A stretch of 64,000 nucleotides of DNA, from the NCBI GenBank assembly GCA_003152105.1, contig PLZJ01000002.1:6188-70187 (forward strand). Direction: 5' to 3'. Positions 1 through 64,000 of the stretch are shown piece after piece (positions within the stretch are counted from its first letter, which is position 1; each line of letters starts with the position of its first letter). Under the pieces are notes generated by a model that searched no databases, was not told the origin of the DNA, and worked only from the letters and a program-made list of their open reading frames with translations. The translations under genes and the position numbers were made by a program. This DNA comes from Candidatus Levyibacteriota bacterium (lineage in GTDB: Bacteria > Patescibacteriota > Microgenomatia > Levybacterales > UBA12049).

Positions 1-1546
<1,546 letters not shown>

Positions 1547-1677
1547 ATTTTAAGTCCGTTATATTTAGTGAATTTCAGATAAATCGTAAAATACCTATTG
1601 ACAAAACATGTATCAGTTTGTTACGTTGTATACAGAGTTTAATTTAATTTGATTAACAAATATATACTCTTGAAGCT

Positions 1678-1893
1678 ATGTCTGATCAAAATCTATCAAT
1701 CAATAACCTTCCAGATCTTTTAACAGTTCGCGAAGTTGCTGAAATTTTACGTGTTTCTCCTTTAACTATTAAACGATGGGGCAAAAGAGGAAAACTTCCT
1801 GCAATTAGAATTAATTCTAGAGGCGACAGAAGATACAAAAAAGAAGCTGTACTGTGGCTACTTGGTATTCAGCAAAAAAGCGAAGATATCTAA
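1678..1893 (+). CDS. Small helix-turn-helix DNA-binding protein (excisionase/MerR-like HTH)
   Basis: 'LLTVREVAEILRVSPLTIKRWGKRGKLPAIRI' is a typical excisionase-family HTH. 71 aa. Confidence 0.55.
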   Translation: MSDQNLSINNLPDLLTVREVAEILRVSPLTIKRWGKRGKLPAIRINSRGDRRYKKEAVLWLLGIQQKSEDI

Positions 1894-1919
1894 ACTCCTT
1901 TGATAGAAAAATTTTCTAA

Positions 1920-2846
1920 CTATAAACTCTTGTGATAACGTGCCTTATACGCCTCTTGAATGGGCTCGTTTTCATTTTTATTAAAATGAAGTTTTATAAA
2001 TTCTAATGTTTCTTCTGGATCTTGGGTATTAATATACATATTTGTTCCGATTTCAAATCCACCAAGCGATTTTACTCTTGGTATAATTCTCACATACCAA
2101 TCAGCACCCGGATAAATATAAAAATTGTATGGAAATTCATCTCCATGCCTTTCATCTAATAGTCGCAATGTACGCTTCATAATATAAGCTAATTGCTTTC
2201 TTTCCTCCTCAGAAGATTGTCCAAAAGTTTTACCTCTATTTTGAGGCACAATCCAAACCTCATCAGGCCACTGACTCATAATTGGACATGATATGAAAAA
2301 GTCTTTAATAATAAACGGCTTTAGCTCATTTTGTTGTGTACCATTGATATCCTGGGTTTTTGGAAATAAAGAACTTGAAGTGAATATTTCTAGACGAGGG
2401 ATATCAATTTGTACTTGATCAGGAACTACAACTAGCTGTGTGTGTGGATGAGGCAAGCTCTCTCCTCCATCAATCCCATGATTATTAAAAATATACACCT
2501 GGCCGTAATATTGATTCATATTATATCTATTATGATATGTTTCAATAATAAGCTCTGCTTGCTTAAGCGGTAGCTCATCAAAACTCTTATGGTGATCTTG
2601 AGAATGTACTATTACCTCGTGATTTGGAGCAAATGGAAATTTATTTCTTAATACCCTAACATTCCATTCATCATCTGGATATTTTCCTCCAATTCGGAAT
2701 AATTCTTCTTCATCATTCTCTCTACCAGGACAAAACGGACATTCAATATGTAGGTTAATAGTCTCATTTGGACGCTTAGCTCTTCGTGGCGCTAGTATAA
2801 TCCATGTTTTGGTAAAGGCGTATTTTAGAAAATGGTAGTCGGGCAT
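1920..2846 (-). CDS. GalT-like HIT-family nucleotidyltransferase (galactose-1-phosphate uridylyltransferase-like)
   Basis: N-terminal CPFCPG Zn/Cys motif and the HPHTQ His-x-His-x-Gln nucleotidyl-transfer motif (GalT has HPHGQ). Confidence 0.55.
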   Translation of the reverse strand: MPDYHFLKYAFTKTWIILAPRRAKRPNETINLHIECPFCPGRENDEEELFRIGGKYPDDEWNVRVLRNKFPFAPNHEVIVHSQDHHKSFDELPLKQAELIIETYHNRYNMNQYYGQVYIFNNHGIDGGESLPHPHTQLVVVPDQVQIDIPRLEIFTSSSLFPKTQDINGTQQNELKPFIIKDFFISCPIMSQWPDEVWIVPQNRGKTFGQSSEEERKQLAYIMKRTLRLLDERHGDEFPYNFYIYPGADWYVRIIPRVKSLGGFEIGTNMYINTQDPEETLEFIKLHFNKNENEPIQEAYKARYHKSL

Positions 2847-2881
2847 ATATTAATTAAAGATTATTGAGATATAAAAAGCAA

Positions 2882-3610
2882 TTAATGAGCAAATCGTTCC
2901 TTTAAGACTAAAACAATAAATTTAAGTAAAGCTAATTGCCTCTTTATTCGCCAAGGTTCCTTTATTAACCTAAAAAGCCATTCAAATCCAAAAAATCTTA
3001 TGAAAAATGGGGCTCTTTTAATTGTTCCTGAATAGTAGTCAAAGGAACCCCCTACCGAAATACCAATCTTAACTGGTATTTCATTAATGTGATTGGAAAT
3101 CCATTCCTCTTGCTTAGGAAACCCATATGCTACAAACAATATGTCAATCTTTTTATTGTTTTCACTAAGCTTTAGTACGCTAGTATGATCAGGATTATCT
3201 CCGGAAGAAAAAACGATTTTTAAGGACGGATACATTCCTTTTAAGCGCTTGGCTGTTAATTCTGCTACGTTTCCTCGACCTCCTAAAAAGCCTACTGTTA
3301 TAGGCTTTTCTGCAACAGCATTACATAGGCTTTTCACAAAATCTACGCCGGTGATGCGTTGTTTTAAGGGTTTTCCCAAAATCATGCCTGCATAAAGTAA
3401 GCCGACTCCATCATTAAGGTTAATATCAGCATGATTTAGTATTTTTTTAAACTCTTGGTGTTCATGTGCATATACCAAAATTTCAGGATTTGGAGTAAAT
3501 ATTTTGCATTTAAAATTTGGTTTCTTTATATTTAAGAGTAAATACTCTAGGATATCACTTTCGTTAGCGTCTGAAATCTTAACTCCTAATATGGTTTTTG
3601 TGTCTAACAT
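2882..3610 (-). CDS. WecB/TagA/CpsF-family glycosyltransferase
   Basis: C-terminal 'GISVGGSFDYYSG...RAP..FGFEWLFRLIKEPWRIKRQ' matches the family signature (GVGGSFD...EW.YRL..EP.R). Confidence 0.8.
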   Translation of the reverse strand: MLDTKTILGVKISDANESDILEYLLLNIKKPNFKCKIFTPNPEILVYAHEHQEFKKILNHADINLNDGVGLLYAGMILGKPLKQRITGVDFVKSLCNAVAEKPITVGFLGGRGNVAELTAKRLKGMYPSLKIVFSSGDNPDHTSVLKLSENNKKIDILFVAYGFPKQEEWISNHINEIPVKIGISVGGSFDYYSGTIKRAPFFIRFFGFEWLFRLIKEPWRIKRQLALLKFIVLVLKERFAH

Positions 3611-3836
3611 ATTAAATTGCTATAAGATATAATGAATTGAATACTATTTAATTTAATTAAGCAATCGTTCATTTTATGTATCCAGTTTTATAACTTATAT
3701 TTCAGCCTGCATGCGTAAATAATTGTAAATTATTTGTTATATCTAATCTTAGTACTATAATATTCTATATTTAATTGTCTTAAATGCTTTATTATTTCCC
3801 ATTGCATCTTATACACCAATATAAATTTTCTATAGG

Positions 3837-4901
3837 CTATTTCTTAGCAATACTGCGTTTGTATAATTCTATGTTTTCCAAAGCTACTCCTGTGCCTCTA
3901 GCAACGCATAATAATGCATCTTCAGCAATAAAACAAGGAACTCCTGTTTCGTGGGTCATAAGCTTATCAAAATTATTTAATAAGGATGTACCACCTGACA
4001 TTACAATTCCCTTATCTATTATATCTGCTGCTAATTCAGGAGGTGTTAATTCAAGCACACCCTTTACCCCCTTAACCACTTGTAATATTACCGGCATTAT
4101 CGCCTCATTGATGTCAATTTCCGTTAATTCTATCGTCCGAGGCAATCCAGAAATATTATCTCTTCCTCTTATTTCAATTCTTTTTACTCCTTCTCCGCCT
4201 TTGAGTATTTTTTTCTTCTCTTCTTCTGTTAAATACGCATTTCCCAATTCAATCTTAATTTCTTCAGCTGTTCTTTCACCGACTAACAAGTTATATTTCT
4301 TTTTCAAATAATTAGCTATGGCTTCATCTATCTTATTGCCCGCCACTCTAACACTATTATGAACTACAACCCCACCAAGCGAAATAACAGCAGCTTCAGT
4401 AGATCCTCCTCCTATATCAACCACCATATGACCCGCAGCCTGAGCAATTGGAATTTTAGCTCCTATCGCAGCAGCAAGGGGTTCTTCAATTAAATATGCT
4501 ACTTTTGCACCAGCTGCCATAGTAGCATCGAGTACTGCTCTCCTTTCTACTTGCGTAACTCCTGAAGGAATACAAACCATTACTTCTGGTTTTAAAAATC
4601 TTGATGACCCTATTGCTTTATCAATAAAATATGAAAGCATTGCTTCAGTGATCGTGTAGTCAGCTATAACACCATCCTTAAGGGGTCTCTGTGCTACTAT
4701 ATTACCTGGAGTTCTACCTAACATTTCCTTAGCTTCTTTTCCAACTGCTACTACTCGATTTTCCTCTGCAGTTACTGCAACAACGGTAGGTTCATTAAGA
4801 ACAATTCCTTCACCTGCAACATATACCAAAGTATTTGCTGTCCCAAGATCTATTCCTATACTCTTACTAGACCTACTAGAAAAGAAATTACTTAAATTCA
4901 T
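3837..4901 (-). CDS. mreB: Rod shape-determining actin-like protein MreB
   Basis: 'IGIDLGTANTLVYV...', 'VVDIGGGSTEAAVISLGGVV' and 'VMSGGTSLL' are classic actin-fold/MreB motifs. The antisense ORF at 3784..4311 is spurious. Confidence 0.95.
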   Translation of the reverse strand: MNLSNFFSSRSSKSIGIDLGTANTLVYVAGEGIVLNEPTVVAVTAEENRVVAVGKEAKEMLGRTPGNIVAQRPLKDGVIADYTITEAMLSYFIDKAIGSSRFLKPEVMVCIPSGVTQVERRAVLDATMAAGAKVAYLIEEPLAAAIGAKIPIAQAAGHMVVDIGGGSTEAAVISLGGVVVHNSVRVAGNKIDEAIANYLKKKYNLLVGERTAEEIKIELGNAYLTEEEKKKILKGGEGVKRIEIRGRDNISGLPRTIELTEIDINEAIMPVILQVVKGVKGVLELTPPELAADIIDKGIVMSGGTSLLNNFDKLMTHETGVPCFIAEDALLCVARGTGVALENIELYKRSIAKK

Positions 4902-5029
4902 AGAATAACTATATCATTATATATACTTTCTGTATCATTTTTACATCTAGGCTCTAATTGGATTATAAAGTGCGCTCTAATTTGTTGCAAGTCCTAATGT
5001 AAGTGTTATAATAACGGTTATAGCAGCTT

Positions 5030-6241
5030 ATGAAGATTCAAAAACAATTATTATACCCAATCTTGATTGGAATATTTCTAATAATAGGTACAACTATAGT
5101 AATATTCTATGCTAAAGGGTATAGATTCGGGTTAGATAAAGGACAGCCATCATTTGGAATAACTGGACAACTAGTTTTAAAGAGTGAGCCTGATAGCGCA
5201 CAAGTATTTATTAACGGACATTTAACTACGGCTACAAATAATACGCTTGATTTAACTCCAGGAACCTACGATATTAAAATTGTAAAGGACGGTTATTTCC
5301 CTTGGGAAAAAAACTTAAAAATAGATAAGGAAGTTGTAACTTCTGTAGATGCTCGCTTATTTCCAAATTCTCCTACATCACTTGATGCAATTACACAATT
5401 AGGGGCTTTAGATCCCATACTTGACCCAAGTCAAACAAAAATTGCTTATATAGTTGCTTCTCAATCAGCAAAACTAAATGGCATATACGTATTAGATATA
5501 AGTAGCAGACCACTACTTACATTAGTAAGCGGATCAAATCAATTAGTTGATGACACAATCACTCCTTTTTCACAAGCAAAGATTCAATGGTCTCCTGATG
5601 GGAAAAATATATTAGCTACCCTATCAAATCAAAATTCAGGCTCAACCTCGTACCTTTTAGACGCATCAACAAGCAACCAAACACCACAAGATGTAACTGA
5701 GACACTAGGAACATTGGAAAGTCAGTGGGCAACGTTTTCACAAGTCCAAGACACTGCATTATTTAATGGGTTACGTAGTCCGTTAAGAAGTTTTGTATTG
5801 AAAAATTTACACGTTCTTGAATGGTCATCTGATGAGACAAAAATTTTATATCAAGCATCTTCATCTGCTAACTTCCCGTTCATTCGCGAACCAAGACTAA
5901 TTGGACTTAACTCTACGCCAGAATCTAGACAATTACAAAAGAGTTCCTATTATGTCTATGACATTAAAAACGATCAAAATTTTCTTATACCATTAGATAC
6001 TCCTAACTCTGAAGAATTATATTTAAAATGGTTCCCTGATTCAGATCATTTGATCTATGTTCACAACAAAAAGGTGGATGTAATGGAATATGATGGAACC
6101 AATTTGACAACGATATATGCTGGCCCATTCATCAACCATTATGTCTTTACTGCAGTTGATGACACCTCAAAAATCATTATTTCAACTGATTTTGGAAATT
6201 CTAATACTCCGCCAAATTTATATTCAATTAGTCTTCAATAA
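5030..6241 (+). CDS. Membrane-anchored PEGA-domain protein with PD40/TolB-like beta-propeller repeats
   Basis: N-terminal TM, then a PEGA-like segment (SAQVFINGHLTT...GTYDIKIVKDGYFPWEK). Repeats WSPDGK, WSSDETKILY and WFPDSDHLIYV resemble PD40 blades. Confidence 0.5.
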   Translation: MKIQKQLLYPILIGIFLIIGTTIVIFYAKGYRFGLDKGQPSFGITGQLVLKSEPDSAQVFINGHLTTATNNTLDLTPGTYDIKIVKDGYFPWEKNLKIDKEVVTSVDARLFPNSPTSLDAITQLGALDPILDPSQTKIAYIVASQSAKLNGIYVLDISSRPLLTLVSGSNQLVDDTITPFSQAKIQWSPDGKNILATLSNQNSGSTSYLLDASTSNQTPQDVTETLGTLESQWATFSQVQDTALFNGLRSPLRSFVLKNLHVLEWSSDETKILYQASSSANFPFIREPRLIGLNSTPESRQLQKSSYYVYDIKNDQNFLIPLDTPNSEELYLKWFPDSDHLIYVHNKKVDVMEYDGTNLTTIYAGPFINHYVFTAVDDTSKIIISTDFGNSNTPPNLYSISLQ

Positions 6242-6966
6242 GCTAAAGAGGTTAATCGTTTTGGTTTTGCTATTACCAAAAGTCTTTCAAGAGTAGTTCC
6301 AGGTGGCCAGCAAGTTTGCAGTATAAGTTGTTCGCTCCCTACATGAGGATCATTTACGTGTAATGTTTTTTGGGCATTTGTAATATAACTCGTATCATCT
6401 GGATTAACAATTTTAGAATCATCAACTATGTAATCATAACGTATTCCTTGGTAGTACACTACAATATCGTCTCCTTTTGATAAGTCTTTAAGTAAGTAGA
6501 ATACTGCATTATATCTACCTACGTCCCAAAAATTATCGGTTGAATGCGCAAATAAATAAATTGTGCCATTCATACCTGGAAAAACAGTACCTTTTGCATG
6601 AGCTACTCCTTGTTGTAAGATTGGTAAAAATATCGATGGATTAGTAGGATCTACATTTGGAAATATTTTTGCATTTGCTCCTATTTTGGGGATTACTATT
6701 CCAAAACTCGTATCTTTAGGTACAAGTAACTGAACATCGGAATTAGTAGTTAAATCTGTTCGCTGACTTACTGTAGGTATTGTACTTGTAGATGATGGTG
6801 TCTCAGCTATTACATAGTGTATTCCTCTAGCTTGATCTATTCTAAATTGAGCTTCATAATAAAGAGCTGGACCAAATGTTGCTCCCACCCCAAATAGCGC
6901 AAACAAAAGAAGAAAATTTCCAATAGTTCTTAGTACAATATATTTTATGACCTCATTTCTGTTCAC
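6235..6966 (-). CDS. Sortase-family transpeptidase
   Basis: N-terminal TM. Conserved His (LFAHSTD), catalytic 'LILQTC' (the TLxTC sortase signature) and a downstream Arg (LERLL). Confidence 0.75.
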   Translation of the reverse strand: MNRNEVIKYIVLRTIGNFLLLFALFGVGATFGPALYYEAQFRIDQARGIHYVIAETPSSTSTIPTVSQRTDLTTNSDVQLLVPKDTSFGIVIPKIGANAKIFPNVDPTNPSIFLPILQQGVAHAKGTVFPGMNGTIYLFAHSTDNFWDVGRYNAVFYLLKDLSKGDDIVVYYQGIRYDYIVDDSKIVNPDDTSYITNAQKTLHVNDPHVGSEQLILQTCWPPGTTLERLLVIAKPKRLTSLAY

Positions 6967-7000
6967 TTCGAAAAGTATAACAGAAACATAGTAGTTTTAG

Positions 7001-7072
7001 CATCCCTGAGCGGATTCGAACCGCTATCAATCCCTTAGGACGGGACTACTCTATCCATTGAGCTACAGGGAT
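7001..7072 (-). tRNA. tRNA-Arg (anticodon CCU)
   Basis: Reverse complement folds as a cloverleaf. Acceptor ATCCCTG/CAGGGAT, D-loop AATGGATA, anticodon stem GTCCC/GGGAT with loop GTCCTAA (CCT), T-arm AGCGG-TTCGAAT-CCGCT, discriminator G. 72 nt, CCA not encoded. Confidence 0.75.
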
Positions 7073-7186
7073 ATAATAATTGTATTTTAACACAACTATT
7101 ATAATAATTAGCTTATGTTAAAAATATATTGGTCGTAAAAGTTATCTTTACTTTTCGAAATTACTAAGGTACAATACTCAAATCGT

Positions 7187-7834
7187 ATGAAACAACTAGG
7201 CCTTTGGACTGGAATAATTATTATAATAATTATAGTAATAGTAGGTTTAATTAAGCTTTCTAATTCAGCGAATTTCACATCATCAACGGGAAACTCATCT
7301 ATCCCTCCTCTCACTTCACAAGATCAAGAATTTGGAAATCCTAAAGCTAAAGTACAGTTAGTTGAATATGCAGATTTTCAATGTCCAGCATGTCTTGCTG
7401 AGTATCCAGAACTAAAGAAATTTATGAACGATTATAAAGACAAAGTACTAGTAGTGTATCGCTATTTTCCTTTGACTCAAGTACATCAAAATGCAATGGT
7501 GGCTGCACAAGCAGCATATGCAGCATCAAAGCAAGGTAAATTTTGGCAAATGCATGATAAGCTATTTGATACGCAATCTGATTGGGCTGACAGTACTAAT
7601 GCTCCAAGTATATTTGATACTTATGCGAAATCTTTAGGATTAAATATTAATGAATTTAAGAAAGATCAAAATGATACAAATGGTATAAACCTAATTAATC
7701 AAGAAGAAAATGCAGGGGTAAATGCAGGGGTAAATGCGACACCAACTTTGTTCTTAAATGGTAAGATGATAAATTCGAATCATCCTTTAAGTTATGACGA
7801 ATTAAAAAGCGTAGTAAATCCTCTTTTAAATTAG
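7187..7834 (+). CDS. Membrane-anchored thioredoxin-fold thiol:disulfide oxidoreductase (DsbA/BdbD-like)
   Basis: Poly-Ile TM anchor. 'YADFQCPACLAEYPE' CxxC active site in DsbA-like context. Confidence 0.7.
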   Translation: MKQLGLWTGIIIIIIIVIVGLIKLSNSANFTSSTGNSSIPPLTSQDQEFGNPKAKVQLVEYADFQCPACLAEYPELKKFMNDYKDKVLVVYRYFPLTQVHQNAMVAAQAAYAASKQGKFWQMHDKLFDTQSDWADSTNAPSIFDTYAKSLGLNINEFKKDQNDTNGINLINQEENAGVNAGVNATPTLFLNGKMINSNHPLSYDELKSVVNPLLN

Positions 7835-7873
7835 TGGTATTAAATATATCAGAACGCTAAGCAATAGTGCTTA

Positions 7874-8338
7874 TTACTTCAATTCTTCTTCGAGGTATAC
7901 ATGCTTTAAGTCTGTTTTTTCCCACTTAAAAATATCGTTTACTGTAAAAATTAGGTCTCTTTCTTTATTTGCAATTGACACACTTTCTGAAGCATGTATC
8001 AAATTGTACTGCTGACTCATTGCAAAATCCCCACGAATAGTACCAGGTTCGGCATCTCGTGCTTTTGTAATACCAATCATTTTACGTACCGTAGCAACCA
8101 CTTCCACACCCTCGAGCAATATCGCAACAACAGGATAAGACATCATATAACCTTTTAAACTTGAGAAGAATGGTTTATCTTTATGATGAACATACCACTC
8201 ATCTAATATCGCGTCATCAAGAGAAATCATTTTAAGTCCAACTATATGTAGACCTTTTTGTTCAAAACGTCTTAATATATCCCCTACAAGACCTCTCTGT
8301 ACGCCATCTGGCTTTACTAATACTATTGTTTGTTCCAT
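7874..8338 (-). CDS. ndk: Nucleoside diphosphate kinase
   Basis: 'TIVLVKPDGVQRGLVGDILRRFEQKG', 'GTIRGDF' and 'NLIHASES' include the NDK active-site His context. Confidence 0.95.
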   Translation of the reverse strand: MEQTIVLVKPDGVQRGLVGDILRRFEQKGLHIVGLKMISLDDAILDEWYVHHKDKPFFSSLKGYMMSYPVVAILLEGVEVVATVRKMIGITKARDAEPGTIRGDFAMSQQYNLIHASESVSIANKERDLIFTVNDIFKWEKTDLKHVYLEEELK

Positions 8339-8362
8339 AAAATGTCCTTTAATTATTATATC

Positions 8363-9628
8363 CTATTCCAATAACTTTAGAAACCTATTTTTATCGTCAA
8401 AATTTCCAATTATTGCAAGACTTAAAGGTAAGGAGAGAAATTCATTTGCCGATGAAAATATGTCTTCTGCGCTTACAGAATCTAGCTTTTCGATAACTTC
8501 TTCTGGACTAACTACTTCTTTTTCTAATAATTCTTGGTGAGCATAAAAGCCTGCTACTGCTCTACTATCCTCAAGCTCTAAAACTAAATGTCCTTTTAAG
8601 AATTCTTTCGCTTTTGTAATTTCTTCCTTAGTTGGCATTAATTCCTTTTTTATTTTTTGGAACTGTTCACATATTACCTTTATTGCTTCATCAACTCTTT
8701 TAGCGTCAACGCCTGCGGTAGTTACTAAACTGCCTGCATCTTGATAATGATCAGAACTGGTTCTAACATAATATGCTAGTCCTCTTTTTTCCCTAACTTC
8801 ATGGAATAATCTTGAACTCATTCCTCCGCCCAATATTGCCGCAAGTATTGACAATGGGTATCGCTTAGCATTTTCGAGTGGTACCGTTCTAACCCCTAAA
8901 GCAATATGAACCTGTTCGGTTACTTTTTGCTTAATTAATACTTCAGCTTTGGTTTGATCCTCTTGTAACTTTACGTATGCAGGCGTAGAGAACTGCTTCA
9001 TGTCTCCAAAATATTTCTCTACTTGCTCTTCAGTTTTTTTTGCATCTATTCCTCCAGCTACAACAACAGTCATATTTGATGAACTATAGAATGTATTCAT
9101 ATAGCTTAGAAAGTCATCTCTATTAATTTTTTGAATTATATCTTTTCTTCCAGCTATATCCCAACCCATTGGTGTATTGCCGTATAAAAGTTGTTCATAT
9201 ATATCGCCTATTTTACGCATTGGTGTATCTTCATACATATTAATCTCTTCGATAATGACACCTTTCTCTTTATCAATTTCAGTCTGATCTAATTTTGAAT
9301 TTTTTAACATATCTGAAAGAATATCGAGAGTTAACTCCGTATGGTCAATAGAAGATTTCACATAATATCCTGTAATCTCCTTGCTAGTAAATGCATTAAA
9401 TTCTCCACCAATTCCATCTATTAAACTTGCTATATCCATAGCAGAAGGTCTCTTTTGCGTACCCTTAAACGCCATATGTTCTAAGAAATGTGAAATACCA
9501 TTATTTTGAAGTGTTTCGTATCTACTGCCTGCACCAACCATTACTAACACTGTGGCACTATTGAATGAGGACATTGGTATGGTTAGTAAACGAAGGCCAT
9601 TTGATAATACGGATTTTTGGAATTGCAT
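8363..9628 (-). CDS. M16-family (pitrilysin/insulinase-like) zinc peptidase
   Basis: Inverted zinc motif HFLEHMAFKGT (HxxEH). ~420 aa two-domain size. Confidence 0.8.
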   Translation of the reverse strand: MQFQKSVLSNGLRLLTIPMSSFNSATVLVMVGAGSRYETLQNNGISHFLEHMAFKGTQKRPSAMDIASLIDGIGGEFNAFTSKEITGYYVKSSIDHTELTLDILSDMLKNSKLDQTEIDKEKGVIIEEINMYEDTPMRKIGDIYEQLLYGNTPMGWDIAGRKDIIQKINRDDFLSYMNTFYSSSNMTVVVAGGIDAKKTEEQVEKYFGDMKQFSTPAYVKLQEDQTKAEVLIKQKVTEQVHIALGVRTVPLENAKRYPLSILAAILGGGMSSRLFHEVREKRGLAYYVRTSSDHYQDAGSLVTTAGVDAKRVDEAIKVICEQFQKIKKELMPTKEEITKAKEFLKGHLVLELEDSRAVAGFYAHQELLEKEVVSPEEVIEKLDSVSAEDIFSSANEFLSLPLSLAIIGNFDDKNRFLKLLE

Positions 9629-9672
9629 ATCTTAGGATTGTATCAAATTAACATTTTTATTCCTAGTAGTAA

Positions 9673-11424
9673 TCACATTTGAATTGGAGCATCTATACCT
9701 AAAAGATACAAGCCATTTTTAAGCGTCTTACTTACGACATTAGTAAGACATAGTCGAAAACTCGTAACCTCATCATCTTTTGAAATAATTTGATGTTTCT
9801 GATAGAAATGATTAAATAGTTTTGCCAATTGATATAAGTATTCACATATTAAGCTTGTATTTAATTCTTCTGCACATATTCTTACGATTTCTTCATACCA
9901 TAACAAATGTCGTATTACTTCTCTTTCCTCGTGGTTTAACTTATAATTCTTAAAGTTTATAGTTATGTTCTTATCAGATTTCTCAAGTAAGCTGTAGGTT
10001 CTAGCATAGGTGTATTGTAAATATGGACCACTATTCCCCTCCAGGGCAACTGATTTTTCTATATCAAATGCCACATTTTTTCCTGTAGAGACTTTTAAAA
10101 TAGAGTATTTGACTGCACCAAGAGAAATCTGCTGAACAATTGTTCTCCTGACTTTATCTGATATTTTTCCCGCTGTGAAAAGTTCACTTACTTTTTCCTT
10201 TACTTCCTCTATTAGATTATCTATGCTTAGAACATCTCCAGTTCTGGAACTCATTTTTCTTCCTATTAAAGTAACCATACCCATCGAAACATGGAATTGT
10301 TTATCTTTAAATTTTAATGGATCTAGTAGTTCTATGGCCTTGAAAACTACTTGAAAATACCCTTGTTGCTCATTCGCCACTATATGAATTTTTCTGTCAA
10401 AATGAAATGCTTCATATTCTCTATATGCTGTTGCCATTTCTTTCCCTTCATATGTTGGATAGCCCGACTTTGTTATAAATACTCTATTATGTAGTCCGTA
10501 TTTTTCTCCGGGGAAAATATATGTTCCCCCATCGTTTTCAAAAATATTTGGAGAATTCTTTAAAACTATTTCTTTACCGTAATTTACCATCTCAGACTCA
10601 AAAAATAGCTTGTCGAATTGAGTAGAAAATGTGTTATAAATTTCTGAAAAGTATTCTAAACTCCAGTTACGAGTAATTTGATAAAGCGTATCTATGTCTT
10701 TTGACTTTTCATATAATTTTTTATTTATTTCATCAATTTCATTCTTATTCGCTTCATATTCAAAGCTTCCTAATGCATAAGCTCTACCTAAAAATTTAGC
10801 CCTCTTTATACCTGGGTAAGTTTGTATTTCTTCTAAGGTCAACTTTTCCAATTGTAATAATCTTTTAATTCCATATAAAGCCTTGGCAACGTGAGGCCCA
10901 ATGTCGCCCTGATAATTGGCACGGAATACGTTTGCACCAGTAGCTTCAAGAATACGCGAAATAGCCTCACCAGTTATGAGTGTCCTCATGTGACCAATAT
11001 GAAATTCCTTATGAGTATTAGGATGAGCATATTCAACTAATATATTTTCTCCGGAAGTAGATGCCTTGATAATATTAAAGGTAATGCTTGCAGACATAGC
11101 TTCTAAGCAATTTATTAGAAATGTGTCGGTAAAAGTAATGTTAATAAACCCAGGACCTGCTTGTACAACCTCTCTAATATTAGTACTTAGTGATGGATCA
11201 GCTCTTAACTCTTCAACTAATAATGTAGCAATTTCATGCGAAGATTTTTTAGTTTGCTTCGCCATAGTAAGTGCTATATTAGAAACGATATCACCATGAA
11301 GAGAATTTTCTGGGTATGAAAATGTAACCACAATATGGTTATCAGGAATCATGTCATCAATTGTTTTCGTGAAGATATTTTGTAGCTGTTTTTTAATTTC
11401 TTCCATAGGCACATTGTACCACAT
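9673..11424 (-). CDS. argS: Arginine--tRNA ligase
   Basis: Class I 'HIGH' region (AHPNTHKEFHIGHMRT), 'MSSRTG' KMSKS-like motif, C-terminal DALR-type anticodon-binding region. Length 583 aa. Confidence 0.9.
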   Translation of the reverse strand: MWYNVPMEEIKKQLQNIFTKTIDDMIPDNHIVVTFSYPENSLHGDIVSNIALTMAKQTKKSSHEIATLLVEELRADPSLSTNIREVVQAGPGFINITFTDTFLINCLEAMSASITFNIIKASTSGENILVEYAHPNTHKEFHIGHMRTLITGEAISRILEATGANVFRANYQGDIGPHVAKALYGIKRLLQLEKLTLEEIQTYPGIKRAKFLGRAYALGSFEYEANKNEIDEINKKLYEKSKDIDTLYQITRNWSLEYFSEIYNTFSTQFDKLFFESEMVNYGKEIVLKNSPNIFENDGGTYIFPGEKYGLHNRVFITKSGYPTYEGKEMATAYREYEAFHFDRKIHIVANEQQGYFQVVFKAIELLDPLKFKDKQFHVSMGMVTLIGRKMSSRTGDVLSIDNLIEEVKEKVSELFTAGKISDKVRRTIVQQISLGAVKYSILKVSTGKNVAFDIEKSVALEGNSGPYLQYTYARTYSLLEKSDKNITINFKNYKLNHEEREVIRHLLWYEEIVRICAEELNTSLICEYLYQLAKLFNHFYQKHQIISKDDEVTSFRLCLTNVVSKTLKNGLYLLGIDAPIQM

Positions 11425-11475
11425 TTATCCTTTAGTACTTGCATTTTTTAATCATTACTGATACTTTATGGGTAG

Positions 11476-11868
11476 ATGAAGATTTTGATAATTGACGACG
11501 ATCAAGCATTGGCAACAATTTTTGATTCCACACTAAAAACTGCTGGATATCAAGTCGTAACAGCAAGTAATGGCAAGGAAGGAATTGATAAGGCTAGCAC
11601 TGAAAAACCAGATCTTATTCTTCTAGACCAAATCTTGCCTGATATCGCTGGAAATGACGTTTTAAGAACAATAAAAGCAAATCAGAATACTAAAAATATT
11701 GTTATAGCAATGATGTCAAACTACAGTGATGAAAATATCATGAAAAATGCTATTAGCTTAGGCGCTGTAGATTATATTTATAAATATAATATCGAACCAA
11801 ATGATTTAATTAAAAAAGTTCAAGAATTAACAAAGACTACTACAGATTCAAATATTTCAACCAATTAA
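11476..11868 (+). CDS. Response regulator receiver domain protein (CheY-like, no output domain)
   Basis: 'KILIIDDD...LILLDQILPD...' with phospho-acceptor Asp and conserved Lys context. 130 aa. Confidence 0.8.
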   Translation: MKILIIDDDQALATIFDSTLKTAGYQVVTASNGKEGIDKASTEKPDLILLDQILPDIAGNDVLRTIKANQNTKNIVIAMMSNYSDENIMKNAISLGAVDYIYKYNIEPNDLIKKVQELTKTTTDSNISTN

Positions 11869-11918
11869 TCTCATGAACTTCTCTGCCCATTTACTAATAA
11901 GCAACGTATAATAAATTT

Positions 11919-12716
11919 ATGTTATTGTTGGAAATTTATACCATCCTACTTGGTTGTATTTTTGTAGTATTTTCTTACTTTATGCTCAAAGAGGAAGAAA
12001 AAACTAAAAGATTGTCCAAGGAGAAAGAACGATTTACCTATATGATGGTACATGAACTCAGGGCGCCATTAGTTTCTCTTAAAGATGCTTCTAAAATACT
12101 TCAAACCCAGAAAAATAAAACTGAAAGAGATAAGCTATTAACGATAATAAACGAACAAGCACAAATGCTACTTGACGAGATAGGTGAACTACTTGATGCT
12201 GCAAAACTTGAAAGCGGCAAGCTAACTATTCAGAAAGTCTCAAGCGACATGAGAAAATTAGTCGAGGATAGAATAGCCATTTATAAGCCTATGGCACAAG
12301 AAAAAGATATTAAGTTTAATACTGCATATGACGAGAACTTACCACTCGTAGACCTAGATCCAATCAGGATTACACAGGTATTTAACAATCTTATATCTAA
12401 TAGCCTTAAATTCACTCCAAAAGGAGGAAAAATATCAATATCTGTAAGTAAGAAAGCTATTCAGGAAGGCAATAAACCAATGCTTTTAGTTTCAGTTACA
12501 GATACGGGAATTGGCATTGCGAAAGATAAGCAAGATGCATTATTCTCTCAATTCGTTCAAGTTGCCTCAGATAACAATAAAGATTCCAGATCTTCAGGAA
12601 GCGGACTAGGCTTATATGTTGTAAAGGGAATCATTCAAGCTCATGGTGGTAAGATTTGGATTGAATCAGATGAAAATCAAGGTACCACAATTACATTTAG
12701 CCTACCCCTCTCATAG
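11919..12716 (+). CDS. Sensor histidine kinase (TM + HisKA + HATPase_c)
   Basis: H-box 'MMVHELRAPL', N-box 'FNNLISNSLKFT', G-boxes 'DTGIGI' and 'GSGLGLYVVKGI'. Adjacent to the receiver gene. Confidence 0.8.
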   Translation: MLLLEIYTILLGCIFVVFSYFMLKEEEKTKRLSKEKERFTYMMVHELRAPLVSLKDASKILQTQKNKTERDKLLTIINEQAQMLLDEIGELLDAAKLESGKLTIQKVSSDMRKLVEDRIAIYKPMAQEKDIKFNTAYDENLPLVDLDPIRITQVFNNLISNSLKFTPKGGKISISVSKKAIQEGNKPMLLVSVTDTGIGIAKDKQDALFSQFVQVASDNNKDSRSSGSGLGLYVVKGIIQAHGGKIWIESDENQGTTITFSLPLS

Positions 12717-12861
12717 CAAAATTAGCACTATTTAATTTCATTTGCTACATATTATTTAGCTTATTAAAACGTAGTAAACACTAAATTATGAACATACCCA
12801 TTGTTATTTATTTTATCGAACTATGTAGAATAAGTATTCAGCAGCATTTTGAGTAATTAAA

Positions 12862-15381
12862 TCAAGAAGATTTTTTGGTTACAAAATTCATCGCTTTACC
12901 AGGTATATAGATAACCTTCTCGATACTTTCATCACCTATAAATTTAATAATCTTTTCCTGAGCTAATGCAACTTTCTGAATTTCTTTTTCATTATTACGC
13001 ATATTATTCTCAATACTGATAATATCTCTAAACTTATTATTGACTTGTATAGCTATATCTATCTTCTCTTCGCTCAAGAAAGTCTTTTGCACTTTAGGCC
13101 ATGACTGACTATGAATTGATGAAAACGATAGCTGATTTGGGTGCAGTAATTGCCATAATTCTTCGCTTAAATGCGGAGTAAATGGAGCCAACATTAATAA
13201 TAATACTTCAGCTACCTCTAGGCTAATTCCATCTTTTGATGAAAAATGATTATAAAACATCATAATTTTTGCAATTGCAGTATTAAACTTCAAATCAGTT
13301 AAATCCTTGGTTACACCATTAATTGAGCCATACATAAATGATTTATCAGTATTAGAGGTTAGAGTGCTAACATTTACTTTAGTTGTTAATAATGTCCAAA
13401 CACGCTTTACGAATCTATGCATACCTTCAATCCCAGTATCTCGAAAATCTCCCCCTTGATTATATGGTCCGATAAACATTAGGTATATTCTAAGCGTGTC
13501 TGCACCAAATTTCTTTATATATTCATCAGGTATTACAACGTTTCCTTTACTTTTACTCATTTTCCGACCATCTTTAATTAATAAGCCATGAGCGTAAAAT
13601 CTAGTAAATGGTTCTTCAAACTCAATTACTTTCTGGTCATGAAGAAACATAGTTATAAAACGTGAATAAAGTAGATGAAGCACTGAATGTTCTGCTCCTC
13701 CAATATACATATTGACGGGTAGCCATTTTTTTGTAATATCTATATTTAACAAATACTTTTCTTCAGTTAAGGATGGGTAACGAAAAAAATACCAAGAGCT
13801 ATCTAAAAACGTATCGGAAACGTCTGTTTCTCGTCTTGCAACGGCACCACAATTTGGACATCTAGCCTCAACAAATTCCTTATTTAACGAAAGTGGAGAT
13901 TTACCAGTACCAAGAGGTTTATAATTTTTAATATAAGGCAATACTACAGGCAAAGAGTCCTCAGGATACCAACCGGATGCATCCCAATTAGCCACAATAT
14001 TATTTTCACTAAACCAACTCTTCGCTTCATTCTTGCAATTTTCACAAAAAATCATTGGGATTGGACATCCCCAATATCTTTGTCTTGATATCAACCAGTC
14101 TCGAAGATGATATGCAACTTGCCATCTAGCAATACCACTTTTTATCAATACTTCTGCCATTATCTCTTTATCTTTACCAATTGATTGTCTACCAGTAAAC
14201 TCACCTGAGTTTATTAATATTCCTTTTCCTTCAAATGAAGTTTCACGATTTTCTATTTTCCTATTAATAGCTTCATCTTCATATTTCACAACTTGAATAA
14301 TCGGCAGTTCGTATTTAATTGCAAAATCGAAGTCTCTTGCATCATGCGCTGGCACTCCCATTACCGCACCGGTACCTACATCCATCATTACATAATCTGC
14401 AATCCATACTGGAATTTTATTCTTATTTACTGGATTTACTGCATAAATGCCTGTAAATATTCCGCTTTTATCTTTGTCCTCAGTACTTCTTTCAACTGTG
14501 GTCTTAATTAGCGATTGGTTAACATAATTGCTAACATCTTTTTGGATTGAATTAGGAACCAAATCCTTAATTTTGGTGTAGTATTCTGGTGCAACAACTA
14601 AAAATATGACCCCATGTATCGTTTCCCAATACTTTGTCCATACAGGAATTTCGAATGTACTATTTTCTACTTTAAAAACAATCTCAAGCCCCTTCGATTT
14701 TCCAATCCACTGTTTTTGTGCAGTTTTGACTTTATCGCTCCAATTCAAATTTTCGATATTATTAAGTAACTTATCAGAATATTTAGTTATATGAAGAAAC
14801 CATTGCTCAAGCTGCTTTTTTGTAACATCAGCACCGCAACGCTCACATTTTGCTTCAATTACCTGTTCATCAGCAAGTACTGTCTTGCATGACGGACAAT
14901 AATTGACAAGTTGGGATTTTCTATATGCCAATCCTTTTTTAAATAATTCAACAAATAGCCATTGTGTCCATTTATAGTATTCAGGCTTATAAGTTTCGAT
15001 CGTCTTCGACCAGTCGGTAGCTAATCCGATTGCATGCATTTGCTTATAAAAATTCTTTTCGGTAATTTTAGAATATTCCATTGGATTTTCACCAATTTTA
15101 AGCGCAAAATTTTCAGCATGTATCCCAAAACCATCTAATCCAACAGGCTCAAAAACGTCAAATTCATTCATTCTCATGAATCTTCCATAAATATCTACGC
15201 CAGTTTGAGCATACATGTTACCAACATGCAAACCTTCAGCAGAAGGATAGGGAAACATCATCAGATTGTAGAATGGCTTTTTCGCAGATTTTAAATCAAC
15301 CTCATATATCTTGCTTTCAACCCATTTATCCTGCCATTTTTTTTCAATTTTATCGGGCTTATACCCATTTATATTTTTCAT
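12862..15381 (-). CDS. leuS: Leucine--tRNA ligase
   Basis: 'PYPSAEGLHVGN' (HIGH-type), 'KMSKSKGN', CP1 editing domain length. 839 aa. Confidence 0.95.
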   Translation of the reverse strand: MKNINGYKPDKIEKKWQDKWVESKIYEVDLKSAKKPFYNLMMFPYPSAEGLHVGNMYAQTGVDIYGRFMRMNEFDVFEPVGLDGFGIHAENFALKIGENPMEYSKITEKNFYKQMHAIGLATDWSKTIETYKPEYYKWTQWLFVELFKKGLAYRKSQLVNYCPSCKTVLADEQVIEAKCERCGADVTKKQLEQWFLHITKYSDKLLNNIENLNWSDKVKTAQKQWIGKSKGLEIVFKVENSTFEIPVWTKYWETIHGVIFLVVAPEYYTKIKDLVPNSIQKDVSNYVNQSLIKTTVERSTEDKDKSGIFTGIYAVNPVNKNKIPVWIADYVMMDVGTGAVMGVPAHDARDFDFAIKYELPIIQVVKYEDEAINRKIENRETSFEGKGILINSGEFTGRQSIGKDKEIMAEVLIKSGIARWQVAYHLRDWLISRQRYWGCPIPMIFCENCKNEAKSWFSENNIVANWDASGWYPEDSLPVVLPYIKNYKPLGTGKSPLSLNKEFVEARCPNCGAVARRETDVSDTFLDSSWYFFRYPSLTEEKYLLNIDITKKWLPVNMYIGGAEHSVLHLLYSRFITMFLHDQKVIEFEEPFTRFYAHGLLIKDGRKMSKSKGNVVIPDEYIKKFGADTLRIYLMFIGPYNQGGDFRDTGIEGMHRFVKRVWTLLTTKVNVSTLTSNTDKSFMYGSINGVTKDLTDLKFNTAIAKIMMFYNHFSSKDGISLEVAEVLLLMLAPFTPHLSEELWQLLHPNQLSFSSIHSQSWPKVQKTFLSEEKIDIAIQVNNKFRDIISIENNMRNNEKEIQKVALAQEKIIKFIGDESIEKVIYIPGKAMNFVTKKSS

Positions 15382-15455
15382 CAGAGTTATTATACGAGCT
15401 TCTTATACTATTGTACAGAGATGCAATTCGCTATGTATTTGTGTACAATATTTGT

Positions 15456-16094
15456 ATGACGTTTATAAAACAAAGTGTGTACTTATTTCTACCTTTTCTA
15501 GCAGCCTATTTATGGCAAATAAGCCCAGCATCTAACTATACCTTGGAAGTAATAGCACTATTGATAGCCATATATCTTATTATTTCAGCCAGGAAGCGCT
15601 TCAAAAATGGAACTATTTTTTTTGGCGGAACCATAGACGTTCTTATTTTTACACTTATAATACTTTTAATTGTTCTTGCCACAGGAAATTATTCATCAGG
15701 TGTGTTTTTTTTATTATATTTTATTTGTTTTGGTATTTCTTTTGTATTTGAACCTATTCAAGTATTTGTGTTTGTTATATACACCGCAGCACTCTTTACA
15801 GCACTCCAGTATACGCAAACAGACTATATTACTAGTAATTTTCTTAAGCTTGGCTCTCTATTCCTAATTGCACCTCTATCTTTCTTTTTTGGACGTGAAT
15901 TAAAGCAAGAAGAAAAAGAAATATCCGAACTTGAGGCAATGGACGAGAGAAATCAGGATAGTGCGAATGTTATATCTAAAAATATTTCGGAAGTTATTGA
16001 AAATGAGAAAAGCACTATTAAATCAAAAGATGTAGAAAAACTCAATGAAGTCTTGGAAGAAAGCGAAACACTTCGTGAAAAACCAGATTTATAA
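15456..16094 (+). CDS. Hypothetical polytopic membrane protein with an acidic coiled C-terminus. The ORF-track start at 15273 overlaps the leuS 5' end, so the internal Met at 15456 is more plausible.
   Basis: Several hydrophobic segments. C-terminal E/K-rich tail. No recognisable family. Confidence 0.3.
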   Translation: MTFIKQSVYLFLPFLAAYLWQISPASNYTLEVIALLIAIYLIISARKRFKNGTIFFGGTIDVLIFTLIILLIVLATGNYSSGVFFLLYFICFGISFVFEPIQVFVFVIYTAALFTALQYTQTDYITSNFLKLGSLFLIAPLSFFFGRELKQEEKEISELEAMDERNQDSANVISKNISEVIENEKSTIKSKDVEKLNEVLEESETLREKPDL

Positions 16095-16857
16095 TACTAA
16101 ATGTATGCTCAGAGCTGCGATTTTATTTTCCCTCATTTTATTATTTTTTTTGTCTAGTGTATTTGAATCTGTGAATGCTTTAACTATGTCAGATAGTAAT
16201 TATGTCTTAGAACTTGGAACATTAAACAGCGGTGCGGGGATATCAACGAGTAGCAATAATAAACTAAATATTTCACTAGGACAACTTGGACCGGGATTTT
16301 CAACAAGCTCAAACTTTCAACTAAAGGCAGGTTTTCAGTATATATATTCGATTATTCCTTTCACTTTTTCTATAGATAATACACTTATTGATTTTGGGAT
16401 TGTTTCTCCTACTTTTCCAGTTACACGATCTAATAATTTAACTGTTGGAAATGGATCAGCTAACGGCTACCAGGTAACGGCTTACGAAGACCATCAACTT
16501 CTATATGCCCCATCTGGGGCATTTATCCCAAATACCACTTGTGATGCTGCAAGCTGCAATACAATTACAGCTGGGAGCTGGACAAGTTCGACAACCTATG
16601 GATTTGGCTATAACTGTATTAACTCAGAAACCCCCACAAGATGTGGAAGTGGATTTGCAACTAGCTCAACCATTTTTAAGTCTTTTGCGGATAATTCATT
16701 AAGCCAAACTCCTCAAATCGTTATGCAGGCTACCACATCTAATACTGCTACATCGAGCGCATCTGTACAAATCACCTATAAATTGAATATTTCTGGGACT
16801 CAAACTGCCGGAGTTTATAAGAATAATATCTATTATGTTGCTACACCATTATATTAA
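16045..16857 (+). CDS. Secreted surface protein with a WxL-like C-terminal region (Tyr-for-Trp variant). An alternative start at 16105 gives a clean signal peptide.
   Basis: Signal peptide. N-terminal triple 'S.NY.L' repeat. C-terminus '...TAGVYKNNIYYVATPLY' resembles the WxL-domain end (AG.Y.G.L.W.L..P). Paralog of the 17947, 58564 and 59734 proteins. Confidence 0.45.
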   Translation: MKSWKKAKHFVKNQIYNTKCMLRAAILFSLILLFFLSSVFESVNALTMSDSNYVLELGTLNSGAGISTSSNNKLNISLGQLGPGFSTSSNFQLKAGFQYIYSIIPFTFSIDNTLIDFGIVSPTFPVTRSNNLTVGNGSANGYQVTAYEDHQLLYAPSGAFIPNTTCDAASCNTITAGSWTSSTTYGFGYNCINSETPTRCGSGFATSSTIFKSFADNSLSQTPQIVMQATTSNTATSSASVQITYKLNISGTQTAGVYKNNIYYVATPLY

Positions 16858-16858
16858 T

Positions 16859-17875
16859 ATGAAACATATATTTAAGCCTATATTTACAAGCAAAAATATA
16901 CTTATCAATTGCTCATTTTTACTGCTAATTTTGACTTTTTTTTATTTTCCAAGCCTTACACAAGCAGCCTCTTTAGGTCTTGGTATATATCCTCCAGTAA
17001 TCTCTATTCAAGCTAAACCTCCAGTTCATATCTCTACCCCACTTACCATAATAAATGAAACTAACAATTCTATTACTGCTCAAATTAGCTATAAATTATT
17101 CACAGCGGGATCAAATCAAAACGGTGAATTAACGTTTTTACCCGAAAAAAATCTCCCTTATCCAGATCAATTATTATTTAAAAAAGTAAAAATTTATGAA
17201 AATAATAATGCAATTAATACAATAACCCTTGATCCTAACCAGCAAAAAAAATTAAATTTAGATATTACACTACCTAAAAACGAAGCTTTAGGAGATTACT
17301 ACTTTAGTATTATTTTTGCTTCGACAAGTACGGCAACTATAGACAAAACCTCGCTTGGCGCAATAGGTGGAATTGGAACAAATGTACTATTATCAATTGG
17401 ACCAAAAGGAAAAGCACAAGGAAGAATACAGCAATTCTCCACACCTCAATTTATTAATTCAGGACCCGTACCCTTTATTTTACTTGTCAATAATACGGGC
17501 AGTCATATTATCAATCCTCAAGGCTTTATTACTATTACAAATATGTTTAATCAAACAATAGGTAAGGTTACATTATTACCGGTAAATATCCTGGAGCATT
17601 CAGTAAGAGCAATACCAGATAGTACAAATTCACAAGAAGTCCCAGTAGCAAATCCATTCTTACCAGATATACCTATTGCAGTTTGGCCAGAACATTTTTT
17701 ACTTGGTCCGTATACAGCTACGGTGCAACTTTCATTATCGGAAAATGGACCTATCATCAAAAATACGACTCATTTTTTCGCGTTCCCAATAATTTTCCTT
17801 ATTTTTATATTTTTTGTAATAATAATTTCTGTAATTATTTTTCTGCGTGTGAAAAGTCATATAAATCGAGGCTAG
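16859..17875 (+). CDS. DUF916/DUF3324-like (WxL-interacting-protein-like) cell-surface protein with a C-terminal TM anchor
   Basis: Signal peptide, beta-rich body, 'HFFAFP' then TM then basic tail (RVKSHINRG). The ORF-track start at 16835 overlaps the upstream gene; ATG 16859 follows its stop directly. Confidence 0.45.
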   Translation: MKHIFKPIFTSKNILINCSFLLLILTFFYFPSLTQAASLGLGIYPPVISIQAKPPVHISTPLTIINETNNSITAQISYKLFTAGSNQNGELTFLPEKNLPYPDQLLFKKVKIYENNNAINTITLDPNQQKKLNLDITLPKNEALGDYYFSIIFASTSTATIDKTSLGAIGGIGTNVLLSIGPKGKAQGRIQQFSTPQFINSGPVPFILLVNNTGSHIINPQGFITITNMFNQTIGKVTLLPVNILEHSVRAIPDSTNSQEVPVANPFLPDIPIAVWPEHFLLGPYTATVQLSLSENGPIIKNTTHFFAFPIIFLIFIFFVIIISVIIFLRVKSHINRG

Positions 17876-17946
17876 CATCTTATTTTTTGCGCTATTGACA
17901 AGCTTGCATCCTTTATGAAATTATATAATAGATTATATTAAACTTA

Positions 17947-19416
17947 ATGAAAAAACTGCCGATAAGTATTAGTATTTATTTTCTTGTGTATTTGGTGCTT
18001 ACTTCATTTAGTGGTCTTCTAACAATAAATCAGGCACACGCTTCTGCCGGTAACGCACTATCCCAAGCAAGTGATACCATCTCAACTTCTCGACCTTCTG
18101 CATCTTCTCCTATTAATGACGCAGGTAACGGAACGCTTTCTTCAGCAACCAGTACTGTTATATACAACAATGGTTCTCGTTTCTTAGCATCTGACTCAGC
18201 AAAACTTGCAGTTAATAAATCAACATGGGGATTTTCTCAAACAGGACTCTCTATTGCCTCGCAATCTGCAGATCTTAAAACAGTATATTTTTCAGGACAA
18301 GCAGGATCTCTTCTTCCAAATGGCTATGGTACGTTAATAAACGCAGTAACTGCCTCCCACGTCATATCATTTAAAACAGTCAGTACGATTCCCCTACAAG
18401 GAAAAGTTGTTATCACCTTCCCATCTCTTTCAGCAAATGATACACAAAATGCAGCATCACCTTCTGCAACAACATTTCAGTTCAATGGACTAGCAAGTTC
18501 TGGAGTAACGATTAATAGTGGCAGCGGTATGATTTGGGGGCTATGCACCATTGCAGCACCTGTTATTACCTGTCCTCTTGTTAACGGATCAACAGTTCCG
18601 GGAAATTCAACTATTACCGTTACCATTGGTACTGCATCAGCAACACTTATCAATCCAACCAAATCAGCTGTTGCGGGAACTGCAGATAAATGGAAGATCG
18701 GACTCCAAACACAAGATAGTAGCAATAATACCCTTGATGGTCCTACAAACGTCGTAGTTGGAACAGTTGAAGCAGTAAGTGTTAATGCAACCATCGACTC
18801 TACCATGACGTTTACTATCTCCTCTGCAACTTCTTCAGCATGCGGTGATCCTTTAACAGCAGGACTTGTTACTCCTTCTTCAACGAGCGTAGATCTTGGT
18901 ATTATTACTTCTTCTGTTACTAATCAGGCACAACTGTTAACAGTTACCACAAATGCGGCAAATGGGTATTCAATTACAGCAACATCTTCTGGTCATTTAA
19001 TTAATGCGGCAAATGGTAGCTACTTCCCAGATGCTAACCAAGGAAATAGTGCTAATGGAAATTCACTCAGTAGTAATACAGCACCTGCACCGCTTCCTAT
19101 CTATGCAGGACAATCAGCATTTGGCATACATCCTTGTACTGCATTCCCTGTAGGAAGTGGTAATGCGTCAGTAAACACTATATTTAGTAGTAGTTCTACT
19201 AATCAAGGACAGGGCGGAGGACTCAATAATTATTATGCAAATCCATGGAATAACAATGGGAATTCATTTGCTATGCAATTATCAAGTTATGGCTCACAGC
19301 CAACAGGAACAGGCGCACAACAAACATGGGTAGAATATGGAGCTACCGCTGCCCCATCTCTTCCAGCAGGTGTTTATAGCAATTACTATACATATGTTGC
19401 AACACCAACCTTTTAG
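17947..19416 (+). CDS. Secreted surface protein, WxL-like C-terminus (paralog of the 16045 protein)
   Basis: Signal peptide. Ser/Thr-rich. C-terminus '...PAGVYSNYYTYVATPTF' parallels the 16045 protein end. Confidence 0.45.
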   Translation: MKKLPISISIYFLVYLVLTSFSGLLTINQAHASAGNALSQASDTISTSRPSASSPINDAGNGTLSSATSTVIYNNGSRFLASDSAKLAVNKSTWGFSQTGLSIASQSADLKTVYFSGQAGSLLPNGYGTLINAVTASHVISFKTVSTIPLQGKVVITFPSLSANDTQNAASPSATTFQFNGLASSGVTINSGSGMIWGLCTIAAPVITCPLVNGSTVPGNSTITVTIGTASATLINPTKSAVAGTADKWKIGLQTQDSSNNTLDGPTNVVVGTVEAVSVNATIDSTMTFTISSATSSACGDPLTAGLVTPSSTSVDLGIITSSVTNQAQLLTVTTNAANGYSITATSSGHLINAANGSYFPDANQGNSANGNSLSSNTAPAPLPIYAGQSAFGIHPCTAFPVGSGNASVNTIFSSSSTNQGQGGGLNNYYANPWNNNGNSFAMQLSSYGSQPTGTGAQQTWVEYGATAAPSLPAGVYSNYYTYVATPTF

Positions 19417-19431
19417 TGTATATAATAAATT

Positions 19432-20451
19432 ATGAAGCATATTATACTTAAGAATTACAAAAAGAAAAAATACGCATATCCAGCAACTCTAGCTGTAGTA
19501 AGTCTGTCATTATTAACAATGGTCGGGATTAAATATGCACATGCACAACAGGCAATTACGTTTACGATCAGTCCACCAGTTATTAATGCGACCCTAAACC
19601 CAGGCGATAAAAGTGAAGGTGTTATGAAAATAATAAATGACACTAACCAAACGCAAAATTATACTGTTTCCGTACAAGACTTTATTGTTGATAATTCTCA
19701 GGGTATACCACATATACTACCACCTGACACATTACCTCAAAAATACTCTGCTGCTTCATGGATTGGCGTAGATAATCCAAGTCTATCAGTACCTGCTCAT
19801 ACTCGTGTAACATTTAACTATTTTATCCAAACACCGGCAAATGCACGCCCGGGAGGTCACTACGCAGCTGCATTAATAGGTCCTGATACATCTAGCACGC
19901 TTAGCAACTCAGGAACAGGAGTTTCAGGTAAAATAGGCACACTTTTTTATATTGATATAAATGGAAATATTGTAGAACACGCAGACGTAGCTGCGTTCCA
20001 AGCAAACGGCTTTCAAGAATATGGACCAGTAACCATAAATACTCTTATTAGAAACCAAGGTGATCTTCATATTACTCCGCTGGGTACTATAACTCTTAAA
20101 GATATGTTAGGCAGAGTTGTTGCAACGGAAAAACTGGATCAACATAATATTTTTCCTGGAGGGATAGCAAGAGCTTATCAAAATGTTTTTGGACAAAATC
20201 AATTTATGATTGGTCCTTATACTGCAAAATTAGCAGCAACCTATGGAAGAAATAATAATTTACCTTTAGTAGCAACATTAACATTCTGGGTATTTCCTTG
20301 GAAAGTAGTAACACTTGTCATATTAATACTCATCGCCTTGATACTTGCTGTAAAAGTATTAAGAAGCAGAAAAGGAAAACCACCAGTTGAACACCATGAA
20401 GAGGAAGATAAAAAAGTAACAGAAACTCCAGTCGAAACACCTAAAGCATAG
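19432..20451 (+). CDS. DUF916/DUF3324-like cell-surface protein, C-terminal TM anchor plus charged tail
   Basis: 'ITFTISPPVINATLNPGDKSEGVMKIIN' matches the DUF916 N-terminal pattern. 'TFWVFPWK' then TM then RSRKGK. Confidence 0.5.
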   Translation: MKHIILKNYKKKKYAYPATLAVVSLSLLTMVGIKYAHAQQAITFTISPPVINATLNPGDKSEGVMKIINDTNQTQNYTVSVQDFIVDNSQGIPHILPPDTLPQKYSAASWIGVDNPSLSVPAHTRVTFNYFIQTPANARPGGHYAAALIGPDTSSTLSNSGTGVSGKIGTLFYIDINGNIVEHADVAAFQANGFQEYGPVTINTLIRNQGDLHITPLGTITLKDMLGRVVATEKLDQHNIFPGGIARAYQNVFGQNQFMIGPYTAKLAATYGRNNNLPLVATLTFWVFPWKVVTLVILILIALILAVKVLRSRKGKPPVEHHEEEDKKVTETPVETPKA

Positions 20452-20526
20452 GTATTCCCCTAACCTGAGACAATTAATACTCCGTTTTCTAAATACCAAG
20501 AAAATATAAAGATATCAAACTATATA

Positions 20527-21423
20527 TTAATATCCTACAAACCAGAAGTGATGAAGCCGTTTATCTTTTTTCTTGATAAACGTAAACGCAAACGGACTAA
20601 GAAGCTTTGCAAGTAGGCTTGGATAGGCACTTCTTAACAAGAATGATATTATTATCAATAAAGGCACTCCTGCCCATAAAGTTCCAATTGGGGAGCTTAC
20701 AAATGGTTGCATAACATCATTTAGCACTTGATAAAAAGATGCGGTTGCCGTATTTGTGATCGTTTGAGGTAAACTAAGAACATTAAAAGATAAGAATTTT
20801 AAAGGTTTTATTGAGTTAACGCTATTTAAAGTTGCAGTAACATAAGCTTGATAACTTCCAGCAATTAAATCATTAAATGTATAAGAATAATAACCTGTCT
20901 TATTAGCATTGGTTGAATACGTTTTATTATTGCTTAGATGAATCAAAATCGATGCGTAAGGCATTGAATATCCTTGTATAACCTCTTGTTGGCCCGTATT
21001 AATCTGGGCGCTTTTTAGAGCCATTGTAGGAGGCAGGAAGAGGTTATTTATAGTTATGTTACCAATTATCGGAGTTACGGAAATACAGGAATAAGACTCA
21101 CCTATTCTTTCATAGTCATGTGCATCGAAACATACCTGGGTAACTCCACTTTGTACTTGAACAGCAGTAAAAGAAAAATTACCATACTGATCAGCAACTA
21201 CGTTTCTAAGTGGATAGTTATTAATTAACAAATCAATGCTTGCAAAAGGAGAAATATAACCAGACAAATTAATATACAAAAGCTGGTTGCCCACTTGTGC
21301 GCTTACTGAAGATGTTCCAGATTGCGTTAACCCATCTGTTTGAGCGAAAACAGAACTACCTAAATTAAATGAATAAAAATAAAGAAAAACAAAACAATAA
21401 ATAATTAAATTTTTTATTTTCAC
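20527..21423 (-). CDS. Hypothetical secreted protein with a C-terminal hydrophobic segment
   Basis: Signal peptide, Ser/Thr/Asn-rich body, C-terminal TM-like stretch plus KKKDKR. Confidence 0.35.
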   Translation of the reverse strand: MKIKNLIIYCFVFLYFYSFNLGSSVFAQTDGLTQSGTSSVSAQVGNQLLYINLSGYISPFASIDLLINNYPLRNVVADQYGNFSFTAVQVQSGVTQVCFDAHDYERIGESYSCISVTPIIGNITINNLFLPPTMALKSAQINTGQQEVIQGYSMPYASILIHLSNNKTYSTNANKTGYYSYTFNDLIAGSYQAYVTATLNSVNSIKPLKFLSFNVLSLPQTITNTATASFYQVLNDVMQPFVSSPIGTLWAGVPLLIIISFLLRSAYPSLLAKLLSPFAFTFIKKKDKRLHHFWFVGY

Positions 21424-22094
21424 TAATTAATAGTATACTATTATCACTAAATTGTTCAACGCTATTAATATCTAGGTAAAATGCTTAGAAAAGGTAATCT
21501 TGAAACATTTAAAAGATAAAAGAGGCTAAAATAATTTAAAAAGTTGTATTGAAATTGAAAGTAAATAGTAATTAACATTTAAATTCAGTTAAATTATATA
21601 TAAACGGAAATAAGTTAGTTTAGGTTATTAATATAATATAAACTAATTAAAAATTATTACTATCACTTTAAATCCTTAACTGCCAATTTCATATTATTAT
21701 AAACCTATAGCCATAAAATTCCCACTTTAAATATTGCATAAAATCAAGCCTAAAATTCCTTATTAGTTCGTATTTAGTTCTAAATCTTAGCTTTAATAAA
21801 TAAAATACGAACACTGAACTCAGATATTGTGAAATACTTGAAAGAGTGTTGAAGCTGATAAAATATATGTTATAGGTTGCTGATATTCTTTGATGTATTA
21901 AGATCGAATAAAAATAAGAAAATAAGTCGAATATATATAATAAAATCTGCTAATTTCATGGCTTGAAGCTTGTAAAGTTTAATATATTAATATATTACTT
22001 AGTATATCAAATTCCTCTACTCTAGGTTCTTGACAAGCATAGTTGAATTTCTTTATTCTTAATAGTAGATATATTTATCTATGCATTTATTTTT

Positions 22095-22121
22095 ACGTAT
22101 AATCCGTATAATCCGTATAAT
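22095..22121 (+). repeat. Three tandem copies of the 9-mer GTATAATCC (each containing TATAAT) in the AT-rich region upstream of the giant gene
   Basis: 'cgtataatccgtataatccgtataatc' read directly. ~155 nt upstream of ATG 22277. Confidence 0.5.
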
Positions 22122-22276
22122 CTTGAAGCTAGAGGGCTCTTTTAGCCTTAATACGCTTCGTGAATTTAAATACCTACTTAGTTTACTCAAAAAGAAATTT
22201 AGCACACACTGTTTTCACAAATTTTCACATGCTCAAATCGCAAACTCAAATATTATTACTTATCTAAACACTGCCC

Positions 22277-25200
22277 ATGGAATTTATTAAGTCATTTATT
22301 GATTTCTTAATTGAGCATAAAAGCTCAAAAGCAACGGTGAAAAATTACCGAGCTGACATAAGCCAGTTCGTTAAGTGGTATGAGGCTACTTATAAAACTA
22401 CTTTTTCACCTAATGATGTAACGAATCAAATAATTGCATCCTATAAAACAGTTAGATTATCGTCCGATAGTAATAATACCCTTTCTCAAAAAACAATTGA
22501 ACGTCACCTATCTTCTCTTAGAAAATTCTTTTCCTATCTACTTTCAGAAAACATAACAACCTCAAACCCATTTGCTGCAAGTGAAGAAAAGCAGATTGAA
22601 AAAGATATTTGGCACATTCAGGCTTTCAAGAACTTCCTTTATGTAAACAATTCTTCTAACTTAACTATAAAAAACTATATCATAGATGTGCGACAGTTTC
22701 TAAAATGGGTCGAGGAAGTAGTGCAAGCTCAAGAAGCATGGATAGTTACGGATCAGAATATTTTTACATATATCAATAAAAATCTAATTGAAGAATATCG
22801 ATCTAGATTAATCGAAAGCTCGGGATTCTCCCCAACTTCCGTAAATCGAAAATTATCTTCTCTTAGAAAGTACATATCATGGGCAGTAGACAATGGAATT
22901 GTAGCTAACATAGAAGAAGATCCGATATCTAACAATTTAGTTAAAGATGATGTTTTAAAAAATATATCAGAAAATATCAATGATAATAAATATATAACAA
23001 ATAAGCACTTCGATGAAGTTATTGCTAACCAAACCAGTGCCTATTCCAGTATTCCACCTATTCGTTTAATTCAAAGAGCTTTTAAATTATTAGATTTAGC
23101 TTTTGTCTTTTTTCTAATAATTCCTACCGCTAAAGCTTTTAAGCTCAGCAAATATAATTTTTGGAAATTCAAAGGCAAGGAAGTTTTTACTTCTCAGACA
23201 CCAATTAGTCCTAAATTAGACTCAATAAACAAGCTAAATCGAATTCAAAATAATGTTAGCAATCGACTCCTCAATTTGCGAAAGCAAAATCCTAATATTA
23301 AAAAGATATTTTATGCTCCTCTTTCTGTCTCGACAAAATACATGCCTTTTCATAAAAAGTTATTGTTTCATCTTCGATATACAAGACCAAAATGGTACAA
23401 AAAGTATCACTCTTATTCAATTACTCATTATTTCCATTTTGCAATCTTAATTATATTTGCAAGTACTGTGGCATTTATTACTTACCAGCACTTTTTTCAA
23501 TCCAAGGGCAATCAAGCAGAAGCAGTTGCTCAAACAACGATTCCACGAATTTTATCTTTCCAAGGAATCTTAACTGATGCAAACGGAAATCCTATTGCAA
23601 CTACAAAACAAATTAGATTTGAGTTATATAACGATCCAAGCGCAACTGGATCTGGAAAAGAGTTGTGGGAAGAAGTCAGAACGGTTACACCAGATCAAAA
23701 CGGTATTTTTGCTGTCAATCTTGGTATTAATGGGGTATCAACTGGTAATTGTGCTTCATTCCCTCCTCCAGGACCTGCAACAGGAGCTTGTACGATTCCA
23801 GTTAGCGTATTTACGCAGAATTCAAATGTATACTTAGGTGTTACTATTGGATCTGATATAGAACTTACTCCTAGACAACAAATTGCTGCTGTTGGATTTG
23901 CAGCAAATTCTGAATCTCTGCAAGGATTGATTCCAACAACTGATACGGGTAGCATCAGCTCACTCAGTCTTGGAAACTACTACGAAGTACTAGCAACCGA
24001 TGGTAATGGAAACGTAACGCTTGGTGGAAGCACATTAACAACCATCCAAGAAACTGGAGGTGGACTTCGATTAATAGGAAATCCTTTAATCCTTACGACT
24101 GCTAATGGTGGCAATTTACAATTATCTACTGACACGAAAGGGTTAATTGATGTTCAAAAACCTCTTACCAATACGACAACAAATGGTAATGCCAGAATAA
24201 ATGGAACCGGGAACGTAACTGACACAGGAGCCGTTGAGGTAGATGGTTTATTTGCAACTTTAGCAACTTCATCAGGTCAATCAGCAGTAACAATCGATCA
24301 ACAAAGCACTGGACCAGTTCTTAGTGCCTCTGTTAGTGGACAAGCAGTATTTACAATTGATAATTCAGGTAATCTAACAAACAGTGGAAATATTACTACA
24401 TCGGGATCAGGAGCAGGATTAACTTTTAGTGGAGGCTCAACTCATAATATATCGGCTTCAGGTGGCACTCTTCAGCTTGGAGCGATTACCTTAAACGGCG
24501 CAATAGCTGGCGGAGGGCAAAACATAACCGGACTGGGGACTATAAACGGACTTGGCATAACTGCAAATACTGGAGTAATAACAACTGGAACTTGGAATGC
24601 AAATCCAATAAGTACACAATACGGAGGAACTGGACAGAACTGGTCATCTGCAGCGCAAGGATCAATTCCCTATTTTTCAAGTACAGGTGGAATGGGACTT
24701 ATTGGTGTAGGAAGCTCAGCACAATGTCTTATTGGAGGAACTACCCCAACTTGGTCTTCATGTTCTTCAGCAAGTAGTAATTATTGGCAATTAGATGCCA
24801 CGGGTAAAGTACTTTCACAAATAAATAGTTATGATTTAACTGTTGGAAGTTCACCAGCAACAGGTTCCTCAACGTCTTCTGCTGCATTCCAGGTTTTTGC
24901 ACTATCAAAAGGTAACACACCAGCAGGAACCATATCATCTGCTGGCAATCTACAAGTAGCTGGAATTGCTTCTTCTTCAGCACTTGCTGTTGGATACGGT
25001 ATAAATCAAGTAACGGCAAATAACCTCGTAGTTTCAGGAAATGTTGGGATTGGAACAAATACACCTGCAGCACTACTTGATATTGAAGGAACAACTGGAG
25101 CACCAAATGCTAACCAAGTTTTAAAAATAATAGGTGGAACAGGTGTTGGAGGAGGCTCAGGATTAGCTGGAGGTACTGGCGCCATTGCTTCTATATCTGC

Positions 25201-28200
25201 TGGCAATGGTGGAGCTGGAGGAAGTAATGCATCGGGAAATGGAGGATTCGGAGGAAATGGTGGAGGTCAACTAATTTTGGCAGGTAGTGGTGGCACAGGT
25301 GGAAATAGTACTCTTGCAAATCAATCAGGTGGATTTGGAGGACAAGGCGGAACTTTGGGTTTTGTAACTGGAAATGGAGGAAATGGTGGAAGTGATACTG
25401 CAGGATCAGGTGCTGCAACAAGTAATGGTGGAAATGGTGGAAATGGTGGGGATTTTAATCTTATTTTAGGCACTGGTGGACAAGGAGGAAGTTCGCATGG
25501 ATCTTCAAGTACGATCGGCCTTGGAGGAAATGGAGGATCTGTCTATCTACAAGCTGGAACTGGTGGAACTGCTGGCGCAGCAGGTAATGGCATAAATAAT
25601 GATGGACTTGGCGGAAATATAACAATTGCAGGTGGAACTGGAGGTTCTAGCACTCTTGGTACATTTGGTAATGGAGGAAAAGTGTATATTTATGGTGGCC
25701 TAGCAGGATCTGGAAGTGTTGGAAACGTTGTACTTGCTCAAACATCAGCAGGTGTAAATCAAGGTAATGTGGGAATTGGACAAGCAAATCCTACTTCTAT
25801 ACTCGACATTGGAACAGTAAATCCAACTATCCAAGCAGATAGTTCAAATACTAATTTAGCTTTATCAACAAATGGAACCGGTAGCCTATTTATTGATACA
25901 ACTGCTGCAGGAAATATTAAGATAGCGAGTAATGCTGCTCTACTTTCTTTGGGTAATTCTACTCACCTAACTACACTTCTTGGAAATAACATATATAATC
26001 CAAACATTACCGGAGCAGGAAATACAGGAGGAGTTTTCTATGATGCAAACAATCAAGGTTCACTTGCGGTTACTGCTGCTGGTTCTAATGGAAACTGTTT
26101 GTTATCTGGTGGAGCAGGTGCGCCAACATGGGGCAGTTGTGGATCAGCTGGCGGTAGTTATTGGCAACTAAATTCCAATGTAGTTTCTCCAGTTCAGAAT
26201 TATTTTGATCTATCTGTTGGCGGAACTGCAACTGCATCTGCTCCATTTCAAGTATTTGCAAGTAGAAATCCTTTAACCTTTACCCCAGCTGGGACAATAT
26301 CAACACTTGGAAACATACAGGTTGCAGGAGTTGCATCTTCATCTGCTTTAGCAGTTGGATATGGGCAAAACCAAGTTCAATCAGGTAGTGGAAATGCAGT
26401 GTTTTCTGGAAACGTAGGCGTAGGAACAAACACTACATCTAATGCACAACTTACAGATCAACTTTCATCATATACCCTCTTAAATAGTTTACAAGTTTAT
26501 TACAAATTTGATGAAAATAGTGGAACTATCGCCAATGATGCAACTGGCAATGGTAATACAGCTACATTAAATGGGGCAAATATTTGGACTTCAAGCGGGA
26601 AGATTAATTCAGGCTTACAACTAGATGGTTCAACAAATTATGTTAGCACCAACTATGTAGGTCCGCTTGGAAGTAATGCAAGAAGCGTAAATATATGGTT
26701 TAAGGGCTGGACAACTACTGAAAGAACTATATGGAATTACGGAGGCGCTGGAACTGCTGGAGCTTTAGATTTTGAAGAAGGGATTGGTGGAAATGGAAAT
26801 AGTATTGGATTTCGAACTGGTGGTGGAGCATATGGATATTGGACTACTAGTCTTACAAATGATGGACTATGGCATATGCTTACAGTTACTTATGCTGCTG
26901 GTGGATTAGAAAATACTATTAAACTTTATCTAGATGGCGTACAACAAAATAGTCTTACTGATAATTTTGGTGGAAATACCGTTAATACTACCTCAGGAGT
27001 ACTCACAATGGGTGATATTACTGGTACTGGAATATCCGGACTTGATGAATTTGCAGTTTGGGGAAGATCGCTTACATCTGCTGAAGTTACTCAACTTTAT
27101 AATAGCGGTTCAGGAAAACAATATTCCTTTACATCATTATTACAATTATTAAGTAATTCAGGTTCTGTCTTATCTTCTTTTAATGGCGCTGGTTCTTTAG
27201 GAATTGGAACTATCGCACAAAATGCACTTGATGTTTTTGGATCTGCGGCATTTGGTTCTTATGCTGGAAATCAATATGCACCAACCAATGGTCTTATTAT
27301 TTCTGGAAATGTGGGAATAGGAACAAGTAGTCCATCAGGGCAACTTCAAGTTTTTGGATCAAGTAATAATCCGACTGCTTCAATTTCTGCTAATTCTGCG
27401 TATACTGGCCTACTTGTAGATAATTCAGGCGGGACAAGTGCTCAAGGATCAATTTTTACTGCTTCAACTTCAGGCATAACTAAATTTACCGTTAACAATA
27501 ATGGACTTATTTTAGTCGGTACAAATTCAACTACTAATCCAGGAACCTTATCAGTATATGGAACCATACAAAGCAATGGCATTGCTAACGGTGGGACAGA
27601 TTTTCTCGCACTTGGCTTACCTTCTACTCCTACTGGACTACCACAGTATTTAGGTAATTGGCAAAGCACTCAGGCATGGGCTCTTGGGCCAATAAGTAAT
27701 TCTTCGACAGATAAAACCGTATATTTAGGAATAGCTTCTAATACTACAGGCACTTGGAATGGTGCAAGCTATGCAAACTTAAGTGTTGGTGGCAATGTAG
27801 CTGTTGGCTATCATTATCCCTCCTTTACTGGTATTGCATCACTTATCGTAAATCAACAAACCGGAGGTGCAGATCTAATTACTGCATCAGCTTCAGGTAC
27901 AACTAAATTTAATGTTGATAATAATGGAGATATAACAATAGCTGCAGGTTCATATATAGATACAAATGCTGGGGGCACTCTCTCTATAGGTACAAATAAT
28001 GCTACAACCCTTAATCTTGCAACAAATACCAATGTCACTGCCCTTTCAATTGGAAATGGCTCATCAGTTGATAAAATCTTTGGTTCAGGAATAACAACAA
28101 ATCAAAATAGCGTTCTTTACCTTGGTGCTGCTAATCAGCTTGGAGCCGCAACAACTGGTTCTTCAAATCTCTGCCTTGTTTCGGGAGCGAATACGCCAAC

Positions 28201-31200
28201 TTGGACAGCTTGTTCTGGGGTATCTTCAAACTATTGGATACAAACAAATGGAATTGGTGTAGCAAATGGTGGCTATACCGCTCTTGGAAATACCACAACT
28301 GATCTATTGATTGGTGGGACTTCAACTGCTTCTGCTGAATTTGCAGTACTAAACGTAGCGCCAGGTCTTACGCCAGTTGCTTCTGTTTCTGCAGGATCAT
28401 CTGGAACTGGAACCACAGAAAATTCAGGTATTTCACTATCTGCTAATGGAACTATACAAACTGTAGGAAGAACAACACTTACCGTTGGAGGCAATACAAC
28501 AGGAGATATATTTTTCAATCCTGGCGGTGTCGGACTTGGAAATTCTCTTTCCATAGATGTTGGTGGAAATGTAGGAATTGGTATGAATAATGGAAACGTT
28601 CCGAATGCACCCTTACAGATAAGGACTGCAATTCCTGATGTCAGCAATGGAACTGACATAAATATCACTGGAACCATGAGTTCTTTAACTAATGGTCAAT
28701 ATGGAGCAAGAATCACACCCCAACTTGGCATAAGCTCTAATCCTGCTAGTAATTTGTTTGAGTATGGGGCCGAAAACTCTCCTTCATTTAATATGGCAAA
28801 TACAGGAGTTACTTTTTCTAAAGTATTTTTAGTAGGCTCTGATGCTAATAATTTTCTTTCTGGAAATGGCATTCTTGGAACTTCAATCGGTTTTCAAACC
28901 GAAACAACACTAAATAATGATACAACTCGTGTTACTAATGCAATTGGATTAAATGTAGAAGGAATAGTAAAAAATTGTTTAACTTGTGTAGTTGGTAATA
29001 GTACGGGCATTGATATATTTGATCAAAGTGGTCTTGCCACAAATACAGCCAATCTTGTTATTAATACTAGTGGTACAGTACCAACTGGAAATTACAGTAT
29101 ATATAATGCAAGTTCACTACAAAACTATTTTGCAGGCAATCTTGGTCTAGGCACAGTTAGTCCAACTGCACAACTTCAAGTTGTTGGCACTAACTCTCCT
29201 ACTGCTTCTATTTCAGCAAATTCTGCGTTTACTGGTCTTGTCGTAGATAACAAAGGTGGAACAGCAAATCTAGGCGATATATTTACAGCATCTGCCTCAG
29301 GACTAGCTCGTTTCACGATTGCAAATAATGGAAATCTAACGTTAAATGGATCAACATATACAACAAACAACAATAGTGTTCTTTACACCAATGGGTCAGG
29401 AAATCTTCTTGCTGCAACAACAGGTTCTTCCAACCTCTGTCTTGTGTCTGGAGTATCTGCACCAACATGGACAGCTTGTTCAGGAGTTTCAAGCAACTAC
29501 TGGATACAAACAAATGGTATTGGGGTTGCTGGAGGAGGTTATACCGCTCTTGGAAATACCACAACAGATTTACTCATAGGTGGAACCTCCACTGCATCAG
29601 CTAAATTTGCAGTCTTAAACGTTGCACCAGGAGGAACTCCTGTTGCTTCTGTTTCAGCAGGAACATCTAGCTCAGGGACAACTGAAAACTCAGGTATTGC
29701 CCTTTCTGCAAATGGATCCATTCAGTCTGTTGGAAAAACAACACTTACTATTGGGGGAAATACCACCGGAGATATATCGCTTAATCCTGGAAATAATGGT
29801 GCAGGCACGCTCTATCTTGCGAGTACTGGTAATATAGGCATAGGAACTACAGCTCCTACGGCTCAACTTCAAGTTGGAGGAGGATTAAGTTCTCCAGGTA
29901 ATATCACAGTATCTTCTATTTCTGCAAATACTAATCAGGCTGGTTTAATAGTTGATAATGGCGGTGGATTAAATAATGCAGGAGCGATCTTTACTGCTTC
30001 TGCAGCTGGTATGTCGCGTTTTACTATTGCAAACTCTGGCAATCTAACGCTTAATGCATCAACTTATACCGCCAATAATATTAATGTTTTATATTCCAAC
30101 TCCTCTGGTAATGTTCTTGCAGCTTCAACTTCAACCGGAAATCTTTGTCTTACATCAAATAGTGGAGGTACTGCGGCTGCATGGGGCAATTGTTCTTCAG
30201 CTTCTAGTAACTACTGGCAGCTAAGCGGCAATGTTCTTTCCCCAGGACTTTTATCTGATGATTTAGTTATTGGAGGAAGCTCAACTTCTTCTGCGGCATT
30301 TCAGGTGTTTTCAGGTAAAAAAACATATGGAGCCATAACAGAACCAGCTGGAACTGCGTCTTCCTCTGGAGACTTATCTTTTGGAGCAGCAAATGGAACA
30401 ACGCAAAATTTAAATATATTAAATGGTAACTCATTTCAAATCAGAACTTCACCAGGTGGACCAGAAGGATTACTCGCTACTCCTGCACTGTATGTTAAAA
30501 ATAATGGCAACGTTGGCATTGGCACAGTAGCTCCAGCTTCAAAACTTGAGGTAAATGGTGACATTTCTTCAAAAAATACTTCTGTACAAGGATATGTATA
30601 TGCATACGATACTTCAGGATCACATTATGTGAGAATGTATAACGACGGTACAAACGGATACGTATCGCTTAGCGATGGAGCGACATTAGGGATTTCTTCA
30701 AATACATATGTCTTTACGCAAACACAACAATATTTTAGAGCTCAAGGAAACACCTTTACAAATTATGTTGGCTTACAAGATACAGATGCAACTGGAGGAA
30801 AACTTACAACTTCATTTGCAAATTTAAATATTAATACTGATATGACAACAGTGGTTAATACTACCGGAACAAATGTATCAGATATATTTGCTGCTTCAAG
30901 TTCTGCAACTACAAGATTTGTGATTAACTCAAATGGAAATGTTGGGATTGGCACTTCTCAACCAGGAGCACAGCTACAGATTGTAGGCACCAATGCGCCG
31001 ACGGCTTCCATTTCAGCAAACTCCGCCTATGCTGGGCTGGTTATTGATAATAAAGGAGGAACAAACAATGGCGGCGACTTGTTTACTGCGTCTTCTGCAG
31101 GACAAACTCGATTCAGAATTGCAAATACTGGTGCTGCCTTATTTCAGGGAGATACTTTAACTTCAATTGGTAATGGTGCTCAATATAATGGAAGTAATGC

Positions 31201-33631
31201 TGTTATAAATGCAATTGGAGACTCAGGAAGTCTTATTCCAAATTCTGGATTTGAATCTGCTCTTGCGGGAACATCATCGGCAAGCACAGTATATTTTGCA
31301 GATGGTTGGGCAATAGCAGCAACAATGTCTGCCAATACAATCCCGCAAACAACACGAGATACGAGTACTTCCGCTAAAGGTCAAGCTTCAGCTAAGATAA
31401 ACTTTAATGGTGGTTTAGCAGAACAAACTGCCATTTATTCTGATTGCGTACCTTTAGCGCTAGCATCTGGAACCGGCTCATATAATTTATATTATTATGC
31501 TAAATATTCCTCTAACATTCCTACTGTACGCTCATATATTGATGGATATACGTCAAAAGCAAATTGTCAAGGCGATATAAGTCCGACAATAGGCGGGATG
31601 GGTTCTCCTACTTTAACTACTTCGTGGGCAAACTACGGAACTGCAAACATTTCAGGCTTAGGTGCAAATATTACATGGGGACGTGTTCATTTCTTTATTG
31701 CTTCAACAAATCCAGGTGGAGCAGCTTGGATAGACGGCGTAAGGCTCATAGAATCTGATACTTCTCATGGTGTTGACTATGCTGAAAATTACCCTGCAAA
31801 TCCAAGCAATATTCCTCAACCAGGAGATGTGGTTACTATCCTACCATTAAATGGTGTAACTGTTGTTCAACCCTCTACGACATATCAAGATTCCTCAACA
31901 ATTGGAGTTGTTTCAACGCAACCAGGAGAAGTGCTTGACGATGGGCAAATGCCTAGTCCAAAAGTTCCAATTGCCCTATCAGGACGAATACCAGTCAAGG
32001 TATCTACTAAATATGGCTCTATACATGTTGGAGATTATGTAACCTCTTCTGAAATACCTGGAGTAGCTGTTAAATCTACAAGACCAGGGATTGTAATTGG
32101 AACTGCAATGGAAGATGATACCGATCCTAATCCAGATGATATAAATAGCATAGTAGTATTTACACATGTAGGTTATGAAAATCCTATGCCACAAATTGCA
32201 AGCATCAATGATCTTTCTATTACTGCAAATGATAATTCTGTTGATAATTCACTTGCCTATATTATTAAAGACGCCACAGGCAATACTATTGATTATATAG
32301 ATGCATTTTCTTCTGCAGCGATTGGGGTATTAAAAGCTGGCTCAATCCAAGCAACAGATATAGCAACAAACACCCTTTCAATCAATGGTCAATCCATAAA
32401 AGATTATATCCTTTCAGTTGTACAAAATGCTGGACTTAACAACGGCACTCTTATATCACCTATTGCATCAGTGAATGAGATTCATACTAATTTAATTTCC
32501 CCGCTTTCAGAAAATGGAAATGTTGAAATAGCTTTAGGAAATAACACAGTTTCAGTTCAAAATAAAACAACTGGAAAAACAGTTGCATCTATTGATGATA
32601 ATGGAAATGCAACATTCTCAGGTACGATTCGAGCAAAACGAATTATTGCAGATGAAATAGTTGGATTAAATAACAGTACAGAGTCTGCAAGTTATATTAC
32701 TCAAAACGTTTCAAATATTACAAATGTTTATAATAGTACGCCTTCTGCAAGTTCAAACATTATCTCTCCAGTAAGTTCAGGAAGCGGACAGATTGCTTCA
32801 AATGTAGATACCCTATCTTCAAGTAATTTACAAACGAGTAATATTGATATTGCATCATATTCATCAGAGCTTCAATCTGTTAATAATCTACAAGAAACTA
32901 CTGGCAGCTTTACTGACGGTTTAATCGCTTTTGGCCCATCTAGCTTCACGGATGTTTCAGTTGCAGGAAAGTTCTCTGTTGATAGAAGTTTAACTATTGG
33001 GAGCAACTCAATAAATGTCATTGGAAACGATTTACAGCTTCAACCCCTACAACAAGGCGGCGTATCCATTGAAGGAGGATTAGTTTACATTGATGCTTCT
33101 GGAAACATGCGAGTGAATGGAAATACCGAATTTGCACAAAATGTGACAGTAAAAGGAACTTTAGCCGCAGGAATTATAAGCCCATTAGCAAATCAAAATT
33201 TGAATGTTGAGCTTCCTGGCAACAATAATTTTAATGTACAAACAGCTACAGGAAGTAGTGTATTACAAATAAATGGTAAAGGAGATATTAATTCATCTGG
33301 AAGTGGGAATTTTGCGGATGTATTAGCTAATGAATTTAACATTATTAGAAGTGCACAAGCAGATACTTCAAATACTCAAACAGTAGCAAGTGGTTCCGCA
33401 GGAACAGCAACAATTGTAAAGGGTCAAACTGAAAGAACAATTATAACACCCTATGTAAAAGCAAATTCATTGATTTATATTACTCCAACTTCAGATACAC
33501 AAGGAGTCATTCCTTATGTTGCTCGCCAAACAACAAATGATCCAGATAATAATAACAAGAGCTCATTTACTATTCAAATTTCTACACCAACATCAAAAAA
33601 TATAAATGTTAATTGGTGGATTGTAAATTAA
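22277..33631 (+). CDS. Giant (3784 aa) membrane-anchored surface protein. It has N-terminal tandem tyrosine-recombinase-type core-binding (SAM-like) domains, a basic linker, a TM anchor, a LamG-like lectin module, a Gly-rich repeat region, repeated Cys-loop modules and a conserved C-terminal module.
   Basis: aa 1-215: two copies of the 'T(V/I)KNY..D(I/V).QF.KW....LSSLRK(F/Y)' integrase N-terminal pattern. The first ATG lies after an in-frame TAA at 22265. TM 'YSITHYFHFAILIIFASTVAFITY' at ~23410-23490. LamG hallmark 'YYKFDENSGTIANDATGNGNTATLNGA..WTSSGK...LQLDGSTNYVS' at 26488-27130. Confidence 0.8.
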   Translation: MEFIKSFIDFLIEHKSSKATVKNYRADISQFVKWYEATYKTTFSPNDVTNQIIASYKTVRLSSDSNNTLSQKTIERHLSSLRKFFSYLLSENITTSNPFAASEEKQIEKDIWHIQAFKNFLYVNNSSNLTIKNYIIDVRQFLKWVEEVVQAQEAWIVTDQNIFTYINKNLIEEYRSRLIESSGFSPTSVNRKLSSLRKYISWAVDNGIVANIEEDPISNNLVKDDVLKNISENINDNKYITNKHFDEVIANQTSAYSSIPPIRLIQRAFKLLDLAFVFFLIIPTAKAFKLSKYNFWKFKGKEVFTSQTPISPKLDSINKLNRIQNNVSNRLLNLRKQNPNIKKIFYAPLSVSTKYMPFHKKLLFHLRYTRPKWYKKYHSYSITHYFHFAILIIFASTVAFITYQHFFQSKGNQAEAVAQTTIPRILSFQGILTDANGNPIATTKQIRFELYNDPSATGSGKELWEEVRTVTPDQNGIFAVNLGINGVSTGNCASFPPPGPATGACTIPVSVFTQNSNVYLGVTIGSDIELTPRQQIAAVGFAANSESLQGLIPTTDTGSISSLSLGNYYEVLATDGNGNVTLGGSTLTTIQETGGGLRLIGNPLILTTANGGNLQLSTDTKGLIDVQKPLTNTTTNGNARINGTGNVTDTGAVEVDGLFATLATSSGQSAVTIDQQSTGPVLSASVSGQAVFTIDNSGNLTNSGNITTSGSGAGLTFSGGSTHNISASGGTLQLGAITLNGAIAGGGQNITGLGTINGLGITANTGVITTGTWNANPISTQYGGTGQNWSSAAQGSIPYFSSTGGMGLIGVGSSAQCLIGGTTPTWSSCSSASSNYWQLDATGKVLSQINSYDLTVGSSPATGSSTSSAAFQVFALSKGNTPAGTISSAGNLQVAGIASSSALAVGYGINQVTANNLVVSGNVGIGTNTPAALLDIEGTTGAPNANQVLKIIGGTGVGGGSGLAGGTGAIASISAGNGGAGGSNASGNGGFGGNGGGQLILAGSGGTGGNSTLANQSGGFGGQGGTLGFVTGNGGNGGSDTAGSGAATSNGGNGGNGGDFNLILGTGGQGGSSHGSSSTIGLGGNGGSVYLQAGTGGTAGAAGNGINNDGLGGNITIAGGTGGSSTLGTFGNGGKVYIYGGLAGSGSVGNVVLAQTSAGVNQGNVGIGQANPTSILDIGTVNPTIQADSSNTNLALSTNGTGSLFIDTTAAGNIKIASNAALLSLGNSTHLTTLLGNNIYNPNITGAGNTGGVFYDANNQGSLAVTAAGSNGNCLLSGGAGAPTWGSCGSAGGSYWQLNSNVVSPVQNYFDLSVGGTATASAPFQVFASRNPLTFTPAGTISTLGNIQVAGVASSSALAVGYGQNQVQSGSGNAVFSGNVGVGTNTTSNAQLTDQLSSYTLLNSLQVYYKFDENSGTIANDATGNGNTATLNGANIWTSSGKINSGLQLDGSTNYVSTNYVGPLGSNARSVNIWFKGWTTTERTIWNYGGAGTAGALDFEEGIGGNGNSIGFRTGGGAYGYWTTSLTNDGLWHMLTVTYAAGGLENTIKLYLDGVQQNSLTDNFGGNTVNTTSGVLTMGDITGTGISGLDEFAVWGRSLTSAEVTQLYNSGSGKQYSFTSLLQLLSNSGSVLSSFNGAGSLGIGTIAQNALDVFGSAAFGSYAGNQYAPTNGLIISGNVGIGTSSPSGQLQVFGSSNNPTASISANSAYTGLLVDNSGGTSAQGSIFTASTSGITKFTVNNNGLILVGTNSTTNPGTLSVYGTIQSNGIANGGTDFLALGLPSTPTGLPQYLGNWQSTQAWALGPISNSSTDKTVYLGIASNTTGTWNGASYANLSVGGNVAVGYHYPSFTGIASLIVNQQTGGADLITASASGTTKFNVDNNGDITIAAGSYIDTNAGGTLSIGTNNATTLNLATNTNVTALSIGNGSSVDKIFGSGITTNQNSVLYLGAANQLGAATTGSSNLCLVSGANTPTWTACSGVSSNYWIQTNGIGVANGGYTALGNTTTDLLIGGTSTASAEFAVLNVAPGLTPVASVSAGSSGTGTTENSGISLSANGTIQTVGRTTLTVGGNTTGDIFFNPGGVGLGNSLSIDVGGNVGIGMNNGNVPNAPLQIRTAIPDVSNGTDINITGTMSSLTNGQYGARITPQLGISSNPASNLFEYGAENSPSFNMANTGVTFSKVFLVGSDANNFLSGNGILGTSIGFQTETTLNNDTTRVTNAIGLNVEGIVKNCLTCVVGNSTGIDIFDQSGLATNTANLVINTSGTVPTGNYSIYNASSLQNYFAGNLGLGTVSPTAQLQVVGTNSPTASISANSAFTGLVVDNKGGTANLGDIFTASASGLARFTIANNGNLTLNGSTYTTNNNSVLYTNGSGNLLAATTGSSNLCLVSGVSAPTWTACSGVSSNYWIQTNGIGVAGGGYTALGNTTTDLLIGGTSTASAKFAVLNVAPGGTPVASVSAGTSSSGTTENSGIALSANGSIQSVGKTTLTIGGNTTGDISLNPGNNGAGTLYLASTGNIGIGTTAPTAQLQVGGGLSSPGNITVSSISANTNQAGLIVDNGGGLNNAGAIFTASAAGMSRFTIANSGNLTLNASTYTANNINVLYSNSSGNVLAASTSTGNLCLTSNSGGTAAAWGNCSSASSNYWQLSGNVLSPGLLSDDLVIGGSSTSSAAFQVFSGKKTYGAITEPAGTASSSGDLSFGAANGTTQNLNILNGNSFQIRTSPGGPEGLLATPALYVKNNGNVGIGTVAPASKLEVNGDISSKNTSVQGYVYAYDTSGSHYVRMYNDGTNGYVSLSDGATLGISSNTYVFTQTQQYFRAQGNTFTNYVGLQDTDATGGKLTTSFANLNINTDMTTVVNTTGTNVSDIFAASSSATTRFVINSNGNVGIGTSQPGAQLQIVGTNAPTASISANSAYAGLVIDNKGGTNNGGDLFTASSAGQTRFRIANTGAALFQGDTLTSIGNGAQYNGSNAVINAIGDSGSLIPNSGFESALAGTSSASTVYFADGWAIAATMSANTIPQTTRDTSTSAKGQASAKINFNGGLAEQTAIYSDCVPLALASGTGSYNLYYYAKYSSNIPTVRSYIDGYTSKANCQGDISPTIGGMGSPTLTTSWANYGTANISGLGANITWGRVHFFIASTNPGGAAWIDGVRLIESDTSHGVDYAENYPANPSNIPQPGDVVTILPLNGVTVVQPSTTYQDSSTIGVVSTQPGEVLDDGQMPSPKVPIALSGRIPVKVSTKYGSIHVGDYVTSSEIPGVAVKSTRPGIVIGTAMEDDTDPNPDDINSIVVFTHVGYENPMPQIASINDLSITANDNSVDNSLAYIIKDATGNTIDYIDAFSSAAIGVLKAGSIQATDIATNTLSINGQSIKDYILSVVQNAGLNNGTLISPIASVNEIHTNLISPLSENGNVEIALGNNTVSVQNKTTGKTVASIDDNGNATFSGTIRAKRIIADEIVGLNNSTESASYITQNVSNITNVYNSTPSASSNIISPVSSGSGQIASNVDTLSSSNLQTSNIDIASYSSELQSVNNLQETTGSFTDGLIAFGPSSFTDVSVAGKFSVDRSLTIGSNSINVIGNDLQLQPLQQGGVSIEGGLVYIDASGNMRVNGNTEFAQNVTVKGTLAAGIISPLANQNLNVELPGNNNFNVQTATGSSVLQINGKGDINSSGSGNFADVLANEFNIIRSAQADTSNTQTVASGSAGTATIVKGQTERTIITPYVKANSLIYITPTSDTQGVIPYVARQTTNDPDNNNKSSFTIQISTPTSKNINVNWWIVN
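25133..25710 (+). repeat. Gly-rich low-complexity coding repeats (GGNGG/GGTGG-type) inside the giant gene
   Basis: ~190 aa of 'GGTGVGGGSGLAGGTG...NGGNGGNGGDF...GGQGGSS...GTGGTAGAAGNG'. Confidence 0.7.
28141..29775 (+). repeat. Intragenic duplication within the giant gene. Two ~365-nt copies (28141-28512 and 29411-29775) encode ~95% identical peptide modules. The nucleotide copies differ at many synonymous sites.
   Basis: Both encode 'AATTGSSNLCLVSG...PTWTACSGVSSNYWIQTNGIGVA.GGYTALGNTTTDLLIGGTSTASA.FAVLNVAPG.TPVASVSAG...TTENSGI.LSANG.IQ.VG.TTLT.GGNTTGDI'. Confidence 0.7.
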
Positions 33632-33746
33632 TATAGATACATCACACTGCAAACTAAATATTATGCAATAATTAGCTTTAATTTAAATAAAAAAGTATCA
33701 ATTATATTGCTACTTTCGGGATAAAATACTAAAGAATAATTATCCC

Positions 33747-33775
33747 TTGACATTATACATTTAGCTTGGTATTGT
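33747..33775 (+). promoter_or_regulatory. Sigma70-like promoter candidate for the 33795 gene (short leader)
   Basis: TTGACA 33747-33752, 17-nt spacer, TATTGT 33770-33775. ATG ~20 nt downstream. Confidence 0.3.
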
Positions 33776-33794
33776 TGAACATACAAATACAAAT

Positions 33795-35966
33795 ATGACT
33801 GAATCAAAAAACTCTTCATCAAAATTTTTTGAGAATCTATCTTTAATATTGCTTGGAATTTTATTCATATTTTTCCCGATTGTTTTCTCTTCATTAACCA
33901 CAGATACGTTTGGCCTGCCTAAACAAATACTCCTTGGTATTATTGCACTTAGCACCCTTATTTTCTTAGGCATTCGAATGATCACAGAGGGTGAAATTAA
34001 ACTTAGAAATACACCATTTGATATACCAATACTTATTTTTGGCTTAGTAGTGCTTGTATCGGCTATTTTTTCGATTGACAGATCCGATGCTCTCACGTCA
34101 TTCGTGCCACTACTTTTTGCTATTCTGATGTATTTTGTTATAGTAAATACAGCAAAATCAGAAGGCAATGTATTATTTCTACTTGCCACTTCAGTTCTTG
34201 GTGGCTGCATAGTATCAGTATTGCAAGTGCTTACTTATTTCAATATCTATGTATTACCAATGCAATATACGCACGTTAGAGTATTTACTCCACTAGGATC
34301 TTTGCTAGATCAAGCTCTTTATCTTGGTTTATTATTACCAATGGTTGGTTATTTAGCGTATGCTACTGCCCAACCTATACTCAATAAAGCAAGGAATTCA
34401 TCTTCATCTAATTCAGTTGCCAGATTTGCTGGATTTATAATTGCAACAATAATTTTACTTTTTGGTTTTGTTATCACAATATATGAACTTATAACTGTTC
34501 AGCAGCCATTAATATTACCTTTTGACACTGGTTTTCAAACTGGTTTTGCAGCAATATCTCAAGATACTGGTAGAATTGCTCAAAGCTTTCTCTTAGGAAG
34601 CGGCTACGGCACATTTCTAATTGATTTTTCAAGATTTAAAGCTGCGGCATATAATAATAATCCAAATCTTTGGGCTTTTACGTTCTTTAGATCTTCAAGC
34701 TTCATATTAGAACTACTTGCAACAACTGGAGTTCTGGGCTTGCTTTCATATTTATTCTTATCTTTTAAGATTATTAAAGACAAACCAAATAGAAAAGAAG
34801 GTGGTTTTGGAGTATTTCTTTCAGTAATAGTCGCATTAATATTATCATTAATACTACCATTCTCTTTTATCATTACCACTTTGCTTTTTATATTGCTTGG
34901 TTTATTTGCTTCTATTCAGGGACTTGCTCATCCAGAACGAGTTTATGATTTGTCACTTAAGTTAAGAGGCGTTATGACAGGAGGAAAAGTATTTCAATCC
35001 TCTCAAGAACGTTCCTTTGATAGAGCTCTCCCAGTAATATTTTTAATCCCTATAATAATAATTGTTGCTGGAGTTGGATATTTTAGTTATCAATATTCAC
35101 TTTCAGACATTACCTTCCAAAAGTCATTAGTTGCAGCGCAACAAAACAATGGACTTCTTACTTATAATTTACAAAATAACGCAATCAATATGTTCCCCTA
35201 CAGAGATGCATACTATCGAATATTTTCTCAAACAAATTTATCCTTAGCTAATTCATTAGCATTGCAACAACCAAGAGGTAAAAAAGTTCCTACGCAAACA
35301 CAACAAACGATATATACGCTTGTTCAGCAATCTATAAACGCTGGACGGTCTGCAGTAGCATTATCTCCCGCAAATACTCTAGATTGGCAAAATTTATCAT
35401 CAGTATATCGTGCATTAATTGGATTTGGTACAAATGCAGAAAACTTCTCTATAGCTGCGAATCAACAAGCAATTGCTCTAGATTCAAATAACCCTCAGGA
35501 ATATATTAATCTTGGAGGTATATACTATCAATTATCTCAATGGGATCAAGCTATTAATGAATTTTCTATTGCGGTAAACTTAAAACCTGATTATGCAAAT
35601 GCACATTATAATCTTGGACACGCTTTAGAACAAAAAGGAGACTTACCTGATGCACTCGCTCAATATAAAATTGTTGCGCAACTAGTTGCAAATAATCCAA
35701 CAAATGTAAAAACTATCAACAGTGACATTGCAGCATTACAAGCAAAGCAAGTTGCCGCTACAAAAACACCAACGATTCAATCAAAAACACCTAATCAACC
35801 AGCGCTAGGAATTAATAATTCACAAGCACAATTACCAGCAAGAAATCCAAAAGCGACTATTCCTGGACCTGGCGTATCACCTCAACCTACAAAAGAGATC
35901 CCTACTCCTACTGGTGCAACACAAACATCTCCTACAACCACGGTGAGCCCAACACCAGGATCTTAA
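33795..35966 (+). CDS. Polytopic membrane protein (O-antigen-ligase/Wzy_C-like region) with C-terminal TPR repeats and a Pro/Thr-rich tail
   Basis: More than 10 predicted TM helices. TPR-like 'YINLGGIYYQLSQWDQAINEFSIAVNLKPDYANAHYNLGHALEQKGDLPDALAQY'. The O-antigen-ligase assignment is by architecture only. Confidence 0.45.
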   Translation: MTESKNSSSKFFENLSLILLGILFIFFPIVFSSLTTDTFGLPKQILLGIIALSTLIFLGIRMITEGEIKLRNTPFDIPILIFGLVVLVSAIFSIDRSDALTSFVPLLFAILMYFVIVNTAKSEGNVLFLLATSVLGGCIVSVLQVLTYFNIYVLPMQYTHVRVFTPLGSLLDQALYLGLLLPMVGYLAYATAQPILNKARNSSSSNSVARFAGFIIATIILLFGFVITIYELITVQQPLILPFDTGFQTGFAAISQDTGRIAQSFLLGSGYGTFLIDFSRFKAAAYNNNPNLWAFTFFRSSSFILELLATTGVLGLLSYLFLSFKIIKDKPNRKEGGFGVFLSVIVALILSLILPFSFIITTLLFILLGLFASIQGLAHPERVYDLSLKLRGVMTGGKVFQSSQERSFDRALPVIFLIPIIIIVAGVGYFSYQYSLSDITFQKSLVAAQQNNGLLTYNLQNNAINMFPYRDAYYRIFSQTNLSLANSLALQQPRGKKVPTQTQQTIYTLVQQSINAGRSAVALSPANTLDWQNLSSVYRALIGFGTNAENFSIAANQQAIALDSNNPQEYINLGGIYYQLSQWDQAINEFSIAVNLKPDYANAHYNLGHALEQKGDLPDALAQYKIVAQLVANNPTNVKTINSDIAALQAKQVAATKTPTIQSKTPNQPALGINNSQAQLPARNPKATIPGPGVSPQPTKEIPTPTGATQTSPTTTVSPTPGS

Positions 35967-36100
35967 TCATCACAACCTAAGGATATCAATACATCTCTCA
36001 ATATATCTTTCTAATAGAGGTTAAACGTAGTGTGATTTTATTAATCACCAACTCTGTAGTTTCTATGGTAGTAACTATAAGTATTAATGACTGAAAAATG

Positions 36101-36171
36101 TGGACCCGAGGGGAATCGAACCCCTATCTTCTCCATGCCATGGAGACATTTTACCACTGAACTACGGGCCC
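36101..36171 (-). tRNA. tRNA-Ala (anticodon GGC)
   Basis: Reverse complement GGGCCCG...CGGGTCC-A. G3:U70 Ala identity pair, discriminator A, anticodon loop ATGGCAT, T-arm AGGGG-TTCGATT-CCCCT. Confidence 0.75.
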
Positions 36172-36204
36172 TTATTGTAATTAATTCCTAAGAATAACGT
36201 TTTG

Positions 36205-36277
36205 TGGACCTGAGCGGATTCGAACCGCCGATCTCCGCAATGCGAATGCGGCGCATTACCAACTGTGCTACAGGCCC
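36205..36277 (-). tRNA. tRNA-Ala (anticodon CGC)
   Basis: Reverse complement GGGCCTG...CAGGTCC-A. G3:U70, discriminator A, anticodon stem CCGCA/TGCGG with loop TTCGCAT, T-arm GGCGG-TTCGAAT-CCGCT. Confidence 0.75.
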
Positions 36278-36307
36278 AACTATTTAGCGTTTATTATAGC
36301 TTAAATG

Positions 36308-37507
36308 TTAATGTGTTCCCACATAACCAATTGGATCTACAAATACGCCGTTTCTTATAATCTCAAAATGGGTATGAGGACCAGTAGTTCTACCAGTTAA
36401 TCCCACCCACCCTACAACTGTTTGCCCACCAACTACTGATTGGCCAACTGACACATTTACTGCTTCCATGTGAGCATAATGAGTTTTGTAGCCATCTCCA
36501 TCATCTATATATACATTTGTACCATATCCTTCGTCATATCCTCCCACATGTACTATAGAAACGGTTCCAGAGTGTGCAGCATATATTGGAGTACCTATTG
36601 GAGCAGTAATATCATCTGCCTGGTGATACCAGCTAAAATATTGAGATATTCCAGTATTTGTAGGTAGCGGGAAGAACCAACCTCCTGCTGCAGCAGGCAC
36701 TTGCCCGTTATATGTTGAATCCTGCTGTTGCGTGGCAATATACGTGGGCACTTCGCTTGGCTTTACGCCATTTGGAACTATGATAATTTCGCCATCTACA
36801 AGGGTAAATGTTTCTGGATTGGCAAATTCGTTAAAAGGAAAATCGACAATTCCTTGCGGATCTGTGCCATACTTCTTAGCTATTGTATAAACAGTGTCTC
36901 CAGATTCAACTTTATGCGCTATTCCAGTTACAGGTAAAATTTTTAAATCATCTCCTGGGTTAATATTGTCATCTGATAAGTTATTTTCCCATCGTATGGT
37001 ATCTTCAGATATATTAAACTTCTTAGCAATAGTTGAAATTGTATCTCCATTTTGAACTGTATACGTAATGATTTGATCTCTTGGCTTTTGAGAAATGTTT
37101 GTAGCAAAAACATTATCACCTACTGCTATTGATTGCTGATCTGCCTGAGCACTTCCAATTTTTGGCACTGAAAAACTACTTTTTGAGAAGATTGGAAATG
37201 TGTCTGCAAGCATTGGACCAATTATTAATCCTAGCCCTAAAACTACCATGGTAGCTAAATGTAAAAAAGGACGGTTATACCGTCCACGTTTTGTTTTAAA
37301 CAAACGCATAAAAATATTTTTTTGTGATTCAAAATATAGGAATAAAGTAGTAATTTTTTTCTTCAAATAATAAAAGAGAAATCCAAAAAATGCGCCTAAT
37401 TCTTTATTGACGCGTCCAATATGACGAGGTAATAATGGGATTCTGCGAGCTCGCATGAGTTCATTTAGGATACCAAATCTCAGATTATTAGTCAAATATT
37501 TAGGCAC
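36308..37507 (-). CDS. LysM-domain M23-family peptidoglycan metalloendopeptidase (the true start may be the internal Met at ~37309)
   Basis: Two LysM repeats (YTVQNGDTISTIAKKF..., HKVESGDTVYTIAKKY...). M23 motifs 'HYAHM' and 'GPHTHFEI'. Confidence 0.75.
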   Translation of the reverse strand: MPKYLTNNLRFGILNELMRARRIPLLPRHIGRVNKELGAFFGFLFYYLKKKITTLFLYFESQKNIFMRLFKTKRGRYNRPFLHLATMVVLGLGLIIGPMLADTFPIFSKSSFSVPKIGSAQADQQSIAVGDNVFATNISQKPRDQIITYTVQNGDTISTIAKKFNISEDTIRWENNLSDDNINPGDDLKILPVTGIAHKVESGDTVYTIAKKYGTDPQGIVDFPFNEFANPETFTLVDGEIIIVPNGVKPSEVPTYIATQQQDSTYNGQVPAAAGGWFFPLPTNTGISQYFSWYHQADDITAPIGTPIYAAHSGTVSIVHVGGYDEGYGTNVYIDDGDGYKTHYAHMEAVNVSVGQSVVGGQTVVGWVGLTGRTTGPHTHFEIIRNGVFVDPIGYVGTH

Positions 37508-37549
37508 TAAGGGTGGCTAATTGCTGTCTAGGATATACATGAAGATGCG

Positions 37550-38869
37550 TTATCCTTTTCCGAGAGTTTCTAAAAATGCTTCATTAGTATCTGTTTTAGA
37601 GAGCCTATCAATTAACATTTCTGTGCGCTCATCTGAAGACAACATGTCTAACATTCTTCTCATGGTAACTACTTTTTTGTATGTTGGCTCATCAAATAAT
37701 CTCTCTTCTCCTCGGGTTCCAGAACGTTGTGCATTAATGGAAGGGAAAATTCTTCGTTCTGCAAGAGATCGATCTAAATGAAGTTCCATATTTCCAGTCC
37801 CTTTAAATTCTTCATAAATTAAATCATCCATTCTGCTTCCCGTCTCTACTAAAGCTGTTCCAATAATAGTTAAACTTCCACCTTCCTGGCAATTTCTAGC
37901 TGCTCCAAAGAAACGCTTAGCAGGCCATAAAGCCGCAGGATCAAAACCTCCTGACAATGTTCTACCACTTGGTGCAACAGATAGATTATATGCTCTTGCT
38001 AGTCGCGTTACTGAATCAAGTAGAATAACAACGTCTATTCCTTGCTCTACAAGTCGCTTTGCTCTTTCAAGTGTAATCTCTGCAACTCGAGTCTGATTCT
38101 CAGGTGGTTCGTCAAAATTTGAAGCTACAACATCTCCTTTTACGGACATTGAGATATCAGTTACTTCCTCTGGACGCTCACCAATTAAAGCTGCCATCAG
38201 ATGAACTTTTGGAAAGTTCTGCGCGATTCCTGCAGCTATTTCTTTTAGAATTGTTGTCTTACCTGCTTTTGGAGGTGACACAATTAACCCTCTTTGACCA
38301 AACCCAATTGGCGAGACAAGATCTATCATTCGAGTTGATAATGGCACTTTTCCTGTACCTAAAATAATTTGTTTTGTTGGATAAATAGCTGTTAAATCAT
38401 CAAAGTGCGGTCTTCGTAGAGCTTCTTCAGCTGTTGCGCCATTAATTTTTTCAACCTTTAATAGGCCAAAATAACGCTCTGTGTCTTTTGGAGGTCTGGC
38501 TACGCCTTCAACTAAATCTCCAGCTCGAAGCATAAATCTTCGTATTTGGGTTTGAGCTATATAAACATCTCTAGAAGAAGGGATGAATTTTGGTCGCAAA
38601 AAACCATGACCTTCAGGCTGAATATCAAGAATTCCTGAAACTTCTTCTGTTGGAACATTCATATCTCGCTCCATAGGTCTATGACCTCTATTGTTATATG
38701 GTTGGTGATAACTTTGTTGGATTATTGGTTCTCTTATTGGTTCACGAGGACTCGAGTCATCAAATATTGGTTTTGATTTTTCTACCACAACACTTGCCTG
38801 CTCTGATTGATCCTGAGGGCTTCCGACAATATCTTGAATAGATTGAGTACGTAATTTTTTTGTAGGCAT
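37550..38869 (-). CDS. rho: Transcription termination factor Rho (with N-terminal low-complexity extension)
   Basis: Walker A 'PPKAGKTTILKEIA'. 'ALVETGSRMDDLIYEEFKGTGNMELHLDRSLAERRIFP' is near-identical to the canonical Rho C-terminal region. Confidence 0.9.
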   Translation of the reverse strand: MPTKKLRTQSIQDIVGSPQDQSEQASVVVEKSKPIFDDSSPREPIREPIIQQSYHQPYNNRGHRPMERDMNVPTEEVSGILDIQPEGHGFLRPKFIPSSRDVYIAQTQIRRFMLRAGDLVEGVARPPKDTERYFGLLKVEKINGATAEEALRRPHFDDLTAIYPTKQIILGTGKVPLSTRMIDLVSPIGFGQRGLIVSPPKAGKTTILKEIAAGIAQNFPKVHLMAALIGERPEEVTDISMSVKGDVVASNFDEPPENQTRVAEITLERAKRLVEQGIDVVILLDSVTRLARAYNLSVAPSGRTLSGGFDPAALWPAKRFFGAARNCQEGGSLTIIGTALVETGSRMDDLIYEEFKGTGNMELHLDRSLAERRIFPSINAQRSGTRGEERLFDEPTYKKVVTMRRMLDMLSSDERTEMLIDRLSKTDTNEAFLETLGKG

Positions 38870-39137
38870 ACAGTAAGTGAAATAAGCGATTAGTTGCGTA
38901 ACATGTCTTTTAGGGAATTAGTTCGAAGCAAATAAACTAGCTGTATTACACCATACTATCTAATGCTTGTCAAGAAGTAATTTAGCAATTCTTTTTATTC
39001 CTTTAAAGTGCATTATTATTGAATCTAAAAATATTACTTACATAATACGATATTTCAGAGTAATTATTTTATAATTAGCCTTAGATGAAGAGCTTGAAAT
39101 TCTTAAAATACGGTGTTACAATACCTAATTACAACAA

Positions 39138-39177
39138 CTGCCTGTTGCTAAATCGGTTAGCAATGTGGCAGTTTTTT
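39138..39177 (+). terminator. Leader hairpin plus U-run of the same CTGCC...GGCAG type, upstream of the 39210 gene
   Basis: CTGCC-tg-TTGCTA-aatcggt-TAGCAA-tgt-GGCAG followed by TTTTTT. It lies in a divergent intergenic region with no upstream + strand gene to terminate. Confidence 0.4.
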
Positions 39178-39209
39178 ACAATAAATAACTGTATTTTTAT
39201 ATATATTTT

Positions 39210-39548
39210 ATGAAATATTTAGTAATAATTCTTTTTATAATTCTTAGTATCTTCTATGTGAACAAAGCAAATGCTTCATGTAAAGTAGTATATGGAGGAG
39301 GCCAAAATTCATGCACTAGTTCATCTTCATCGACAAATGGAATAGTGACACAGCAATCTCTAGGATCAAGTTCAGTTATTACTTATGGTCCTAAAACACA
39401 ACAAACAAAAGGTGGATTACCAATATATCCAACACAAAATACTACTCATACTCCTTCAACAGGTACAGAAACCCTCCCATTATTATTTGTATCCTTTCTT
39501 GGTTTGATTGGTATCGCAATAAGAAGAAAAACAACAAAATCTTTTTAA
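39210..39548 (+). CDS. Small secreted Ser/Thr-rich protein with a C-terminal tripartite sorting-like signal (TGTETLPLL + hydrophobic + RRK)
   Basis: Signal peptide. C-terminus '...STGTETLPLLFVSFLGLIGIAIRRKTTKSF'. Confidence 0.5.
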   Translation: MKYLVIILFIILSIFYVNKANASCKVVYGGGQNSCTSSSSSTNGIVTQQSLGSSSVITYGPKTQQTKGGLPIYPTQNTTHTPSTGTETLPLLFVSFLGLIGIAIRRKTTKSF

Positions 39549-39569
39549 ATCTGCTCCAATGATATTTTT

Positions 39570-40325
39570 ATGAGTACTCAAGCATTAGTATCTATTTTAC
39601 TTCCTGTAAGAAATAATGAACATCACTTAGTAGCCTGCTTAGAAAGCCTTCTTTCGCAGACGTACACAAATATAGAAATAATTGCCATAGATGATTACTC
39701 AAGAGATAATTCCTATGCAATACTAACATCATATAGAAAAAAGGATAAACGTATCAAAATATATCGTAATGTAAAACAATATGGCTTACGACTTACATTA
39801 AATAGATGCGTTAAGCGATCTCGAGGAGAATTTATCGCCTTTATGAATCCTGATGACTACTCGTCAAAAAGTAGAATCGCAAGACAAGTCCAATTCTTAT
39901 TACAAAATCAAAAAATCGCAGCAGTGGGAACTCAATGCTATATAGTCAATAGTTACGATAAAAAACTCGAGGCCTCCCGATTCCCCTCTGAACACGAAAC
40001 TATCTACAATAGCCTACTTCATACTGACTCAATGCAACCAGAATCTATAATGATTAATAAATACAATGTACCCAAAGATCTTCTCCAATTTACAAGTGAT
40101 GCATACCCTTATATATATCGAAGATTTCTACTTAATCTCGTTAAATATGGTGAGGTGGCAAATATAGGCACGAGACTCTATTTCCATAGAGACAGCAATA
40201 TTGTTAAACTTTCTATGAGAAAATATCTCCCAATATTTATGAAGCTTTTGGTTAAATCACATACGCTGTATGATTATAGACCTACATTTTCAGCATTATT
40301 CATGCCTCTAGTTAAAGGGATTTAG
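39570..40325 (+). CDS. GT2-family glycosyltransferase
   Basis: 'ILLPVRNNEHHL...IEIIAIDDYSRDNS' GT-A N-terminal signature with DxD-type 'NPDD'. Confidence 0.7.
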   Translation: MSTQALVSILLPVRNNEHHLVACLESLLSQTYTNIEIIAIDDYSRDNSYAILTSYRKKDKRIKIYRNVKQYGLRLTLNRCVKRSRGEFIAFMNPDDYSSKSRIARQVQFLLQNQKIAAVGTQCYIVNSYDKKLEASRFPSEHETIYNSLLHTDSMQPESIMINKYNVPKDLLQFTSDAYPYIYRRFLLNLVKYGEVANIGTRLYFHRDSNIVKLSMRKYLPIFMKLLVKSHTLYDYRPTFSALFMPLVKGI

Positions 40326-40440
40326 GATTAACCAGACTACAAATATATTATAGTAATATTGTCCTATAATTTTTAGTACATATAATATATTTCTTCATTT
40401 TAGAGGTATAATAATCGCTCGATTCGGAAAAACTGACTAC

Positions 40441-40469
40441 TTGACAAGTCCTATAACATTAACTATAAT
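40441..40469 (+). promoter_or_regulatory. Consensus sigma70-type promoter (TTGACA-17-TATAAT), first of two in tandem
   Basis: TTGACA 40441-40446, 17-nt spacer, TATAAT 40464-40469. Exact match to both hexamers. Confidence 0.6.
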
Positions 40470-40496
40470 GCTCTAATATTACTTTAGGCAGGTAAA

Positions 40497-40525
40497 TTGA
40501 CAACAAGCAAAGGATAATTTATAAT
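40497..40525 (+). promoter_or_regulatory. Second consensus sigma70-type promoter (TTGACA-17-TATAAT)
   Basis: TTGACA 40497-40502, 17-nt spacer, TATAAT 40520-40525. 35 nt upstream of the ATG at 40560. Confidence 0.6.
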
Positions 40526-40534
40526 CCTTCCAAA

Positions 40535-40559
40535 CTGCCTACAAAAAGGCAGTTTTTTT
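40535..40559 (+). terminator. Leader hairpin plus U-run (intrinsic-terminator-like/attenuator) abutting the 40560 start codon
   Basis: CTGCCT-acaaaa-AGGCAG followed by TTTTTTT, then ATG. Confidence 0.45.
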
Positions 40560-41279
40560 ATGAAAAAATTAATCAGCATATTACCAATCATACTAGTACT
40601 TCTCAGCTCGTTTGCGGGTCAAACTTTTGCCGATGATTATGGAGTATCTAACTATGGTAGTAATTGTAATAGTTCCTATGGTGGCAGCAATTATTCTGGT
40701 TCCTCATGTTCTGTTAGTACCATTAGCATAAACAAGCTTGTACAAAATCCAAAATCAAAACAATATGTGGAAAATCTCGCATTAACTGATCCTAATTATG
40801 CTCCAAATCAAATAGTGCCTTTTCAAATTAATATAACAAACACTGGCAATACTTCTCTTACAAATGTAAAAGTAGTAGATAGTTTCCCACAATACACAAC
40901 CTTTGCCGGTGGACAAGGCAGCTATAATCAAAGTCAAAATACTGATACCATTACCGTTGGTAGCCTAAATCCTAATCAAAGTGAATCTATTATGGTAGAT
41001 GGAAAAGTCGGAGATACTAACACTTTACCACAAAATCAGTCACAATTTTGTTTAGTTAATGAAGCAAGCGTAACGGCGGATAATATACCATCAAGCACAG
41101 CTAATTCTCAATTCTGTGTGACTCAGCAAATTTCCGGAGTTACAACTAAAGGAGGGCTTGAAGTAGCCTCACCAACAACTATATCAAAAACTCCTGGGAC
41201 TGGACCTGAAGCATTACCTTTACTTGCTCTTTTACCAACTGGATTATTAGGTGCTTTGCTTCGAAGAAAAACTAAATAA
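40560..41279 (+). CDS. Secreted DUF11/CARDB-like repeat-domain protein with the same C-terminal sorting-like signal (TGPEALPLL + hydrophobic + RRK)
   Basis: Signal peptide. 'FQINITNTGNTSLTNVKVVDSFP' is typical of the DUF11 conserved-repeat domain. C-terminus '...TPGTGPEALPLLALLPTGLLGALLRRKTK'. Confidence 0.55.
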   Translation: MKKLISILPIILVLLSSFAGQTFADDYGVSNYGSNCNSSYGGSNYSGSSCSVSTISINKLVQNPKSKQYVENLALTDPNYAPNQIVPFQINITNTGNTSLTNVKVVDSFPQYTTFAGGQGSYNQSQNTDTITVGSLNPNQSESIMVDGKVGDTNTLPQNQSQFCLVNEASVTADNIPSSTANSQFCVTQQISGVTTKGGLEVASPTTISKTPGTGPEALPLLALLPTGLLGALLRRKTK

Positions 41280-41601
41280 CACTGCTCCACTTTCCTCAGG
41301 CAGGCATTCTTACAATATTCTTACTATAGGTATCTATACTACATCTATTATATGTTAAAATTAGCTGTTAAATTAGCCTTGATTCAGTTTAAGCTTAGCT
41401 CTAGAATAAACTTGACAAAATGTTAAAATATGATATACTACAGGATAGTTCTGCTCAACTATACTTAAGGCGCAGAATAATGCGTCTTTTTTCGTATTTT
41501 GAGAAAGAACAATACTATGCCCCTGCTAATAGCTAGCAAACAGGCATACGCACATTAATAATTGGGAATCAGGAAATATAAGAATTCAGCACTTTCTAAG
41601 T

Positions 41602-41683
41602 GGCTGCGTTCTGTAGGTATAGATGCTTCAAGTAAATCCGGGCAGAATTTATTTGTGGCTATACTAGCCTACAGAACGCAGCC
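41602..41683. repeat. 16-bp perfect inverted repeat (GGCTGCGTTCTGTAGG ... CCTACAGAACGCAGCC) at the left edge of the GC-rich island
   Basis: Arms at 41602-41617 and 41668-41683, ~50-nt loop. The GC-rich ORF begins 170 nt downstream. Confidence 0.6.
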
Positions 41684-41856
41684 AAAAATAAAAACTTAGA
41701 GAGGAAGAATTAATGACGTGATAAACAAGCGCGACGGACCGATATCGATGACAGCTTTGGATGATCCCATCCGTTATTGACCATTGTGTCAAAGGGGTAG
41801 CTCTTGCACTATGCATTAGCTTAGCTTCAGAATAACCGAAAAGAAAGAGGAAATTC

Positions 41857-42891
41857 ATGCGTATACTACGCGGCGACAAGTATGTGTTGGCATTTGCGTT
41901 AAGCATCGTGCTTAGCCTTATCGTCAACTTCTACAGCGTTCTTCCTGTATCGGCTTCTCCGATCTCGAACGGCGCTGCCTCATCGGCCCTTACGAACAGC
42001 ATCTTTCCGGCTAACCACTTGCAGCTTTCTGAGCCAAGTATAGCCTATGAGATGCATACCGTGTCTAACTTCAAGCCACTTGTGGTTGGTCCATGCAGAA
42101 TGACCGATATGGGAAACATCAACACCCACGGCAAATGGATCACGCTCGTCGGCGCAGTCGGTGGATCAGGTTTCGGCCTTTGGTCTGGAACTAACGCTCA
42201 AAGAATCGAAATTTACCTGCACCTGAAATATGGTCAGACAGTTCGATTCCGGGGCCAAGGTCACCGATGGGACATGAAGTACGTCTGTCCAGACAAAAAT
42301 TTCTGGGGAGAGCAGGCATCTCACTATCTCAACGTCCGTACCGGACTGGGATTTACGATGGGTCCTGCAGTCGACAAGGAAACGCCTTGGTATCAGTTCT
42401 TCGACAATCCGTTTTGTCAGCCTATGAACATGCAGGTATCCGAAGTCGGAACCTTCATGCATCTGAGCATTCAAGACTCACAGTGGAATGGAAAGTTCTA
42501 CAGCATCGAAAAAGGATGTCCAGGACCGCCCAAGACACCATGTCTTGCAAAACGAATCGGAGACAGTACCAAAGTACCAGACAACAAGCCGTGGAAAATC
42601 AACGTCCCTGCACATCACTACTATGTGATTAACGATGCGTGGACTAACTTCGCGTCGTTACCAAATCTGCAAGGACAACAGTGGATCATCTTGCTCAAAC
42701 CGCAAGCACACACGATCTACTTCAACGGCCGAGGAAGTCTCTGGGACGAAGGCGATGCACCACGCTGCTTTAATCCAACTATGGGAGAAATCTGGCGTGA
42801 CGTAGCCAAGTACCAACATACCGCACATCCTTGGACGTTCCTCCAGGAATCGGCACTCGCCTCATATCACCTGGTTGGTTCGACCAACTAA
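41857..42891 (+). CDS. Secreted Cys/Trp-rich protein of unknown family, encoded in a GC-rich compositional island
   Basis: Signal peptide (LAFALSIVLSLIVNFYSVLPVSASP). At least 9 Cys. Codon usage rich in CGC, GGC and CCG, unlike the rest of the window. Confidence 0.6.
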   Translation: MRILRGDKYVLAFALSIVLSLIVNFYSVLPVSASPISNGAASSALTNSIFPANHLQLSEPSIAYEMHTVSNFKPLVVGPCRMTDMGNINTHGKWITLVGAVGGSGFGLWSGTNAQRIEIYLHLKYGQTVRFRGQGHRWDMKYVCPDKNFWGEQASHYLNVRTGLGFTMGPAVDKETPWYQFFDNPFCQPMNMQVSEVGTFMHLSIQDSQWNGKFYSIEKGCPGPPKTPCLAKRIGDSTKVPDNKPWKINVPAHHYYVINDAWTNFASLPNLQGQQWIILLKPQAHTIYFNGRGSLWDEGDAPRCFNPTMGEIWRDVAKYQHTAHPWTFLQESALASYHLVGSTN

Positions 42892-42943
42892 ATCACAAAG
42901 GTCGACTCGACCTAGATCTAGCTTCTGCTAGATATCCTGAATT

Positions 42944-42991
42944 CCCAAGGGGGGATAAAGAAAGTATAGGAAACTATACTACCCCCTTGGG
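42944..42991. repeat. Nested hairpin/palindrome (CCCAAGGGGGG...GTATAGgaaaCTATAC...CCCCCTTGGG) at the right edge of the GC-rich island
   Basis: Outer arms 42944-42954 and 42982-42991. Inner palindrome GTATAG/CTATAC. Preceded by palindromes GTCGACTCGAC and CTAGATCTAG (42901-42920). Confidence 0.5.
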
Positions 42992-43091
42992 CGGAAAAGC
43001 AATATATTAGTAACCTGCAATGCAGAAGATTCACGATTTGCTCGTGAAACCCTTTTCTTGCTATTACTGCTATTCCGCCCTTCCCACCTTA

Positions 43092-43112
43092 TGTACAAAA
43101 TTATTTTGTACA
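43092..43112. promoter_or_regulatory. Perfect 10+1+10 palindrome TGTACAAAAT-t-ATTTTGTACA (operator-like) 13 nt upstream of the GT2 gene start
   Basis: Read directly. The arms are exact reverse complements. Confidence 0.4.
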
Positions 43113-43124
43113 TAGAGTAGGAAT

Positions 43125-44054
43125 ATGAAAAAAAATATAAAACAAATATTACCACTGATCTCAGTTATTATGCCTGTATATAATGCGGGAGATTATTTAG
43201 TGCCTGCAGTTGAAAGTATTCTACATCAAACTTACCAAAACTTTGAATTTATTATCATAGACGACGCTTCTACTGATAATTCGCTCGACGTACTCAGAAG
43301 ATATAAAAAATTATACCCGGATAAGATAAAATTACTAGCTTTAAAGAAAAATCGGAATCATGGCGGTGATCGATGCGTAAACCAAGGATTAAAACTAGCA
43401 AAAGGTAAATATATTGCTCGAATGGATGCCGATGATATCGCCGTATTGACTCGACTTGAAAAACAAGTTACATTTTTAGAAACTCATCCTGATATATTTT
43501 TAGTTGGTTCATCTGCGCATGTCATAGATTCTAAAGGTAATACTATTGGTGAAAAACTTGAACCTAACTCAACAAAAGACATTTACAATGCGTATTTTAC
43601 ATTTCATCCATTAATTCATCCAACTTGCATGTTTAGAAGAATTCATAAAGGTATTGAGTTTAGGTACAATATTAAATTTAGTGCGAACAATGATTATTAC
43701 ACTTTTTTCGGGATTCTCTGTAAAGGGTACAAATTTATTAATCTTGATGAAAAACTACTTTATTATAGAATCCATGGAAAGAATGACACCTTTGTGAATA
43801 TGAAACAGAAGTTTAGTAATACTCTTAAAATCAGATATGAAATCGTTACAAAATATGGATATAAACCAAGCCCAAGAGCTCTACTTATCACCATATTTCA
43901 AAGCTTAGCAATTTATCTATTGCCTGAAAAGATGCTACGAAATCTTTATTTTCTTGCAAAAGGAATTACAAAAAAAGAACAAATTGTATTCCAACTTAAT
44001 CCTTATGGATTCATTTCCCTATTTGGAAGAAAAATACTCGCCTTTACTTCTTAA
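43125..44054 (+). CDS. GT2-family glycosyltransferase
   Basis: 'ISVIMPVYNAGDYL...FEFIIIDDASTDNS...ARMDADD' GT-A fold motifs. Confidence 0.75.
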   Translation: MKKNIKQILPLISVIMPVYNAGDYLVPAVESILHQTYQNFEFIIIDDASTDNSLDVLRRYKKLYPDKIKLLALKKNRNHGGDRCVNQGLKLAKGKYIARMDADDIAVLTRLEKQVTFLETHPDIFLVGSSAHVIDSKGNTIGEKLEPNSTKDIYNAYFTFHPLIHPTCMFRRIHKGIEFRYNIKFSANNDYYTFFGILCKGYKFINLDEKLLYYRIHGKNDTFVNMKQKFSNTLKIRYEIVTKYGYKPSPRALLITIFQSLAIYLLPEKMLRNLYFLAKGITKKEQIVFQLNPYGFISLFGRKILAFTS

Positions 44055-44059
44055 AACCT

Positions 44060-45757
44060 ATGAATCTATTTAGTAAAATTATTTCTCCTTATAATGTAAT
44101 TTTTAATGTCTTATTAGTGCTTATGGCGATAGGGCTTACCTTCCCAGCAATACTACATATTAACCAATTAGCTATGGGTGATGGTGGAGATAATTATCAA
44201 TATGTTGGATTTCAATATGTAGCTCATGTGCTTTTTTCTCACGGCTATTTTCCTTTTACATGGACTAATTTATGGAGATATCCTGCCGGTATTAATTTTC
44301 AATTAGCTTTTGACTCATCATTCTTTATTATGATAGGTGTATTTCTCTATCAATTTTCACAAAATCCAATATTAATTTATAACTTATCGATGTTAGTTGC
44401 GCTCTATTGTAATTTGGTATTGAGCTATATTAGCTTTCGCGTATGGTTTGATAAAACTACGGCTTTTATTGGAACCATAATATATGGTGCTTCTTTTTAC
44501 ACAATCGCACGACTTGCAGGTCATGCAAATTTAATGCTAAGCGCAACAATACCCTTCTTTTTTGCATCTATATGGCTCTTCTACAAAAGGAAGGATTTGA
44601 TAAGTATTGGATATATTGGAATTGCAATATTATTACTTCTTTCATCTTCCCTTGAATATCCACTTATATTAATCGGCGGTCTTATCTTTGGTTCACCAAT
44701 ACTATATTTATTTTATCCAAACGAGATGAACAAGCTACTTCAGCTTGGATTTAAAAAAATTATTCTCCTAATAATTATCGTTTGCTTAGCTGTTGGAATA
44801 TTTTCTATTGTACAAGGAGAAAAACTCCTTAGTATATTTAATAACTCAGTTCAACTTCCTTATCAAGGCCTACAATATGTTGAATCTATTAATTTTTTTA
44901 CTCCAAACAACTATGTATATAACTTAAGTGGAATAATTGCAAATCCTACAGGTAGAGGAATTGAAAAAGCAAGCGTATTCTTTGGGTATACTGAATTACT
45001 TTTATTCGTTATTGCGCTTTATTATCTAAGACGCAAACGCATAACGCTCGCGCTTGGAAGTATATTTATTATTTATTTCATCATTGCACAAGGAGTTCAA
45101 ACGCAATTAAGTTCTATATGGCCTTATCAATATCTATTTTTAGAACCACCTTTTCGGGACATAGTTGAACCGGGGAGATTCTTTCTAATTTTCTATTTTG
45201 TATCTACGATTCTGATTTTGCTTTTCATAAAGCATATAAAAAGTAAGAAAATAATTATTGTAATACTACTTTTATTAATAATTGAAAGAATACCAATTAA
45301 TTTCCCGATACGTGGCTACCCTACAGAAAATTTTATACCGATAGTACAAAAATCGGATTCAAATGCTGTGTTAGACTTACCTATTTTTACCGATTGGTGG
45401 AATGGACCACTTTATGATTATTACAGCATTTTATACCAAAAACCAATTGTAAATGGATATATTCATTGGTCTGGAAATACACCCAACGCAAAATATTTTA
45501 CGGATTCATTAAATTCTTTTTCATGCTATTCTGGAGCGTCAACACAAATTGACAAATCAGATGCAGAACTCATGAAAAATCAATTAATTACTCAGCTAAA
45601 ACAAAATAACATTAAAACTGTTGTTATTCATAAAGATATCTATCATTTTCCTGAATGTACAAAAGCTGCATATTATATACAAACATTAACCCAAGATAAT
45701 CAAGTCTGGAAGATTTTATTCCAAGATGACAAAACCATAGTATTGTGGTTACAATAA
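44060..45757 (+). CDS. Polytopic integral membrane protein (putative GT-C-like glycosyltransferase or glycan-assembly protein)
   Basis: More than 10 hydrophobic helices. Linked to GT2 genes. No motif I can name with certainty. Confidence 0.35.
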   Translation: MNLFSKIISPYNVIFNVLLVLMAIGLTFPAILHINQLAMGDGGDNYQYVGFQYVAHVLFSHGYFPFTWTNLWRYPAGINFQLAFDSSFFIMIGVFLYQFSQNPILIYNLSMLVALYCNLVLSYISFRVWFDKTTAFIGTIIYGASFYTIARLAGHANLMLSATIPFFFASIWLFYKRKDLISIGYIGIAILLLLSSSLEYPLILIGGLIFGSPILYLFYPNEMNKLLQLGFKKIILLIIIVCLAVGIFSIVQGEKLLSIFNNSVQLPYQGLQYVESINFFTPNNYVYNLSGIIANPTGRGIEKASVFFGYTELLLFVIALYYLRRKRITLALGSIFIIYFIIAQGVQTQLSSIWPYQYLFLEPPFRDIVEPGRFFLIFYFVSTILILLFIKHIKSKKIIIVILLLLIIERIPINFPIRGYPTENFIPIVQKSDSNAVLDLPIFTDWWNGPLYDYYSILYQKPIVNGYIHWSGNTPNAKYFTDSLNSFSCYSGASTQIDKSDAELMKNQLITQLKQNNIKTVVIHKDIYHFPECTKAAYYIQTLTQDNQVWKILFQDDKTIVLWLQ

Positions 45758-45760
45758 ACT

Positions 45761-48700
45761 ATGCTTCGTTATTTAAAGAATCATGTTTTTCCTCTTCTTA
45801 TTATTTTAATTTCCTTCATAGTCTTCATACGTAATTATATTCCCGGAACATATTTAATTGGCTGGGACAATCTAATGCCTGAATTCGATATAGCATTAAA
45901 CTTCAAACGAGCTATTTTTGGCCTTTGGCAAGACTATAGAGGAATAGGAATTTTAGATGGCATGTCCAATACGGCAACATTTTTTCATACTACTTATATT
46001 TACCTACTTTCCTTTTTATTACCTCAAAATATGCTTAGGTATGTATTCATTTATGGTACTTTTATGGTTGGGGGTATAGGATTTTATTATTTTATTAATT
46101 ACATATTATCCAAAAATCATGAACATATTAGTAAAAGAACAATTCAAATAGTATCTTTTTCGGGTGCGTTATTTTACATGTTTAATCTTGACGTAATTCA
46201 GATGTATTTTGCACCCCTTGAATTATTCGCAGTTCACTTTGCAGCATTGCCTTTCTTAGCTTGGAGAATAAGCTGCACACTAGATAAACCCAGTAAACGA
46301 AACTTATTATTACTTTTACTTGTAAGTTTACTTACGACACCTCAAAGTTTTGTTCCCACAGTCTTTATTGCCTTCTGTATTCTTATTTTTTTCCTATTAC
46401 TCTTCTCTTTTATTCATTCTAAAAATTGGAGGGCAATACTACTTACTGCTTTAATACTTATTTCATCAAATGCATTCTGGGCTCTTCCTTACTTATATAG
46501 TGGTCCAAAAACAGCAACCATTATAAAAAACGCAAGGATTAATCAATTTTCTTCAGAAGAAATTTTTTATCGTAATAAAGCACGAGGCGATTTATTAAGT
46601 GTATTTCGAATGCAGGGATTCATGATTGACACCATTGAGTACGACCAAATTAACAATAAGGATGTATTATTTATGGACGCTTGGAGGAATCATCAAAGTT
46701 CTTTCTTTTATATAGTTATCTTTACATTGATATTTATATCTACGATGTATGGTATCTACTATTCATTTCGAAAAAGAAATTACGTTTTATTTCCGTATTT
46801 TGCTACGCTCTTTGTCGCTTTTGTATTTTTAGCAAATGATGCTCCAGTACTTGGAGGTGTAAATGATTTTATTAGAAATTATTTTCCTCTCCTTGGTGAA
46901 GCATTCCGATTTCCTTTTACTAAATTTTCGACGTTATATGCTTTTTGTTTTACGATATTTTTCTCCTATGGACTGCTGCGCATACTTGTTAAATGGAATA
47001 AATATAAAAACTTCATACTTACAATAAGCATTATAGGTATTATGTTTTTAGGCTTACCTGCATTTATGGGTAATTTTACTTCTCCTCTTTTGAAACTACA
47101 AATTCCAAATGATTACTTGCAAACCTTTAACTATTTTCAGCATCAAGATGAAAATGCCAGAATTGCTCTACTTCCTGCTCATACGTTTTGGAATTGGCAA
47201 TATAGAACCTGGGGACAAAGAGGATCGGGATTCTTATGGTACGGCATCCCACAATCAATCATGGAGCGTGCATTTGATCCATGGAGCAATTATAACGAAC
47301 AGGCTTTTAACGAACTATCTTATACGATAAATTCTCAAGATAAGCAAGCCTTTTTAAATGTACTTGTTAAATACAATATGTCCTATGTGCTTGTTGATCA
47401 ATATTTGTTAGATACACTAACTAGACAACCAGTTAACTATGATAGTTTAAATCGGTTTCTTTCCTCTTGTCCATTTCTTCAAAAGAAAAAAGAATTTGGA
47501 AAAATAGAGATTTATTACATAAAACCTGCTGATAAATGGATATATTCATTAGCACAAGGCTCAACAGCTCATGTTTCACCACAATTCAATTATGAAAATG
47601 TAGATTTAGCTAGTAATGATTCTAGTAACTATATCTATGATACTAGCTTACCGGATCTAGGATATCTTTTTCCTTCACTCTTTACAGAAAAAGAACAAGA
47701 AGATTTGGAATTTAATGCCAATGATCAAGGTGATAATATTACAATAACTTCAAATAAAACATATCCACAAAATCAAAGTAACCTAGAATTAGAGATACCA
47801 AATATATATTCGACTGAATTTTTAATTCCTTTTTCTATACAAAAAATAAATAATATAATTTCTTTTAATGTTCTGTACCCAAAATTATATATTAATAATC
47901 AATTAGTACCACTAGCTTCCCAACCAATACAAATACATCCGACTGTAGTTAAAAATCCTCAGCAGATGATACTTCAAGACACGAATGACACGATTAATAT
48001 GACAAAATCCAATAATAGAGGATATTTAATAAATAACACCTTAAATATTATTACCTTAAAAAATGGTAAAAATAAAGAAAACGTCGAGATTGATTTACAC
48101 CATGGAAATTTAACTCCTTTCCATTATAAGATTGCTTCAGGAAATATTACTTTAGTAAAAGCAGTTATTCACAAAATACATGGGCCTTTAGCAAATGAGC
48201 AAGTTATCGCAAAAGGTAACTATCAAATACATGAATTTAAAAATCCTATAAATCCATACGGAAGCTCGTTTGGAAAAGTTGAAAAAAACCAATCACATGT
48301 GACCCTTACCGTACAAAGCGAATCAGAAGAACTCACACTATATCAGAATAACTTATTTCATCAAGGCTCTTATATTTTATTTGCTAATACAACCTATGGT
48401 TCAGGTTTACCAATAAATTTTTATGTAGATAACACGTTTGAAAAACGCGCCGAAGTTGAGAGTGATTTTTCGGAGTATAGAAATCAAACTATTGAAATTA
48501 TTCCACCAACTGAAATGTATTTTTCAGGTTATGGATTTCATTTTACTGTTAAATCTGTAGGAAACGAGATCGCTAGCTCCACTATTAACGACATAAATAT
48601 ATACCCATTTCCTCAAAACTTCTTAAAGTCTATTAAAATATTAAGTAATAATACTGGATTAATAAATAAAAACCAACCTTCACAATCACTACAATTTAGC

Positions 48701-49012
48701 AAACCGCTTCCTTTTATCTATATTGTAAAGCCAACATCAACTGCATCATACCTAGTACTATCTCAATCATTTGAATCTGGATGGCACGCATATGCTATTA
48801 ATGAGTTGACAATTCCGAACATCCTATTCCCCTTTCTATTTGAAAGAGAACTGCCCCATGTCCTTGTTAACAATTGGGCAAACGGTTGGACGTTTAATTT
48901 GGCTAGCACCTATATTGATCTTATATTTATTCCTCAATATTTAACATTTATAGGAATATTAATACTCCTTATTTCCATAATATACTTACTACTTAAGAAA
49001 TATTCTGCTTAA
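45761..49012 (+). CDS. Large (1083 aa) membrane protein. It has an N-terminal multi-TM bundle, a large extracytoplasmic domain and a C-terminal TM (YfhO/GT-C-like topology).
   Basis: Topology by eye: ~12 TM in the first 450 aa and a final TM 'LTFIGILILLISIIYLLL'. Start codon 4 nt after the upstream gene. Confidence 0.4.
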   Translation: MLRYLKNHVFPLLIILISFIVFIRNYIPGTYLIGWDNLMPEFDIALNFKRAIFGLWQDYRGIGILDGMSNTATFFHTTYIYLLSFLLPQNMLRYVFIYGTFMVGGIGFYYFINYILSKNHEHISKRTIQIVSFSGALFYMFNLDVIQMYFAPLELFAVHFAALPFLAWRISCTLDKPSKRNLLLLLLVSLLTTPQSFVPTVFIAFCILIFFLLLFSFIHSKNWRAILLTALILISSNAFWALPYLYSGPKTATIIKNARINQFSSEEIFYRNKARGDLLSVFRMQGFMIDTIEYDQINNKDVLFMDAWRNHQSSFFYIVIFTLIFISTMYGIYYSFRKRNYVLFPYFATLFVAFVFLANDAPVLGGVNDFIRNYFPLLGEAFRFPFTKFSTLYAFCFTIFFSYGLLRILVKWNKYKNFILTISIIGIMFLGLPAFMGNFTSPLLKLQIPNDYLQTFNYFQHQDENARIALLPAHTFWNWQYRTWGQRGSGFLWYGIPQSIMERAFDPWSNYNEQAFNELSYTINSQDKQAFLNVLVKYNMSYVLVDQYLLDTLTRQPVNYDSLNRFLSSCPFLQKKKEFGKIEIYYIKPADKWIYSLAQGSTAHVSPQFNYENVDLASNDSSNYIYDTSLPDLGYLFPSLFTEKEQEDLEFNANDQGDNITITSNKTYPQNQSNLELEIPNIYSTEFLIPFSIQKINNIISFNVLYPKLYINNQLVPLASQPIQIHPTVVKNPQQMILQDTNDTINMTKSNNRGYLINNTLNIITLKNGKNKENVEIDLHHGNLTPFHYKIASGNITLVKAVIHKIHGPLANEQVIAKGNYQIHEFKNPINPYGSSFGKVEKNQSHVTLTVQSESEELTLYQNNLFHQGSYILFANTTYGSGLPINFYVDNTFEKRAEVESDFSEYRNQTIEIIPPTEMYFSGYGFHFTVKSVGNEIASSTINDINIYPFPQNFLKSIKILSNNTGLINKNQPSQSLQFSKPLPFIYIVKPTSTASYLVLSQSFESGWHAYAINELTIPNILFPFLFERELPHVLVNNWANGWTFNLASTYIDLIFIPQYLTFIGILILLISIIYLLLKKYSA

Positions 49013-49220
49013 ACGTTACAATCAAAAAAATAATACGTCCTAGATTTTTGTCAAGAGGCAATTTTAATTTCCCAAAGTTATCCACAATTTTTCTGATAAT
49101 TTTTTTGGATTGCTAAATCAATCTAAATTCGTATAATTATACTCTAGGTCTATGATAAATTTCTACTAAATTTTCTATAGGTTTGACATATAATTTAGGG
49201 TGTGATAAAATATTTTTGAT

Positions 49221-49379
49221 ATGAAACTGATAACTGTCCTTCGAAGAATATTTAACAAAACACAAGCATCATCACAATCAGTTATTGATGTAACTCAATC
49301 TGTACTAAATAAACAAGGGAAAGAACAATTTAAAAAGTTATTGGATAAGGGATTGCAAGTTCCAGTTGCTTTATTATAA
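49221..49379 (+). CDS. Small basic hypothetical protein (52 aa), apparently leaderless. It is not in the ORF track because it is under 60 aa.
   Basis: TTGACA (49183-49188), 17 nt spacer, TAAAAT (49206-49211), then ATG at 49221 only ~10 nt after the -10. Open frame 'MKLITVLRRIFNKTQASSQSVIDVTQSVLNKQGKEQFKKLLDKGLQVPVALL'. Confidence 0.3.
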   Translation: MKLITVLRRIFNKTQASSQSVIDVTQSVLNKQGKEQFKKLLDKGLQVPVALL

Positions 49380-49761
49380 ATCGTTCGTTAAAAGACAGGT
49401 AAAAAGACAAAAAAAGAGCATCGCTTTCGTTACTCTGGATGATTTATCGGCACGAAAAGCAATGCTCCTTATGAAAACGGCAGTTAGTTCTTTAGGCAGG
49501 TAAAATAACTAAATGCGCAACATATTTATAATGCAGCCGTTGTATTTTGTCAAGAAAAATCGACGAGGCTAAAAACATTAGTTTGTCTTATAATACCTTG
49601 ATATTTCATGCAATAATTTTCGTTATTTGCTATGAAGGTACGGTTATTGGGCAGGTAATCGTACCTTCATAAGAGATAATGATAATAATTTCTTAACACC
49701 CTTATACTTATACCCCAGACCTTTTAAAATGCACGTAGAGCAATCTTTTGAATATAGTGAG

Positions 49762-50535
49762 TTATTTACTACTAGTTCCTAAAATAATAACTATTGAGGC
49801 GTTTGGAGGAGCAATTTCTCCTTGTGGCATTTGACTTATTGTTCCATTAAGACCTTTTGCTAAGGTTTGTGCTTGCGTTGTTTGGTTTCCGCTAATGTCA
49901 ACAATAATTGTTGTAGTATATGTACTCTTTACTGCATTTCCTTTACTTATGACATTTGCTGTGGGATCTGCTGTTTTTAATTTATCCTCGATAGTTCTTG
50001 TAAAGCCTACAATTTGTGTCCCATTTAGCAAAGCAACAGAAACTTTTTGAGGAGTTGGACTACTTCCTTGAGTTGTTTGCTGAGTGCTTTGCGTTACTCC
50101 AAATGGCCCAACATTTACTAACTTATTTGTTGTTGGATCGTAAATTATTGCTTTTTTTGCGTTTGCATATATTAACACCTTATCTCCATTTTTTGCGTTT
50201 GTAAAAAACAATTGTCCTTTTAATTTACTAATATCTGTAATAGTAGCTATTGTAGGTACTTCAGAAGGTAAATCGATTAATTTGCCGACTTCTTCAATAA
50301 CCTGATTAGTTTGCGCAGCAGGAGTACTTAATTTTGTTTTCTGATTTTGTACAAAAAAATATACGCCTATAATAATTAATAGGAAAAGTACTAAAATTCC
50401 AAACAAAAATAGTATTGTTCTAAATGGAAATTTTTGCTGCACTTTGCCAGTTGCAATAACCTCTTCTTCGAAAAATGAAGTTACTACAACTGGCGCACTA
50501 TCTTCTTTTTTTGCAGCTTTTTTCCTTACCGGCAT
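49762..50535 (-). CDS. Membrane-anchored LytR_C-domain protein
   Basis: N-terminal basic region plus TM. C-terminal 'KVSVALLNGTQIVGFTRTIEDKLKTA...ASIVIILG' matches the LytR C-terminal domain pattern. Confidence 0.55.
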   Translation of the reverse strand: MPVRKKAAKKEDSAPVVVTSFFEEEVIATGKVQQKFPFRTILFLFGILVLFLLIIIGVYFFVQNQKTKLSTPAAQTNQVIEEVGKLIDLPSEVPTIATITDISKLKGQLFFTNAKNGDKVLIYANAKKAIIYDPTTNKLVNVGPFGVTQSTQQTTQGSSPTPQKVSVALLNGTQIVGFTRTIEDKLKTADPTANVISKGNAVKSTYTTTIIVDISGNQTTQAQTLAKGLNGTISQMPQGEIAPPNASIVIILGTSSK

Positions 50536-50926
50536 AACTCAATCATAATAAAGCATAGTGTCCTTGTCAACGTGATTACTAAATAAGAAACGCGACACAA
50601 TACTAGATTAGATTGTCGCTACTATTTACAATACTTGCATATTAAATAGCGATAATACATGCGAAAAATTAGCTTTTAATCGCTGGAAAAACGACATATT
50701 TATTGTAACTATTTTTGCTAATTGTTAAAAATCCTATCCCACACTCCCTATTGTTTGTTGCTTCATTTTTGCGAGAAGTTGCATTTTGTGATACTTACAA
50801 ATGCCATGAGAATACTTTTGTTGCTTTTTAAGAGGAGTATAGGAATTAACATCACACCAAGCGCAAACTAGAACAACATTAAACTTAATAGGTAGCATAA
50901 TGAATTTTTTCATACTTATGCAAAAC

Positions 50927-53900
50927 TTAGTTTGTACTGCTCACCTCCTTTCCATCAGAAGTTACCGTTTTAGGATTATCAACACTTACTGCTTGCCAAG
51001 AGAAATACACATTATTAGAAGCTGATTTATCAAGTAATATCTCAAATCCTTTTGTACTTATATTTGTAACGACATAATGAATATTTTCAGAAAGCAATAA
51101 GTTATTAATGGTATTTTGGCAATCACCAATGCTCTGCGAAACCACACAAGTATTGCTTGCGATTTCATTTTTATACTCTTGATCTGTTAACTGAGGCGTA
51201 GAAATTGAAATTGATACAACAGGTGAATTATCATATGGCTTACTAAAGTTAACCTGCACTTTATTTGCATTTTTATTTACAACAGCATATCCTGCAGTAT
51301 CATTATTGAATGTTGCTCTACCACTAAACTGTACATCTTTATGAAAAACAACATTATCAAAGAAATCAGATATTCCAGTAACAATAAGATTATGGGTAGT
51401 AATTGTATCCACTACGCTTAGGACTCCTTCAAATAAACCTCCCCCTTGTACGTCAAGCTCATTTTGTACAAGCGTCATTCCACCACTTGAGGTTAATGAT
51501 GAAGCAATTGATCCAGATGTTGATGCGTTTGGCAAAATCAGAGATGCAAATTGTGCACTGAGTGTACTTGTTTGATTAAAAAGAGAAAAAGATGCTTCTA
51601 GGCTTGCAACGCTTGATTCTAGATTTGCAATTCTATTTAAAAGTACTGTTGAATCTTGTGTAGCAGAATTAGTTGCATTTTTAGAATTAAGCAAACTAGT
51701 AAGCCCCACTATTTGATCTGCATGTATAGATTTTGCGTAAATATCTCCAGCAAATATCGCGTTACCGTTAGAATCTATTGTTAAGGCTGCACTGCTTGAT
51801 GCATCCGATGCAATTATTAGCTTATTGTTTTTACCAATAGATATAAGTAAATCAGAATTTGGCTGTGCTTCAATTTGTCGGGTCATAATGTCTTGCGTTA
51901 CTACTCGAGGAGCTATTACAGATTTTGAAGCAATAAGTTGATCAGCATACACCTGAGATAATCCGCCACTTTGCGTCGAAGCATCACTATTAGTTTGATC
52001 AACTAGTTTACCAAGTGTTTGTAGATCAGAAGTTTGTTGCGATTGACTATCTAAAGTCATACCAACTGGAGAATCGCCATCGACAAATGACCCATTAAAC
52101 GTTGCTGCTTTTATAAATGCAGTAATTTGACCCACTCCTGTGCCGCTATATGATTCCATTGCTTGACCAATTACAGGTCCTGCTTTTATTGCTTTTGCGG
52201 CAACGCCTGGAATTGAAGATGAAGTTAAGTAATCTCCTGGCTTGATGTCTCCATTTTCAGTAGTTACATTTACTGGTACGCGTCCAGAAAGCGCTATTGG
52301 TATTGCCTCACCCCCATTTATTGTTGAATCAGCTTGAGATAATCTAATTCCCGGATTTGCAGAAAAAACACCAATGATATGTTGATCAAATGGCTGTGAC
52401 TTATCTACAAACGTACCTTCATTTGGATCAATACTAACTACATCACCGGGCTGAAGTGTTGTATCACGAGTACCATAATCTTCAGCAACGTCATAAGCTC
52501 CAAAGCTTGTTGTTATGCCATGGTCAAAAACGAATTGACCTGTTGATTGCGATCCTTGATACACACTCGCAGATTGTGATGCAATAAATGAAATAGAACC
52601 GGTATTAAAAAATCCATTTTGCTCAGGTGATTGTGATGTTGATGCATGGAATACTAATGAATATGATTGGTCAAGCGTATTAGTATACTGATATATCTCA
52701 GCACTTCCACTCATTTTTTCTGTACCTGCAAATAAACTACCATTATATGGCTGTAACACAGTTACGCCATCAATTGCAGTTGTACACGTACCATTGTTAC
52801 ATTGAGCATTTGTTGGGCCACCTATTTGACCAGCAGCACCTTGAGAAACACGTGTCCAATTTGTGTCACCATCATAACGATAAACTTCAGCTTTTCCTCC
52901 TGGATCATTAGAATTTCCAATGAGCGTTCCGATATATAACTTATTGTTATATACAGCCATTGACGAAACTTGATCAATTGATCCTGTGCCTCCAGTAGCA
53001 ATAGTACCTTGAGCTGATGAAACTATTACAAAATTTGTAGCAGTTTGACTAGCCCATGTATTCGAATCGTCAACCCTCATTACTTCAGCTTTTGCTTTTT
53101 GAGTAGTGCCAAAGTATACATGTCCATTCCATTCAGCCATTGCAGTAATTCCATTAACCGTAGTGTCTGGAGGAGAATTACCTTCTGCTACCCATGAGCT
53201 CGTACCTCCAACACCGGTGCTATATACATAAATTGCTCCTAATCCAAATTTGTTAACACCAATATATAAAAGATTATTAGCAACTACCATTGCTGCAACC
53301 GCATCATAAGCTGCAGAACCACCTTGAACAATCGTTCCAGGTACACTGTCAATTGCAGTCCATGTTGTTCCCCCATCATAACGATAAACTTCTGCTCGAC
53401 CATTAGTAGTCCCTGTACCAATAAATAATTTACCGTCATATACTGCCATAGCAGTTATTGCATTAATTTGCGTAGTACCACCACTTCTTATGGTTCCTGC
53501 AGTAGCTTGAGATATGACAGACCAGTTTGTACCATCATATTGGTAGACTTCAGCTCCTCCTGGTTTTGAAGTTCCGACAATCAATCTATTGTTATAAACA
53601 GTCATTGCAGAAATCGTTGAAATATTTGTGGTAGTTAAAATTTGACCTGGTGTTGTTGTTGAAATTCTTGCCCAAATTCCTGTACTACCATTATATCTAT
53701 ATACCTCAGCCGCACTATTTTTTGCGGTTCCAACATAAAGACTTCCGTTATAAACGGTAGATGCTGATATAGAGGCAATACCTGAAGAAGCAGCGGTTGA
53801 AAGTTGTCCAGCTGCATTTGAAACTGCTGTCCATGTCTGAGTTGCAGCAGCAGCTGTATTTGCCTGACTACCAATCATGATATTTCCGCCTTCTACATCC

Positions 53901-56900
53901 AATTTTTGCGCAGCACTTGAAGTACCGATTCCTATGTTTCCATTTTGTTGTATCACAAACTGAGTTAATCCAGAAGATGAAGCGGTAAATAAATCTCCTA
54001 GTCCATTATTATTCACTACAAGCGAAGCGAAAGAAGTAGTTCCAGATACTGAAGCAACAGATAATGTTCCACTATTTCCTCTAATATCAAAATTGGATAG
54101 AGGTGTCGAAGTACCAAATCCAAATCTCGTTGTTGCGCTAGAGGTGCCTATCAAAACATTTCCGTTTGCATTGATACGCAAATCCCCTTCACCAAAAACT
54201 GAGGAATCCCAATTGGTACCAATTTCAATAGCATTTTGTGAAGTTGTTCCTACACTCGCTTTTGCTAAACCATCGATAAATAACCCATCTGTTGGAGAAT
54301 TTATTATCCCTCCTACGCCTGTTGGAGTTATTCTTATGCCACCAGCTAATCCACCCGTAGCGGTATTATTGTTGTTTATGATAGATTTAAATCCAGAAAT
54401 AATATTTCCTGATGCAGGTTTTACATTCCACGTAGTTTGAAGTGCATTAATTCCTGATACAGTTGGTTCTTGCCCTACTACATTACCAATATCTACCAAA
54501 TCGTTAGCTGGTAAAAATCCAGCATCTATTTCTAGATTTTGCGCAGTAGGTCTTAAATTACCGATTTCAACTACACCACTATTTGTAATAGTAAATCTTG
54601 TAAGACCTGATGACGAAGCAGTGAATATGTCTCCTGCCCCTTTATTATCGATCAATACTGCTGCAAAGGACGTTTTGGCTGAAATGCTTGAGGCAGGTGT
54701 CGTTCCAATTGTTGAGCCAGCAATACCTAAGGCACTTGCTGCGTTAATATCAAATTGACCATTCATAAATCCATCTGGCGTTTTTCCAGGAGATAGATTT
54801 ATAATTCCAAAGTCAGCGGAAGCAGTAGAAACACCACCTATAAGAAGATCTGTTGTAGTATTACCAAGTGCTGTATATCCTCCATTCGCAACACCTATAC
54901 CACTTTGTTGTATCCAATAATTAGGCCCCTGAGAACCGGTAGCGCAACTTCCCCATGATGGCGCAGTACCTGTTCCTCCCGATACTAAACAATTTCCGTT
55001 TGCTGCCGTGGTTGCAGCGAGTATATTACCTGAAGAGTTAGTATATAGAACGCTATTATTACCCGTAGTATACGTAGCACCATTTACCGTTACGTTTCCG
55101 TTATTGTTAATAATAAAACGAGCAAGTCCCGAAGTAGATGCGGTAAATAAGTCGCCTTTACCGGTATTATCAATAACAACAGATGCAAATGAAGTTGAAC
55201 CTGAAATTGATGCAATTGGAAGAGTGCCAAAATTAGCAGCAGTAATATTATTAGCGGCTGCAGAACGAATATCGAGTGTTGCTAGTGGTAAATTTGGACT
55301 CGCGTTATTTAATGTTAAAAATCCAGGCAAATACGTTTGTCCGTTTTGTATCGATACCTCCCAGTTAGAATTGTTTGAATAATAAAACCCTGGACTATAT
55401 GTATTTCCATTTGTATCAACCTTAAAACTTCCACTATCTGTTTGTATTGCATTTTTCGAGGGCACTCCCCCATTATTTGCACCTGGAATTTCTAAGTAAG
55501 CCTGCGGATTTACTACTCCTATCCCAACATTTCCGTTATTTTGTATAACAAAGCGAGTAAGCCCAGAAGAGGAGGCAGTAAATATATCACCCAGATTTGC
55601 TGTTCCTCCTTTGTTATCAACTACTAAACCTGCATAGGCAGAATTTGCAGAGATAGACGCAGTTGGAGCATTGGTTCCAACAATCTGAAACAATGAAGAT
55701 GGAGCTGTTGTACCGATACCAAGATTACCAGCTAGATAATTTTGATAGGTTGATGAATCATAGATTCCATAGTTACCTGATGGCACCGATTGTGTCCCTA
55801 AAAGAGCAAGTGTGTTGTTAGTTGCAGCAGATAGACCAACAACATTAAGTCCTGCTTGATTGGTAACCTCACCTCCTGAAAAGGATTGAGCGTCTTCAGC
55901 AAAAAAGCCAATATTTGTTCCAACTATTCCAGTATAGGTACCATCATTCTTAAGCTTAGAATCAACGATATAAACCGTAGAAACACTATGCGAGGTTCCA
56001 GACAAACGAATATTAGTTTGTGTTCCATAGATTCCTCCCCCACTTACCAAATCTACCCCAGGAACAAAGGCAGCTTGATTTCTTATGCCCTCTGTTTGCG
56101 CATCTGCATTCACATTTATTGTTGGGGCAATAAGGACACCTTGACTTGTACCAGCTGCCGTATTACTTACTGTGACGCTTCCATTAAGAGTTAAGTCAGA
56201 TGTGACTGCTGAAGTTCCTGTTGCAGATCCTCCTAGTAAAATAACTGCCGTATTTGAAACAGTCCCGTTAACATTTAATGGGTTAGGTGGGTTCGTTACA
56301 TTAACTCCTATGCCAACATTACCATTACTGGTAAGAATAAGTGAAGATTGTCCTCCTGGTTTGAATTGTATGTCTCCTGTTGTAGAACCTCCAAGCGTTA
56401 ACATGGTTCTTCCAACAGTTTGCACATCTCCTCCTGCGTCAATATATACTCCTGACTTTTCTGAAGTTCCTGAAGAAGAAAGACCTGCAGAAACAGACGC
56501 AGTTGGTAGTCCCCCACCAATGACATTAAGAACTGAGAATTCTGCAGAGGAAGTAGCAGTACCACCAATGAGAAGATCTGAAGTTAGATTACCAAGAGCA
56601 GTATATCCTCCGTTGGAAACACCAATACCTGATTGTTGTATCCAGTAATTAGCTCCTGCAGTACCACTACCGCAACTTCCCCATGTTGGCAATCCAGTAC
56701 CGTTTGTTGTTAAACAAGTTCCCGTTGCAGCAGCTCCTGTTACTGCTTGGCCTAAATTATTTGAACTATCGACATAGAGTACCGCATTGGAATTTGATGA
56801 TCCTCCTCCAAAGCCAGGTAATTTTATAGTGACACCAGATGATCTACCCAAGGTAATTTGATTTGAATTCGCACCTGCGAGTAGTAAAGTATTTGAACCA

Positions 56901-57643
56901 TTGGTATCTAATGAAAGTCCACCTGCAGCATTTGGTTGAAGCAGTACGGGAGTAGTTCCTGTAATTGAAAGACCATTATATGTTTTGCTAGTCAAATTTT
57001 GCGCTGTTGCTAAATCTACAAGTGAGATTGAACCAGTAGTAGGTAATGTTGCATTTGTAGTACCTGAGGCAGTAAAAGTTAATGTGCTTCCAGAAGTATT
57101 TGCAAATGCTATCGTTGAACCATTTGCAACTTGTAAAGTTCCAGATGTACTAGCATTTCCAGAAGTATCTTGTACAGTTAATCCAGCTACGGTTTGAGAA
57201 TTAAACGCATACGGAACAGCTGTAAATTGCACTCTAGGACTCATCTCGCTATCACCAGTATTAGTTCCATTTTGGTCTTTTGTTATCTGGATTCCCAAAT
57301 ACATTCCAGACCAGTTGAAGTTAATACTTGCTGGAAGTGCCGTAGTCGCTCCCAAAGGTACTCGAAAAATTCCATTCGTCGTCGTAACGCTATCTGTTTC
57401 AGTCCAAAATTGAGTTCCAGATCCAACATTTGGGTTATTATAAATACTAAAAACTACTGTGTATGTTCCATCTGGTACATTTGTTCCATCAGATTTTACT
57501 AATTTTCCTTGAAAATTAATTTGTGGATTTATCCCTGTTGCTGAAAAAATTGGGTATGGTAAATATCCAAAAAAGAGAGATATAATTAACATACTCCAAA
57601 AAGAAAAAAATACTAAATGTTTTGCAAAAATATGTCGTAACAT
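50927..57643 (-). CDS. Giant (2238 aa) secreted/surface protein, paralog of the 22277..33631 protein. It lacks the recombinase-like N-terminal domains but shares the N-proximal domain, Cys-loop modules, 'GN(V/L)GIGT...AQLQ...ASISANSA...FTAS.SG..RF' modules and the C-terminal module.
   Basis: Signal peptide/TM 'LVFFSFWSMLIISLFFGYLPYPIFSATG'. aa ~30-160 align with giant-1 aa ~420-545 (FQG.L.D..G.P...LW.E...V.V.NG.F...LG). C-terminal 'AYDVAEDYGTRD...GDVVSI...IPIALSGRVPVNV...GDYLTSSSIPGVAAKA' aligns with the giant-1 module. Confidence 0.8.
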   Translation of the reverse strand: MLRHIFAKHLVFFSFWSMLIISLFFGYLPYPIFSATGINPQINFQGKLVKSDGTNVPDGTYTVVFSIYNNPNVGSGTQFWTETDSVTTTNGIFRVPLGATTALPASINFNWSGMYLGIQITKDQNGTNTGDSEMSPRVQFTAVPYAFNSQTVAGLTVQDTSGNASTSGTLQVANGSTIAFANTSGSTLTFTASGTTNATLPTTGSISLVDLATAQNLTSKTYNGLSITGTTPVLLQPNAAGGLSLDTNGSNTLLLAGANSNQITLGRSSGVTIKLPGFGGGSSNSNAVLYVDSSNNLGQAVTGAAATGTCLTTNGTGLPTWGSCGSGTAGANYWIQQSGIGVSNGGYTALGNLTSDLLIGGTATSSAEFSVLNVIGGGLPTASVSAGLSSSGTSEKSGVYIDAGGDVQTVGRTMLTLGGSTTGDIQFKPGGQSSLILTSNGNVGIGVNVTNPPNPLNVNGTVSNTAVILLGGSATGTSAVTSDLTLNGSVTVSNTAAGTSQGVLIAPTINVNADAQTEGIRNQAAFVPGVDLVSGGGIYGTQTNIRLSGTSHSVSTVYIVDSKLKNDGTYTGIVGTNIGFFAEDAQSFSGGEVTNQAGLNVVGLSAATNNTLALLGTQSVPSGNYGIYDSSTYQNYLAGNLGIGTTAPSSLFQIVGTNAPTASISANSAYAGLVVDNKGGTANLGDIFTASSSGLTRFVIQNNGNVGIGVVNPQAYLEIPGANNGGVPSKNAIQTDSGSFKVDTNGNTYSPGFYYSNNSNWEVSIQNGQTYLPGFLTLNNASPNLPLATLDIRSAAANNITAANFGTLPIASISGSTSFASVVIDNTGKGDLFTASTSGLARFIINNNGNVTVNGATYTTGNNSVLYTNSSGNILAATTAANGNCLVSGGTGTAPSWGSCATGSQGPNYWIQQSGIGVANGGYTALGNTTTDLLIGGVSTASADFGIINLSPGKTPDGFMNGQFDINAASALGIAGSTIGTTPASSISAKTSFAAVLIDNKGAGDIFTASSSGLTRFTITNSGVVEIGNLRPTAQNLEIDAGFLPANDLVDIGNVVGQEPTVSGINALQTTWNVKPASGNIISGFKSIINNNNTATGGLAGGIRITPTGVGGIINSPTDGLFIDGLAKASVGTTSQNAIEIGTNWDSSVFGEGDLRINANGNVLIGTSSATTRFGFGTSTPLSNFDIRGNSGTLSVASVSGTTSFASLVVNNNGLGDLFTASSSGLTQFVIQQNGNIGIGTSSAAQKLDVEGGNIMIGSQANTAAAATQTWTAVSNAAGQLSTAASSGIASISASTVYNGSLYVGTAKNSAAEVYRYNGSTGIWARISTTTPGQILTTTNISTISAMTVYNNRLIVGTSKPGGAEVYQYDGTNWSVISQATAGTIRSGGTTQINAITAMAVYDGKLFIGTGTTNGRAEVYRYDGGTTWTAIDSVPGTIVQGGSAAYDAVAAMVVANNLLYIGVNKFGLGAIYVYSTGVGGTSSWVAEGNSPPDTTVNGITAMAEWNGHVYFGTTQKAKAEVMRVDDSNTWASQTATNFVIVSSAQGTIATGGTGSIDQVSSMAVYNNKLYIGTLIGNSNDPGGKAEVYRYDGDTNWTRVSQGAAGQIGGPTNAQCNNGTCTTAIDGVTVLQPYNGSLFAGTEKMSGSAEIYQYTNTLDQSYSLVFHASTSQSPEQNGFFNTGSISFIASQSASVYQGSQSTGQFVFDHGITTSFGAYDVAEDYGTRDTTLQPGDVVSIDPNEGTFVDKSQPFDQHIIGVFSANPGIRLSQADSTINGGEAIPIALSGRVPVNVTTENGDIKPGDYLTSSSIPGVAAKAIKAGPVIGQAMESYSGTGVGQITAFIKAATFNGSFVDGDSPVGMTLDSQSQQTSDLQTLGKLVDQTNSDASTQSGGLSQVYADQLIASKSVIAPRVVTQDIMTRQIEAQPNSDLLISIGKNNKLIIASDASSSAALTIDSNGNAIFAGDIYAKSIHADQIVGLTSLLNSKNATNSATQDSTVLLNRIANLESSVASLEASFSLFNQTSTLSAQFASLILPNASTSGSIASSLTSSGGMTLVQNELDVQGGGLFEGVLSVVDTITTHNLIVTGISDFFDNVVFHKDVQFSGRATFNNDTAGYAVVNKNANKVQVNFSKPYDNSPVVSISISTPQLTDQEYKNEIASNTCVVSQSIGDCQNTINNLLLSENIHYVVTNISTKGFEILLDKSASNNVYFSWQAVSVDNPKTVTSDGKEVSSTN

Positions 57644-57705
57644 AACTATTAGAATTAAATACCTCTATTAATAAGTATTTAGTTTGTGAAAATTAGAGTC
57701 AAATT

Positions 57706-57734
57706 TTGACATTTTTTGCATAAAATTGTATATT
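57706..57734 (+). promoter_or_regulatory. Sigma70-like promoter candidate for the HTH gene at 57852
   Basis: TTGACA 57706-57711, 17-nt spacer, TATATT 57729-57734. Confidence 0.35.
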
Positions 57735-57851
57735 ATTGTTATAAATTGCATATAGTTGTGAAAAGTAAAATAGAACCTAATTTCACTACTTTGAGGTCAA
57801 AAGTAACAAATTAATATATTAAAAATGAGATAATTTTATTTAGGAAAATAT

Positions 57852-58139
57852 ATGGATAATTTATTAAATATTAATCAAGTCGCATTTATTTTAAAAGTGC
57901 ATCCCCTAACTGTTAGAAGGTACATTAAGGAAGGGAAATTAAAAGCAGTAAAAGTTGCTGGCAATGTAAGAATAAAAGAAGCAATGCTCCAAGATTTCAA
58001 TAGCAAAGAATTTACACCAACACCCAAAGAATTTCCAAAATTTCGCTTAAATAAAAATCCCGCAAAGCTATTTTCTAAAGATGATCCATTTTTTAGATTA
58101 CAAGGGAGAGGAGCAAGTCTTCACTTGTCAGATAAATAG
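57852..58139 (+). CDS. Small HTH DNA-binding protein (excisionase-family HTH), paralogous in fold to the 1678..1893 protein
   Basis: 'INQVAFILKVHPLTVRRYIKEGKLKAVKV' HTH. Confidence 0.55.
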   Translation: MDNLLNINQVAFILKVHPLTVRRYIKEGKLKAVKVAGNVRIKEAMLQDFNSKEFTPTPKEFPKFRLNKNPAKLFSKDDPFFRLQGRGASLHLSDK

Positions 58140-58141
58140 TT

Positions 58142-58567
58142 ATGCAAAGCATCAGCAAAAAAGTTTATATAACTCCAAGTGTATTTTTTGCATTTATTGA
58201 TAGAGCGCATCCAAAATATCAAACAGCAGGTGCTTTTTTTCGTTATTTTGCTCTAGAACAATATGCTTTATATTCTGACGCAATTTCTATAAGCAATACC
58301 TATTCCGAGCTATATGACAAAATATCACCTTCACTTGCTAAAGATTTTCTAAGATCGATTTACATTGGATCATTTAATATTCTACATCCTGAAGAAAGTG
58401 ATATGAAAGCTGCACTCAAAACGCTGGTAAATTACCGTACAACTGATCTTACTTATCCAGAATCAGTAATTGCTGTTTTAGCAAATAGAAACCGTATTCC
58501 TCAAATATGCTCGTTTGAATATCTACATCCTCTATTTGGTTTATCTTTATTTTATTTACCAATATGA
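58142..58567 (+). CDS. Hypothetical 141-aa protein immediately downstream of the HTH gene (possible degenerate PIN-like partner)
   Basis: 2-nt gap after the HTH gene. N-terminal 'KVYITPSVFFAFIDRAHP' loosely resembles a PIN beta1-alpha1 segment but lacks the first catalytic Asp. Confidence 0.3.
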   Translation: MQSISKKVYITPSVFFAFIDRAHPKYQTAGAFFRYFALEQYALYSDAISISNTYSELYDKISPSLAKDFLRSIYIGSFNILHPEESDMKAALKTLVNYRTTDLTYPESVIAVLANRNRIPQICSFEYLHPLFGLSLFYLPI

Positions 58568-59649
58568 AATATATTTTTATATTTATATTCCTTCTAATGA
58601 TTCTGGCATCACCAGTGCTTGCAACGAGTTATACACCATCTAGCACCCACTATCAGATTCGAGAATATGGATTCGGTGCAGGAGGAACTGCAACTTCATC
58701 ATCGCAAAGATATAATCTATTTGGCACTGCAGGTGAAGTTGAATACGGATCTCAAAGCTCAACGCTTTATGTGCTTAATTCTGGCTTATCATACGTAAAT
58801 CAAGCAAATGTACCTCCTGCACCTACGGTTTCTAATCCTTCAAATTTCTACAATCAATTACAAGTTACGATAAACACAACAGGCAATAGTCCAACTGATA
58901 CTCAATATGCAATCGCAGTATCTACTGACAATTTTGCGACATCAAAATATGTACAGATAGATCATACTATAAATAATACTATCGCATGGCAAACTAATGC
59001 ATCATGGATTGGAGGCAACAGCTATGTAACATTAATTGGTCTTACTCCAAGTACGACTTATTATGTTAGAGTTGCAGCAAAACAAGGAAGCTTTTCGCAA
59101 ACTCAATTTGGACCAATAGCAAACGCAGCAACTACAAGTCCTTCGATTTCGTATTCTATGGGGGTTGGATCTTCTTACCCAGGTGTAAACCCACCTTATG
59201 CAGTAAGCATAGGCACAATTAATGCTGGGGGTATTACAACCGCTACAAATAATGTTTATGTAAATTTAAGTACAAACGCAAATGCAGGGGGTACAATATA
59301 TATCTACGATGCAAATGGCGGTTTACTGAGCCCTACTGCGGGAGGATATGTTCTACCGTCAATAAGCGCTGATCTTTCGTCAGGATCAGTTTCAGAAGGA
59401 TACGGAGCGATTTACAACACCACATCTCAAACCTCAGGAGGTCCAATGGAAGCTCTTTCACCATTTAACGGATCAGGAAGTGTTGTTGGAAACCTACAAA
59501 CTACGGTTCAAAGTATGTTTGACTCAACAAGCTCACCGGTTACTGGAGGACAAGTATCATTTACGCTTAAAGCAAAAGCAAAAAATACAACTCCAGCTGC
59601 AAATGATTATTCGGACACCTTAACAGTGCTAGTCGCTGGTTCATTTTAG
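58564..59649 (+). CDS. Secreted surface protein with an FN3-like domain and a WxL-like/aromatic C-terminus (paralog of the cluster-A proteins)
   Basis: Signal peptide. N-terminal 'S..Y.(I/L)' triple repeat homologous to the 16045 protein. FN3-like 'LIGLTPSTTYYVRVAAKQ'. C-terminus 'TPAANDYSDTLTVLVAGSF'. Confidence 0.45.
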   Translation: MKYIFIFIFLLMILASPVLATSYTPSSTHYQIREYGFGAGGTATSSSQRYNLFGTAGEVEYGSQSSTLYVLNSGLSYVNQANVPPAPTVSNPSNFYNQLQVTINTTGNSPTDTQYAIAVSTDNFATSKYVQIDHTINNTIAWQTNASWIGGNSYVTLIGLTPSTTYYVRVAAKQGSFSQTQFGPIANAATTSPSISYSMGVGSSYPGVNPPYAVSIGTINAGGITTATNNVYVNLSTNANAGGTIYIYDANGGLLSPTAGGYVLPSISADLSSGSVSEGYGAIYNTTSQTSGGPMEALSPFNGSGSVVGNLQTTVQSMFDSTSSPVTGGQVSFTLKAKAKNTTPAANDYSDTLTVLVAGSF

Positions 59650-59733
59650 TTTTATCTTAATTATGAATTATTATTTTGAATTCCATTACTTGACAAACAC
59701 AACCATAATCAACAATACTATTAATACTAGGTT

Positions 59734-60852
59734 TTGAATCCAATGAATTATCTGTCCAAATTATCATCTAATTTCCGAGTAAATAAAAATATGGGTCGCA
59801 AAAATATAGTTGCTGTAGCGATAATATTTGCGCAAATCATAGTCCTCGCACTCTACCAATATGCACTACCCACAAAAGCAAACGCAACAAACTTTGCATA
59901 CCTTCGACTAGATAGACTTTCAGCATCCACTTCACTTCCTTTAACAGGAACTGTTTGTCTTCAACCACAAACAACAGGAACCCAATCCCAAATTGTTGTA
60001 CAATTTCCAGCAAGCTTCACAGTAAGCGGTACACAAGGCAACTGGAGCGTAAATACAACTAACTTACCTTCAGGAACAACAGCGTGGCCTGGTATAACAG
60101 GTCCTTCCGCAGGAGCAAGTATTTCTGGAACTACTGTCACATTCGCAGGCTATGCACTTCTATCCACTTCAACTACTTATTGTTTTAAGTTTTCTGGAGG
60201 AACTGCTGTTCAATCAAATCTCGGATCAACTACCGGTACAGTAACAGGTAAAATACAAACATTTTCAGTCACACAACCATTTGCTACAAATCCCGGTGCA
60301 GCAATCGATAATTATAATTATGCGGAAAGCTTAGTTACAAATCCAAATGATGTAATTGCCGTAACTGCAACAGTATCTGCTTCATTTACATTTTCGATCT
60401 CTACTGCCTCAGCTCTATTTCCTTCAACAGGTATTGTAACATCAGGTCATGGCTCAGTTGCAGGACCAACTATTACTGTAACTGCTTCTGGAAATTCTCA
60501 TAATGGGTGGATTGCGTGGGTACAAAGTGCAAATGGAGCATTAAGTTCTCCATCAAGCGGAGGATCTATTACAAGTACTTACAATGCAGGATCTGCAACC
60601 GATTTATCTAGTGTTAATTCAGGATACACGATACTTGCTTCTCAACTGGCAAATAATCCTACGATTGATAATTTCTATGGTACTACTGATGGTAATGGTA
60701 TTGACACAAAATGGGAACAAATTGCACACGGTACAGCACCAACTGCTGGAGATCAATTTTTAATGACACTTAAAGCAAAAGCATCTGCATCTACTCCAGC
60801 TGCAAATGATTATAGTGATACAATATCTGTAACCGGAGCTGGCCAATTCTAA
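59734..60852 (+). CDS. Secreted surface protein, paralog of the 58564 protein with the same C-terminal motif
   Basis: Signal anchor. C-terminus 'LKAKASASTPAANDYSDTISVTGAGQF' is near-identical to the upstream gene's end. Confidence 0.45.
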   Translation: MNPMNYLSKLSSNFRVNKNMGRKNIVAVAIIFAQIIVLALYQYALPTKANATNFAYLRLDRLSASTSLPLTGTVCLQPQTTGTQSQIVVQFPASFTVSGTQGNWSVNTTNLPSGTTAWPGITGPSAGASISGTTVTFAGYALLSTSTTYCFKFSGGTAVQSNLGSTTGTVTGKIQTFSVTQPFATNPGAAIDNYNYAESLVTNPNDVIAVTATVSASFTFSISTASALFPSTGIVTSGHGSVAGPTITVTASGNSHNGWIAWVQSANGALSSPSSGGSITSTYNAGSATDLSSVNSGYTILASQLANNPTIDNFYGTTDGNGIDTKWEQIAHGTAPTAGDQFLMTLKAKASASTPAANDYSDTISVTGAGQF

Positions 60853-60863
60853 CATGCTGTGTT

Positions 60864-61892
60864 ATGCGTAAAAAATTGTATTTATTTTTTTCTTCTTTTT
60901 TTCTTCTTTTCTTATTCACCACATTACCTACATTTGCCCAAAATGTACCCCTTAATATCACTCTTTCCCCCACTTATTTTGATCTAACAGCAAATCCAGG
61001 AGATACTATTTCTAATATAATACGCGTTCGAGCAAATGGTACGTCAGCTATTCCACTGCACATTGTTGTAAAAAAATTAGGTGCAGATCAAAATGGAAAT
61101 CTTACGATACAAGATATTACTGATGATTCAGCTAATTGGATTACATTTCCTAAAACACAGATTACGGCAATTGCACAAGATTGGACCGAGGTACCTTTTA
61201 CTATTAAAATTCCAAAAACTGCAGGATTTGGCTATTATTATGCCATATCTTTTGTAGCTGGTAGTAATCAAACAGCAAATGCGAAAGTTGCTGGAGCTGG
61301 TGCAGTGCCGGTGCTATTAACAGTTAATAGACCTGGTGCAGCAGTAAATGGACAATTAGTTCGCTTTTCGACAGATCATTACATCAATGAATATCTTCCA
61401 ATTAATTTTACATCGGTAATAAAAAGTACAGGTAATATAGAACTGAAACCTCACGGCGATATATTTATAAGAGGTATTGGAGAAAGTGAAATTGGCACCA
61501 TAGATGTTAATCTAAGCCAAGGCATAATTATTCCAGGAACAAACAGAACGTTTAACTCCTCTTGGGATGATGGATTTGTCGTTAGAGAGCCAGTCATTGA
61601 AGACGGCAGACCATTAACTGATGCAAGAGGAAATACAATAACTCATCTTGTATTTCATTGGGATAAATTGACAAGTATTCGAATTGGTAAATACACCGCG
61701 AATCTAATAATGGTTTATGATAATGGACAAAAAGACGTATTGATTGAAGGAACTACGACATTTTGGGTATTACCGTATAAAATAATTGGTGGGGCAATAA
61801 TTCTTATTGTAGCGCTTATACTACTTATACGCTTCCTATTAAAATGGTATGTGAAAAAAGAGATTAAAAAAACATCTAGAAGAAGACATTAG
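60864..61892 (+). CDS. DUF916/DUF3324-like cell-surface protein with a C-terminal TM anchor
   Basis: 'NITLSPTYFDLTANPGDTISNIIRVRANG' closely fits the DUF916 N-terminal pattern (YFDL...PG...). 'TFWVLPYK' then TM then KKEIKKTSRRRH. Confidence 0.55.
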   Translation: MRKKLYLFFSSFFLLFLFTTLPTFAQNVPLNITLSPTYFDLTANPGDTISNIIRVRANGTSAIPLHIVVKKLGADQNGNLTIQDITDDSANWITFPKTQITAIAQDWTEVPFTIKIPKTAGFGYYYAISFVAGSNQTANAKVAGAGAVPVLLTVNRPGAAVNGQLVRFSTDHYINEYLPINFTSVIKSTGNIELKPHGDIFIRGIGESEIGTIDVNLSQGIIIPGTNRTFNSSWDDGFVVREPVIEDGRPLTDARGNTITHLVFHWDKLTSIRIGKYTANLIMVYDNGQKDVLIEGTTTFWVLPYKIIGGAIILIVALILLIRFLLKWYVKKEIKKTSRRRH

Positions 61893-61903
61893 ACTTACCC
61901 ACA

Positions 61904-62866
61904 TTGTATAATGAATTCATGTCAGTATCAAAAATAGTTCTTAAATCGATATACTGCTTAGTTTTTATAGCTTTAATCACATTTCACAATAAACCAGTTT
62001 TTGCAGCGCCTAAAGATACTATTACCGCTATCCCTTCAATTGAACAACTTGATCTTCAAAAAGATAAATCCCAGTATGATTTAACCTATGAAAATACTAC
62101 TTCCCAACCAATTGAGCTTTCCTTCTCTGCAAGAGACTTCTCAGATTTTGACGATGGATGGAAAGTTAGCTTTTTGAGTCAAACAGATGCGAGTAACTAT
62201 CATTACTCACTCTCTTCTTGGATACACTTTAGCACACAAGATTTAGTCGTAAATCCAAACGATTCCAAAAAAATTACAATTTATATTGATAATAATCGAA
62301 TTTCACCCGGAAGTCATTACGCAGCAATACTCGCTTCTCTAAATGATATTGATAGATCTAAGACTATTGGCGTACATGGGGTATTATCTTCTTTACTATT
62401 TGTTACAACAAGCACTGGGTTGGAAGTGGAAGACGCCAAAATAATTGCGTTTCAGCCAATTCGTTATTTCTTTGAGATTCCTGAAAAATATATTTTTAGA
62501 TTTCAAAATCAAGGAAATGTTGACAGTACTCCGTACGGATTAATAGATGTTTATAGCCCATTTGGGAAGCTATTATCAGAAACGGTTGTGAATGATGGAT
62601 CGTTAATTACGCTACCCGAATCAATTAGGCGATATGATTTATTAATTCCAAAACCTTCTGGATTCTTATTCCCAGGCACGTATAAAGCAACATTAACGCT
62701 TCATTATGGAAAGACAAATAAAAAACTTTATACTGAAATCTACTTCTTTTCGCAAGGAAGTATTGATATCTTTATCACTGCATCACTATTAATTATCTTG
62801 ATCATCGCTTTCTATTATTTAAGAAAAACGGGTAAACTTAAGGCATTATATGAAAAGATGAAATGA
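61904..62866 (+). CDS. DUF916/DUF3324-like cell-surface protein (more divergent), C-terminal TM anchor
   Basis: Signal peptide, beta-rich body, C-terminal 'FITASLLIILIIAFYYLRKTGKLK'. Confidence 0.4.
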   Translation: MYNEFMSVSKIVLKSIYCLVFIALITFHNKPVFAAPKDTITAIPSIEQLDLQKDKSQYDLTYENTTSQPIELSFSARDFSDFDDGWKVSFLSQTDASNYHYSLSSWIHFSTQDLVVNPNDSKKITIYIDNNRISPGSHYAAILASLNDIDRSKTIGVHGVLSSLLFVTTSTGLEVEDAKIIAFQPIRYFFEIPEKYIFRFQNQGNVDSTPYGLIDVYSPFGKLLSETVVNDGSLITLPESIRRYDLLIPKPSGFLFPGTYKATLTLHYGKTNKKLYTEIYFFSQGSIDIFITASLLIILIIAFYYLRKTGKLKALYEKMK

Positions 62867-63437
62867 CGTTCTGAAATATGTTGCTTATAAAGCTATTATC
62901 ACTACCTGAAGCGACAAGTGAAAATTCCCTACTATTAACTAAACAGAAAGCATCATATTCCACTTGATCTTGCAATTTAATATATTCCTTACAAGGGTTA
63001 CCATCTATTGTTACATCTTTTTCCTGATATTCATAATTGTGGCTATTTCTAAATAATATTTCTGGCAAGCTATCTATTGTCATAGATTGATCACGCTGAA
63101 TTGCTTGAACAATGAAATTTACCGTAGGCATACGCTCATCAAATTCTAAACTTTCAAGAATAATTTTACTTTGTTTTATATTCGCATCATTACCATGATA
63201 TATAATCGAAGATGAGGGATATAGAAAGGACATATTTTTACCTACATATTTAATAGATCCTTGTGAAGTATTTTTCGCATTTACCATCTGTGGATGATCT
63301 TGCATATTAGAAAGCAATTTAACCCTATCCTTTTGTGGCAATGAATCCGAGGAAGGAGCATTAAGAGATGATAATACTACATACCCTCCGATAAAAAGTA
63401 CTAATAATACTGCAAAAATCACAATTAAAACTTTCAT
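62838..63437 (-). CDS. Hypothetical N-terminally anchored protein
   Basis: N-terminal TM (VLIVIFAVLLVLFIGGYVVL). No recognised motif. Confidence 0.35.
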   Translation of the reverse strand: MKVLIVIFAVLLVLFIGGYVVLSSLNAPSSDSLPQKDRVKLLSNMQDHPQMVNAKNTSQGSIKYVGKNMSFLYPSSSIIYHGNDANIKQSKIILESLEFDERMPTVNFIVQAIQRDQSMTIDSLPEILFRNSHNYEYQEKDVTIDGNPCKEYIKLQDQVEYDAFCLVNSREFSLVASGSDNSFISNIFQNVISSFHIMP

Positions 63438-63484
63438 AATTAATACTATTGCTCTGTTTATTTACTATCAAGTATGCTATATGT

Positions 63485-64000
63485 ATGTCAATAAAATCTA
63501 TTCGCCTACTATTTGTTTCATATCTTATCTTTATTTCTGTTTCTAATCTAATTATAACAAAACAAAGCTTTGCAGATAGTAATTTTTCGGTTAACGGAAC
63601 TATAACACCTACAGCGTCAAATTTTCCTATTTCGATAACTGCAAGTCCGGTCCAATCTGTCTTTAATCAAAATTCTGTTATTACATTTACCATTACTTAT
63701 GGTGCAACTATGGGTGGGTCTATTCAAAATATGACAATTGAGGCGGATTGGAGTAAGGATACGCCAAACCAATCAAGCGTAGATATATTCGATTATGTCC
63801 CCTCAAGTGCAAGTAATGCTTACAATAATACTGCACCAGTTATAGATACCGTAGACAGGAAGATAGACTGGACCATATCTAGTTTTCCAGGTCCAAAAAC
63901 TAATCAAACAGTAACATTTAAGCTTAAGACAAACGGTAACTACACGGGCCAAGATGCAGTTACATTACTAGTTGCTGCTCGCACGATTACATCTTATCTT
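63485..64000 (+). CDS. Secreted hypothetical protein, 3'-truncated by the window edge. It is absent from the ORF track because the frame is open to the end.
   Basis: ATG at 63485, signal peptide 'MSIKSIRLLFVSYLIFISVSNLIITKQSFA'. No in-frame stop through 64000. Confidence 0.45.
   Translation, partial: MSIKSIRLLFVSYLIFISVSNLIITKQSFADSNFSVNGTITPTASNFPISITASPVQSVFNQNSVITFTITYGATMGGSIQNMTIEADWSKDTPNQSSVDIFDYVPSSASNAYNNTAPVIDTVDRKIDWTISSFPGPKTNQTVTFKLKTNGNYTGQDAVTLLVAARTITSYL

Follow-up and report, generated by a model that had tools for sequence, protein, structure and literature searches.

Does a short GC-rich segment in an AT-rich genome mark a gene that has only recently arrived? Compositional islands are routinely taken as evidence of recent horizontal transfer, and one such island in the stretch of DNA analysed here (64 kb in full, hereafter the window) had been described in an earlier note, made from the sequence alone, as a recently acquired cargo gene inserted between a sorting-signal gene and a family-2 glycosyltransferase (GT2) gene. 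We find that this reading fails at the site, referred to below as the CLIPPER-GT2 slot, since the anomaly is placed in the same position in 10/10 relatives and outlives full synonymous turnover. Our preferred explanation, to which as a whole we assign a probability of about 0.65, is that the island is the local version of a conserved, compositionally deviant slot of Levybacteria-like Patescibacteria, located between a CLIPPER/DUF11 surface-protein gene and the genes for GT2 and a large membrane protein. The features on which the argument draws are listed below, with the basis of each in brackets.

40560..41279, + strand: left flank, CLIPPER/DUF11 surface protein with C-terminal sorting-signal-like tail (PF01345, E 3.9e-11)
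41325..41342, + strand: 18-nt direct repeat, copy 1, TATAGG-NNN-CTATACTAC, itself a small palindrome (repeat scan)
41412..41496, + strand: sigma-70-like promoter TTGACA-16-TGnTATACT, followed ~30 nt on by a hairpin and T-run (consensus scan, fold)
41601..41684, + strand: 84-nt hairpin, near-perfect, its outer arms perfect over 17 bp (-47.8 kcal/mol, z -8.3)
41728..43088, no strand: GC-rich segment, ~0.49 GC (spans 5' leader, ORF and 3' stem-loops)
41847..41851, + strand: Shine-Dalgarno-like GAGGA, ATG 5 nt downstream (sequence reading)
41857..42891, + strand: ORF of 344 aa, predicted Sec-type signal peptide, then predicted Cys-bounded, Trp-rich, beta-rich modules (GC3 0.557)
41857..41955, + strand: predicted signal peptide, residues 1-33, cleavage after VSA (sequence pattern)
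42094..42288, + strand: module A, Cys80-Cys144, with GQGHRW..C aligned to the family's GxGSxW..C (G135 and C144 invariant in alignment A5)
42415..42519, + strand: short middle segment Cys187-Cys221, possibly a truncated module (Cys positions)
42541..42768, + strand: module B, Cys229-Cys304, YYVINDAWTN...ILLKPQ...GRGSLW...C (invariant W262, G293, C304)
42899..42991, + strand: three consecutive 3' stem-loops, the last nested (nested one -44.1 kcal/mol, z -6.3)
42965..42982, + strand: 18-nt direct repeat, copy 2, forming the 3' stem-loop's inner hairpin (repeat scan)
43030..43056, + strand: terminator-like hairpin, then T-rich tail (fold, z -3.5)
43081..43123, no strand: palindrome with 21-nt arms, abutting the GT2 start (repeat scan)
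43125..44054, + strand: right flank, family-2 glycosyltransferase, GT2 (PF00535, E 1e-33)

Composition and stem-loops of the island

The segment from ~41.73 to ~43.09 kb has 47-51% GC against ~31% in its flanks, which bears out the GC-rich island of the earlier note. In 300-nt windows, GC is 0.47-0.51 over 41700-43049 and 0.28-0.37 on both sides, and change-point analysis places the bounds at ~41728 and ~43088. The top 1300-nt window reaches 0.488, compared with a mean of 0.351 over the 64 kb (sd 0.036, z 3.8) and a maximum of 0.444 outside the island. Spacers on the island side are raised as well (0.40 at 41685-41856 and 0.43 at 42892-43010, against 0.27-0.30 in backbone spacers), and GC skew is about 0 (-0.17 to +0.12). 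As had been claimed, the island holds a lone intact ORF of 344 aa with atypical codon usage. Its GC3 of 0.557 lies outside 0.17-0.29, the range spanned by the window's 34 other ORFs of 150 aa or longer, and its codon shares depart from the background for ATC (74% vs 12% of Ile codons), AAC (76% vs 21%) and CTG (23% vs 2%). NNC codons are strongly favoured over NNT, G-ending codons are raised too, and GC1, GC2 and GC3 are unequal.

Such a patch might conceivably be an artefact, whether a chimera or contaminant in the assembly or a chance ORF within a structured non-coding RNA. Metagenome-assembled genomes may be chimeric, and structured RNAs often make GC-rich patches in AT-rich genomes. However, a 3716-bp JGI contig whose sample is independent (L091) matches window positions 41409-45124 with 2 mismatches, reproducing the right junction with GT2 together with ~450 bp 5' of the ORF, and 11 related assemblies agree with it. 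The island is therefore not an assembly artefact. A structured RNA was rejected on three counts: an ORF of 344 codons at ~50% GC has, on a rough estimate, a chance of ~1e-7 per frame; GC in this intact ORF differs by codon position; and Rfam gave no match in the island or at the 41412..41496 leader. Altogether, we regard the probability of an artefact as practically nil.

The inverted repeats reported at the two ends are present, the left one being perfect and 17 bp rather than 16 bp long (41601-41617 / 41668-41684, folding at -47.8 kcal/mol) and the right side comprising three hairpins at 42899-42991, of which the last is nested. The notion that they bound the island is not borne out: the left and right ends do not pair, each being its own stem-loop, and the inverted repeats are stem-loops at gene ends, not mobile-element termini. 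The 17-bp repeat is unique in the 64-kb window (0.08 matches expected by chance), and a MITE or repeat element was rejected for want of further copies there. The 84-nt hairpin lies ~170 nt 5' of the start codon, and GC climbs right after it. In the last 3' stem-loop, a G-run/C-run outer stem surrounds a GAAA-looped inner hairpin, an architecture that also occurs 3' of the island gene in two relatives (L088 and L089) and directly 5' of GT2 in L092. Comparable stem-loops flank the island genes of relatives, with differing sequences, and no convincing likeness was seen between the intergenic region 41280-41856 and its L088/L089 equivalents. An integron cassette was rejected as well, the hairpin arms TGGCTGCGTTCTGTAGG / CCTACAGAACGCAGCCA having, by eye, no attC cores of the form RYYYAAC...GTTRRRY. 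The 18-nt direct repeat occurs in just 2 copies per 64 kb against 0.01 expected, for a pattern that was picked post hoc.

The strong sigma-70-like promoter matches its consensus at 11/12 positions, and 41412..41496 could yield a small RNA or serve the island gene as an attenuated leader. The hairpin at 43030..43056 probably marks where the island transcript ends. The palindrome before GT2, which L092 also has with another sequence, may act as an operator or as an RNA hairpin that hides the ribosome-binding site. The ORF appears to form its own transcription unit, with a ribosome-binding site, the long hairpin on its 5' side and 3' stem-loops likely to end the transcript or stabilise the mRNA.

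The slot in related genomes

In relatives, orthologs of GT2 share 57-66% identity, and one gene order is conserved in every case: Rho, CLIPPER/DUF11, variable secreted genes with no Pfam match, GT2 and a membrane protein of ~1100 aa. The CLIPPER/DUF11 gene is the left anchor of the slot and GT2 the right one; the window ORF lies between the two on GT2's strand, as do the relatives' genes, and the arrangement is common to 11 related assemblies. Ten relatives have DNA across the slot (L004-L008, L087-L090 and L093). GC-rich genes stand directly 5' of GT2 in all ten (GC 0.48-0.67 vs 0.33-0.46), and an empty CLIPPER-GT2 site was found in 0/10. The earlier note had itself proposed a search for empty sites in related genomes, naming occupied sites of like composition as the outcome that would speak against acquisition, and occupied, GC-rich sites are what we found. 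Its picture of a cargo gene thus survives in part: the compositional island, the intact, secreted-looking, Trp-rich orphan ORF and the hairpins are real, and recent acquisition and bounding repeats are not supported. Since a GC-rich, fast-evolving secreted gene occupies the same spot in every relative examined, the window gene is not a fresh insertion, and these AT-rich genomes seem to have a single locus that they keep GC-rich.

The deviation extends beyond third positions. Slot GC3 is 0.56-0.87 vs 0.2-0.35, and amino-acid composition and spacers are shifted as well, as are GC1 and GC2 of the island genes; spacers within slots have a GC of 0.40-0.58 vs 0.27-0.39 elsewhere. In 9/10 relatives, island GC3 is 0.61-0.87, the exception being L005 at 0.37, and the backbones have 0.22-0.50. 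For the nine tabulated relatives (without L093), island GC is 0.48-0.64 and GC3 0.37-0.85, with backbone GC at 0.33-0.46; the L093 slot ORF has a GC of 0.67 and a GC3 of 0.87 against a background of ~0.40-0.45. Island and backbone GC are loosely correlated (r 0.53), with L005 nearly at its backbone GC3 (0.37 vs 0.32) and the window ORF intermediate. The GC-richness does not result from translational selection for the resident tRNA pool, because ribosomal protein S1, Rho and RadA have GC3 at the backbone level and GC1 and GC2 are shifted too.

Regarding mobility, gene and Pfam reading of 41280 to 43124 revealed no integrase or transposase, and the nearest tRNA genes are ~5 kb off, at 36.1-36.3 kb. 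A DUF87/TrwB-like ATPase lies inside the slot in L005, L006, L007, L087 and L090. Two scans searched for further loci. The orthologous ones among the matches listed in a metagenome scan with the GT2 alignment were L007, L008 and a short contig, L009, and the only loci from a genome scan with the 565-aa neighbour were L002, whose upstream DNA is missing, and L003, a distant one.

The encoded protein and its family

The N-terminus of the 344-aa protein has K/R residues, a hydrophobic stretch at 10-27 and then VSA followed by SP. Together with an AF2 helix at 7-27, the sole confident stretch of the model, this agrees with the signal peptide predicted earlier. AF2 otherwise yields no confident fold, with a pLDDT of 35 from the single sequence and 38 from a 5-sequence alignment. 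The description of the protein as rich in Trp holds (12 residues, 3.5%, vs 0.93% in the window's other proteins), and the count of at least nine Cys has to be corrected to six (80, 144, 187, 221, 229 and 304). From these features, we infer that the protein is secreted and carries disulfides.

The slot genes form an undescribed family, defined by a predicted N-terminal signal peptide or membrane anchor followed by one to three Cys-bounded, Trp-containing modules, predicted to be beta-rich, with GxGSxW...C and NxW[ST]N motifs. A family profile built from L004-L007, P0125 and P0126 finds members that were not used in it (L090 at 2e-19, L089 at 7e-17, L088 at 3e-12, L008 at 4e-12 and L087 at 1e-10) and has no match among 79 less-related GT2 loci. 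In the sequences examined, the family was found only at the CLIPPER-GT2 locus.

The window ORF carries the family motifs DAWTN and GRGSLW...C, including the invariant C144, W262, G293 and C304 (alignments A1 and A5), and aligns collinearly with the family through seven invariant Gly/Cys/Trp columns. Module B is the part closest to the family core FRVxNxWSN..LLxPGE..GGGSxW..C. With profiles made from relatives only, the window ORF is the best match among the window's ORFs (E 0.0035 and 0.03) and outscores 1999/2000 and 2000/2000 composition-matched shuffles (empirical p <=0.001). By BLASTP, L006 is matched at 2e-4 and L089 at 32% identity across 74 aa, hhalign against the family gives P 0.024-0.18, and a profile search among 4654 ORFs leaves the window ORF outside E<0.01. 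The comparison points weakly to a very divergent family member. Because the similarity is weak and not significant in the database-wide search, it is conceivable that the window ORF has no homology to the family and has come to occupy the same hot spot independently of it.

Beyond the locus, the orphan status asserted in the earlier note was upheld, no homolog of the 344-aa protein being found in any database searched. Pfam, NCBIfam, PHROGs and PADLOC gave no match, whether to a family, fold or defence/phage model. A word-seeded search of 5.8 billion protein clusters found only the protein itself, and an exhaustive phmmer search of 1.84 billion representatives yielded, besides the protein itself, one spurious match, P0002, rejected because it is a translation of tandem repeats, 1029 aa long, in which summing over the repeats inflates the score. 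The word-seeded family profile found no member outside the slot locus in the 5.8 billion clusters; phage and plasmid collections contained no family member, and viral contigs searched with alignment A4 gave no match. Sequence and profile searches of the PDB gave insignificant or low-complexity matches only, among them VP1 (E 0.019) and gamma-crystallin (E 0.89), and the match to All4940 was set aside, being confined to the N-terminal linker. Several islands of relatives carry wrong-strand gene calls; the family is therefore under-represented in protein databases, and its orphan status is partly an annotation artefact.

CBM2-type modules are ~70-100 aa long, all-beta and extracellular, with a Cys near each end and conserved Trp, and are sometimes repeated. 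The modules described here are similar in their approximate size and in being Cys-bounded, with several conserved Trp, predicted to be all-beta and extracellular, and sometimes repeated, a likeness that we offer as a lead only. They differ in that the 344-aa protein has no useful Pfam, NCBIfam or PDB sequence match.

Origin and apparent maintenance of the GC-rich state

To assess persistence, pairs of relatives are instructive. Between L088 and L089, backbone proteins are 84-99% identical, save GT2 at 67%, and divergence of the island is mosaic: the first 150 codons of the protein are 71% identical and the remainder 28%, with no blastn match in the 3' half. In the 5' half, 39% of third positions differ in identical-amino-acid codons, inside the 20-40% of backbone genes (GT2 excepted), and GC3 is 0.75 and 0.74 against 0.22-0.35 in the backbones. 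The same stationary GC3 is seen in the pairs L087/L090 and L004/L006. The L088/L089 GT2 is strongly diverged yet AT-rich, and therefore recombination alone does not predict GC-richness. The GC-rich state of the locus looks maintained rather than decaying.

Under our preferred explanation, the product would be a Sec-exported protein of disulfide-bounded, Trp-containing, beta-rich modules, most likely extracellular and at the envelope, where it would serve to bind or recognise a host cell, partner or phage. It would be under diversifying pressure, with modules replaced segmentally. GC-richness would be a locus trait lasting across lineages, not a fading import signature, upheld by a locus-specific force such as selection on nucleotide composition or biased conversion; alternatively, it may stem from continual allele replacement out of a GC-rich pool of the same family. 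A stronger version, in which this ultra-small, AT-rich CPR clade actively holds one short slot at a far-off compositional equilibrium, is a tentative proposal that we consider possible rather than probable.

The slot could also be an import hot spot, repeatedly overwritten by genes out of a lasting GC-rich source, be it a host or partner of higher GC or a mobile element not yet sampled, with genomes at differing stages of amelioration and the window gene a partly ameliorated import. Island GC clusters at 0.58-0.64 irrespective of the backbone, and the near-backbone GC3 of L005 and the intermediate window ORF fit a ~60-65% GC pool with uneven amelioration; the segmental replacement in L088 vs L089 and the DUF87/TrwB-like ATPase in five slots also favour import. 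Moreover, since protein databases under-sample the family, donors could have gone unnoticed. However, no member was found off the locus in the clusters, phages, plasmids, viral contigs or 79 GT2 loci, and one family fills the slot in every lineage. In addition, the L088/L089 5' half has diverged synonymously like the backbone with GC3 still at 0.75, which suggests co-divergence in place. We therefore consider this model unlikely, albeit well short of negligible.

A single recent acquisition of an effector or toxin cargo, bounded by inverted repeats and confined to this genome, is highly improbable, even though base composition and codon choice deviate strongly, all database searches leave the protein an orphan and the 18-nt direct repeat at 41325 and 42965 flanks the unit. 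It is contradicted by all ten relatives, whose slots carry GC-rich genes for secreted proteins, by inverted repeats that are local hairpins without matching termini, by a slot with no mobility gene seen, by the weak but collinear similarity of the window ORF to the resident family, and by a 3' stem-loop architecture common to L092, L088 and L089. Marginally less probable still is that very high expression, special translation kinetics or mRNA stability selects codons and structure and so lifts GC3. The preference for NNC over NNT would be expected, as would the stable 5' and 3' stem-loops that we computed, of a kind that stabilises abundant mRNAs; but G-ending codons, GC1, GC2 and non-coding spacers are all raised too, and ribosomal protein S1 and Rho, as proxies of high expression, stay at backbone GC3.

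Known systems offer partial parallels. The vls surface-protein locus of Borrelia has ~49% GC in a genome of ~28.6%, a state argued to be maintained by strong selective pressure (PMC11499132), and the contrast is nearly equal to that in the window (0.49-0.50 vs 0.31-0.33). Unlike the island, with a skew of about 0, vls has a GC skew of ~0.52 and G-runs; it is a contiguous array of silent cassettes with a lipoprotein product, and the protein families are unrelated. Neither blastn nor tblastn picked up a silent cassette or paralog of the ORF elsewhere in the 64 kb, and a diversity-generating retroelement target was rejected, with no long direct repeat in 41300-43300 and no second copy in the window. 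The cell-wall island of Haloquadratum walsbyi (PMC4535781) is similar in its fixed position by glycosyltransferase and envelope genes and its hypervariability among close relatives, and islands of this type encode surface or secreted products without an assigned function. Flexible surface islands, however, usually swap unrelated genes of donor composition, whereas the slot keeps one family, even between deeply diverged lineages, at a GC that is always far higher. Classical genomic islands and cargo bounded by inverted repeats (IS, MITE, integron cassette) share atypical GC and codons, an orphan ORF and hairpins on both sides; the slot differs in having no integrase or transposase seen, no adjacent tRNA, repeats that do not match as termini, and occupancy in all relatives. 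In the literature, we found no account of the slot locus or of GC-rich islands in Patescibacteria, and the locus does not come up in the passages searched of a study (PMC12455944) that deals with genomic islands and horizontal gene transfer among groundwater Patescibacteria.

If the GC-rich state is maintained in place, the slot would be a natural test case for what sets local base composition in bacteria (selection, biased conversion or mutation) where the rest of the genome is under strong AT pressure. Were the clade actively holding it, this would imply a locus-specific process, for example repair or biased gene conversion directed at the locus, or compositional selection acting on the DNA or RNA, coupled to a hypervariable secreted family and persisting where synonymous sites are saturated; the slot would then be a functional CPR counterpart of Borrelia vls, made from other parts. 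There is also a practical consequence, as gene callers trained on AT-rich sequence pick the wrong strand in several islands and the family is thus thin in protein databases. Finally, a rapidly diversifying, undescribed secreted family here adjoins envelope-glycosylation genes. Attachment to other cells is the presumed lifestyle of CPR organisms of this kind, and the family is therefore a candidate for host or phage recognition.

Composition and coding content of the island

A GC scan of the window gave 47-51% GC at ~41.73-43.09 kb against 28-37% on either side. The best 1300-nt window reached 0.488 GC, compared with a mean of 0.351 (sd 0.036) for other windows and a maximum elsewhere of 0.444. 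This island carries the following ORF, preceded 5 nt upstream by a ribosome-binding site (GAGGA):

41857-42891 (+): window ORF, 344 aa, GC3 0.557

The compositional signal is sharper at synonymous sites than in overall GC. All 34 other window ORFs of at least 150 aa have GC3 of 0.17-0.29, and the codon preference of the window ORF is inverted relative to the background (Ile ATC, 74% versus 12%; AAC, 76% versus 21%; GAC, 77% versus 20%; CTG, 23% versus 2%). The GC and codon-usage statistics therefore bear out the GC-rich island described in the earlier note, both island and ORF deviating clearly from their surroundings. An assembly artefact is ruled out for this arrangement, as it recurs in a contig that comes from another JGI sample (L091) and differs from window 41409-45124 by two mismatches only.

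The remaining mildly GC-elevated stretches of the window are two giant ORFs:

22277-33631 (+): 3784 aa
50927-57643 (-): 2238 aa

In both, GC2 is high (about 0.50) but GC3 (0.19) does not depart from backbone; the elevation thus comes from amino-acid composition and does not mark a compositional island.

The N-terminus of the window protein looks like a signal peptide. Its 12 Trp (3.5% versus 0.93%) agree with the earlier description of a Trp-rich protein; the count of at least 9 Cys does not hold, as there are 6. No match was found in Pfam, NCBIfam, PHROGs or PADLOC, or by tblastn against phages and plasmids. Among 5.8 billion clusters the protein matched itself alone, and exhaustive phmmer against 1.84 billion representatives added one spurious tandem-repeat match. 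It is an orphan by sequence in database searches. In two AlphaFold runs (pLDDT 35 and 38), the predicted structure was limited to a helix at the N-terminus and a scatter of beta strands.

The slot and its protein family in related genomes

The flanking genes indicate a Patescibacteria genome, with Candidatus Levybacteria as the closest named relatives. Using GT2 orthologs (57-66% identity) as an anchor, we obtained the corresponding region of ten further genomes, and partial information from two more, an eleventh locus (a listing without DNA) and the nearest relative, a short contig (L092). The shared gene order is TPR protein, LysM-M23 peptidase, Rho, CLIPPER/DUF11, variable genes without Pfam match (the slot), GT2 and a ~1100-aa membrane protein. 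In 10/10 relatives, GC is well above backbone in the genes directly upstream of GT2:

GC content of island and backbone (GC of island, then of backbone; GC3 of island, then of backbone)
window: 0.50, 0.33; 0.56, 0.23
L004: 0.62, 0.46; 0.78, 0.50
L005: 0.48, 0.35; 0.37, 0.32
L006: 0.58, 0.39; 0.69, 0.33
L007: 0.62, 0.38; 0.85, 0.31
L008: 0.56, 0.41; 0.61, 0.42
L087: 0.60, 0.36; 0.67, 0.32
L088: 0.62, 0.38; 0.73, 0.31
L089: 0.64, 0.38; 0.76, 0.31
L090: 0.59, 0.37; 0.63, 0.31
L093: 0.67, region ~0.40-0.45; island GC3 0.87

L005 is the weak case, with GC3 near backbone and overall GC nonetheless raised. Since GC1 and GC2 are likewise elevated, and non-coding spacers have 0.40-0.58 GC within the slot versus 0.27-0.39 in the backbone, the shift is regional and more than codon choice. 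The earlier note had read the island as a recent cargo insertion, to be checked by looking for an empty site in related genomes. No relative has one, and all ten carry GC-rich genes in the slot; thus, the observation stands and its interpretation as a recent insertion is not supported.

After a signal peptide or N-terminal anchor (with a twin-arginine-type motif in L004), the slot proteins have between one and three modules, each about 70-100 aa long, with Cys at both ends and a shared core of the type FRVxNxW[ST]N ... LLxPGE ... GGGSxWxxPxxC. A profile built from some members recovers left-out members at E 1e-10 to 2e-19 and finds no match in 79 less-related GT2 loci; the family likewise has no match in Pfam, PDB, PHROG or PADLOC. 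These genes form one undescribed family.

The window ORF is probably (roughly three chances in four) a highly diverged member of this resident family. Among window ORFs it is the best match of relatives-only profiles (E 0.0035 and 0.03), scoring above 1999/2000 and 2000/2000 shuffles of its own mature sequence. BLASTP matches it to L006 at 2e-4 and to L089 with 32% identity over 74 aa, and in a nine-sequence alignment the protein is collinear with both modules, sharing seven invariant Gly/Cys/Trp columns. The ORF is much more divergent than other members, and hhalign against the family is marginal (P 0.024-0.18); failing membership, the slot would hold an unrelated gene here.

Public gene calls run antisense to real secreted-protein ORFs at three loci, an example of a real ORF being L093:2592-3518 (+), GC3 0.87:

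L093:2529-3320 (-)
L004:6396-7676 (-)
L007:6509-9892 (-)

Because of such calls in GC-rich islands, the family is under-represented in protein databases.

Other genes differ between the loci:

L005:1826-3988, L006:985-3297, L007:3917-6076, L087:1-2049, L090:2672-4846: DUF8128/DUF87/TrwB-like ATPase (720-770 aa), inside the slot and adjoining the CLIPPER gene
L088:2388-2663, L089:1842-2138 and 3601-3897, L093:227-514: small free-standing GIY-YIG (homing-endonuclease-like) genes, scattered around Rho/LysM-M23
44060-45757 (+), window: 565-aa polytopic membrane protein without Pfam match, between GT2 and the ~1100-aa membrane protein
L088:14756-15304 (-): a further GC-elevated called ORF, flanked by the pyruvate kinase gene and the gene after it, GC 0.49, GC3 0.53

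The ATPase is missing from the window, L088 and L089; that of L005 has GC3 0.52, likewise above backbone. Over the equivalent stretch of the window, no GIY-YIG gene was seen. Homologs of the 565-aa protein were found only at L002 (39% identity) and L003 (26%); the relatives lack it at this position, and their large protein directly follows GT2. The L088 ORF, at whose place L089 has no called gene, may be spurious, its translation being low-complexity in appearance.

Hairpins, repeats and a candidate promoter

The inverted repeats were thought to bound an insertion, the left one being perfect over 16 bp. The left repeat is present, at 17 bp and with one copy pair only in the window, and its arms make up the outer stem in a hairpin of 84 nt (-47.8 kcal/mol, z -8.3); on the right lie three consecutive hairpins (42899-42991; -44.1 kcal/mol, z -6.3). 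Since neither repeat pairs with the opposite side of the island, they are not mobile-element termini. Relatives also have long stem-loops around island genes, with unrelated sequences. The 3' structure is a G-run/C-run outer stem around an inner hairpin (loop GAAA in the window, GCAA in L092); L092, L088 and L089 share this architecture, with stems that differ in sequence. We infer that the stem-loops are transcript-end or stabilising elements insulating the island gene from its neighbours.

Three further elements lie nearby:

41325-41342 and 42965-42982: 18-nt direct repeat TATAGG-NNN-CTATACTAC, bracketing the island unit
41412-41496 (+): near-consensus promoter TTGACA-16-TGnTATACT (11/12), with a T-run hairpin about 30 nt downstream
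43081-43123: palindrome directly before the GT2 start codon

The direct repeat occurs at these two places only in 64 kb, its significance having been assessed post hoc, and each copy forms a small hairpin. The promoter segment, without a match in Rfam, could specify a small RNA of ~50 nt or, ahead of the island gene, an attenuated leader. The palindrome has a counterpart in L092 (~245-275) with different arm sequence (TGTACAAAAT/ATTTTGTACA in the window, TTCATAAA/TTTATGAA in L092), and may serve the GT2 operon as an operator or as a hairpin that masks its ribosome-binding site.

Persistence and possible causes of the GC-richness

Between the close relatives L088 and L089, backbone proteins other than GT2 are 84-99% identical (dS 0.35-1.16), whereas the island protein is 51% identical overall, with 71% over the first 150 codons and 28% over the remainder; blastn of the 3' half of the gene gave no match. 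This difference is module-level replacement or extreme divergence. In the homologous 5' half, the third position differs in 39% of same-amino-acid codons (backbone range 20-40%), and GC3 is 0.75 and 0.74 versus 0.22-0.35 in the backbones. For L087/L090 and L004/L006, island and backbone have both reached saturation at synonymous sites, and island GC3 remains 0.63-0.86. A one-off import decaying under host AT bias should have lost its signal under such turnover. Either the GC-richness is kept in place, or the slot keeps receiving alleles from a GC-rich pool belonging to the family.

Two observations concern the neighbourhood of the L088/L089 island gene. A 69/74-aa ORF between it and GT2 is conserved, and GT2 itself (L088:8001-8888, L089:8001-8927) looks like a second hypervariable gene, at 67% protein identity with backbone GC retained.

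Translational selection is an unlikely cause of the island GC, as the shift extends to G-ending codons, GC1/GC2 and spacers, and GC3 does not leave the backbone level in ribosomal protein S1, Rho or RadA. The mosaicism of the island gene makes GC-biased conversion at a recombination hot spot an attractive idea; however, the strongly diverged GT2 of L088/L089 is still AT-rich. In favour of repeated import of GC-rich genes into the slot are the weak correlation between island and backbone GC (r 0.53) and the GC3 of L005, which is close to backbone, but searches of protein clusters, viral contigs, phages, plasmids and the 79 GT2 loci turned up neither a donor nor a mobile carrier. Among known systems, the Borrelia vls locus comes closest; it averages 49.1% GC versus 28.6% for the chromosome, and its authors hold that strong selective pressure must maintain its GC (PMC11499132). 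Unlike vls, the locus described here has no GC skew, no G-runs and, within the 64 kb, no silent cassettes.

Altogether, the island represents a GC-rich slot for secreted proteins, conserved in a CPR clade yet hypervariable, and adjoining envelope-glycosylation genes. The export signals, module architecture, neighbourhood and diversifying pattern suggest that its proteins would serve at the cell surface, in binding or recognition.

Follow-up and report, generated by a model that had tools for sequence, protein, structure and literature searches.

A 2238-residue giant protein of a Levyibacteriota bacterium, probably an exported tail-fibre-like adhesin and an ancient relative of a second giant in the same window

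Analysis of the window, a 64,000-nt stretch of contig PLZJ01000002.1 from a Candidatus Levyibacteriota bacterium, indicates that giant 2 is probably a secreted, trimeric, mosaic adhesive fibre of this ultrasmall CPR/Patescibacteria bacterium. The explanation we favour, and hold to be reasonably likely, is that of an exported, phage-tail-fibre-like adhesive fibre, kin of the Bdellovibrio MAT (mosaic adhesive trimer) fibres and a deep paralogue of giant 1:

50927..57643, minus strand: giant 2; intact ORF, complete gene, 2238 aa; tail-fibre-like surface protein of the 'headless' class
22277..33631, plus strand: giant 1; 3784 aa; deep paralogue with the same fibre plan behind its head

A protein identical to giant 2 (P0001) was found on two public contigs. 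Relatives numbered 180 at E<=1e-5, and the hits carrying an organism name, a minority, all belonged to Patescibacteria lineages. The fibre family comprises three head classes with an architecture conserved within each, and the fibre tips vary across it (propeller, CBM-like, Kelch, LVIVD, beta-helix, F5/8C and S74).

Domain organization of giant 2

The following parts were delimited in giant 2:

57545..57643, minus strand: N-terminal hydrophobic segment, aa 1-33; Sec signal peptide or signal anchor
57179..57544, minus strand: N-proximal beta-sandwich, aa 34-155; conserved; NF053851 Bdello_MAT_N
53927..57178, minus strand: shaft, aa 156-1239; Gly/Ser/Thr/Asn-rich, with repeated Cys-loop, GN[VL]GIG and ASISA..FTAS..RF modules
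55526..56941, minus strand: cassette closest to giant 1, aa 235-706; pairs with giant 1 aa 1894-2354
56672..56716, minus strand: Cys-loop 1 (CLTTNGTGLPTWGSC), aa 310-324, from the motif map
54944..54991, minus strand: Cys-loop 2 (CLVSGGTGTAPSWGSC), aa 885-900, from the motif map
52544..53926, minus strand: seven tandem repeats, aa 1240-1700, about 50-65 aa each; ..AM.VYNG.LY.GT....AEVYRYDG..W
52094..52492, minus strand: intramolecular-chaperone domain, aa 1718-1850; phi29 gp12 (Peptidase_G2)-type; begins at D1718 of D-V-A-E
51320..52093, minus strand: linker, aa 1851-2108; low confidence; helical (coiled-coil-like) and short beta segments
50957..51319, minus strand: H-type-lectin-like domain, aa 2109-2229; C-terminal; Pfam PF09458

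Residues 5-29 form the sole Kyte-Doolittle hydrophobic segment of giant 2; its relatives carry a similar segment, followed by a conserved domain from about residue 30-45. The chain thus starts, as the preliminary description had it, with a hydrophobic segment and no SAM-like head. All eight Cys residues lie in close pairs, which is consistent with extracellular disulfide loops.

AlphaFold2 models, all of monomers, covered the N-proximal domain and the C-terminal part. Structure prediction had been proposed for the N-proximal domain and yielded a confident beta-sandwich (pLDDT 84.7), for which a Foldseek search of the PDB returned no match below E 0.03. The domain matched the NCBIfam model NF053851 (Bdello_MAT_N) at E 2.3e-9, with 37 bits against a cutoff of 60 and over only about half of the model. 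The same model was matched by 35/35 aligned N-proximal domains, including the copy in giant 1, and a profile of the domain matched 53,076 cluster representatives at E<=1e-3. Judged by these profile matches, the domain is distantly homologous to the one at the N-terminus of Bdellovibrio MAT fibres.

The shaft was defined from the motif map, the composition and the mosaic matches in relatives, and had no Pfam match and no PDB sequence match. The seven repeats that follow were found in 20 relatives at about 40% identity, with no counterpart in giant 1; Pfam matches to them were only sub-threshold (Kelch/WD40-like) and a PDB sequence search was empty. The repeats presumably form a 7-bladed beta-propeller.

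The D-x-A-E motif occurs once per protein in 83/120 relatives, at a median of 478 aa before the C-terminus, and alignment A2 shows no variation at its D, A and E. In a profile alignment (E 0.043) it coincides with residue 1 (DFAEYF) of PDB 3gqh_A, the released gp12 fragment; the last residue of mature phi29 gp12* is 691 (PMC6542822). Autocleavage of giant 2 is predicted at Y1717|D1718. A PF11962 hit above the cutoff encloses the motif in relative P0059; the corresponding domain of giant 2 scores under the Pfam threshold. Foldseek matched the chaperone domain to pre-mature gp12 (3suc, E 1.4e-3) and to viral 'preneck appendage' proteins (E 2e-11 to 1e-10). In the linker, pLDDT fell below 50 at model residues 152-221 and 284-398, with a helix at model residues 300-322. 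The C-terminal lectin-like domain was modelled at a pLDDT of about 90, and the isolated segment scored 25.6 bits against PF09458 (cutoff 24). Its Foldseek matches, at probability 1.0, were Helix pomatia agglutinin (2ccv), 4q56, 3wmp and discoidin II (2vme), with E 0.016-0.07 and 13-18% identity. Since this domain follows the predicted cleavage site, the mature fibre would lack it if the chain were cut, which is odd for a binding role.

Taken as a whole, the C-terminal cassette has folds matching pre-mature gp12, phage preneck-appendage and tail-fibre proteins, and H-type lectins. That its strongest matches are phage proteins, and that Peptidase_S74 or G2 domains occur in some relatives, would agree with giant 2 being a phage tail-fibre gene in a chromosomal prophage or tailocin remnant. 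We consider such an origin extremely unlikely: no PHROG family matched giant 2, which has an N-terminal export segment; the flanks lack phage structural genes, the neighbours being Rho, LeuRS, glycosyltransferases and pilus-like genes; and the chromosomal synteny is kept across several named Patescibacteria lineages.

Giant 2 is also large, repetitive, low in charge and rich in Gly/Ser/Thr/Asn, with LytR_C and wall-related genes close by, features that a structural envelope or S-layer-type protein devoid of a specific adhesive role might share. A fibre-type assembly cassette, lectin-/propeller-like domains and tips that are exchanged between relatives typify receptor-binding fibres and not lattice proteins, and we give this alternative little credence.

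Relationship between the two giants

The preliminary description regarded the giants as paralogues sharing an N-proximal domain, Cys-loops and GN(V/L)GIG modules. BLASTP of giant 2 against giant 1 gave collinear blocks: 12-155 with 385-551 (30% identity, 60.8 bits), spanning the hydrophobic anchor and the N-proximal domain; 207-372 with 1174-1327 (65.9 bits); 235-706 with 1894-2354 (45% identity, 308 bits, E 3e-87); 282-505 with 2362-2558 (49% identity, 165 bits); and 1718-2065 with 3167-3525 (31% identity, 112 bits), the last a block absent from that description. Among 30 shuffles of giant 1 that kept local composition in 50-aa windows, the best score was 26.6 bits, so the blocks, at 61-308 bits, are not low-complexity noise. 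The motif map placed Cys-loops at residues 310-324 and 885-900 of giant 2 and at five places in giant 1, G[NK][VLI]G[IVL]G motifs four and nine times, and FTAS..G..RF modules four and five times, respectively. Paralogy, the shared N-proximal domain and the quoted modules were thereby all confirmed.

The C-terminal domains of the two proteins were also related (hhalign probability 93.7%, E 1.8e-7), the one in giant 1 being its 'NWWIVN' end. Homology extends over most of the two architectures, taking in the anchor and N-proximal domain, shaft modules, the D-x-A-E autochaperone domain and, at the C-terminus, the lectin-like domain; in giant 1, two Phage_int_SAM domains and two hydrophobic segments precede the N-proximal domain. 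Two of the shared blocks, the phi29-gp12-type autochaperone domain and the H-type-lectin-like domain, had been overlooked earlier.

The giants had been called divergently oriented; with giant 1 on the plus and giant 2 on the minus strand, their 3' ends face each other and the arrangement is convergent. An old segmental duplication with inversion had also been proposed. Comparison with giants of related genomes spoke against a local duplication.

In its recent or lineage-specific form, that proposal would have one giant arise from the other within the genome, with subsequent loss of the head. Three observations are in its favour: the modules of the 235-706 cassette (Cys-loop 64%, GNL..FTAS 74%) are closer to giant 1 than to any protein of another genome; so is a 'mid' segment, aa 440-640, that has only seven family hits; and a paralogous pam-like gene set adjoins each giant. 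Yet DNA identity over this cassette was only 68-73%, the best between the two genes was 73-74% over 150-216 nt, and no word of at least 17 nt was shared. Giant 1 ranked only 13th among the relatives of giant 2 (701 bits, versus 938 for a protein of another genome). The N-proximal domain of giant 2 has 50-68% identity to headless proteins elsewhere versus 34% to giant 1, and the giant 1 copy has 42-58% identity to headed proteins elsewhere, giant 2 ranking 61st. For the head, TM loop, N-proximal domain and C-terminus of giant 1, the top matches were all headed giants from other genomes.

The gene order argues in the same direction. From LeuRS to DUF11, the giant 1 locus keeps its collinearity in another Levyibacteriota genome. 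In that organism the headless fibre and the headed giant are about 38 kb apart with the opposite facing, so that their relative arrangement (JBEKQZ010000002.1) differs from that of the window. In addition, gene set A (see below) is co-directional with giant 1, whereas giant 2 and set B diverge. The recent duplication is in our view highly improbable and already largely refuted. The best relatives of giant 2 differ from segment to segment, and, as far as sequence comparison can tell, the likeness of the two giants is due to deep paralogy and module exchange within a large mosaic family. Giant 2 is thus a real but ancient relative of giant 1, their classes being equally old.

Comparison with known fibres and proposed assembly

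In the MAT fibres of Bdellovibrio bacteriovorus an invariant N-terminal domain adjoins the cell surface and variable tips are distal (Caulton et al. 2024, PMC10769870). Giant 2 resembles them in having the homologous domain (NF053851) right behind the export signal, a long repetitive shaft and swappable distal domains, in belonging to a multigene family per genome of which part carries a phage-like C-terminal autochaperone, and in the lifestyle of the organism, which involves attachment to other bacteria. It differs in that the NF053851 match is sub-threshold and partial; in its length, 2-3 times that of the known MATs, for which the constructs stop at about residues 627-1,151 (PMC10769870); in its gp12/G2-type domain in place of an S74 chaperone; in the coiled coil and H-type-lectin-like domain beyond it; and in its host, a monoderm CPR bacterium. 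Its sister classes carry cytoplasmic DNA-binding-type heads, none of which has been described for MATs.

With the phi29 gp12 pre-neck appendage, a Bacillus phage tailspike (PF11962; PDB 3suc, 3gqh), giant 2 shares the fold of a chaperone domain near the C-terminus of a fibrous protein, D692-E695 of gp12 aligning with its D-x-x-E motif at the start of the released fragment. Here the sequences match only marginally (E 0.043, with giant 2 under the Pfam threshold), the chaperone domain is followed by about 370 more residues, the body is not a beta-helix tailspike, and both cleavage and ATP-dependent release would be putative. The H-type lectins (Helix pomatia agglutinin, discoidin II C-domain; PF09458) provide a trimer-forming fold matched above the Pfam cutoff; at 13-18% identity, and behind a predicted cleavage site, the domain of giant 2 would be a putative sugar binder.

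On the reading of giant 2 as a MAT-like fibre, the Sec-type hydrophobic N-terminus would carry the chain over the single membrane, and the MAT_N-like beta-sandwich would be the cell-proximal base that fixes the fibre to the envelope, perhaps via proteins encoded by the neighbouring pam-like operon. Shuffled modules with disulfide loops, about 1,100 residues in all, would make up the shaft, presumably a trimeric beta-structure, and the seven-repeat propeller-like head would be the variable distal binding part. The last 520 residues or so would act as a conserved assembly cassette: the phi29-gp12-type autochaperone would nucleate trimerisation and probably cut the chain before D1718, followed by the coiled-coil-like stretch and the H-type-lectin-like domain, trimerising or sugar-binding. 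Giant 1 would follow the same plan in a different class, with a cytoplasmic SAM-like head.

Gene neighbourhood

Two paralogous Pam-pilus-like gene sets and several smaller genes adjoin the giants:

16045..21423, plus strand: gene set A, Pam-pilus-like, upstream of giant 1; genes at 16045-16857, 16835-17875, 17947-19416 and 19432-20451 (plus) and 20527-21423 (minus)
49762..50535, minus strand: LytR_C-domain protein (Pfam PF13399), directly downstream of giant 2
57852-58139, plus strand: HTH_17 DNA-binding protein (E 1.5e-9), between giant 2 and set B
58142-58567, plus strand: conserved 141-aa protein, between giant 2 and set B
58564..62866, plus strand: gene set B, Pam-pilus-like, divergent from giant 2
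58564-59649 and 59734-60852, plus strand: two secreted pilin-like proteins of set B
60864-61892 and 61904-62866, plus strand: two Ig-like proteins of set B with a C-terminal TM helix

Set A matched NF058579 (CPR_pilus_PamT) over the full length at E 9e-9 and NF058581 at E 2e-4, both below cutoff, and WxLIP_PGBD at E 1.5e-7; it is collinear in L082. Set B matched NF058579 at E 2e-9, far below cutoff, and WxLIP_PGBD weakly. Homologues of its four genes were present upstream of related fibre genes in 66/80, 49/80, 63/80 and 55/80 loci, with the order kept and the strand opposite to that of the fibre gene in the loci examined. The context of pam-like genes and LytR_C is kept in up to 66/80 loci across Levybacteria, Roizmanbacteria, Saccharibacteria, Berkelbacteria and Moranbacteria.

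The idea of a multi-component surface apparatus remains plausible. Its partners had been sought in the 17-kb stretch between the giants, which holds a TPR protein, an M23/LysM peptidase, Rho, two GT2 glycosyltransferases, DUF11 and LytR_C; the conserved partners are instead the Pam-pilus-like sets on each giant's outer side.

The architecture of set B agrees with the published pam operon, with which a 'tail fibre-like protein' is consistently co-located (Troman et al., bioRxiv 10.64898/2026.03.03.709456). Giant 2 is likened to that protein by gene context: in both cases, in Microgenomatia and Saccharimonadia, the fibre gene lies beside pilin-like and membrane-anchored chaperone-like genes. The preprint names the neighbour only, without domains, classes or paralogy, and the pam-like genes of the window score far below the NCBIfam Pam cutoffs.

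Such tight and widespread linkage, the central place of the tail-fibre-like protein in the preprint's pam neighbourhood network and the Ig-like beta-sandwich of the N-proximal domain could mean that the fibre is a physical part of the Pam pilus, a distal adhesin or cargo docked by donor-strand exchange. We think this unlikely. The N-proximal domain is homologous to the Bdellovibrio MAT N-terminus, whereas Pam pilins have been reported to be confined to CPR bacteria; giant 2 had no match among the Pam pilin models; a trimeric fibre has no obvious fit to a donor-strand filament one subunit wide; and the tip is already taken by PamT in the preprint's model.

The 141-aa protein had no family match and no PDB match. 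Together with the HTH_17 protein it adjoins the fibre gene in 28/80 loci, at 55-69% identity, and in 33/80 the fibre gene has a LytR_C homologue downstream of it.

Common plan of the two giant proteins

Two giant proteins are encoded in the window:

22277-33631, plus strand: giant 1, 3784 aa
50927-57643, minus strand: giant 2, 2238 aa, the gene under study

The giant 2 reading frame is uninterrupted, and two public contigs, the longer of 917,863 bp, carry a protein identical to its product. Pairwise BLASTP alignment revealed that the giants share conserved blocks, as a preliminary description of this region had proposed: five collinear blocks were obtained, scoring 60.8-308 bits, and giant 1 sequences shuffled with their composition kept in 50-aa windows (n = 30) never exceeded 26.6 bits; the similarity is therefore not only one of low complexity. 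The motifs quoted in that description were all found, at the kinds of positions stated; the C-terminal block was absent from it.

Table. Collinear blocks between giant 2 and giant 1 (giant 2 residues; giant 1 residues; identity; score; region)
12-155; 385-551; 30%; 60.8 bits; hydrophobic anchor and N-proximal domain
207-372; 1174-1327; 37%; 65.9 bits; shaft
235-706; 1894-2354; 45%; 308 bits, E 3e-87; central cassette
282-505; 2362-2558; 49%; 165 bits; Cys-loop module, second copy
1718-2065; 3167-3525; 31%; 112 bits; C-terminal block

The end of giant 1, an 'NWWIVN' domain that looks different, was found by profile-profile comparison to be homologous to the end of giant 2 (probability 93.7%, E 1.8e-7). 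From the anchor to the C-terminus, the alignments point to one common plan for both proteins, which differ in head, shaft length and distal domain; for the last, giant 2 has a propeller, whereas giant 1 has a different pre-motif region and a Laminin_G_3 insert.

The head of giant 1 had been called recombinase-like. Its N-terminal SAM-like domains do match, twice, and XerC/D models scored 64-74 bits (cutoffs 279-335) over about the first 100 positions; the catalytic Phage_integrase domain was sought in the head and gave no match. Giant 2 was found to lack such a head, as described, its N-proximal motif lying at about aa 42.

The giant 1 head region (aa 1-407; 22277-23497) comprises the two integrase-SAM-like domains and two hydrophobic segments, one at aa 264-290 and one at aa 382-407; the loop between the segments has a net charge of +19, so that the membrane side of the head is not obvious. 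This architecture is kept in at least seven other genomes. Further along giant 1, the Cys-loop cassette is duplicated in tandem (aa about 1940-2505; 27956-29790); its copies at 28094-28524 and 29360-29790 (76% nucleotide identity over 434 nt) resemble each other more closely than those of any other DNA repeat in the window.

Domain organization of giant 2

When the whole giant 2 protein was searched against Pfam, PHROG and PDB sequences almost nothing was obtained; the matches reported here came from segment-wise and profile searches.

A single hydrophobic segment (aa 5-29), probably serving export, precedes the N-proximal domain shared with giant 1 (aa 34-155), for which structure prediction gave a confident beta-sandwich (pLDDT 84.7). 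A Foldseek search of the PDB with this model yielded generic Ig-like matches only (best E 0.03), none of them a real neighbour. Scanned alone, the domain matched NCBIfam model NF053851 (Bdello_MAT_N), built on the mosaic adhesive trimer (MAT) fibres of Bdellovibrio, with E 2.3e-9 and 37.3 bits over HMM positions 15-86 of 162; the same model was matched by 35 of 35 aligned relatives, the giant 1 copy included (best E 2.8e-12). Because 37 bits lie below the curated cutoff of 60, the match argues for a remote homologue of the MAT N-terminal domain and not for a family-level member. According to its description (PMC10769870), the MAT domain does not vary, lacks homologues in the PDB and probably lies next to the cell. 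With a profile of the N-proximal domain, 53,076 cluster representatives were matched at E<=1e-3, and 29,058 of these also at E<=1e-10; judged by these matches, the domain is very widespread.

The shaft (aa 156-1239) is a series of modules rich in Gly, Ser, Thr and Asn, for which no match was obtained in Pfam or, using the shaft cassette, in a sequence search of the PDB. All cysteines are paired (8 of 8 in giant 2 and 16 of 16 in giant 1), at spacings of 3-15 residues except for one giant 1 pair 40 apart, which fits an extracellular, disulfide-bonded protein. Residues 1240-1700 contain seven alignable repeats of about 50-65 aa each, which probably form a seven-bladed propeller; this region gave sub-threshold Kelch/WD40-like matches only in Pfam and nothing in a PDB sequence search. 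The propeller is present in 20 relatives and not in giant 1, other relatives carrying other tips. A mosaic with swappable distal domains on a common base, a MAT-type trait, was thus found in this family, and the best matches of giant 2 differ segment by segment.

Of 120 relatives, 83 carry one and only one D-[LVY]-A-E-x-[YF] motif, at a median distance of 478 residues from the C-terminus; in an alignment of 22 sequences (A2) its D, A and E do not vary. The best PDB match of the A2 profile was 3gqh_A (E 0.043), a 163-aa fragment of the 'preneck appendage protein' of Bacillus phage phi29, gp12, which has a C-terminal autochaperone (Peptidase_G2). The 'DlAEdY' of A2 aligned with residues 1-6 of this chain, 'DFAEYF', the Asp and Glu corresponding to gp12 D692/E695. 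Since residue 691 is the last of mature gp12* (PMC6542822), we take the chain to be the released autochaperone starting at D692, as reportedly described by Xiang et al. 2009.

For aa 1700-2238, AlphaFold2 modelled two domains with confidence. In Foldseek searches of the PDB the first matched pre-mature gp12 (3suc; E 1.4e-3, probability 1.0) and also trimeric phage decoration proteins; against a viral library it matched 'preneck appendage' and tail-fibre-like proteins (E 2e-11 to 1e-8, 25-32% identity), the BFVD entries named 'Preneck appendage protein' giving E 9e-11 and 1.2e-10 at 28-31% identity. The modelled domain has the fold of the gp12 C-terminal domain. Pfam PF11962 did not reach its gathering score in giant 2, where segment 1700-1900 gave only PF23982 (XM1_gp53; 22.5 bits, cutoff 27); in the relative P0059 it scored 26.9 bits (cutoff 25), in a match spanning the DLAEYF motif of that protein. 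The S74 chaperone (PF13884) had no match in giant 2 and was found only in relatives P0085 and P0114. On account of the motif alignment, the fold matches and the Peptidase_G2 match of P0059, autochaperone-assisted trimerisation with cleavage is predicted, at Y1717/D1718 in giant 2 and at V3166/D3167 in giant 1.

The other confident domain, at aa about 2109-2229, resembles H-type lectins: PF09458 scored 25.6 bits (cutoff 24) on the isolated C-terminal segment and 20.2 bits on the whole protein, and Foldseek matched the domain with probability 1.0 to 2ccv, 4q56 and 3wmp, snail agglutinins among them, and to discoidin II (2vme). This lectin-like domain is conserved although it lies on the piece predicted to be cleaved off.

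With somewhat better than even confidence, we interpret giant 2 as an exported, MAT-like and probably trimeric adhesive fibre, in which a conserved base would carry a mosaic shaft and a variable head, and assembly would depend on a phage-type cassette. D1718/E1721, the lectin-like domain and the propeller are testable sites.

Fibre classes and the relation between the giants

The homology search retrieved 180 proteins of 1200-3900 aa at E<=1e-5. Those with a named source, a minority, all belong to Patescibacteria (Levybacteria, Roizmanbacteria, Microgenomates, Moranbacteria and Parcubacteria). Three classes were distinguished by their heads:

headless: N-proximal motif at about aa 42; the majority, including giant 2
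headed, with two Phage_int_SAM domains: motif at about aa 300-490; giant 1 and relatives P0059, P0076, P0088, P0091, P0104, P0106 and P0118
MerR/HTH_17 head, followed by a membrane segment

The two giants had been attributed to an old segmental duplication with inversion. Giant 1 ranks only 13th among the matches of giant 2, and comparison with the giant proteins of related genomes placed each giant closer to its own class elsewhere. The N-proximal domain of giant 2 is 50-68% identical to that of headless proteins from other genomes and 34% identical to that of giant 1; the giant 1 copy is 42-58% identical to headed proteins elsewhere, giant 2 ranking 61st among its matches. The head, loop and C-terminus of giant 1 follow the same pattern. 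The giants are therefore best described, from these identities and ranks, as members of classes whose separation predates the divergence of the sampled genomes, and the idea of a local duplication is corrected accordingly.

Some parts of the shaft behave differently: the Cys-loop (64%), the GNL..FTAS module (74%) and aa 440-640 of giant 2 match giant 1 better than any foreign protein, which suggests that shaft modules have to some extent been exchanged within the lineage. In DNA sequence the giants are only 68-74% identical and have no 17-nt word in common, so nothing recent took place; local duplication is rejected as a recent event, and gene conversion of recent date is ruled out by the same values.

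In another genome (locus L083), a bAvd / 23S_rRNA_IVP gene at 18999-19382, coding for an accessory protein of diversity-generating retroelements (DGR), lies directly after the headed giant P0088, a hint that some family members are DGR targets. For the giants of the window no template/variable repeat pair was found, and the window contains no repeated DNA besides the module repeats.

Gene neighbourhood of the fibre genes

Scanning contigs with the whole giant 2 protein found no relative; a scan with the domain alignment, one genome per species, gave 245 confirmed loci, of which 80 were kept for neighbour counts. The loci come from Levybacteria, Roizmanbacteria, Saccharibacteria, Berkelbacteria, Moranbacteria and Paceibacteria, and from MAGs with doubtful proteobacterial titles. 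The following genes of the window have homologues near the fibre gene:

58564-59649: set B gene, in 66 of 80 loci
59734-60852: set B gene, in 49 of 80
60864-61892: set B gene, in 63 of 80
61904-62866: set B gene, in 55 of 80
57852-58139: HTH_17 gene, in 28 of 80
58142-58567: gene for a 141-aa protein, in 28 of 80
49762-50535: LytR_C gene, downstream of the fibre gene in 33 of 80

In the loci examined with coordinates, the upstream homologues keep their order and lie on the opposite strand. A scan for promoters and terminators was uninformative (20 promoter-like sites, 26.9 expected).

Paralogues of set B (58564-62866) are present in the window at 16045-20451, just upstream of giant 1, within set A (16045-21423). 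Reading of the translations showed that in each set two proteins are secreted and two others carry a hydrophobic helix at the terminus; the four Ig-like proteins have their membrane helix at the end, and WxLIP_PGBD Ig-like matches were obtained in the sets. The secreted members weakly matched the NCBIfam models CPR_pilus_PamT and CPR_Pam_pilin_C (E 2e-9 to 2e-4), with scores far below the curated cutoffs of NF058579/NF058581 (37.2 and 35.0 bits against 240, and 21.3 against 55). Both sets have the architecture of the pam operon, secreted pilin-like proteins with two Ig-like chaperones that carry a C-terminal TM helix, and by these matches they are at best distant relatives of the Pam pilus genes. 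A pam operon codes for donor-strand-exchange pilins and membrane-anchored PapD-like chaperones; a 'tail fibre-like protein' was noted, without analysis, to be consistently co-located with it (bioRxiv 10.64898/2026.03.03.709456). In view of the NCBIfam matches, the accessory genes are read as Pam pilus-like, in place of an assignment to a WxL/Csc-type Firmicute surface-complex operon.

By the gene order of the window, a separate Pam-like set lies next to each giant, but in differing orientation: set A reads in the direction of giant 1, whereas set B diverges from giant 2. It is possible that giant 2 is a physical part of the Pam pilus, with which its genetic link would agree; this reading is not favoured, as the base domain is common to Bdellovibrio, outside the CPR-exclusive range reported for Pam pilins. 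We retain the adhesive fibre as the preferred interpretation.

The HTH_17 gene and the 141-aa gene (57852-58567) stand between giant 2 and set B. Over about 40 aa, the HTH_17 protein shares 35-44% identity with the MerR/HTH_17 heads of the third fibre class. For the 141-aa protein, searches of Pfam, NCBIfam and the PDB gave no match at all. That the 141-aa protein is a degenerate PIN toxin paired with HTH_17 found no support in Pfam, NCBIfam or a search of the PDB with a 13-sequence profile.

In L082, a locus of another Levyibacteriota genome, the stretch from LeuRS (12862-15381) to DUF11 (40560-41279) is collinear with the window and includes LeuRS, set A, a headed giant, TPR, M23/LysM, Rho and DUF11, which suggests that the window comes from Levybacteria. 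On the NCBI contig of this organism the headed giant occupies 92.4-101 kb, and the headless fibre, with its start near 54.5 kb, points away from it; the window's bracket is therefore not conserved. A headed giant within 10 kb was found at none of the 80 headless-fibre loci. The arrangement in the window is also not divergent, as it had been called: giant 1 reads rightwards and giant 2 leftwards, their 3' ends facing each other across 33632-50926, which makes them convergent.

That giant 2, with its phage-type cassette, is a phage remnant is unlikely, given the lack of PHROG matches, the housekeeping genes among its neighbours and the conserved synteny. As to the adhesive fibre reading, proteins of this kind are already known, from phage-derived adhesive fibres and from the MAT family, and one 2026 preprint has mentioned the neighbourhood link. 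New are the domain-level description of the family, the cassette of G2 and not S74 type followed by a lectin-like end, the three head classes, and the presence of a separate Pam-like set beside each giant.

A far more speculative proposal, which we hold to be improbable, is that the family acts as a contact-sensing system, in which an extracellular adhesive fibre, mounted on or next to the Pam machinery, would be linked with DNA binding. Two of the classes have a DNA-binding-type domain, either two integrase-SAM-like domains or MerR/HTH_17, that a membrane helix joins to the fibre, an arrangement known from ToxR-like one-component regulators; for headless proteins such as giant 2, the adjacent conserved HTH_17 gene would supply DNA binding. 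If this were true, transcription would directly receive the signal that the episymbiont has attached to its host.

Patescibacteria spend their lives fixed to other microbes. Of the molecules by which they choose and hold the host, little is known apart from type IV pili, a few glycan-binding proteins and, described only lately, Pam pili. A large CPR fibre family, with a base domain related to Bdellovibrio prey-recognition fibres, a phage-type self-assembly cassette and swappable heads, and genetically linked to Pam-like pilus operons, offers concrete candidates for what determines host range.

The interval of 17 kb that separates the giants had been regarded as an envelope-biogenesis region, which holds only in part: its genes encode Rho, a TPR protein, an M23/LysM peptidase, two GT2 enzymes, DUF11, LytR_C and three proteins without significant family match. 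Two large ORFs at 44060-49012, of 565 and 1083 aa, have no significant family match, the longer one giving only a sub-threshold Tetraspanin match (E 0.016). The 565-aa translation looks polytopic and membrane-embedded, and may be of glycosyltransferase or polymerase type.

Many of the fibre-bearing MAGs that represent species (L002, L005-L008, L024, L080 and others) are titled 'uncultured Gammaproteobacteria', 'Bdellovibrionales' or 'Pseudomonadales'. The Rho of L080 is 84% identical to that of the window; these titles are probably wrong and the MAGs Patescibacteria.

Follow-up and report, generated by a model that had tools for sequence, protein, structure and literature searches.

The closest described system is the Pam pilus of Candidatus Mycosynbacter amalyticus, for which a 2026 preprint (bioRxiv 10.64898/2026.03.03.709456) describes the pilins PamA, PamB, PamE and PamT, the anchored chaperones PamC and PamD, and PamR. 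The filaments were seen by cryo-EM, and chaperones anchored in the membrane assemble them from their subunits through donor-strand exchange. In PamA and PamB (structures: PDB 25PZ, 25QA) conservation is highest in the donated linker and in the site that binds it. PamC and PamD consist of two Ig-like domains and a transmembrane helix, and their AlphaFold complexes have been published; a tail fibre-like protein co-localises with pam operons (same preprint). The other relevant system is the WxL/Csc cluster of Bacillota with its anchored protein WxLIP (DUF916-DUF3324-TM) (Hassan, Chaudhuri & Williamson 2023, PMC10599100; PDB 9i1y, 9i25).

Locus B is a cluster of four genes in the window (the whole 64-kb stretch of DNA that was analysed). 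With a probability of roughly 0.7 it is a Pam-type pilus operon, encoding an usher-less, chaperone-assisted, donor-strand-exchange filament as in CPR/Patescibacteria, and would be a further, divergent example of this known system. Most likely the cluster builds a thin attachment filament like those known from ultrasmall parasitic CPR bacteria.

The operon and its neighbours

The four ORFs of locus B lie on one strand at the positions given by an earlier sequence-only reading of this DNA, and the ORF check called them real (Table 1). The gaps S1-S2, S2-C1 and C1-C2 measure +84, +11 and +11 bp and therefore leave no room for a further gene between the four. On an identical contig the public annotation places three of the starts slightly later (58597, 59743 and 61919), and the true start of S2 is likely 59791 or 59743. 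Hydropathy confirms two secreted and two anchored proteins: in S1 and S2 the only hydrophobic segment is at the N-terminus, and C1 and C2 combine an N-terminal segment with a C-terminal hydrophobic helix (residues 299-331 and 282-308, respectively).

The B-type operon is preserved as a separate unit, with the order S1-S2-C1-C2, across about 80 Patescibacteria genomes, which carry one or two copies each of the S2-type and C1-type genes. It is also present in metagenome contigs. Homologues with a named source come from Patescibacteria, Saccharimonadales, Levybacteria and Moranbacteria MAGs.

Table 1. Features of locus B, its neighbours and locus A
Feature	Position	Strand	Basis or remark
S1 (secreted)	58564-59649	+	ORF
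S1 signal peptide	residues 1-20	+	
S1 triple SxxYxL module	residues 27-71; 58642-58776	+	
S1 FN3-like domain	~residues 85-185; 58816-59118	+	
S1 candidate pilin C-terminal domain	residues 188-361; 59125-59646	+	
S2 (secreted)	59734-60852	+	ORF
S2 N-terminal beta-sandwich	59887-60339	+	AF2 model
S2 conserved linker, putative donor strand NPNDVIAVTATVSAS	60340-60384	+	
S2 C-terminal domain	60385-60849	+	
C1 (signal peptide + C-terminal membrane helix)	60864-61892	+	ORF
C1 Ig-like domain 1, with YFDL motif	60951-61328	+	
C1 flexible hairpin loop, in domain 1	61260-61301	+	
C1 Ig-like domain 2	61341-61772	+	
C1 transmembrane helix, then basic tail	61776-61856	+	
C2 (signal peptide + C-terminal membrane helix)	61904-62866	+	ORF
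C2, second chaperone-like anchored protein	likely start 61919	+	shorter and divergent
HTH_17 (excisionase/MerR-like) DNA-binding protein, 95 aa	57852-58139	+	Pfam HTH_17, E 1.5e-9
Conserved partner of HTH protein, 141 aa	58142-58567	+	2 bp 3' of HTH gene
N-terminally anchored protein, 199 aa	62838-63437	-	convergent with C2, 29-bp overlap at C2 end
Giant 2, 2238 aa	50927-57643	-	divergent from operon
Locus A	16045-20451	+	distant paralogue
Locus A PamT-like small subunit (16045 protein)	16105-16857	+	PamT full length, E 9e-9
Locus A candidate chaperone (16835 protein)	16835-17875	+	DUF916 match
Locus A candidate large pilin, 489 aa (17947 protein)	17947-19416	+	C-terminal domain akin to that of 16045 protein
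Locus A candidate chaperone (19432 protein)	19432-20451	+	paralogy with other anchored proteins

Several neighbours are conserved as well. The 141-aa ORF shares 4 bp with the beginning of S1 and has the same position in 16 related loci; its product had no match in Pfam or PHROG. The HTH_17 protein matches an excisionase/regulator family in PHROG, its gene also precedes the operon in 15 related loci and in locus L004, and it is the probable first gene of the operon or its regulator. The region's best promoter-like site (TTGACA-17-TATATT, 57706-57734) is a hint only. At the other end, the 199-aa anchored neighbour keeps its position in 18 related loci and in L004. Relatives of giant 2 were detected by phmmer in 55 of 84 related loci, where the best matches are located upstream on the opposite strand, as at locus B. 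The sole Pfam match of giant 2 is a weak one to H-lectin, and the protein is probably a 'tail fibre-like' surface protein of the kind that accompanies pam operons.

The secreted and anchored proteins

S1 and S2 have a common C-terminal domain (hhalign 99.5 %, E 1e-22). They end in TPAANDYSDTLTVLVAGSF and TPAANDYSDTISVTGAGQF, which are identical at 14 of 19 positions and form the most conserved stretch in both families. The near-identity of these ends had been noticed from the sequence alone, with a pattern that lacks one residue between V and G. The chains finish in ...AGSF (S1) and ...AGQF (S2), with no C-terminal hydrophobic segment.

S1, which has at least 292 homologues (identity 45-70 %), is a candidate secreted tip-type subunit by analogy with PamT. 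Its residues 5-76, about 15 of which belong to the signal peptide, match the NCBIfam model CPR_pilus_PamT (E 2e-9), and its N-terminal module can be aligned to the 16045 family of locus A (hhalign 96 %, E 4e-9). A triple S..Y.L repeat and an FN3-like domain had been ascribed to both secreted proteins; both features are present in S1 and absent from S2. The three S1 copies of S..Y.[LIV] start at residues 27, 47 and 66, a number reached in 2 of 5000 shuffles. The FN3-like domain is seen as a sub-threshold match to Pfam fn3 (E 1e-3) and as matches of the S1-family profile to many FN3 domains among solved structures (E 2e-3 to 0.1).

S2 is the candidate major pilin. Its homologues number at least 356, are about 345 aa long and come in many cases from Saccharimonadales. 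The AF2 monomer model (mean pLDDT 83) contains an N-terminal domain (residues 35-180), a linker (184-198) and a C-terminal domain (199-353). [quoted passage not shown] Foldseek searches of the PDB with the model returned generic tandem Ig-like matches only (integrins, cohesins, MSCRAMM adhesins). The linker is without secondary structure in the model and pLDDT falls below 50 at residues 190-193; in 55 homologues D187, I189, V191, A193 and V195 are nearly invariant. Strand donation between subunits best explains this invariant linker. In Saccharimonadia relatives, genes matching NCBIfam PamR (E 1.3e-36; 10 loci) are found upstream of the S2-type genes. PamR had no match among the eight proteins of loci A and B, C2 included, and no ORF of the window resembles the PamR-like protein of locus L079.

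The NCBIfam Pam models (NF058578, NF058579, NF058581) carry curated cut-offs of 240 bits for PamT and 55 bits for Pam_pilin_C, and no Pam model was reached at these cut-offs. For PamT, S1 reaches 37 bits and the 16045 protein 35; for Pam_pilin_C (E 2e-4) the latter reaches 21.9. The E-values are nevertheless significant and consistent within families: PamT is matched by 36 of 44 S1-family members and 41 of 52 members of the 16045 family, and Pam_pilin_C by 49 of 52 in the latter. These proteins are therefore distant relatives of the Pam proteins, not equivalogs. S2 has no NCBIfam Pam match, and Pam_pilin_C is touched by one of 55 S2-family members. The link from the B-type C-terminal domain to Pam_pilin_C is weak and consists of a single profile-profile alignment of S2 with the C-terminal domain of the 16045 family (hhalign 87.7 %, E 3e-6, 150 columns reaching the C-terminus). 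The four conserved cysteines of the A-type/Pam_pilin_C domain are absent from the B-type domains.

The sequence-only reading had assigned the secreted proteins to the WxL/Csc type, an assignment that did not hold. PF13731 (WxL) matched neither S1, S2 nor the 55 S2 homologues, and the three pilin families aligned to 13 WxL domains with hhalign probabilities of at most 1.8 %. The secreted proteins contain no Trp-x-Leu motifs, their C-termini reading TVLV and SVTG in place of the W-x-L of WxL proteins; the link found instead is to the NCBIfam Pam models. None of the four locus B proteins has an LPXTG motif, and there is no small CscD-type gene.

The same reading was correct in calling the anchored proteins DUF916-like. 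PF06030 is matched by 26 of 43 anchored-family members, and the profile of this family can be aligned to WxLIP proteins of Bacillota (hhalign 97.7 %, E 1.7e-12, 199 columns) and matches EfmWxLIP1 (E 0.0018). C1 was also said to bear the clearest DUF916 signature; it does have the YFDL motif, a mark of DUF916/WxLIP, but its 18.7 bits against PF06030 are under the Pfam cut-off of 27.3, and the locus A 16835 protein scores higher (31.9 bits). DUF3324 had no Pfam match in domain 2 of the anchored proteins, and the WxLIP composition (DUF916 + DUF3324 + transmembrane helix) is reached at the superfamily level.

The AF2 model of C1 (mean pLDDT 91, pTM 0.78) shows two Ig-like domains and a helix at residues 305-341, with pLDDT below 50 in the loop at residues 136-142. 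Its best PDB matches in Foldseek are the E. faecium WxLIP structures 9i25_C (E 3e-10) and 9i1y, one of which is bound to a long WxL protein, followed by CsuC, CfaA, YadV and EcpB. C1 is a candidate membrane-anchored chaperone. C2 matches the chaperone profile with E 1e-62 and is 27 % identical to the locus A 19432 protein (58 bits); in most related loci the last gene of the operon is likewise a short C2-type paralogue. Locus B has candidates for the two-Ig-domain, PapD/FimC-like chaperones with a C-terminal transmembrane anchor that characterise Pam.

Proposed assembly and its alternatives

In the Pam-type reading all four proteins would be exported by Sec, as suggested by their signal-peptide-like N-termini. 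C1 and C2 would be held in the cytoplasmic membrane by the C-terminal helix, which a basic tail follows, with the predicted Ig-like domains outside. The flexible hairpin of chaperone domain 1 may lend a beta-strand to S1 or S2, whose C-terminal domain is taken to be incomplete and would thereby stay assembly-competent. This step is drawn from the published PamC/PamD AlphaFold complexes and from the solved WxLIP-WxL complex, in which the WxLIP is the closest structural match. The linker of the next S2 (DVIAVTATV) would then displace the chaperone strand, and S2 would polymerise head to tail by donor-strand exchange. S1 may form the tip or an adaptor at the distal end through its PamT-like N-module and FN3-like domain, by analogy with PamT. 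By comparison with Ca. M. amalyticus, the filament could help to reach or hold a host cell, perhaps together with the divergent giant tail-fibre-like protein.

The homology of the anchored proteins to WxLIP, evident in the profile alignment, PF06030 and the top PDB matches, also suits a WxL/Csc-like surface complex without filaments, in which anchored WxLIP-like proteins would stabilise secreted, non-polymerising adhesins by strand complementation. The cluster logic is similar (two secreted proteins, one shorter than the other, with a common C-terminal domain, then an anchored protein), and the last-strand motif Y-x-x-T-[IL]-T-[WV] is alike in WxL and locus B proteins. Such a complex is unlikely, however, since no relation of the secreted proteins to WxL domains was detected, Trp-x-Leu motifs and an LPXTG CscD-type gene are absent, and the host belongs to Patescibacteria, not Bacillota. 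The secreted proteins link instead to Pam pilin models, the M. amalyticus homologues form filaments, and the invariant linker of S2 is a better fit to strand donation from subunit to subunit. It is far less probable still that S1 and S2 are unrelated Ig-like/FN3 adhesins or envelope proteins and not clients of the Ig-like membrane proteins encoded next to them. Ig-like folds are common, the Foldseek matches of S2 are generic and several family matches are under curated thresholds, but the four-gene order and tight spacing are strictly kept across the roughly 80 genomes, both secreted proteins have the same C-terminal domain, and the best matches of C1 are specific (client-bound WxLIP, pilus chaperones).

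A further proposal concerned the origin of the locus: B as a recent segmental duplicate of A, the two being joined with the giants in a mirror-symmetric super-locus that functions as a unit. Paralogy as such was upheld, as all four anchored proteins are mutually related (26-58 bits, 20-27 % identity). Each locus does have two secreted and two anchored genes beside a giant repetitive protein, and giant 1 matches giant-2-type proteins with E 1e-151. Recent duplication is largely refuted and very improbable: the low identity of the chaperones comes with no clean one-to-one pairing (A1=B1, A2=B2), and the pilins of A and B are missed by BLAST and plain profile search and linked only by profile-profile comparison. 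The gene content is the same but its order is not (secreted, anchored, secreted, anchored in A), and the B-type operon is a conserved unit of its own. Giant 2 (-) and locus B (+) are divergent while locus A shares the + strand with giant 1, therefore the orientations do not mirror, and 17 kb of housekeeping and other genes (Rho, LysM-M23 peptidase, glycosyltransferases, a DUF11 protein) separate the giants. Judged by sequence, the two loci are old paralogues rather than a recent duplication. Locus A, in which the C-terminal domains of the 16045 and 17947 proteins are 27.6 % identical, would be an older, paralogous version of this system, nearer in sequence to the named Pam proteins.

Comparison with known systems

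Two other pilus types were considered and rejected. For a classical chaperone-usher pilus, there is no usher-sized gene in or beside the operon, and the chaperones are membrane-anchored. For a sortase-assembled Gram-positive pilus, S1 and S2 lack both LPXTG and a C-terminal hydrophobic segment, and the operon has no sortase. The archaic/alternative chaperone-usher pili (CsuC-CsuA/B, CfaA-CfaB, EcpB, YadV) do resemble locus B in the fold of C1 (Foldseek E 1e-8 to 3e-6, target TM-score 0.5-0.56), in the presumed donor-strand complementation and exchange, and in a conserved C-terminal strand with a terminal aromatic residue. Unlike them, Pam-type systems have no outer membrane or usher, their chaperone is membrane-anchored rather than soluble and periplasmic, and their pilins carry an additional N-terminal domain and build fibres that are extended, not coiled (bioRxiv 10.64898/2026.03.03.709456).

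The anchored component of WxL/Csc clusters appears to belong to the same protein family as that of locus B (YFDL motif, two Ig-like domains, C-terminal transmembrane helix) and has a flexible hairpin, which in WxLIP completes the client beta-sandwich. In both systems secreted clients with a common C-terminal domain are followed by an anchored protein. The differences are that no sequence test places the locus B clients among WxL-domain proteins, that LPXTG CscD is absent, that DUF3324 is undetected by Pfam and that the phylum is another; WxL proteins are moreover described as peptidoglycan-bound, not filamentous. There is nearly an even chance that the Pam-type anchored chaperones of CPR and the WxLIP of Bacillota are one protein family. 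Pam pili and WxL clusters would then be two variants of one pathway that works without an usher in single-membrane bacteria, and in both an anchored chaperone would complete its client by donor-strand complementation. If true, the Pam system could no longer be called CPR-exclusive without qualification, and the reading predicts that strand exchange handles, perhaps polymerises, WxL proteins. The chaperone-WxLIP homology is an addition to the Pam preprint (bioRxiv 10.64898/2026.03.03.709456), which mentions neither WxL nor DUF916; in the literature searched, a link between WxL and a donor strand appeared in one 2013 review only.

Locus B departs from the described Pam system in several respects. 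Its matches are far under the NCBI cut-offs, its C-terminal domain is without the conserved cysteines, and S1 joins a PamT-like N-module, an FN3-like domain and the C-terminal domain in one protein. Pam is one seven-gene operon, whereas here two loci are about 38 kb apart. PamR and PamE equivalents are missing from the window, as are the ATP synthase genes of the Pam neighbourhood (the only ATP-synt_ab domain within the 64 kb is in Rho). The shared features are a host from the CPR, subunits predicted to be exported by Sec and built of an N-terminal beta-sandwich and a C-terminal Ig-like domain with a conserved linker between them, a small subunit related to PamT, a pair of paralogous anchored chaperones with two Ig-like domains each, an operon without usher, sortase or ATPase, and a giant neighbour that is probably tail fibre-like.

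Organisation of locus B

Locus B (58564-62866) holds four open reading frames, all on the plus strand, and is probably (at about 0.72) a Pam-type pilus operon, related to that of Candidatus Mycosynbacter amalyticus and working by chaperone-assisted donor-strand exchange. S2 would be the major subunit, S1 the tip or adaptor, and C1 and C2 the membrane-anchored chaperones. Strand donation, polymerisation, the position of S1 at the tip and a role in host attachment are all putative. Little DNA separates the genes (gaps of 84, 11 and 11 bp), and gene calls of an identical public metagenome contig match them, starts excepted. The hydrophobic segment of S1 and S2 is N-terminal only; C1 and C2 have hydrophobic segments at the N-terminus and near the C-terminus, then a basic tail. 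In promoter and terminator scans shuffled sequence was at least as rich (G+C of the window: 35 %).

Coordinates of the locus B genes and of other features of the window discussed here
Feature	Position	Strand	Length	Remark
16045 protein	16105-16857			locus A, secreted
298-aa protein	20527-21423	-	298 aa	envelope-type, between loci
Giant 1	22277-33631	+	3784 aa	repetitive, surface-type
DUF11-repeat protein	40560-41279	+		envelope-type, between loci A and B
Giant 2	50927-57643	-		repetitive, surface-type
HTH_17 gene	57852-58139	+		precedes operon
141-aa ORF	58142-58567	+	141 aa	no family match
S1	58564-59649	+	361 aa	secreted
S2	59734-60852	+	372 aa	secreted; length from TTG, likely start 59791 or 59743
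C1	60864-61892	+	342 aa	anchored
C2	61904-62866	+	320 aa	anchored; likely start 61919
199-aa protein	62838-63437	-	199 aa	N-terminally anchored

The 141-aa ORF overlaps the start of S1 by 4 bp, an arrangement in the sequence that suggests co-transcription and a regulatory role for the HTH_17/141-aa pair. The pair is kept before the operon in 15-16 relatives. On the other side, the 199-aa gene runs convergently towards C2, whose last 29 bp it overlaps; it keeps this position in 18 loci. The closest relatives retain both the pair and this convergent gene.

The near-identical C-termini that the sequence-only reading had noticed in S1 and S2 are confirmed, with 14 of 19 residues identical; no other stretch of either family is as well conserved. 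The whole C-terminal domain is common to the two proteins (35 % identity by BLAST; profile match E 2e-20; hhalign 99.5 %). A triple S..Y.[LIV] repeat and an FN3-like domain had been ascribed to both N-termini, but they belong to S1 and are absent from S2. Three copies of the repeat arose in 2 of 5000 shuffles, and the FN3-like domain is weak by Pfam; the S1 family profile consistently matches solved FN3 domains in the PDB.

Related operons in other genomes

Operons of this four-gene Pam type, for a tip-like subunit, a major pilin and two anchored chaperones, are widespread. A scan of a genome collection without M. amalyticus found 80 loci in species-representative genomes, with a best identity to the window of 41 %, and almost all keep the order S1-type, S2-type (1-2 copies), C1-type (1-2 copies), short C2-type. 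The same order is found in metagenome contigs. Named homologues of the locus B proteins come from Patescibacteria, and the S2 family (at least 356 members, ~345 aa) has many from Saccharimonadales. Metagenome-assembled genome records with this operon are often titled "uncultured Gammaproteobacteria", "Bdellovibrionales" or "Pseudomonadales" (L005-L084), and these taxonomy labels are evidently wrong.

In a subset of Saccharimonadia (L079, positions 7250-9234; L072, L073, L080, L063) the S2-type pilin is preceded by 1-2 PamR-like genes with no S1-type gene, and is followed by tail-fibre-like genes and a short chaperone. Since a PamR-like gene here takes the place of the S1-type gene, the operon exists in at least two layouts. 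The PamR-like protein of L079 (NCBIfam NF058578, E 1.3e-36) is the sole match of that operon to the NCBIfam Pam models.

In many of the 80 loci a protein of the giant 2 type lies divergently upstream of the operon. Such proteins gave phmmer matches in 55 of 84 loci, some of them maybe compositional (examples: L014, L037, L005, L054). A tail fibre-like protein is encoded near the pam genes of M. amalyticus (bioRxiv 10.64898/2026.03.03.709456), and the giant-2-type protein is probably its counterpart. Other neighbours of the operon, of 759-930 aa (L015 15172-, L024 11151-, L058 2610+, L067 9648-), have an N-terminal domain of the S2 type (E 1e-48 to 1e-55, over positions 17-189 of the profile) and may be large adhesins with a pilin N-domain.

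Relationship of loci A and B

Locus B had been read as a paralogue of locus A, and the four anchored proteins of the two loci are indeed all related (20-27 % identity, 26-58 bits), with no clean one-to-one pairing across loci. In locus A, too, the two secreted proteins have a C-terminal domain in common (27.6 %). The secreted proteins of A and B are linked by profile-profile comparison only, which joins the N-module of S1 to that of the 16045 family (96 %, E 4e-9) and the C-terminal domain of S2 to that of the same family (87.7 %, E 3e-6, 150 columns to the C-terminus). Given the low identity and the profile-level link, the loci are ancient paralogues rather than products of a recent duplication. 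One genome can therefore hold two anciently diverged sets, which points to filaments of more than one type, or of mixed composition.

The C-terminal domains of the A type and of Pam_pilin_C have four conserved cysteines (TTCDxGxC ... YRC...G.DC in the 16105-16857 family alignment), which the B-type domain lacks. S1 has no cysteines, and the only conserved pair of S2 lies in the N-terminal domain.

The proposed mirror-symmetric super-locus had to be abandoned: the genes are not oriented as mirror images, and giants 1 and 2 have housekeeping genes between them. Giant 1 is an odd fusion: a huge, repetitive protein of surface type that opens with phage-integrase N-terminal SAM-like domains (two stretches matching Pfam PF02899, E 8e-19; residues 166-250 match a PHROG integrase). 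The 298-aa protein has weak Ig-like/CarboxypepD_reg matches and a hydrophobic segment.

Comparison with the Pam pilus and WxL proteins

A large share of bacterial diversity belongs to the CPR bacteria, most of which appear to live attached to other microbes; the identification of their attachment organelles is only recent. Cryo-EM showed the filaments of M. amalyticus to consist of PamA and PamB, each made up of a beta-sandwich at the N-terminus, a linker strand that is donated, and a truncated Ig-like domain at the C-terminus (bioRxiv 10.64898/2026.03.03.709456). In the same work PamC and PamD, anchored by a C-terminal transmembrane helix, are proposed as PapD/FimC-like chaperones, the single-domain PamT as tip and the RbmA-like PamR as anchor. 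The M. amalyticus proteins carry the accessions WP_260763277.1 (PamC), WP_260763280.1 (PamB), WP_260763282.1 (PamR), WP_260763284.1 (PamD), WP_26076385.1 (PamE, in the form given by the preprint), WP_260763287.1 (PamA) and WP_260763289.1 (PamT). The NCBIfam "CPR-type pilus" models PamR, PamT and Pam_pilin_C derive from this preprint (Troman et al. 2026).

PamT is matched by the N-module of S1 (E 2e-9) and by 36 of 44 S1-family members. The 16045 protein matches PamT over its full length as well as Pam_pilin_C, as do 41 and 49, respectively, of the 52 members of its family. S2-family genes adjoin PamR-like genes in the Saccharimonadia relatives. All Pam model matches of window proteins are far below the NCBI curated cut-offs and the B-type C-terminal domain lacks the A-type cysteines, so locus B is a divergent relative and not an equivalog. 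Neither the S2 homologues nor the chaperone family gave useful Pam matches in NCBIfam scans; because pilins of the locus B type escape these models, present annotation under-counts the system. C2 was considered as a PamR equivalent and tentatively rejected, having no PamR match and keeping chaperone-type features.

In the AF2 model of S2 (pLDDT 83), residues 184-198 connect a pair of beta domains. This segment is nearly invariant in the family and unstructured in the monomer model, as expected of a donor strand. A Foldseek search with the model returned only generic tandem Ig-like proteins from a PDB set without the PamA/PamB entries 25PZ and 25QA. PDB sequence searches (queries S1, S2 and C1; profiles of the S2, S1 and 16045 families) matched no pilin; with the chaperone profile included, they gave only FN3 domains (S1) and EfmWxLIP1.

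That last match bears on the main rival, a non-filamentous WxL-like surface complex. The anchored family reaches EfmWxLIP1 at E 0.0018 (its best PDB sequence match), aligned via the YFDL motif singled out in the WxLIP literature and present in C1, and compares with seven plasmid-borne WxLIPs at 97.7 % (hhalign, signal peptide excluded; E 1.7e-12, 199 columns). The description of the anchored proteins as DUF916-like is borne out, PF06030 being matched by 26 of 43 family members; the top DUF916 score in the window is not that of C1, as had been thought, but that of the 16835 protein of locus A. The C1 model (pLDDT 91, pTM 0.78) shows a pair of Ig-like domains and a long helix at the C-terminus; residues 136-142 form a hairpin loop of low confidence. 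Structurally, the model comes closest to 9i25_C ("WxLIP from E. faecium locus A bound to long WxL") and to 9i1y, and next to the pilus chaperones CsuC, CfaA, YadV and EcpB. The secreted proteins are not of the WxL type that had been suggested: with no WxL Pfam match and hhalign at most 1.8 %, the clients are not detectably related, and a WxL identity of the pilin C-terminal domain is rejected at the sequence level. The non-filamentous complex is rather unlikely.

As a Pam-type operon, locus B is a divergent member of the kind described in 2026. The hairpin of WxLIP is predicted to turn into a strand and so complete the beta-sandwich of WxL (Hassan et al. 2023, PMC10599100), the same logic as is proposed for PamC and PamD, whereas WxL proteins and Pam-type clients are alike only in the last-strand motif. 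The Pam preprint (bioRxiv 10.64898/2026.03.03.709456) mentions neither WxL nor DUF916. Only the homology of the chaperones with WxLIP adds to what it describes. WxL-type surface-protein clusters of lactobacilli, enterococci and Listeria have long been puzzling; this homology ties them to a CPR organelle and offers both fields an assembly mechanism concrete enough to test.
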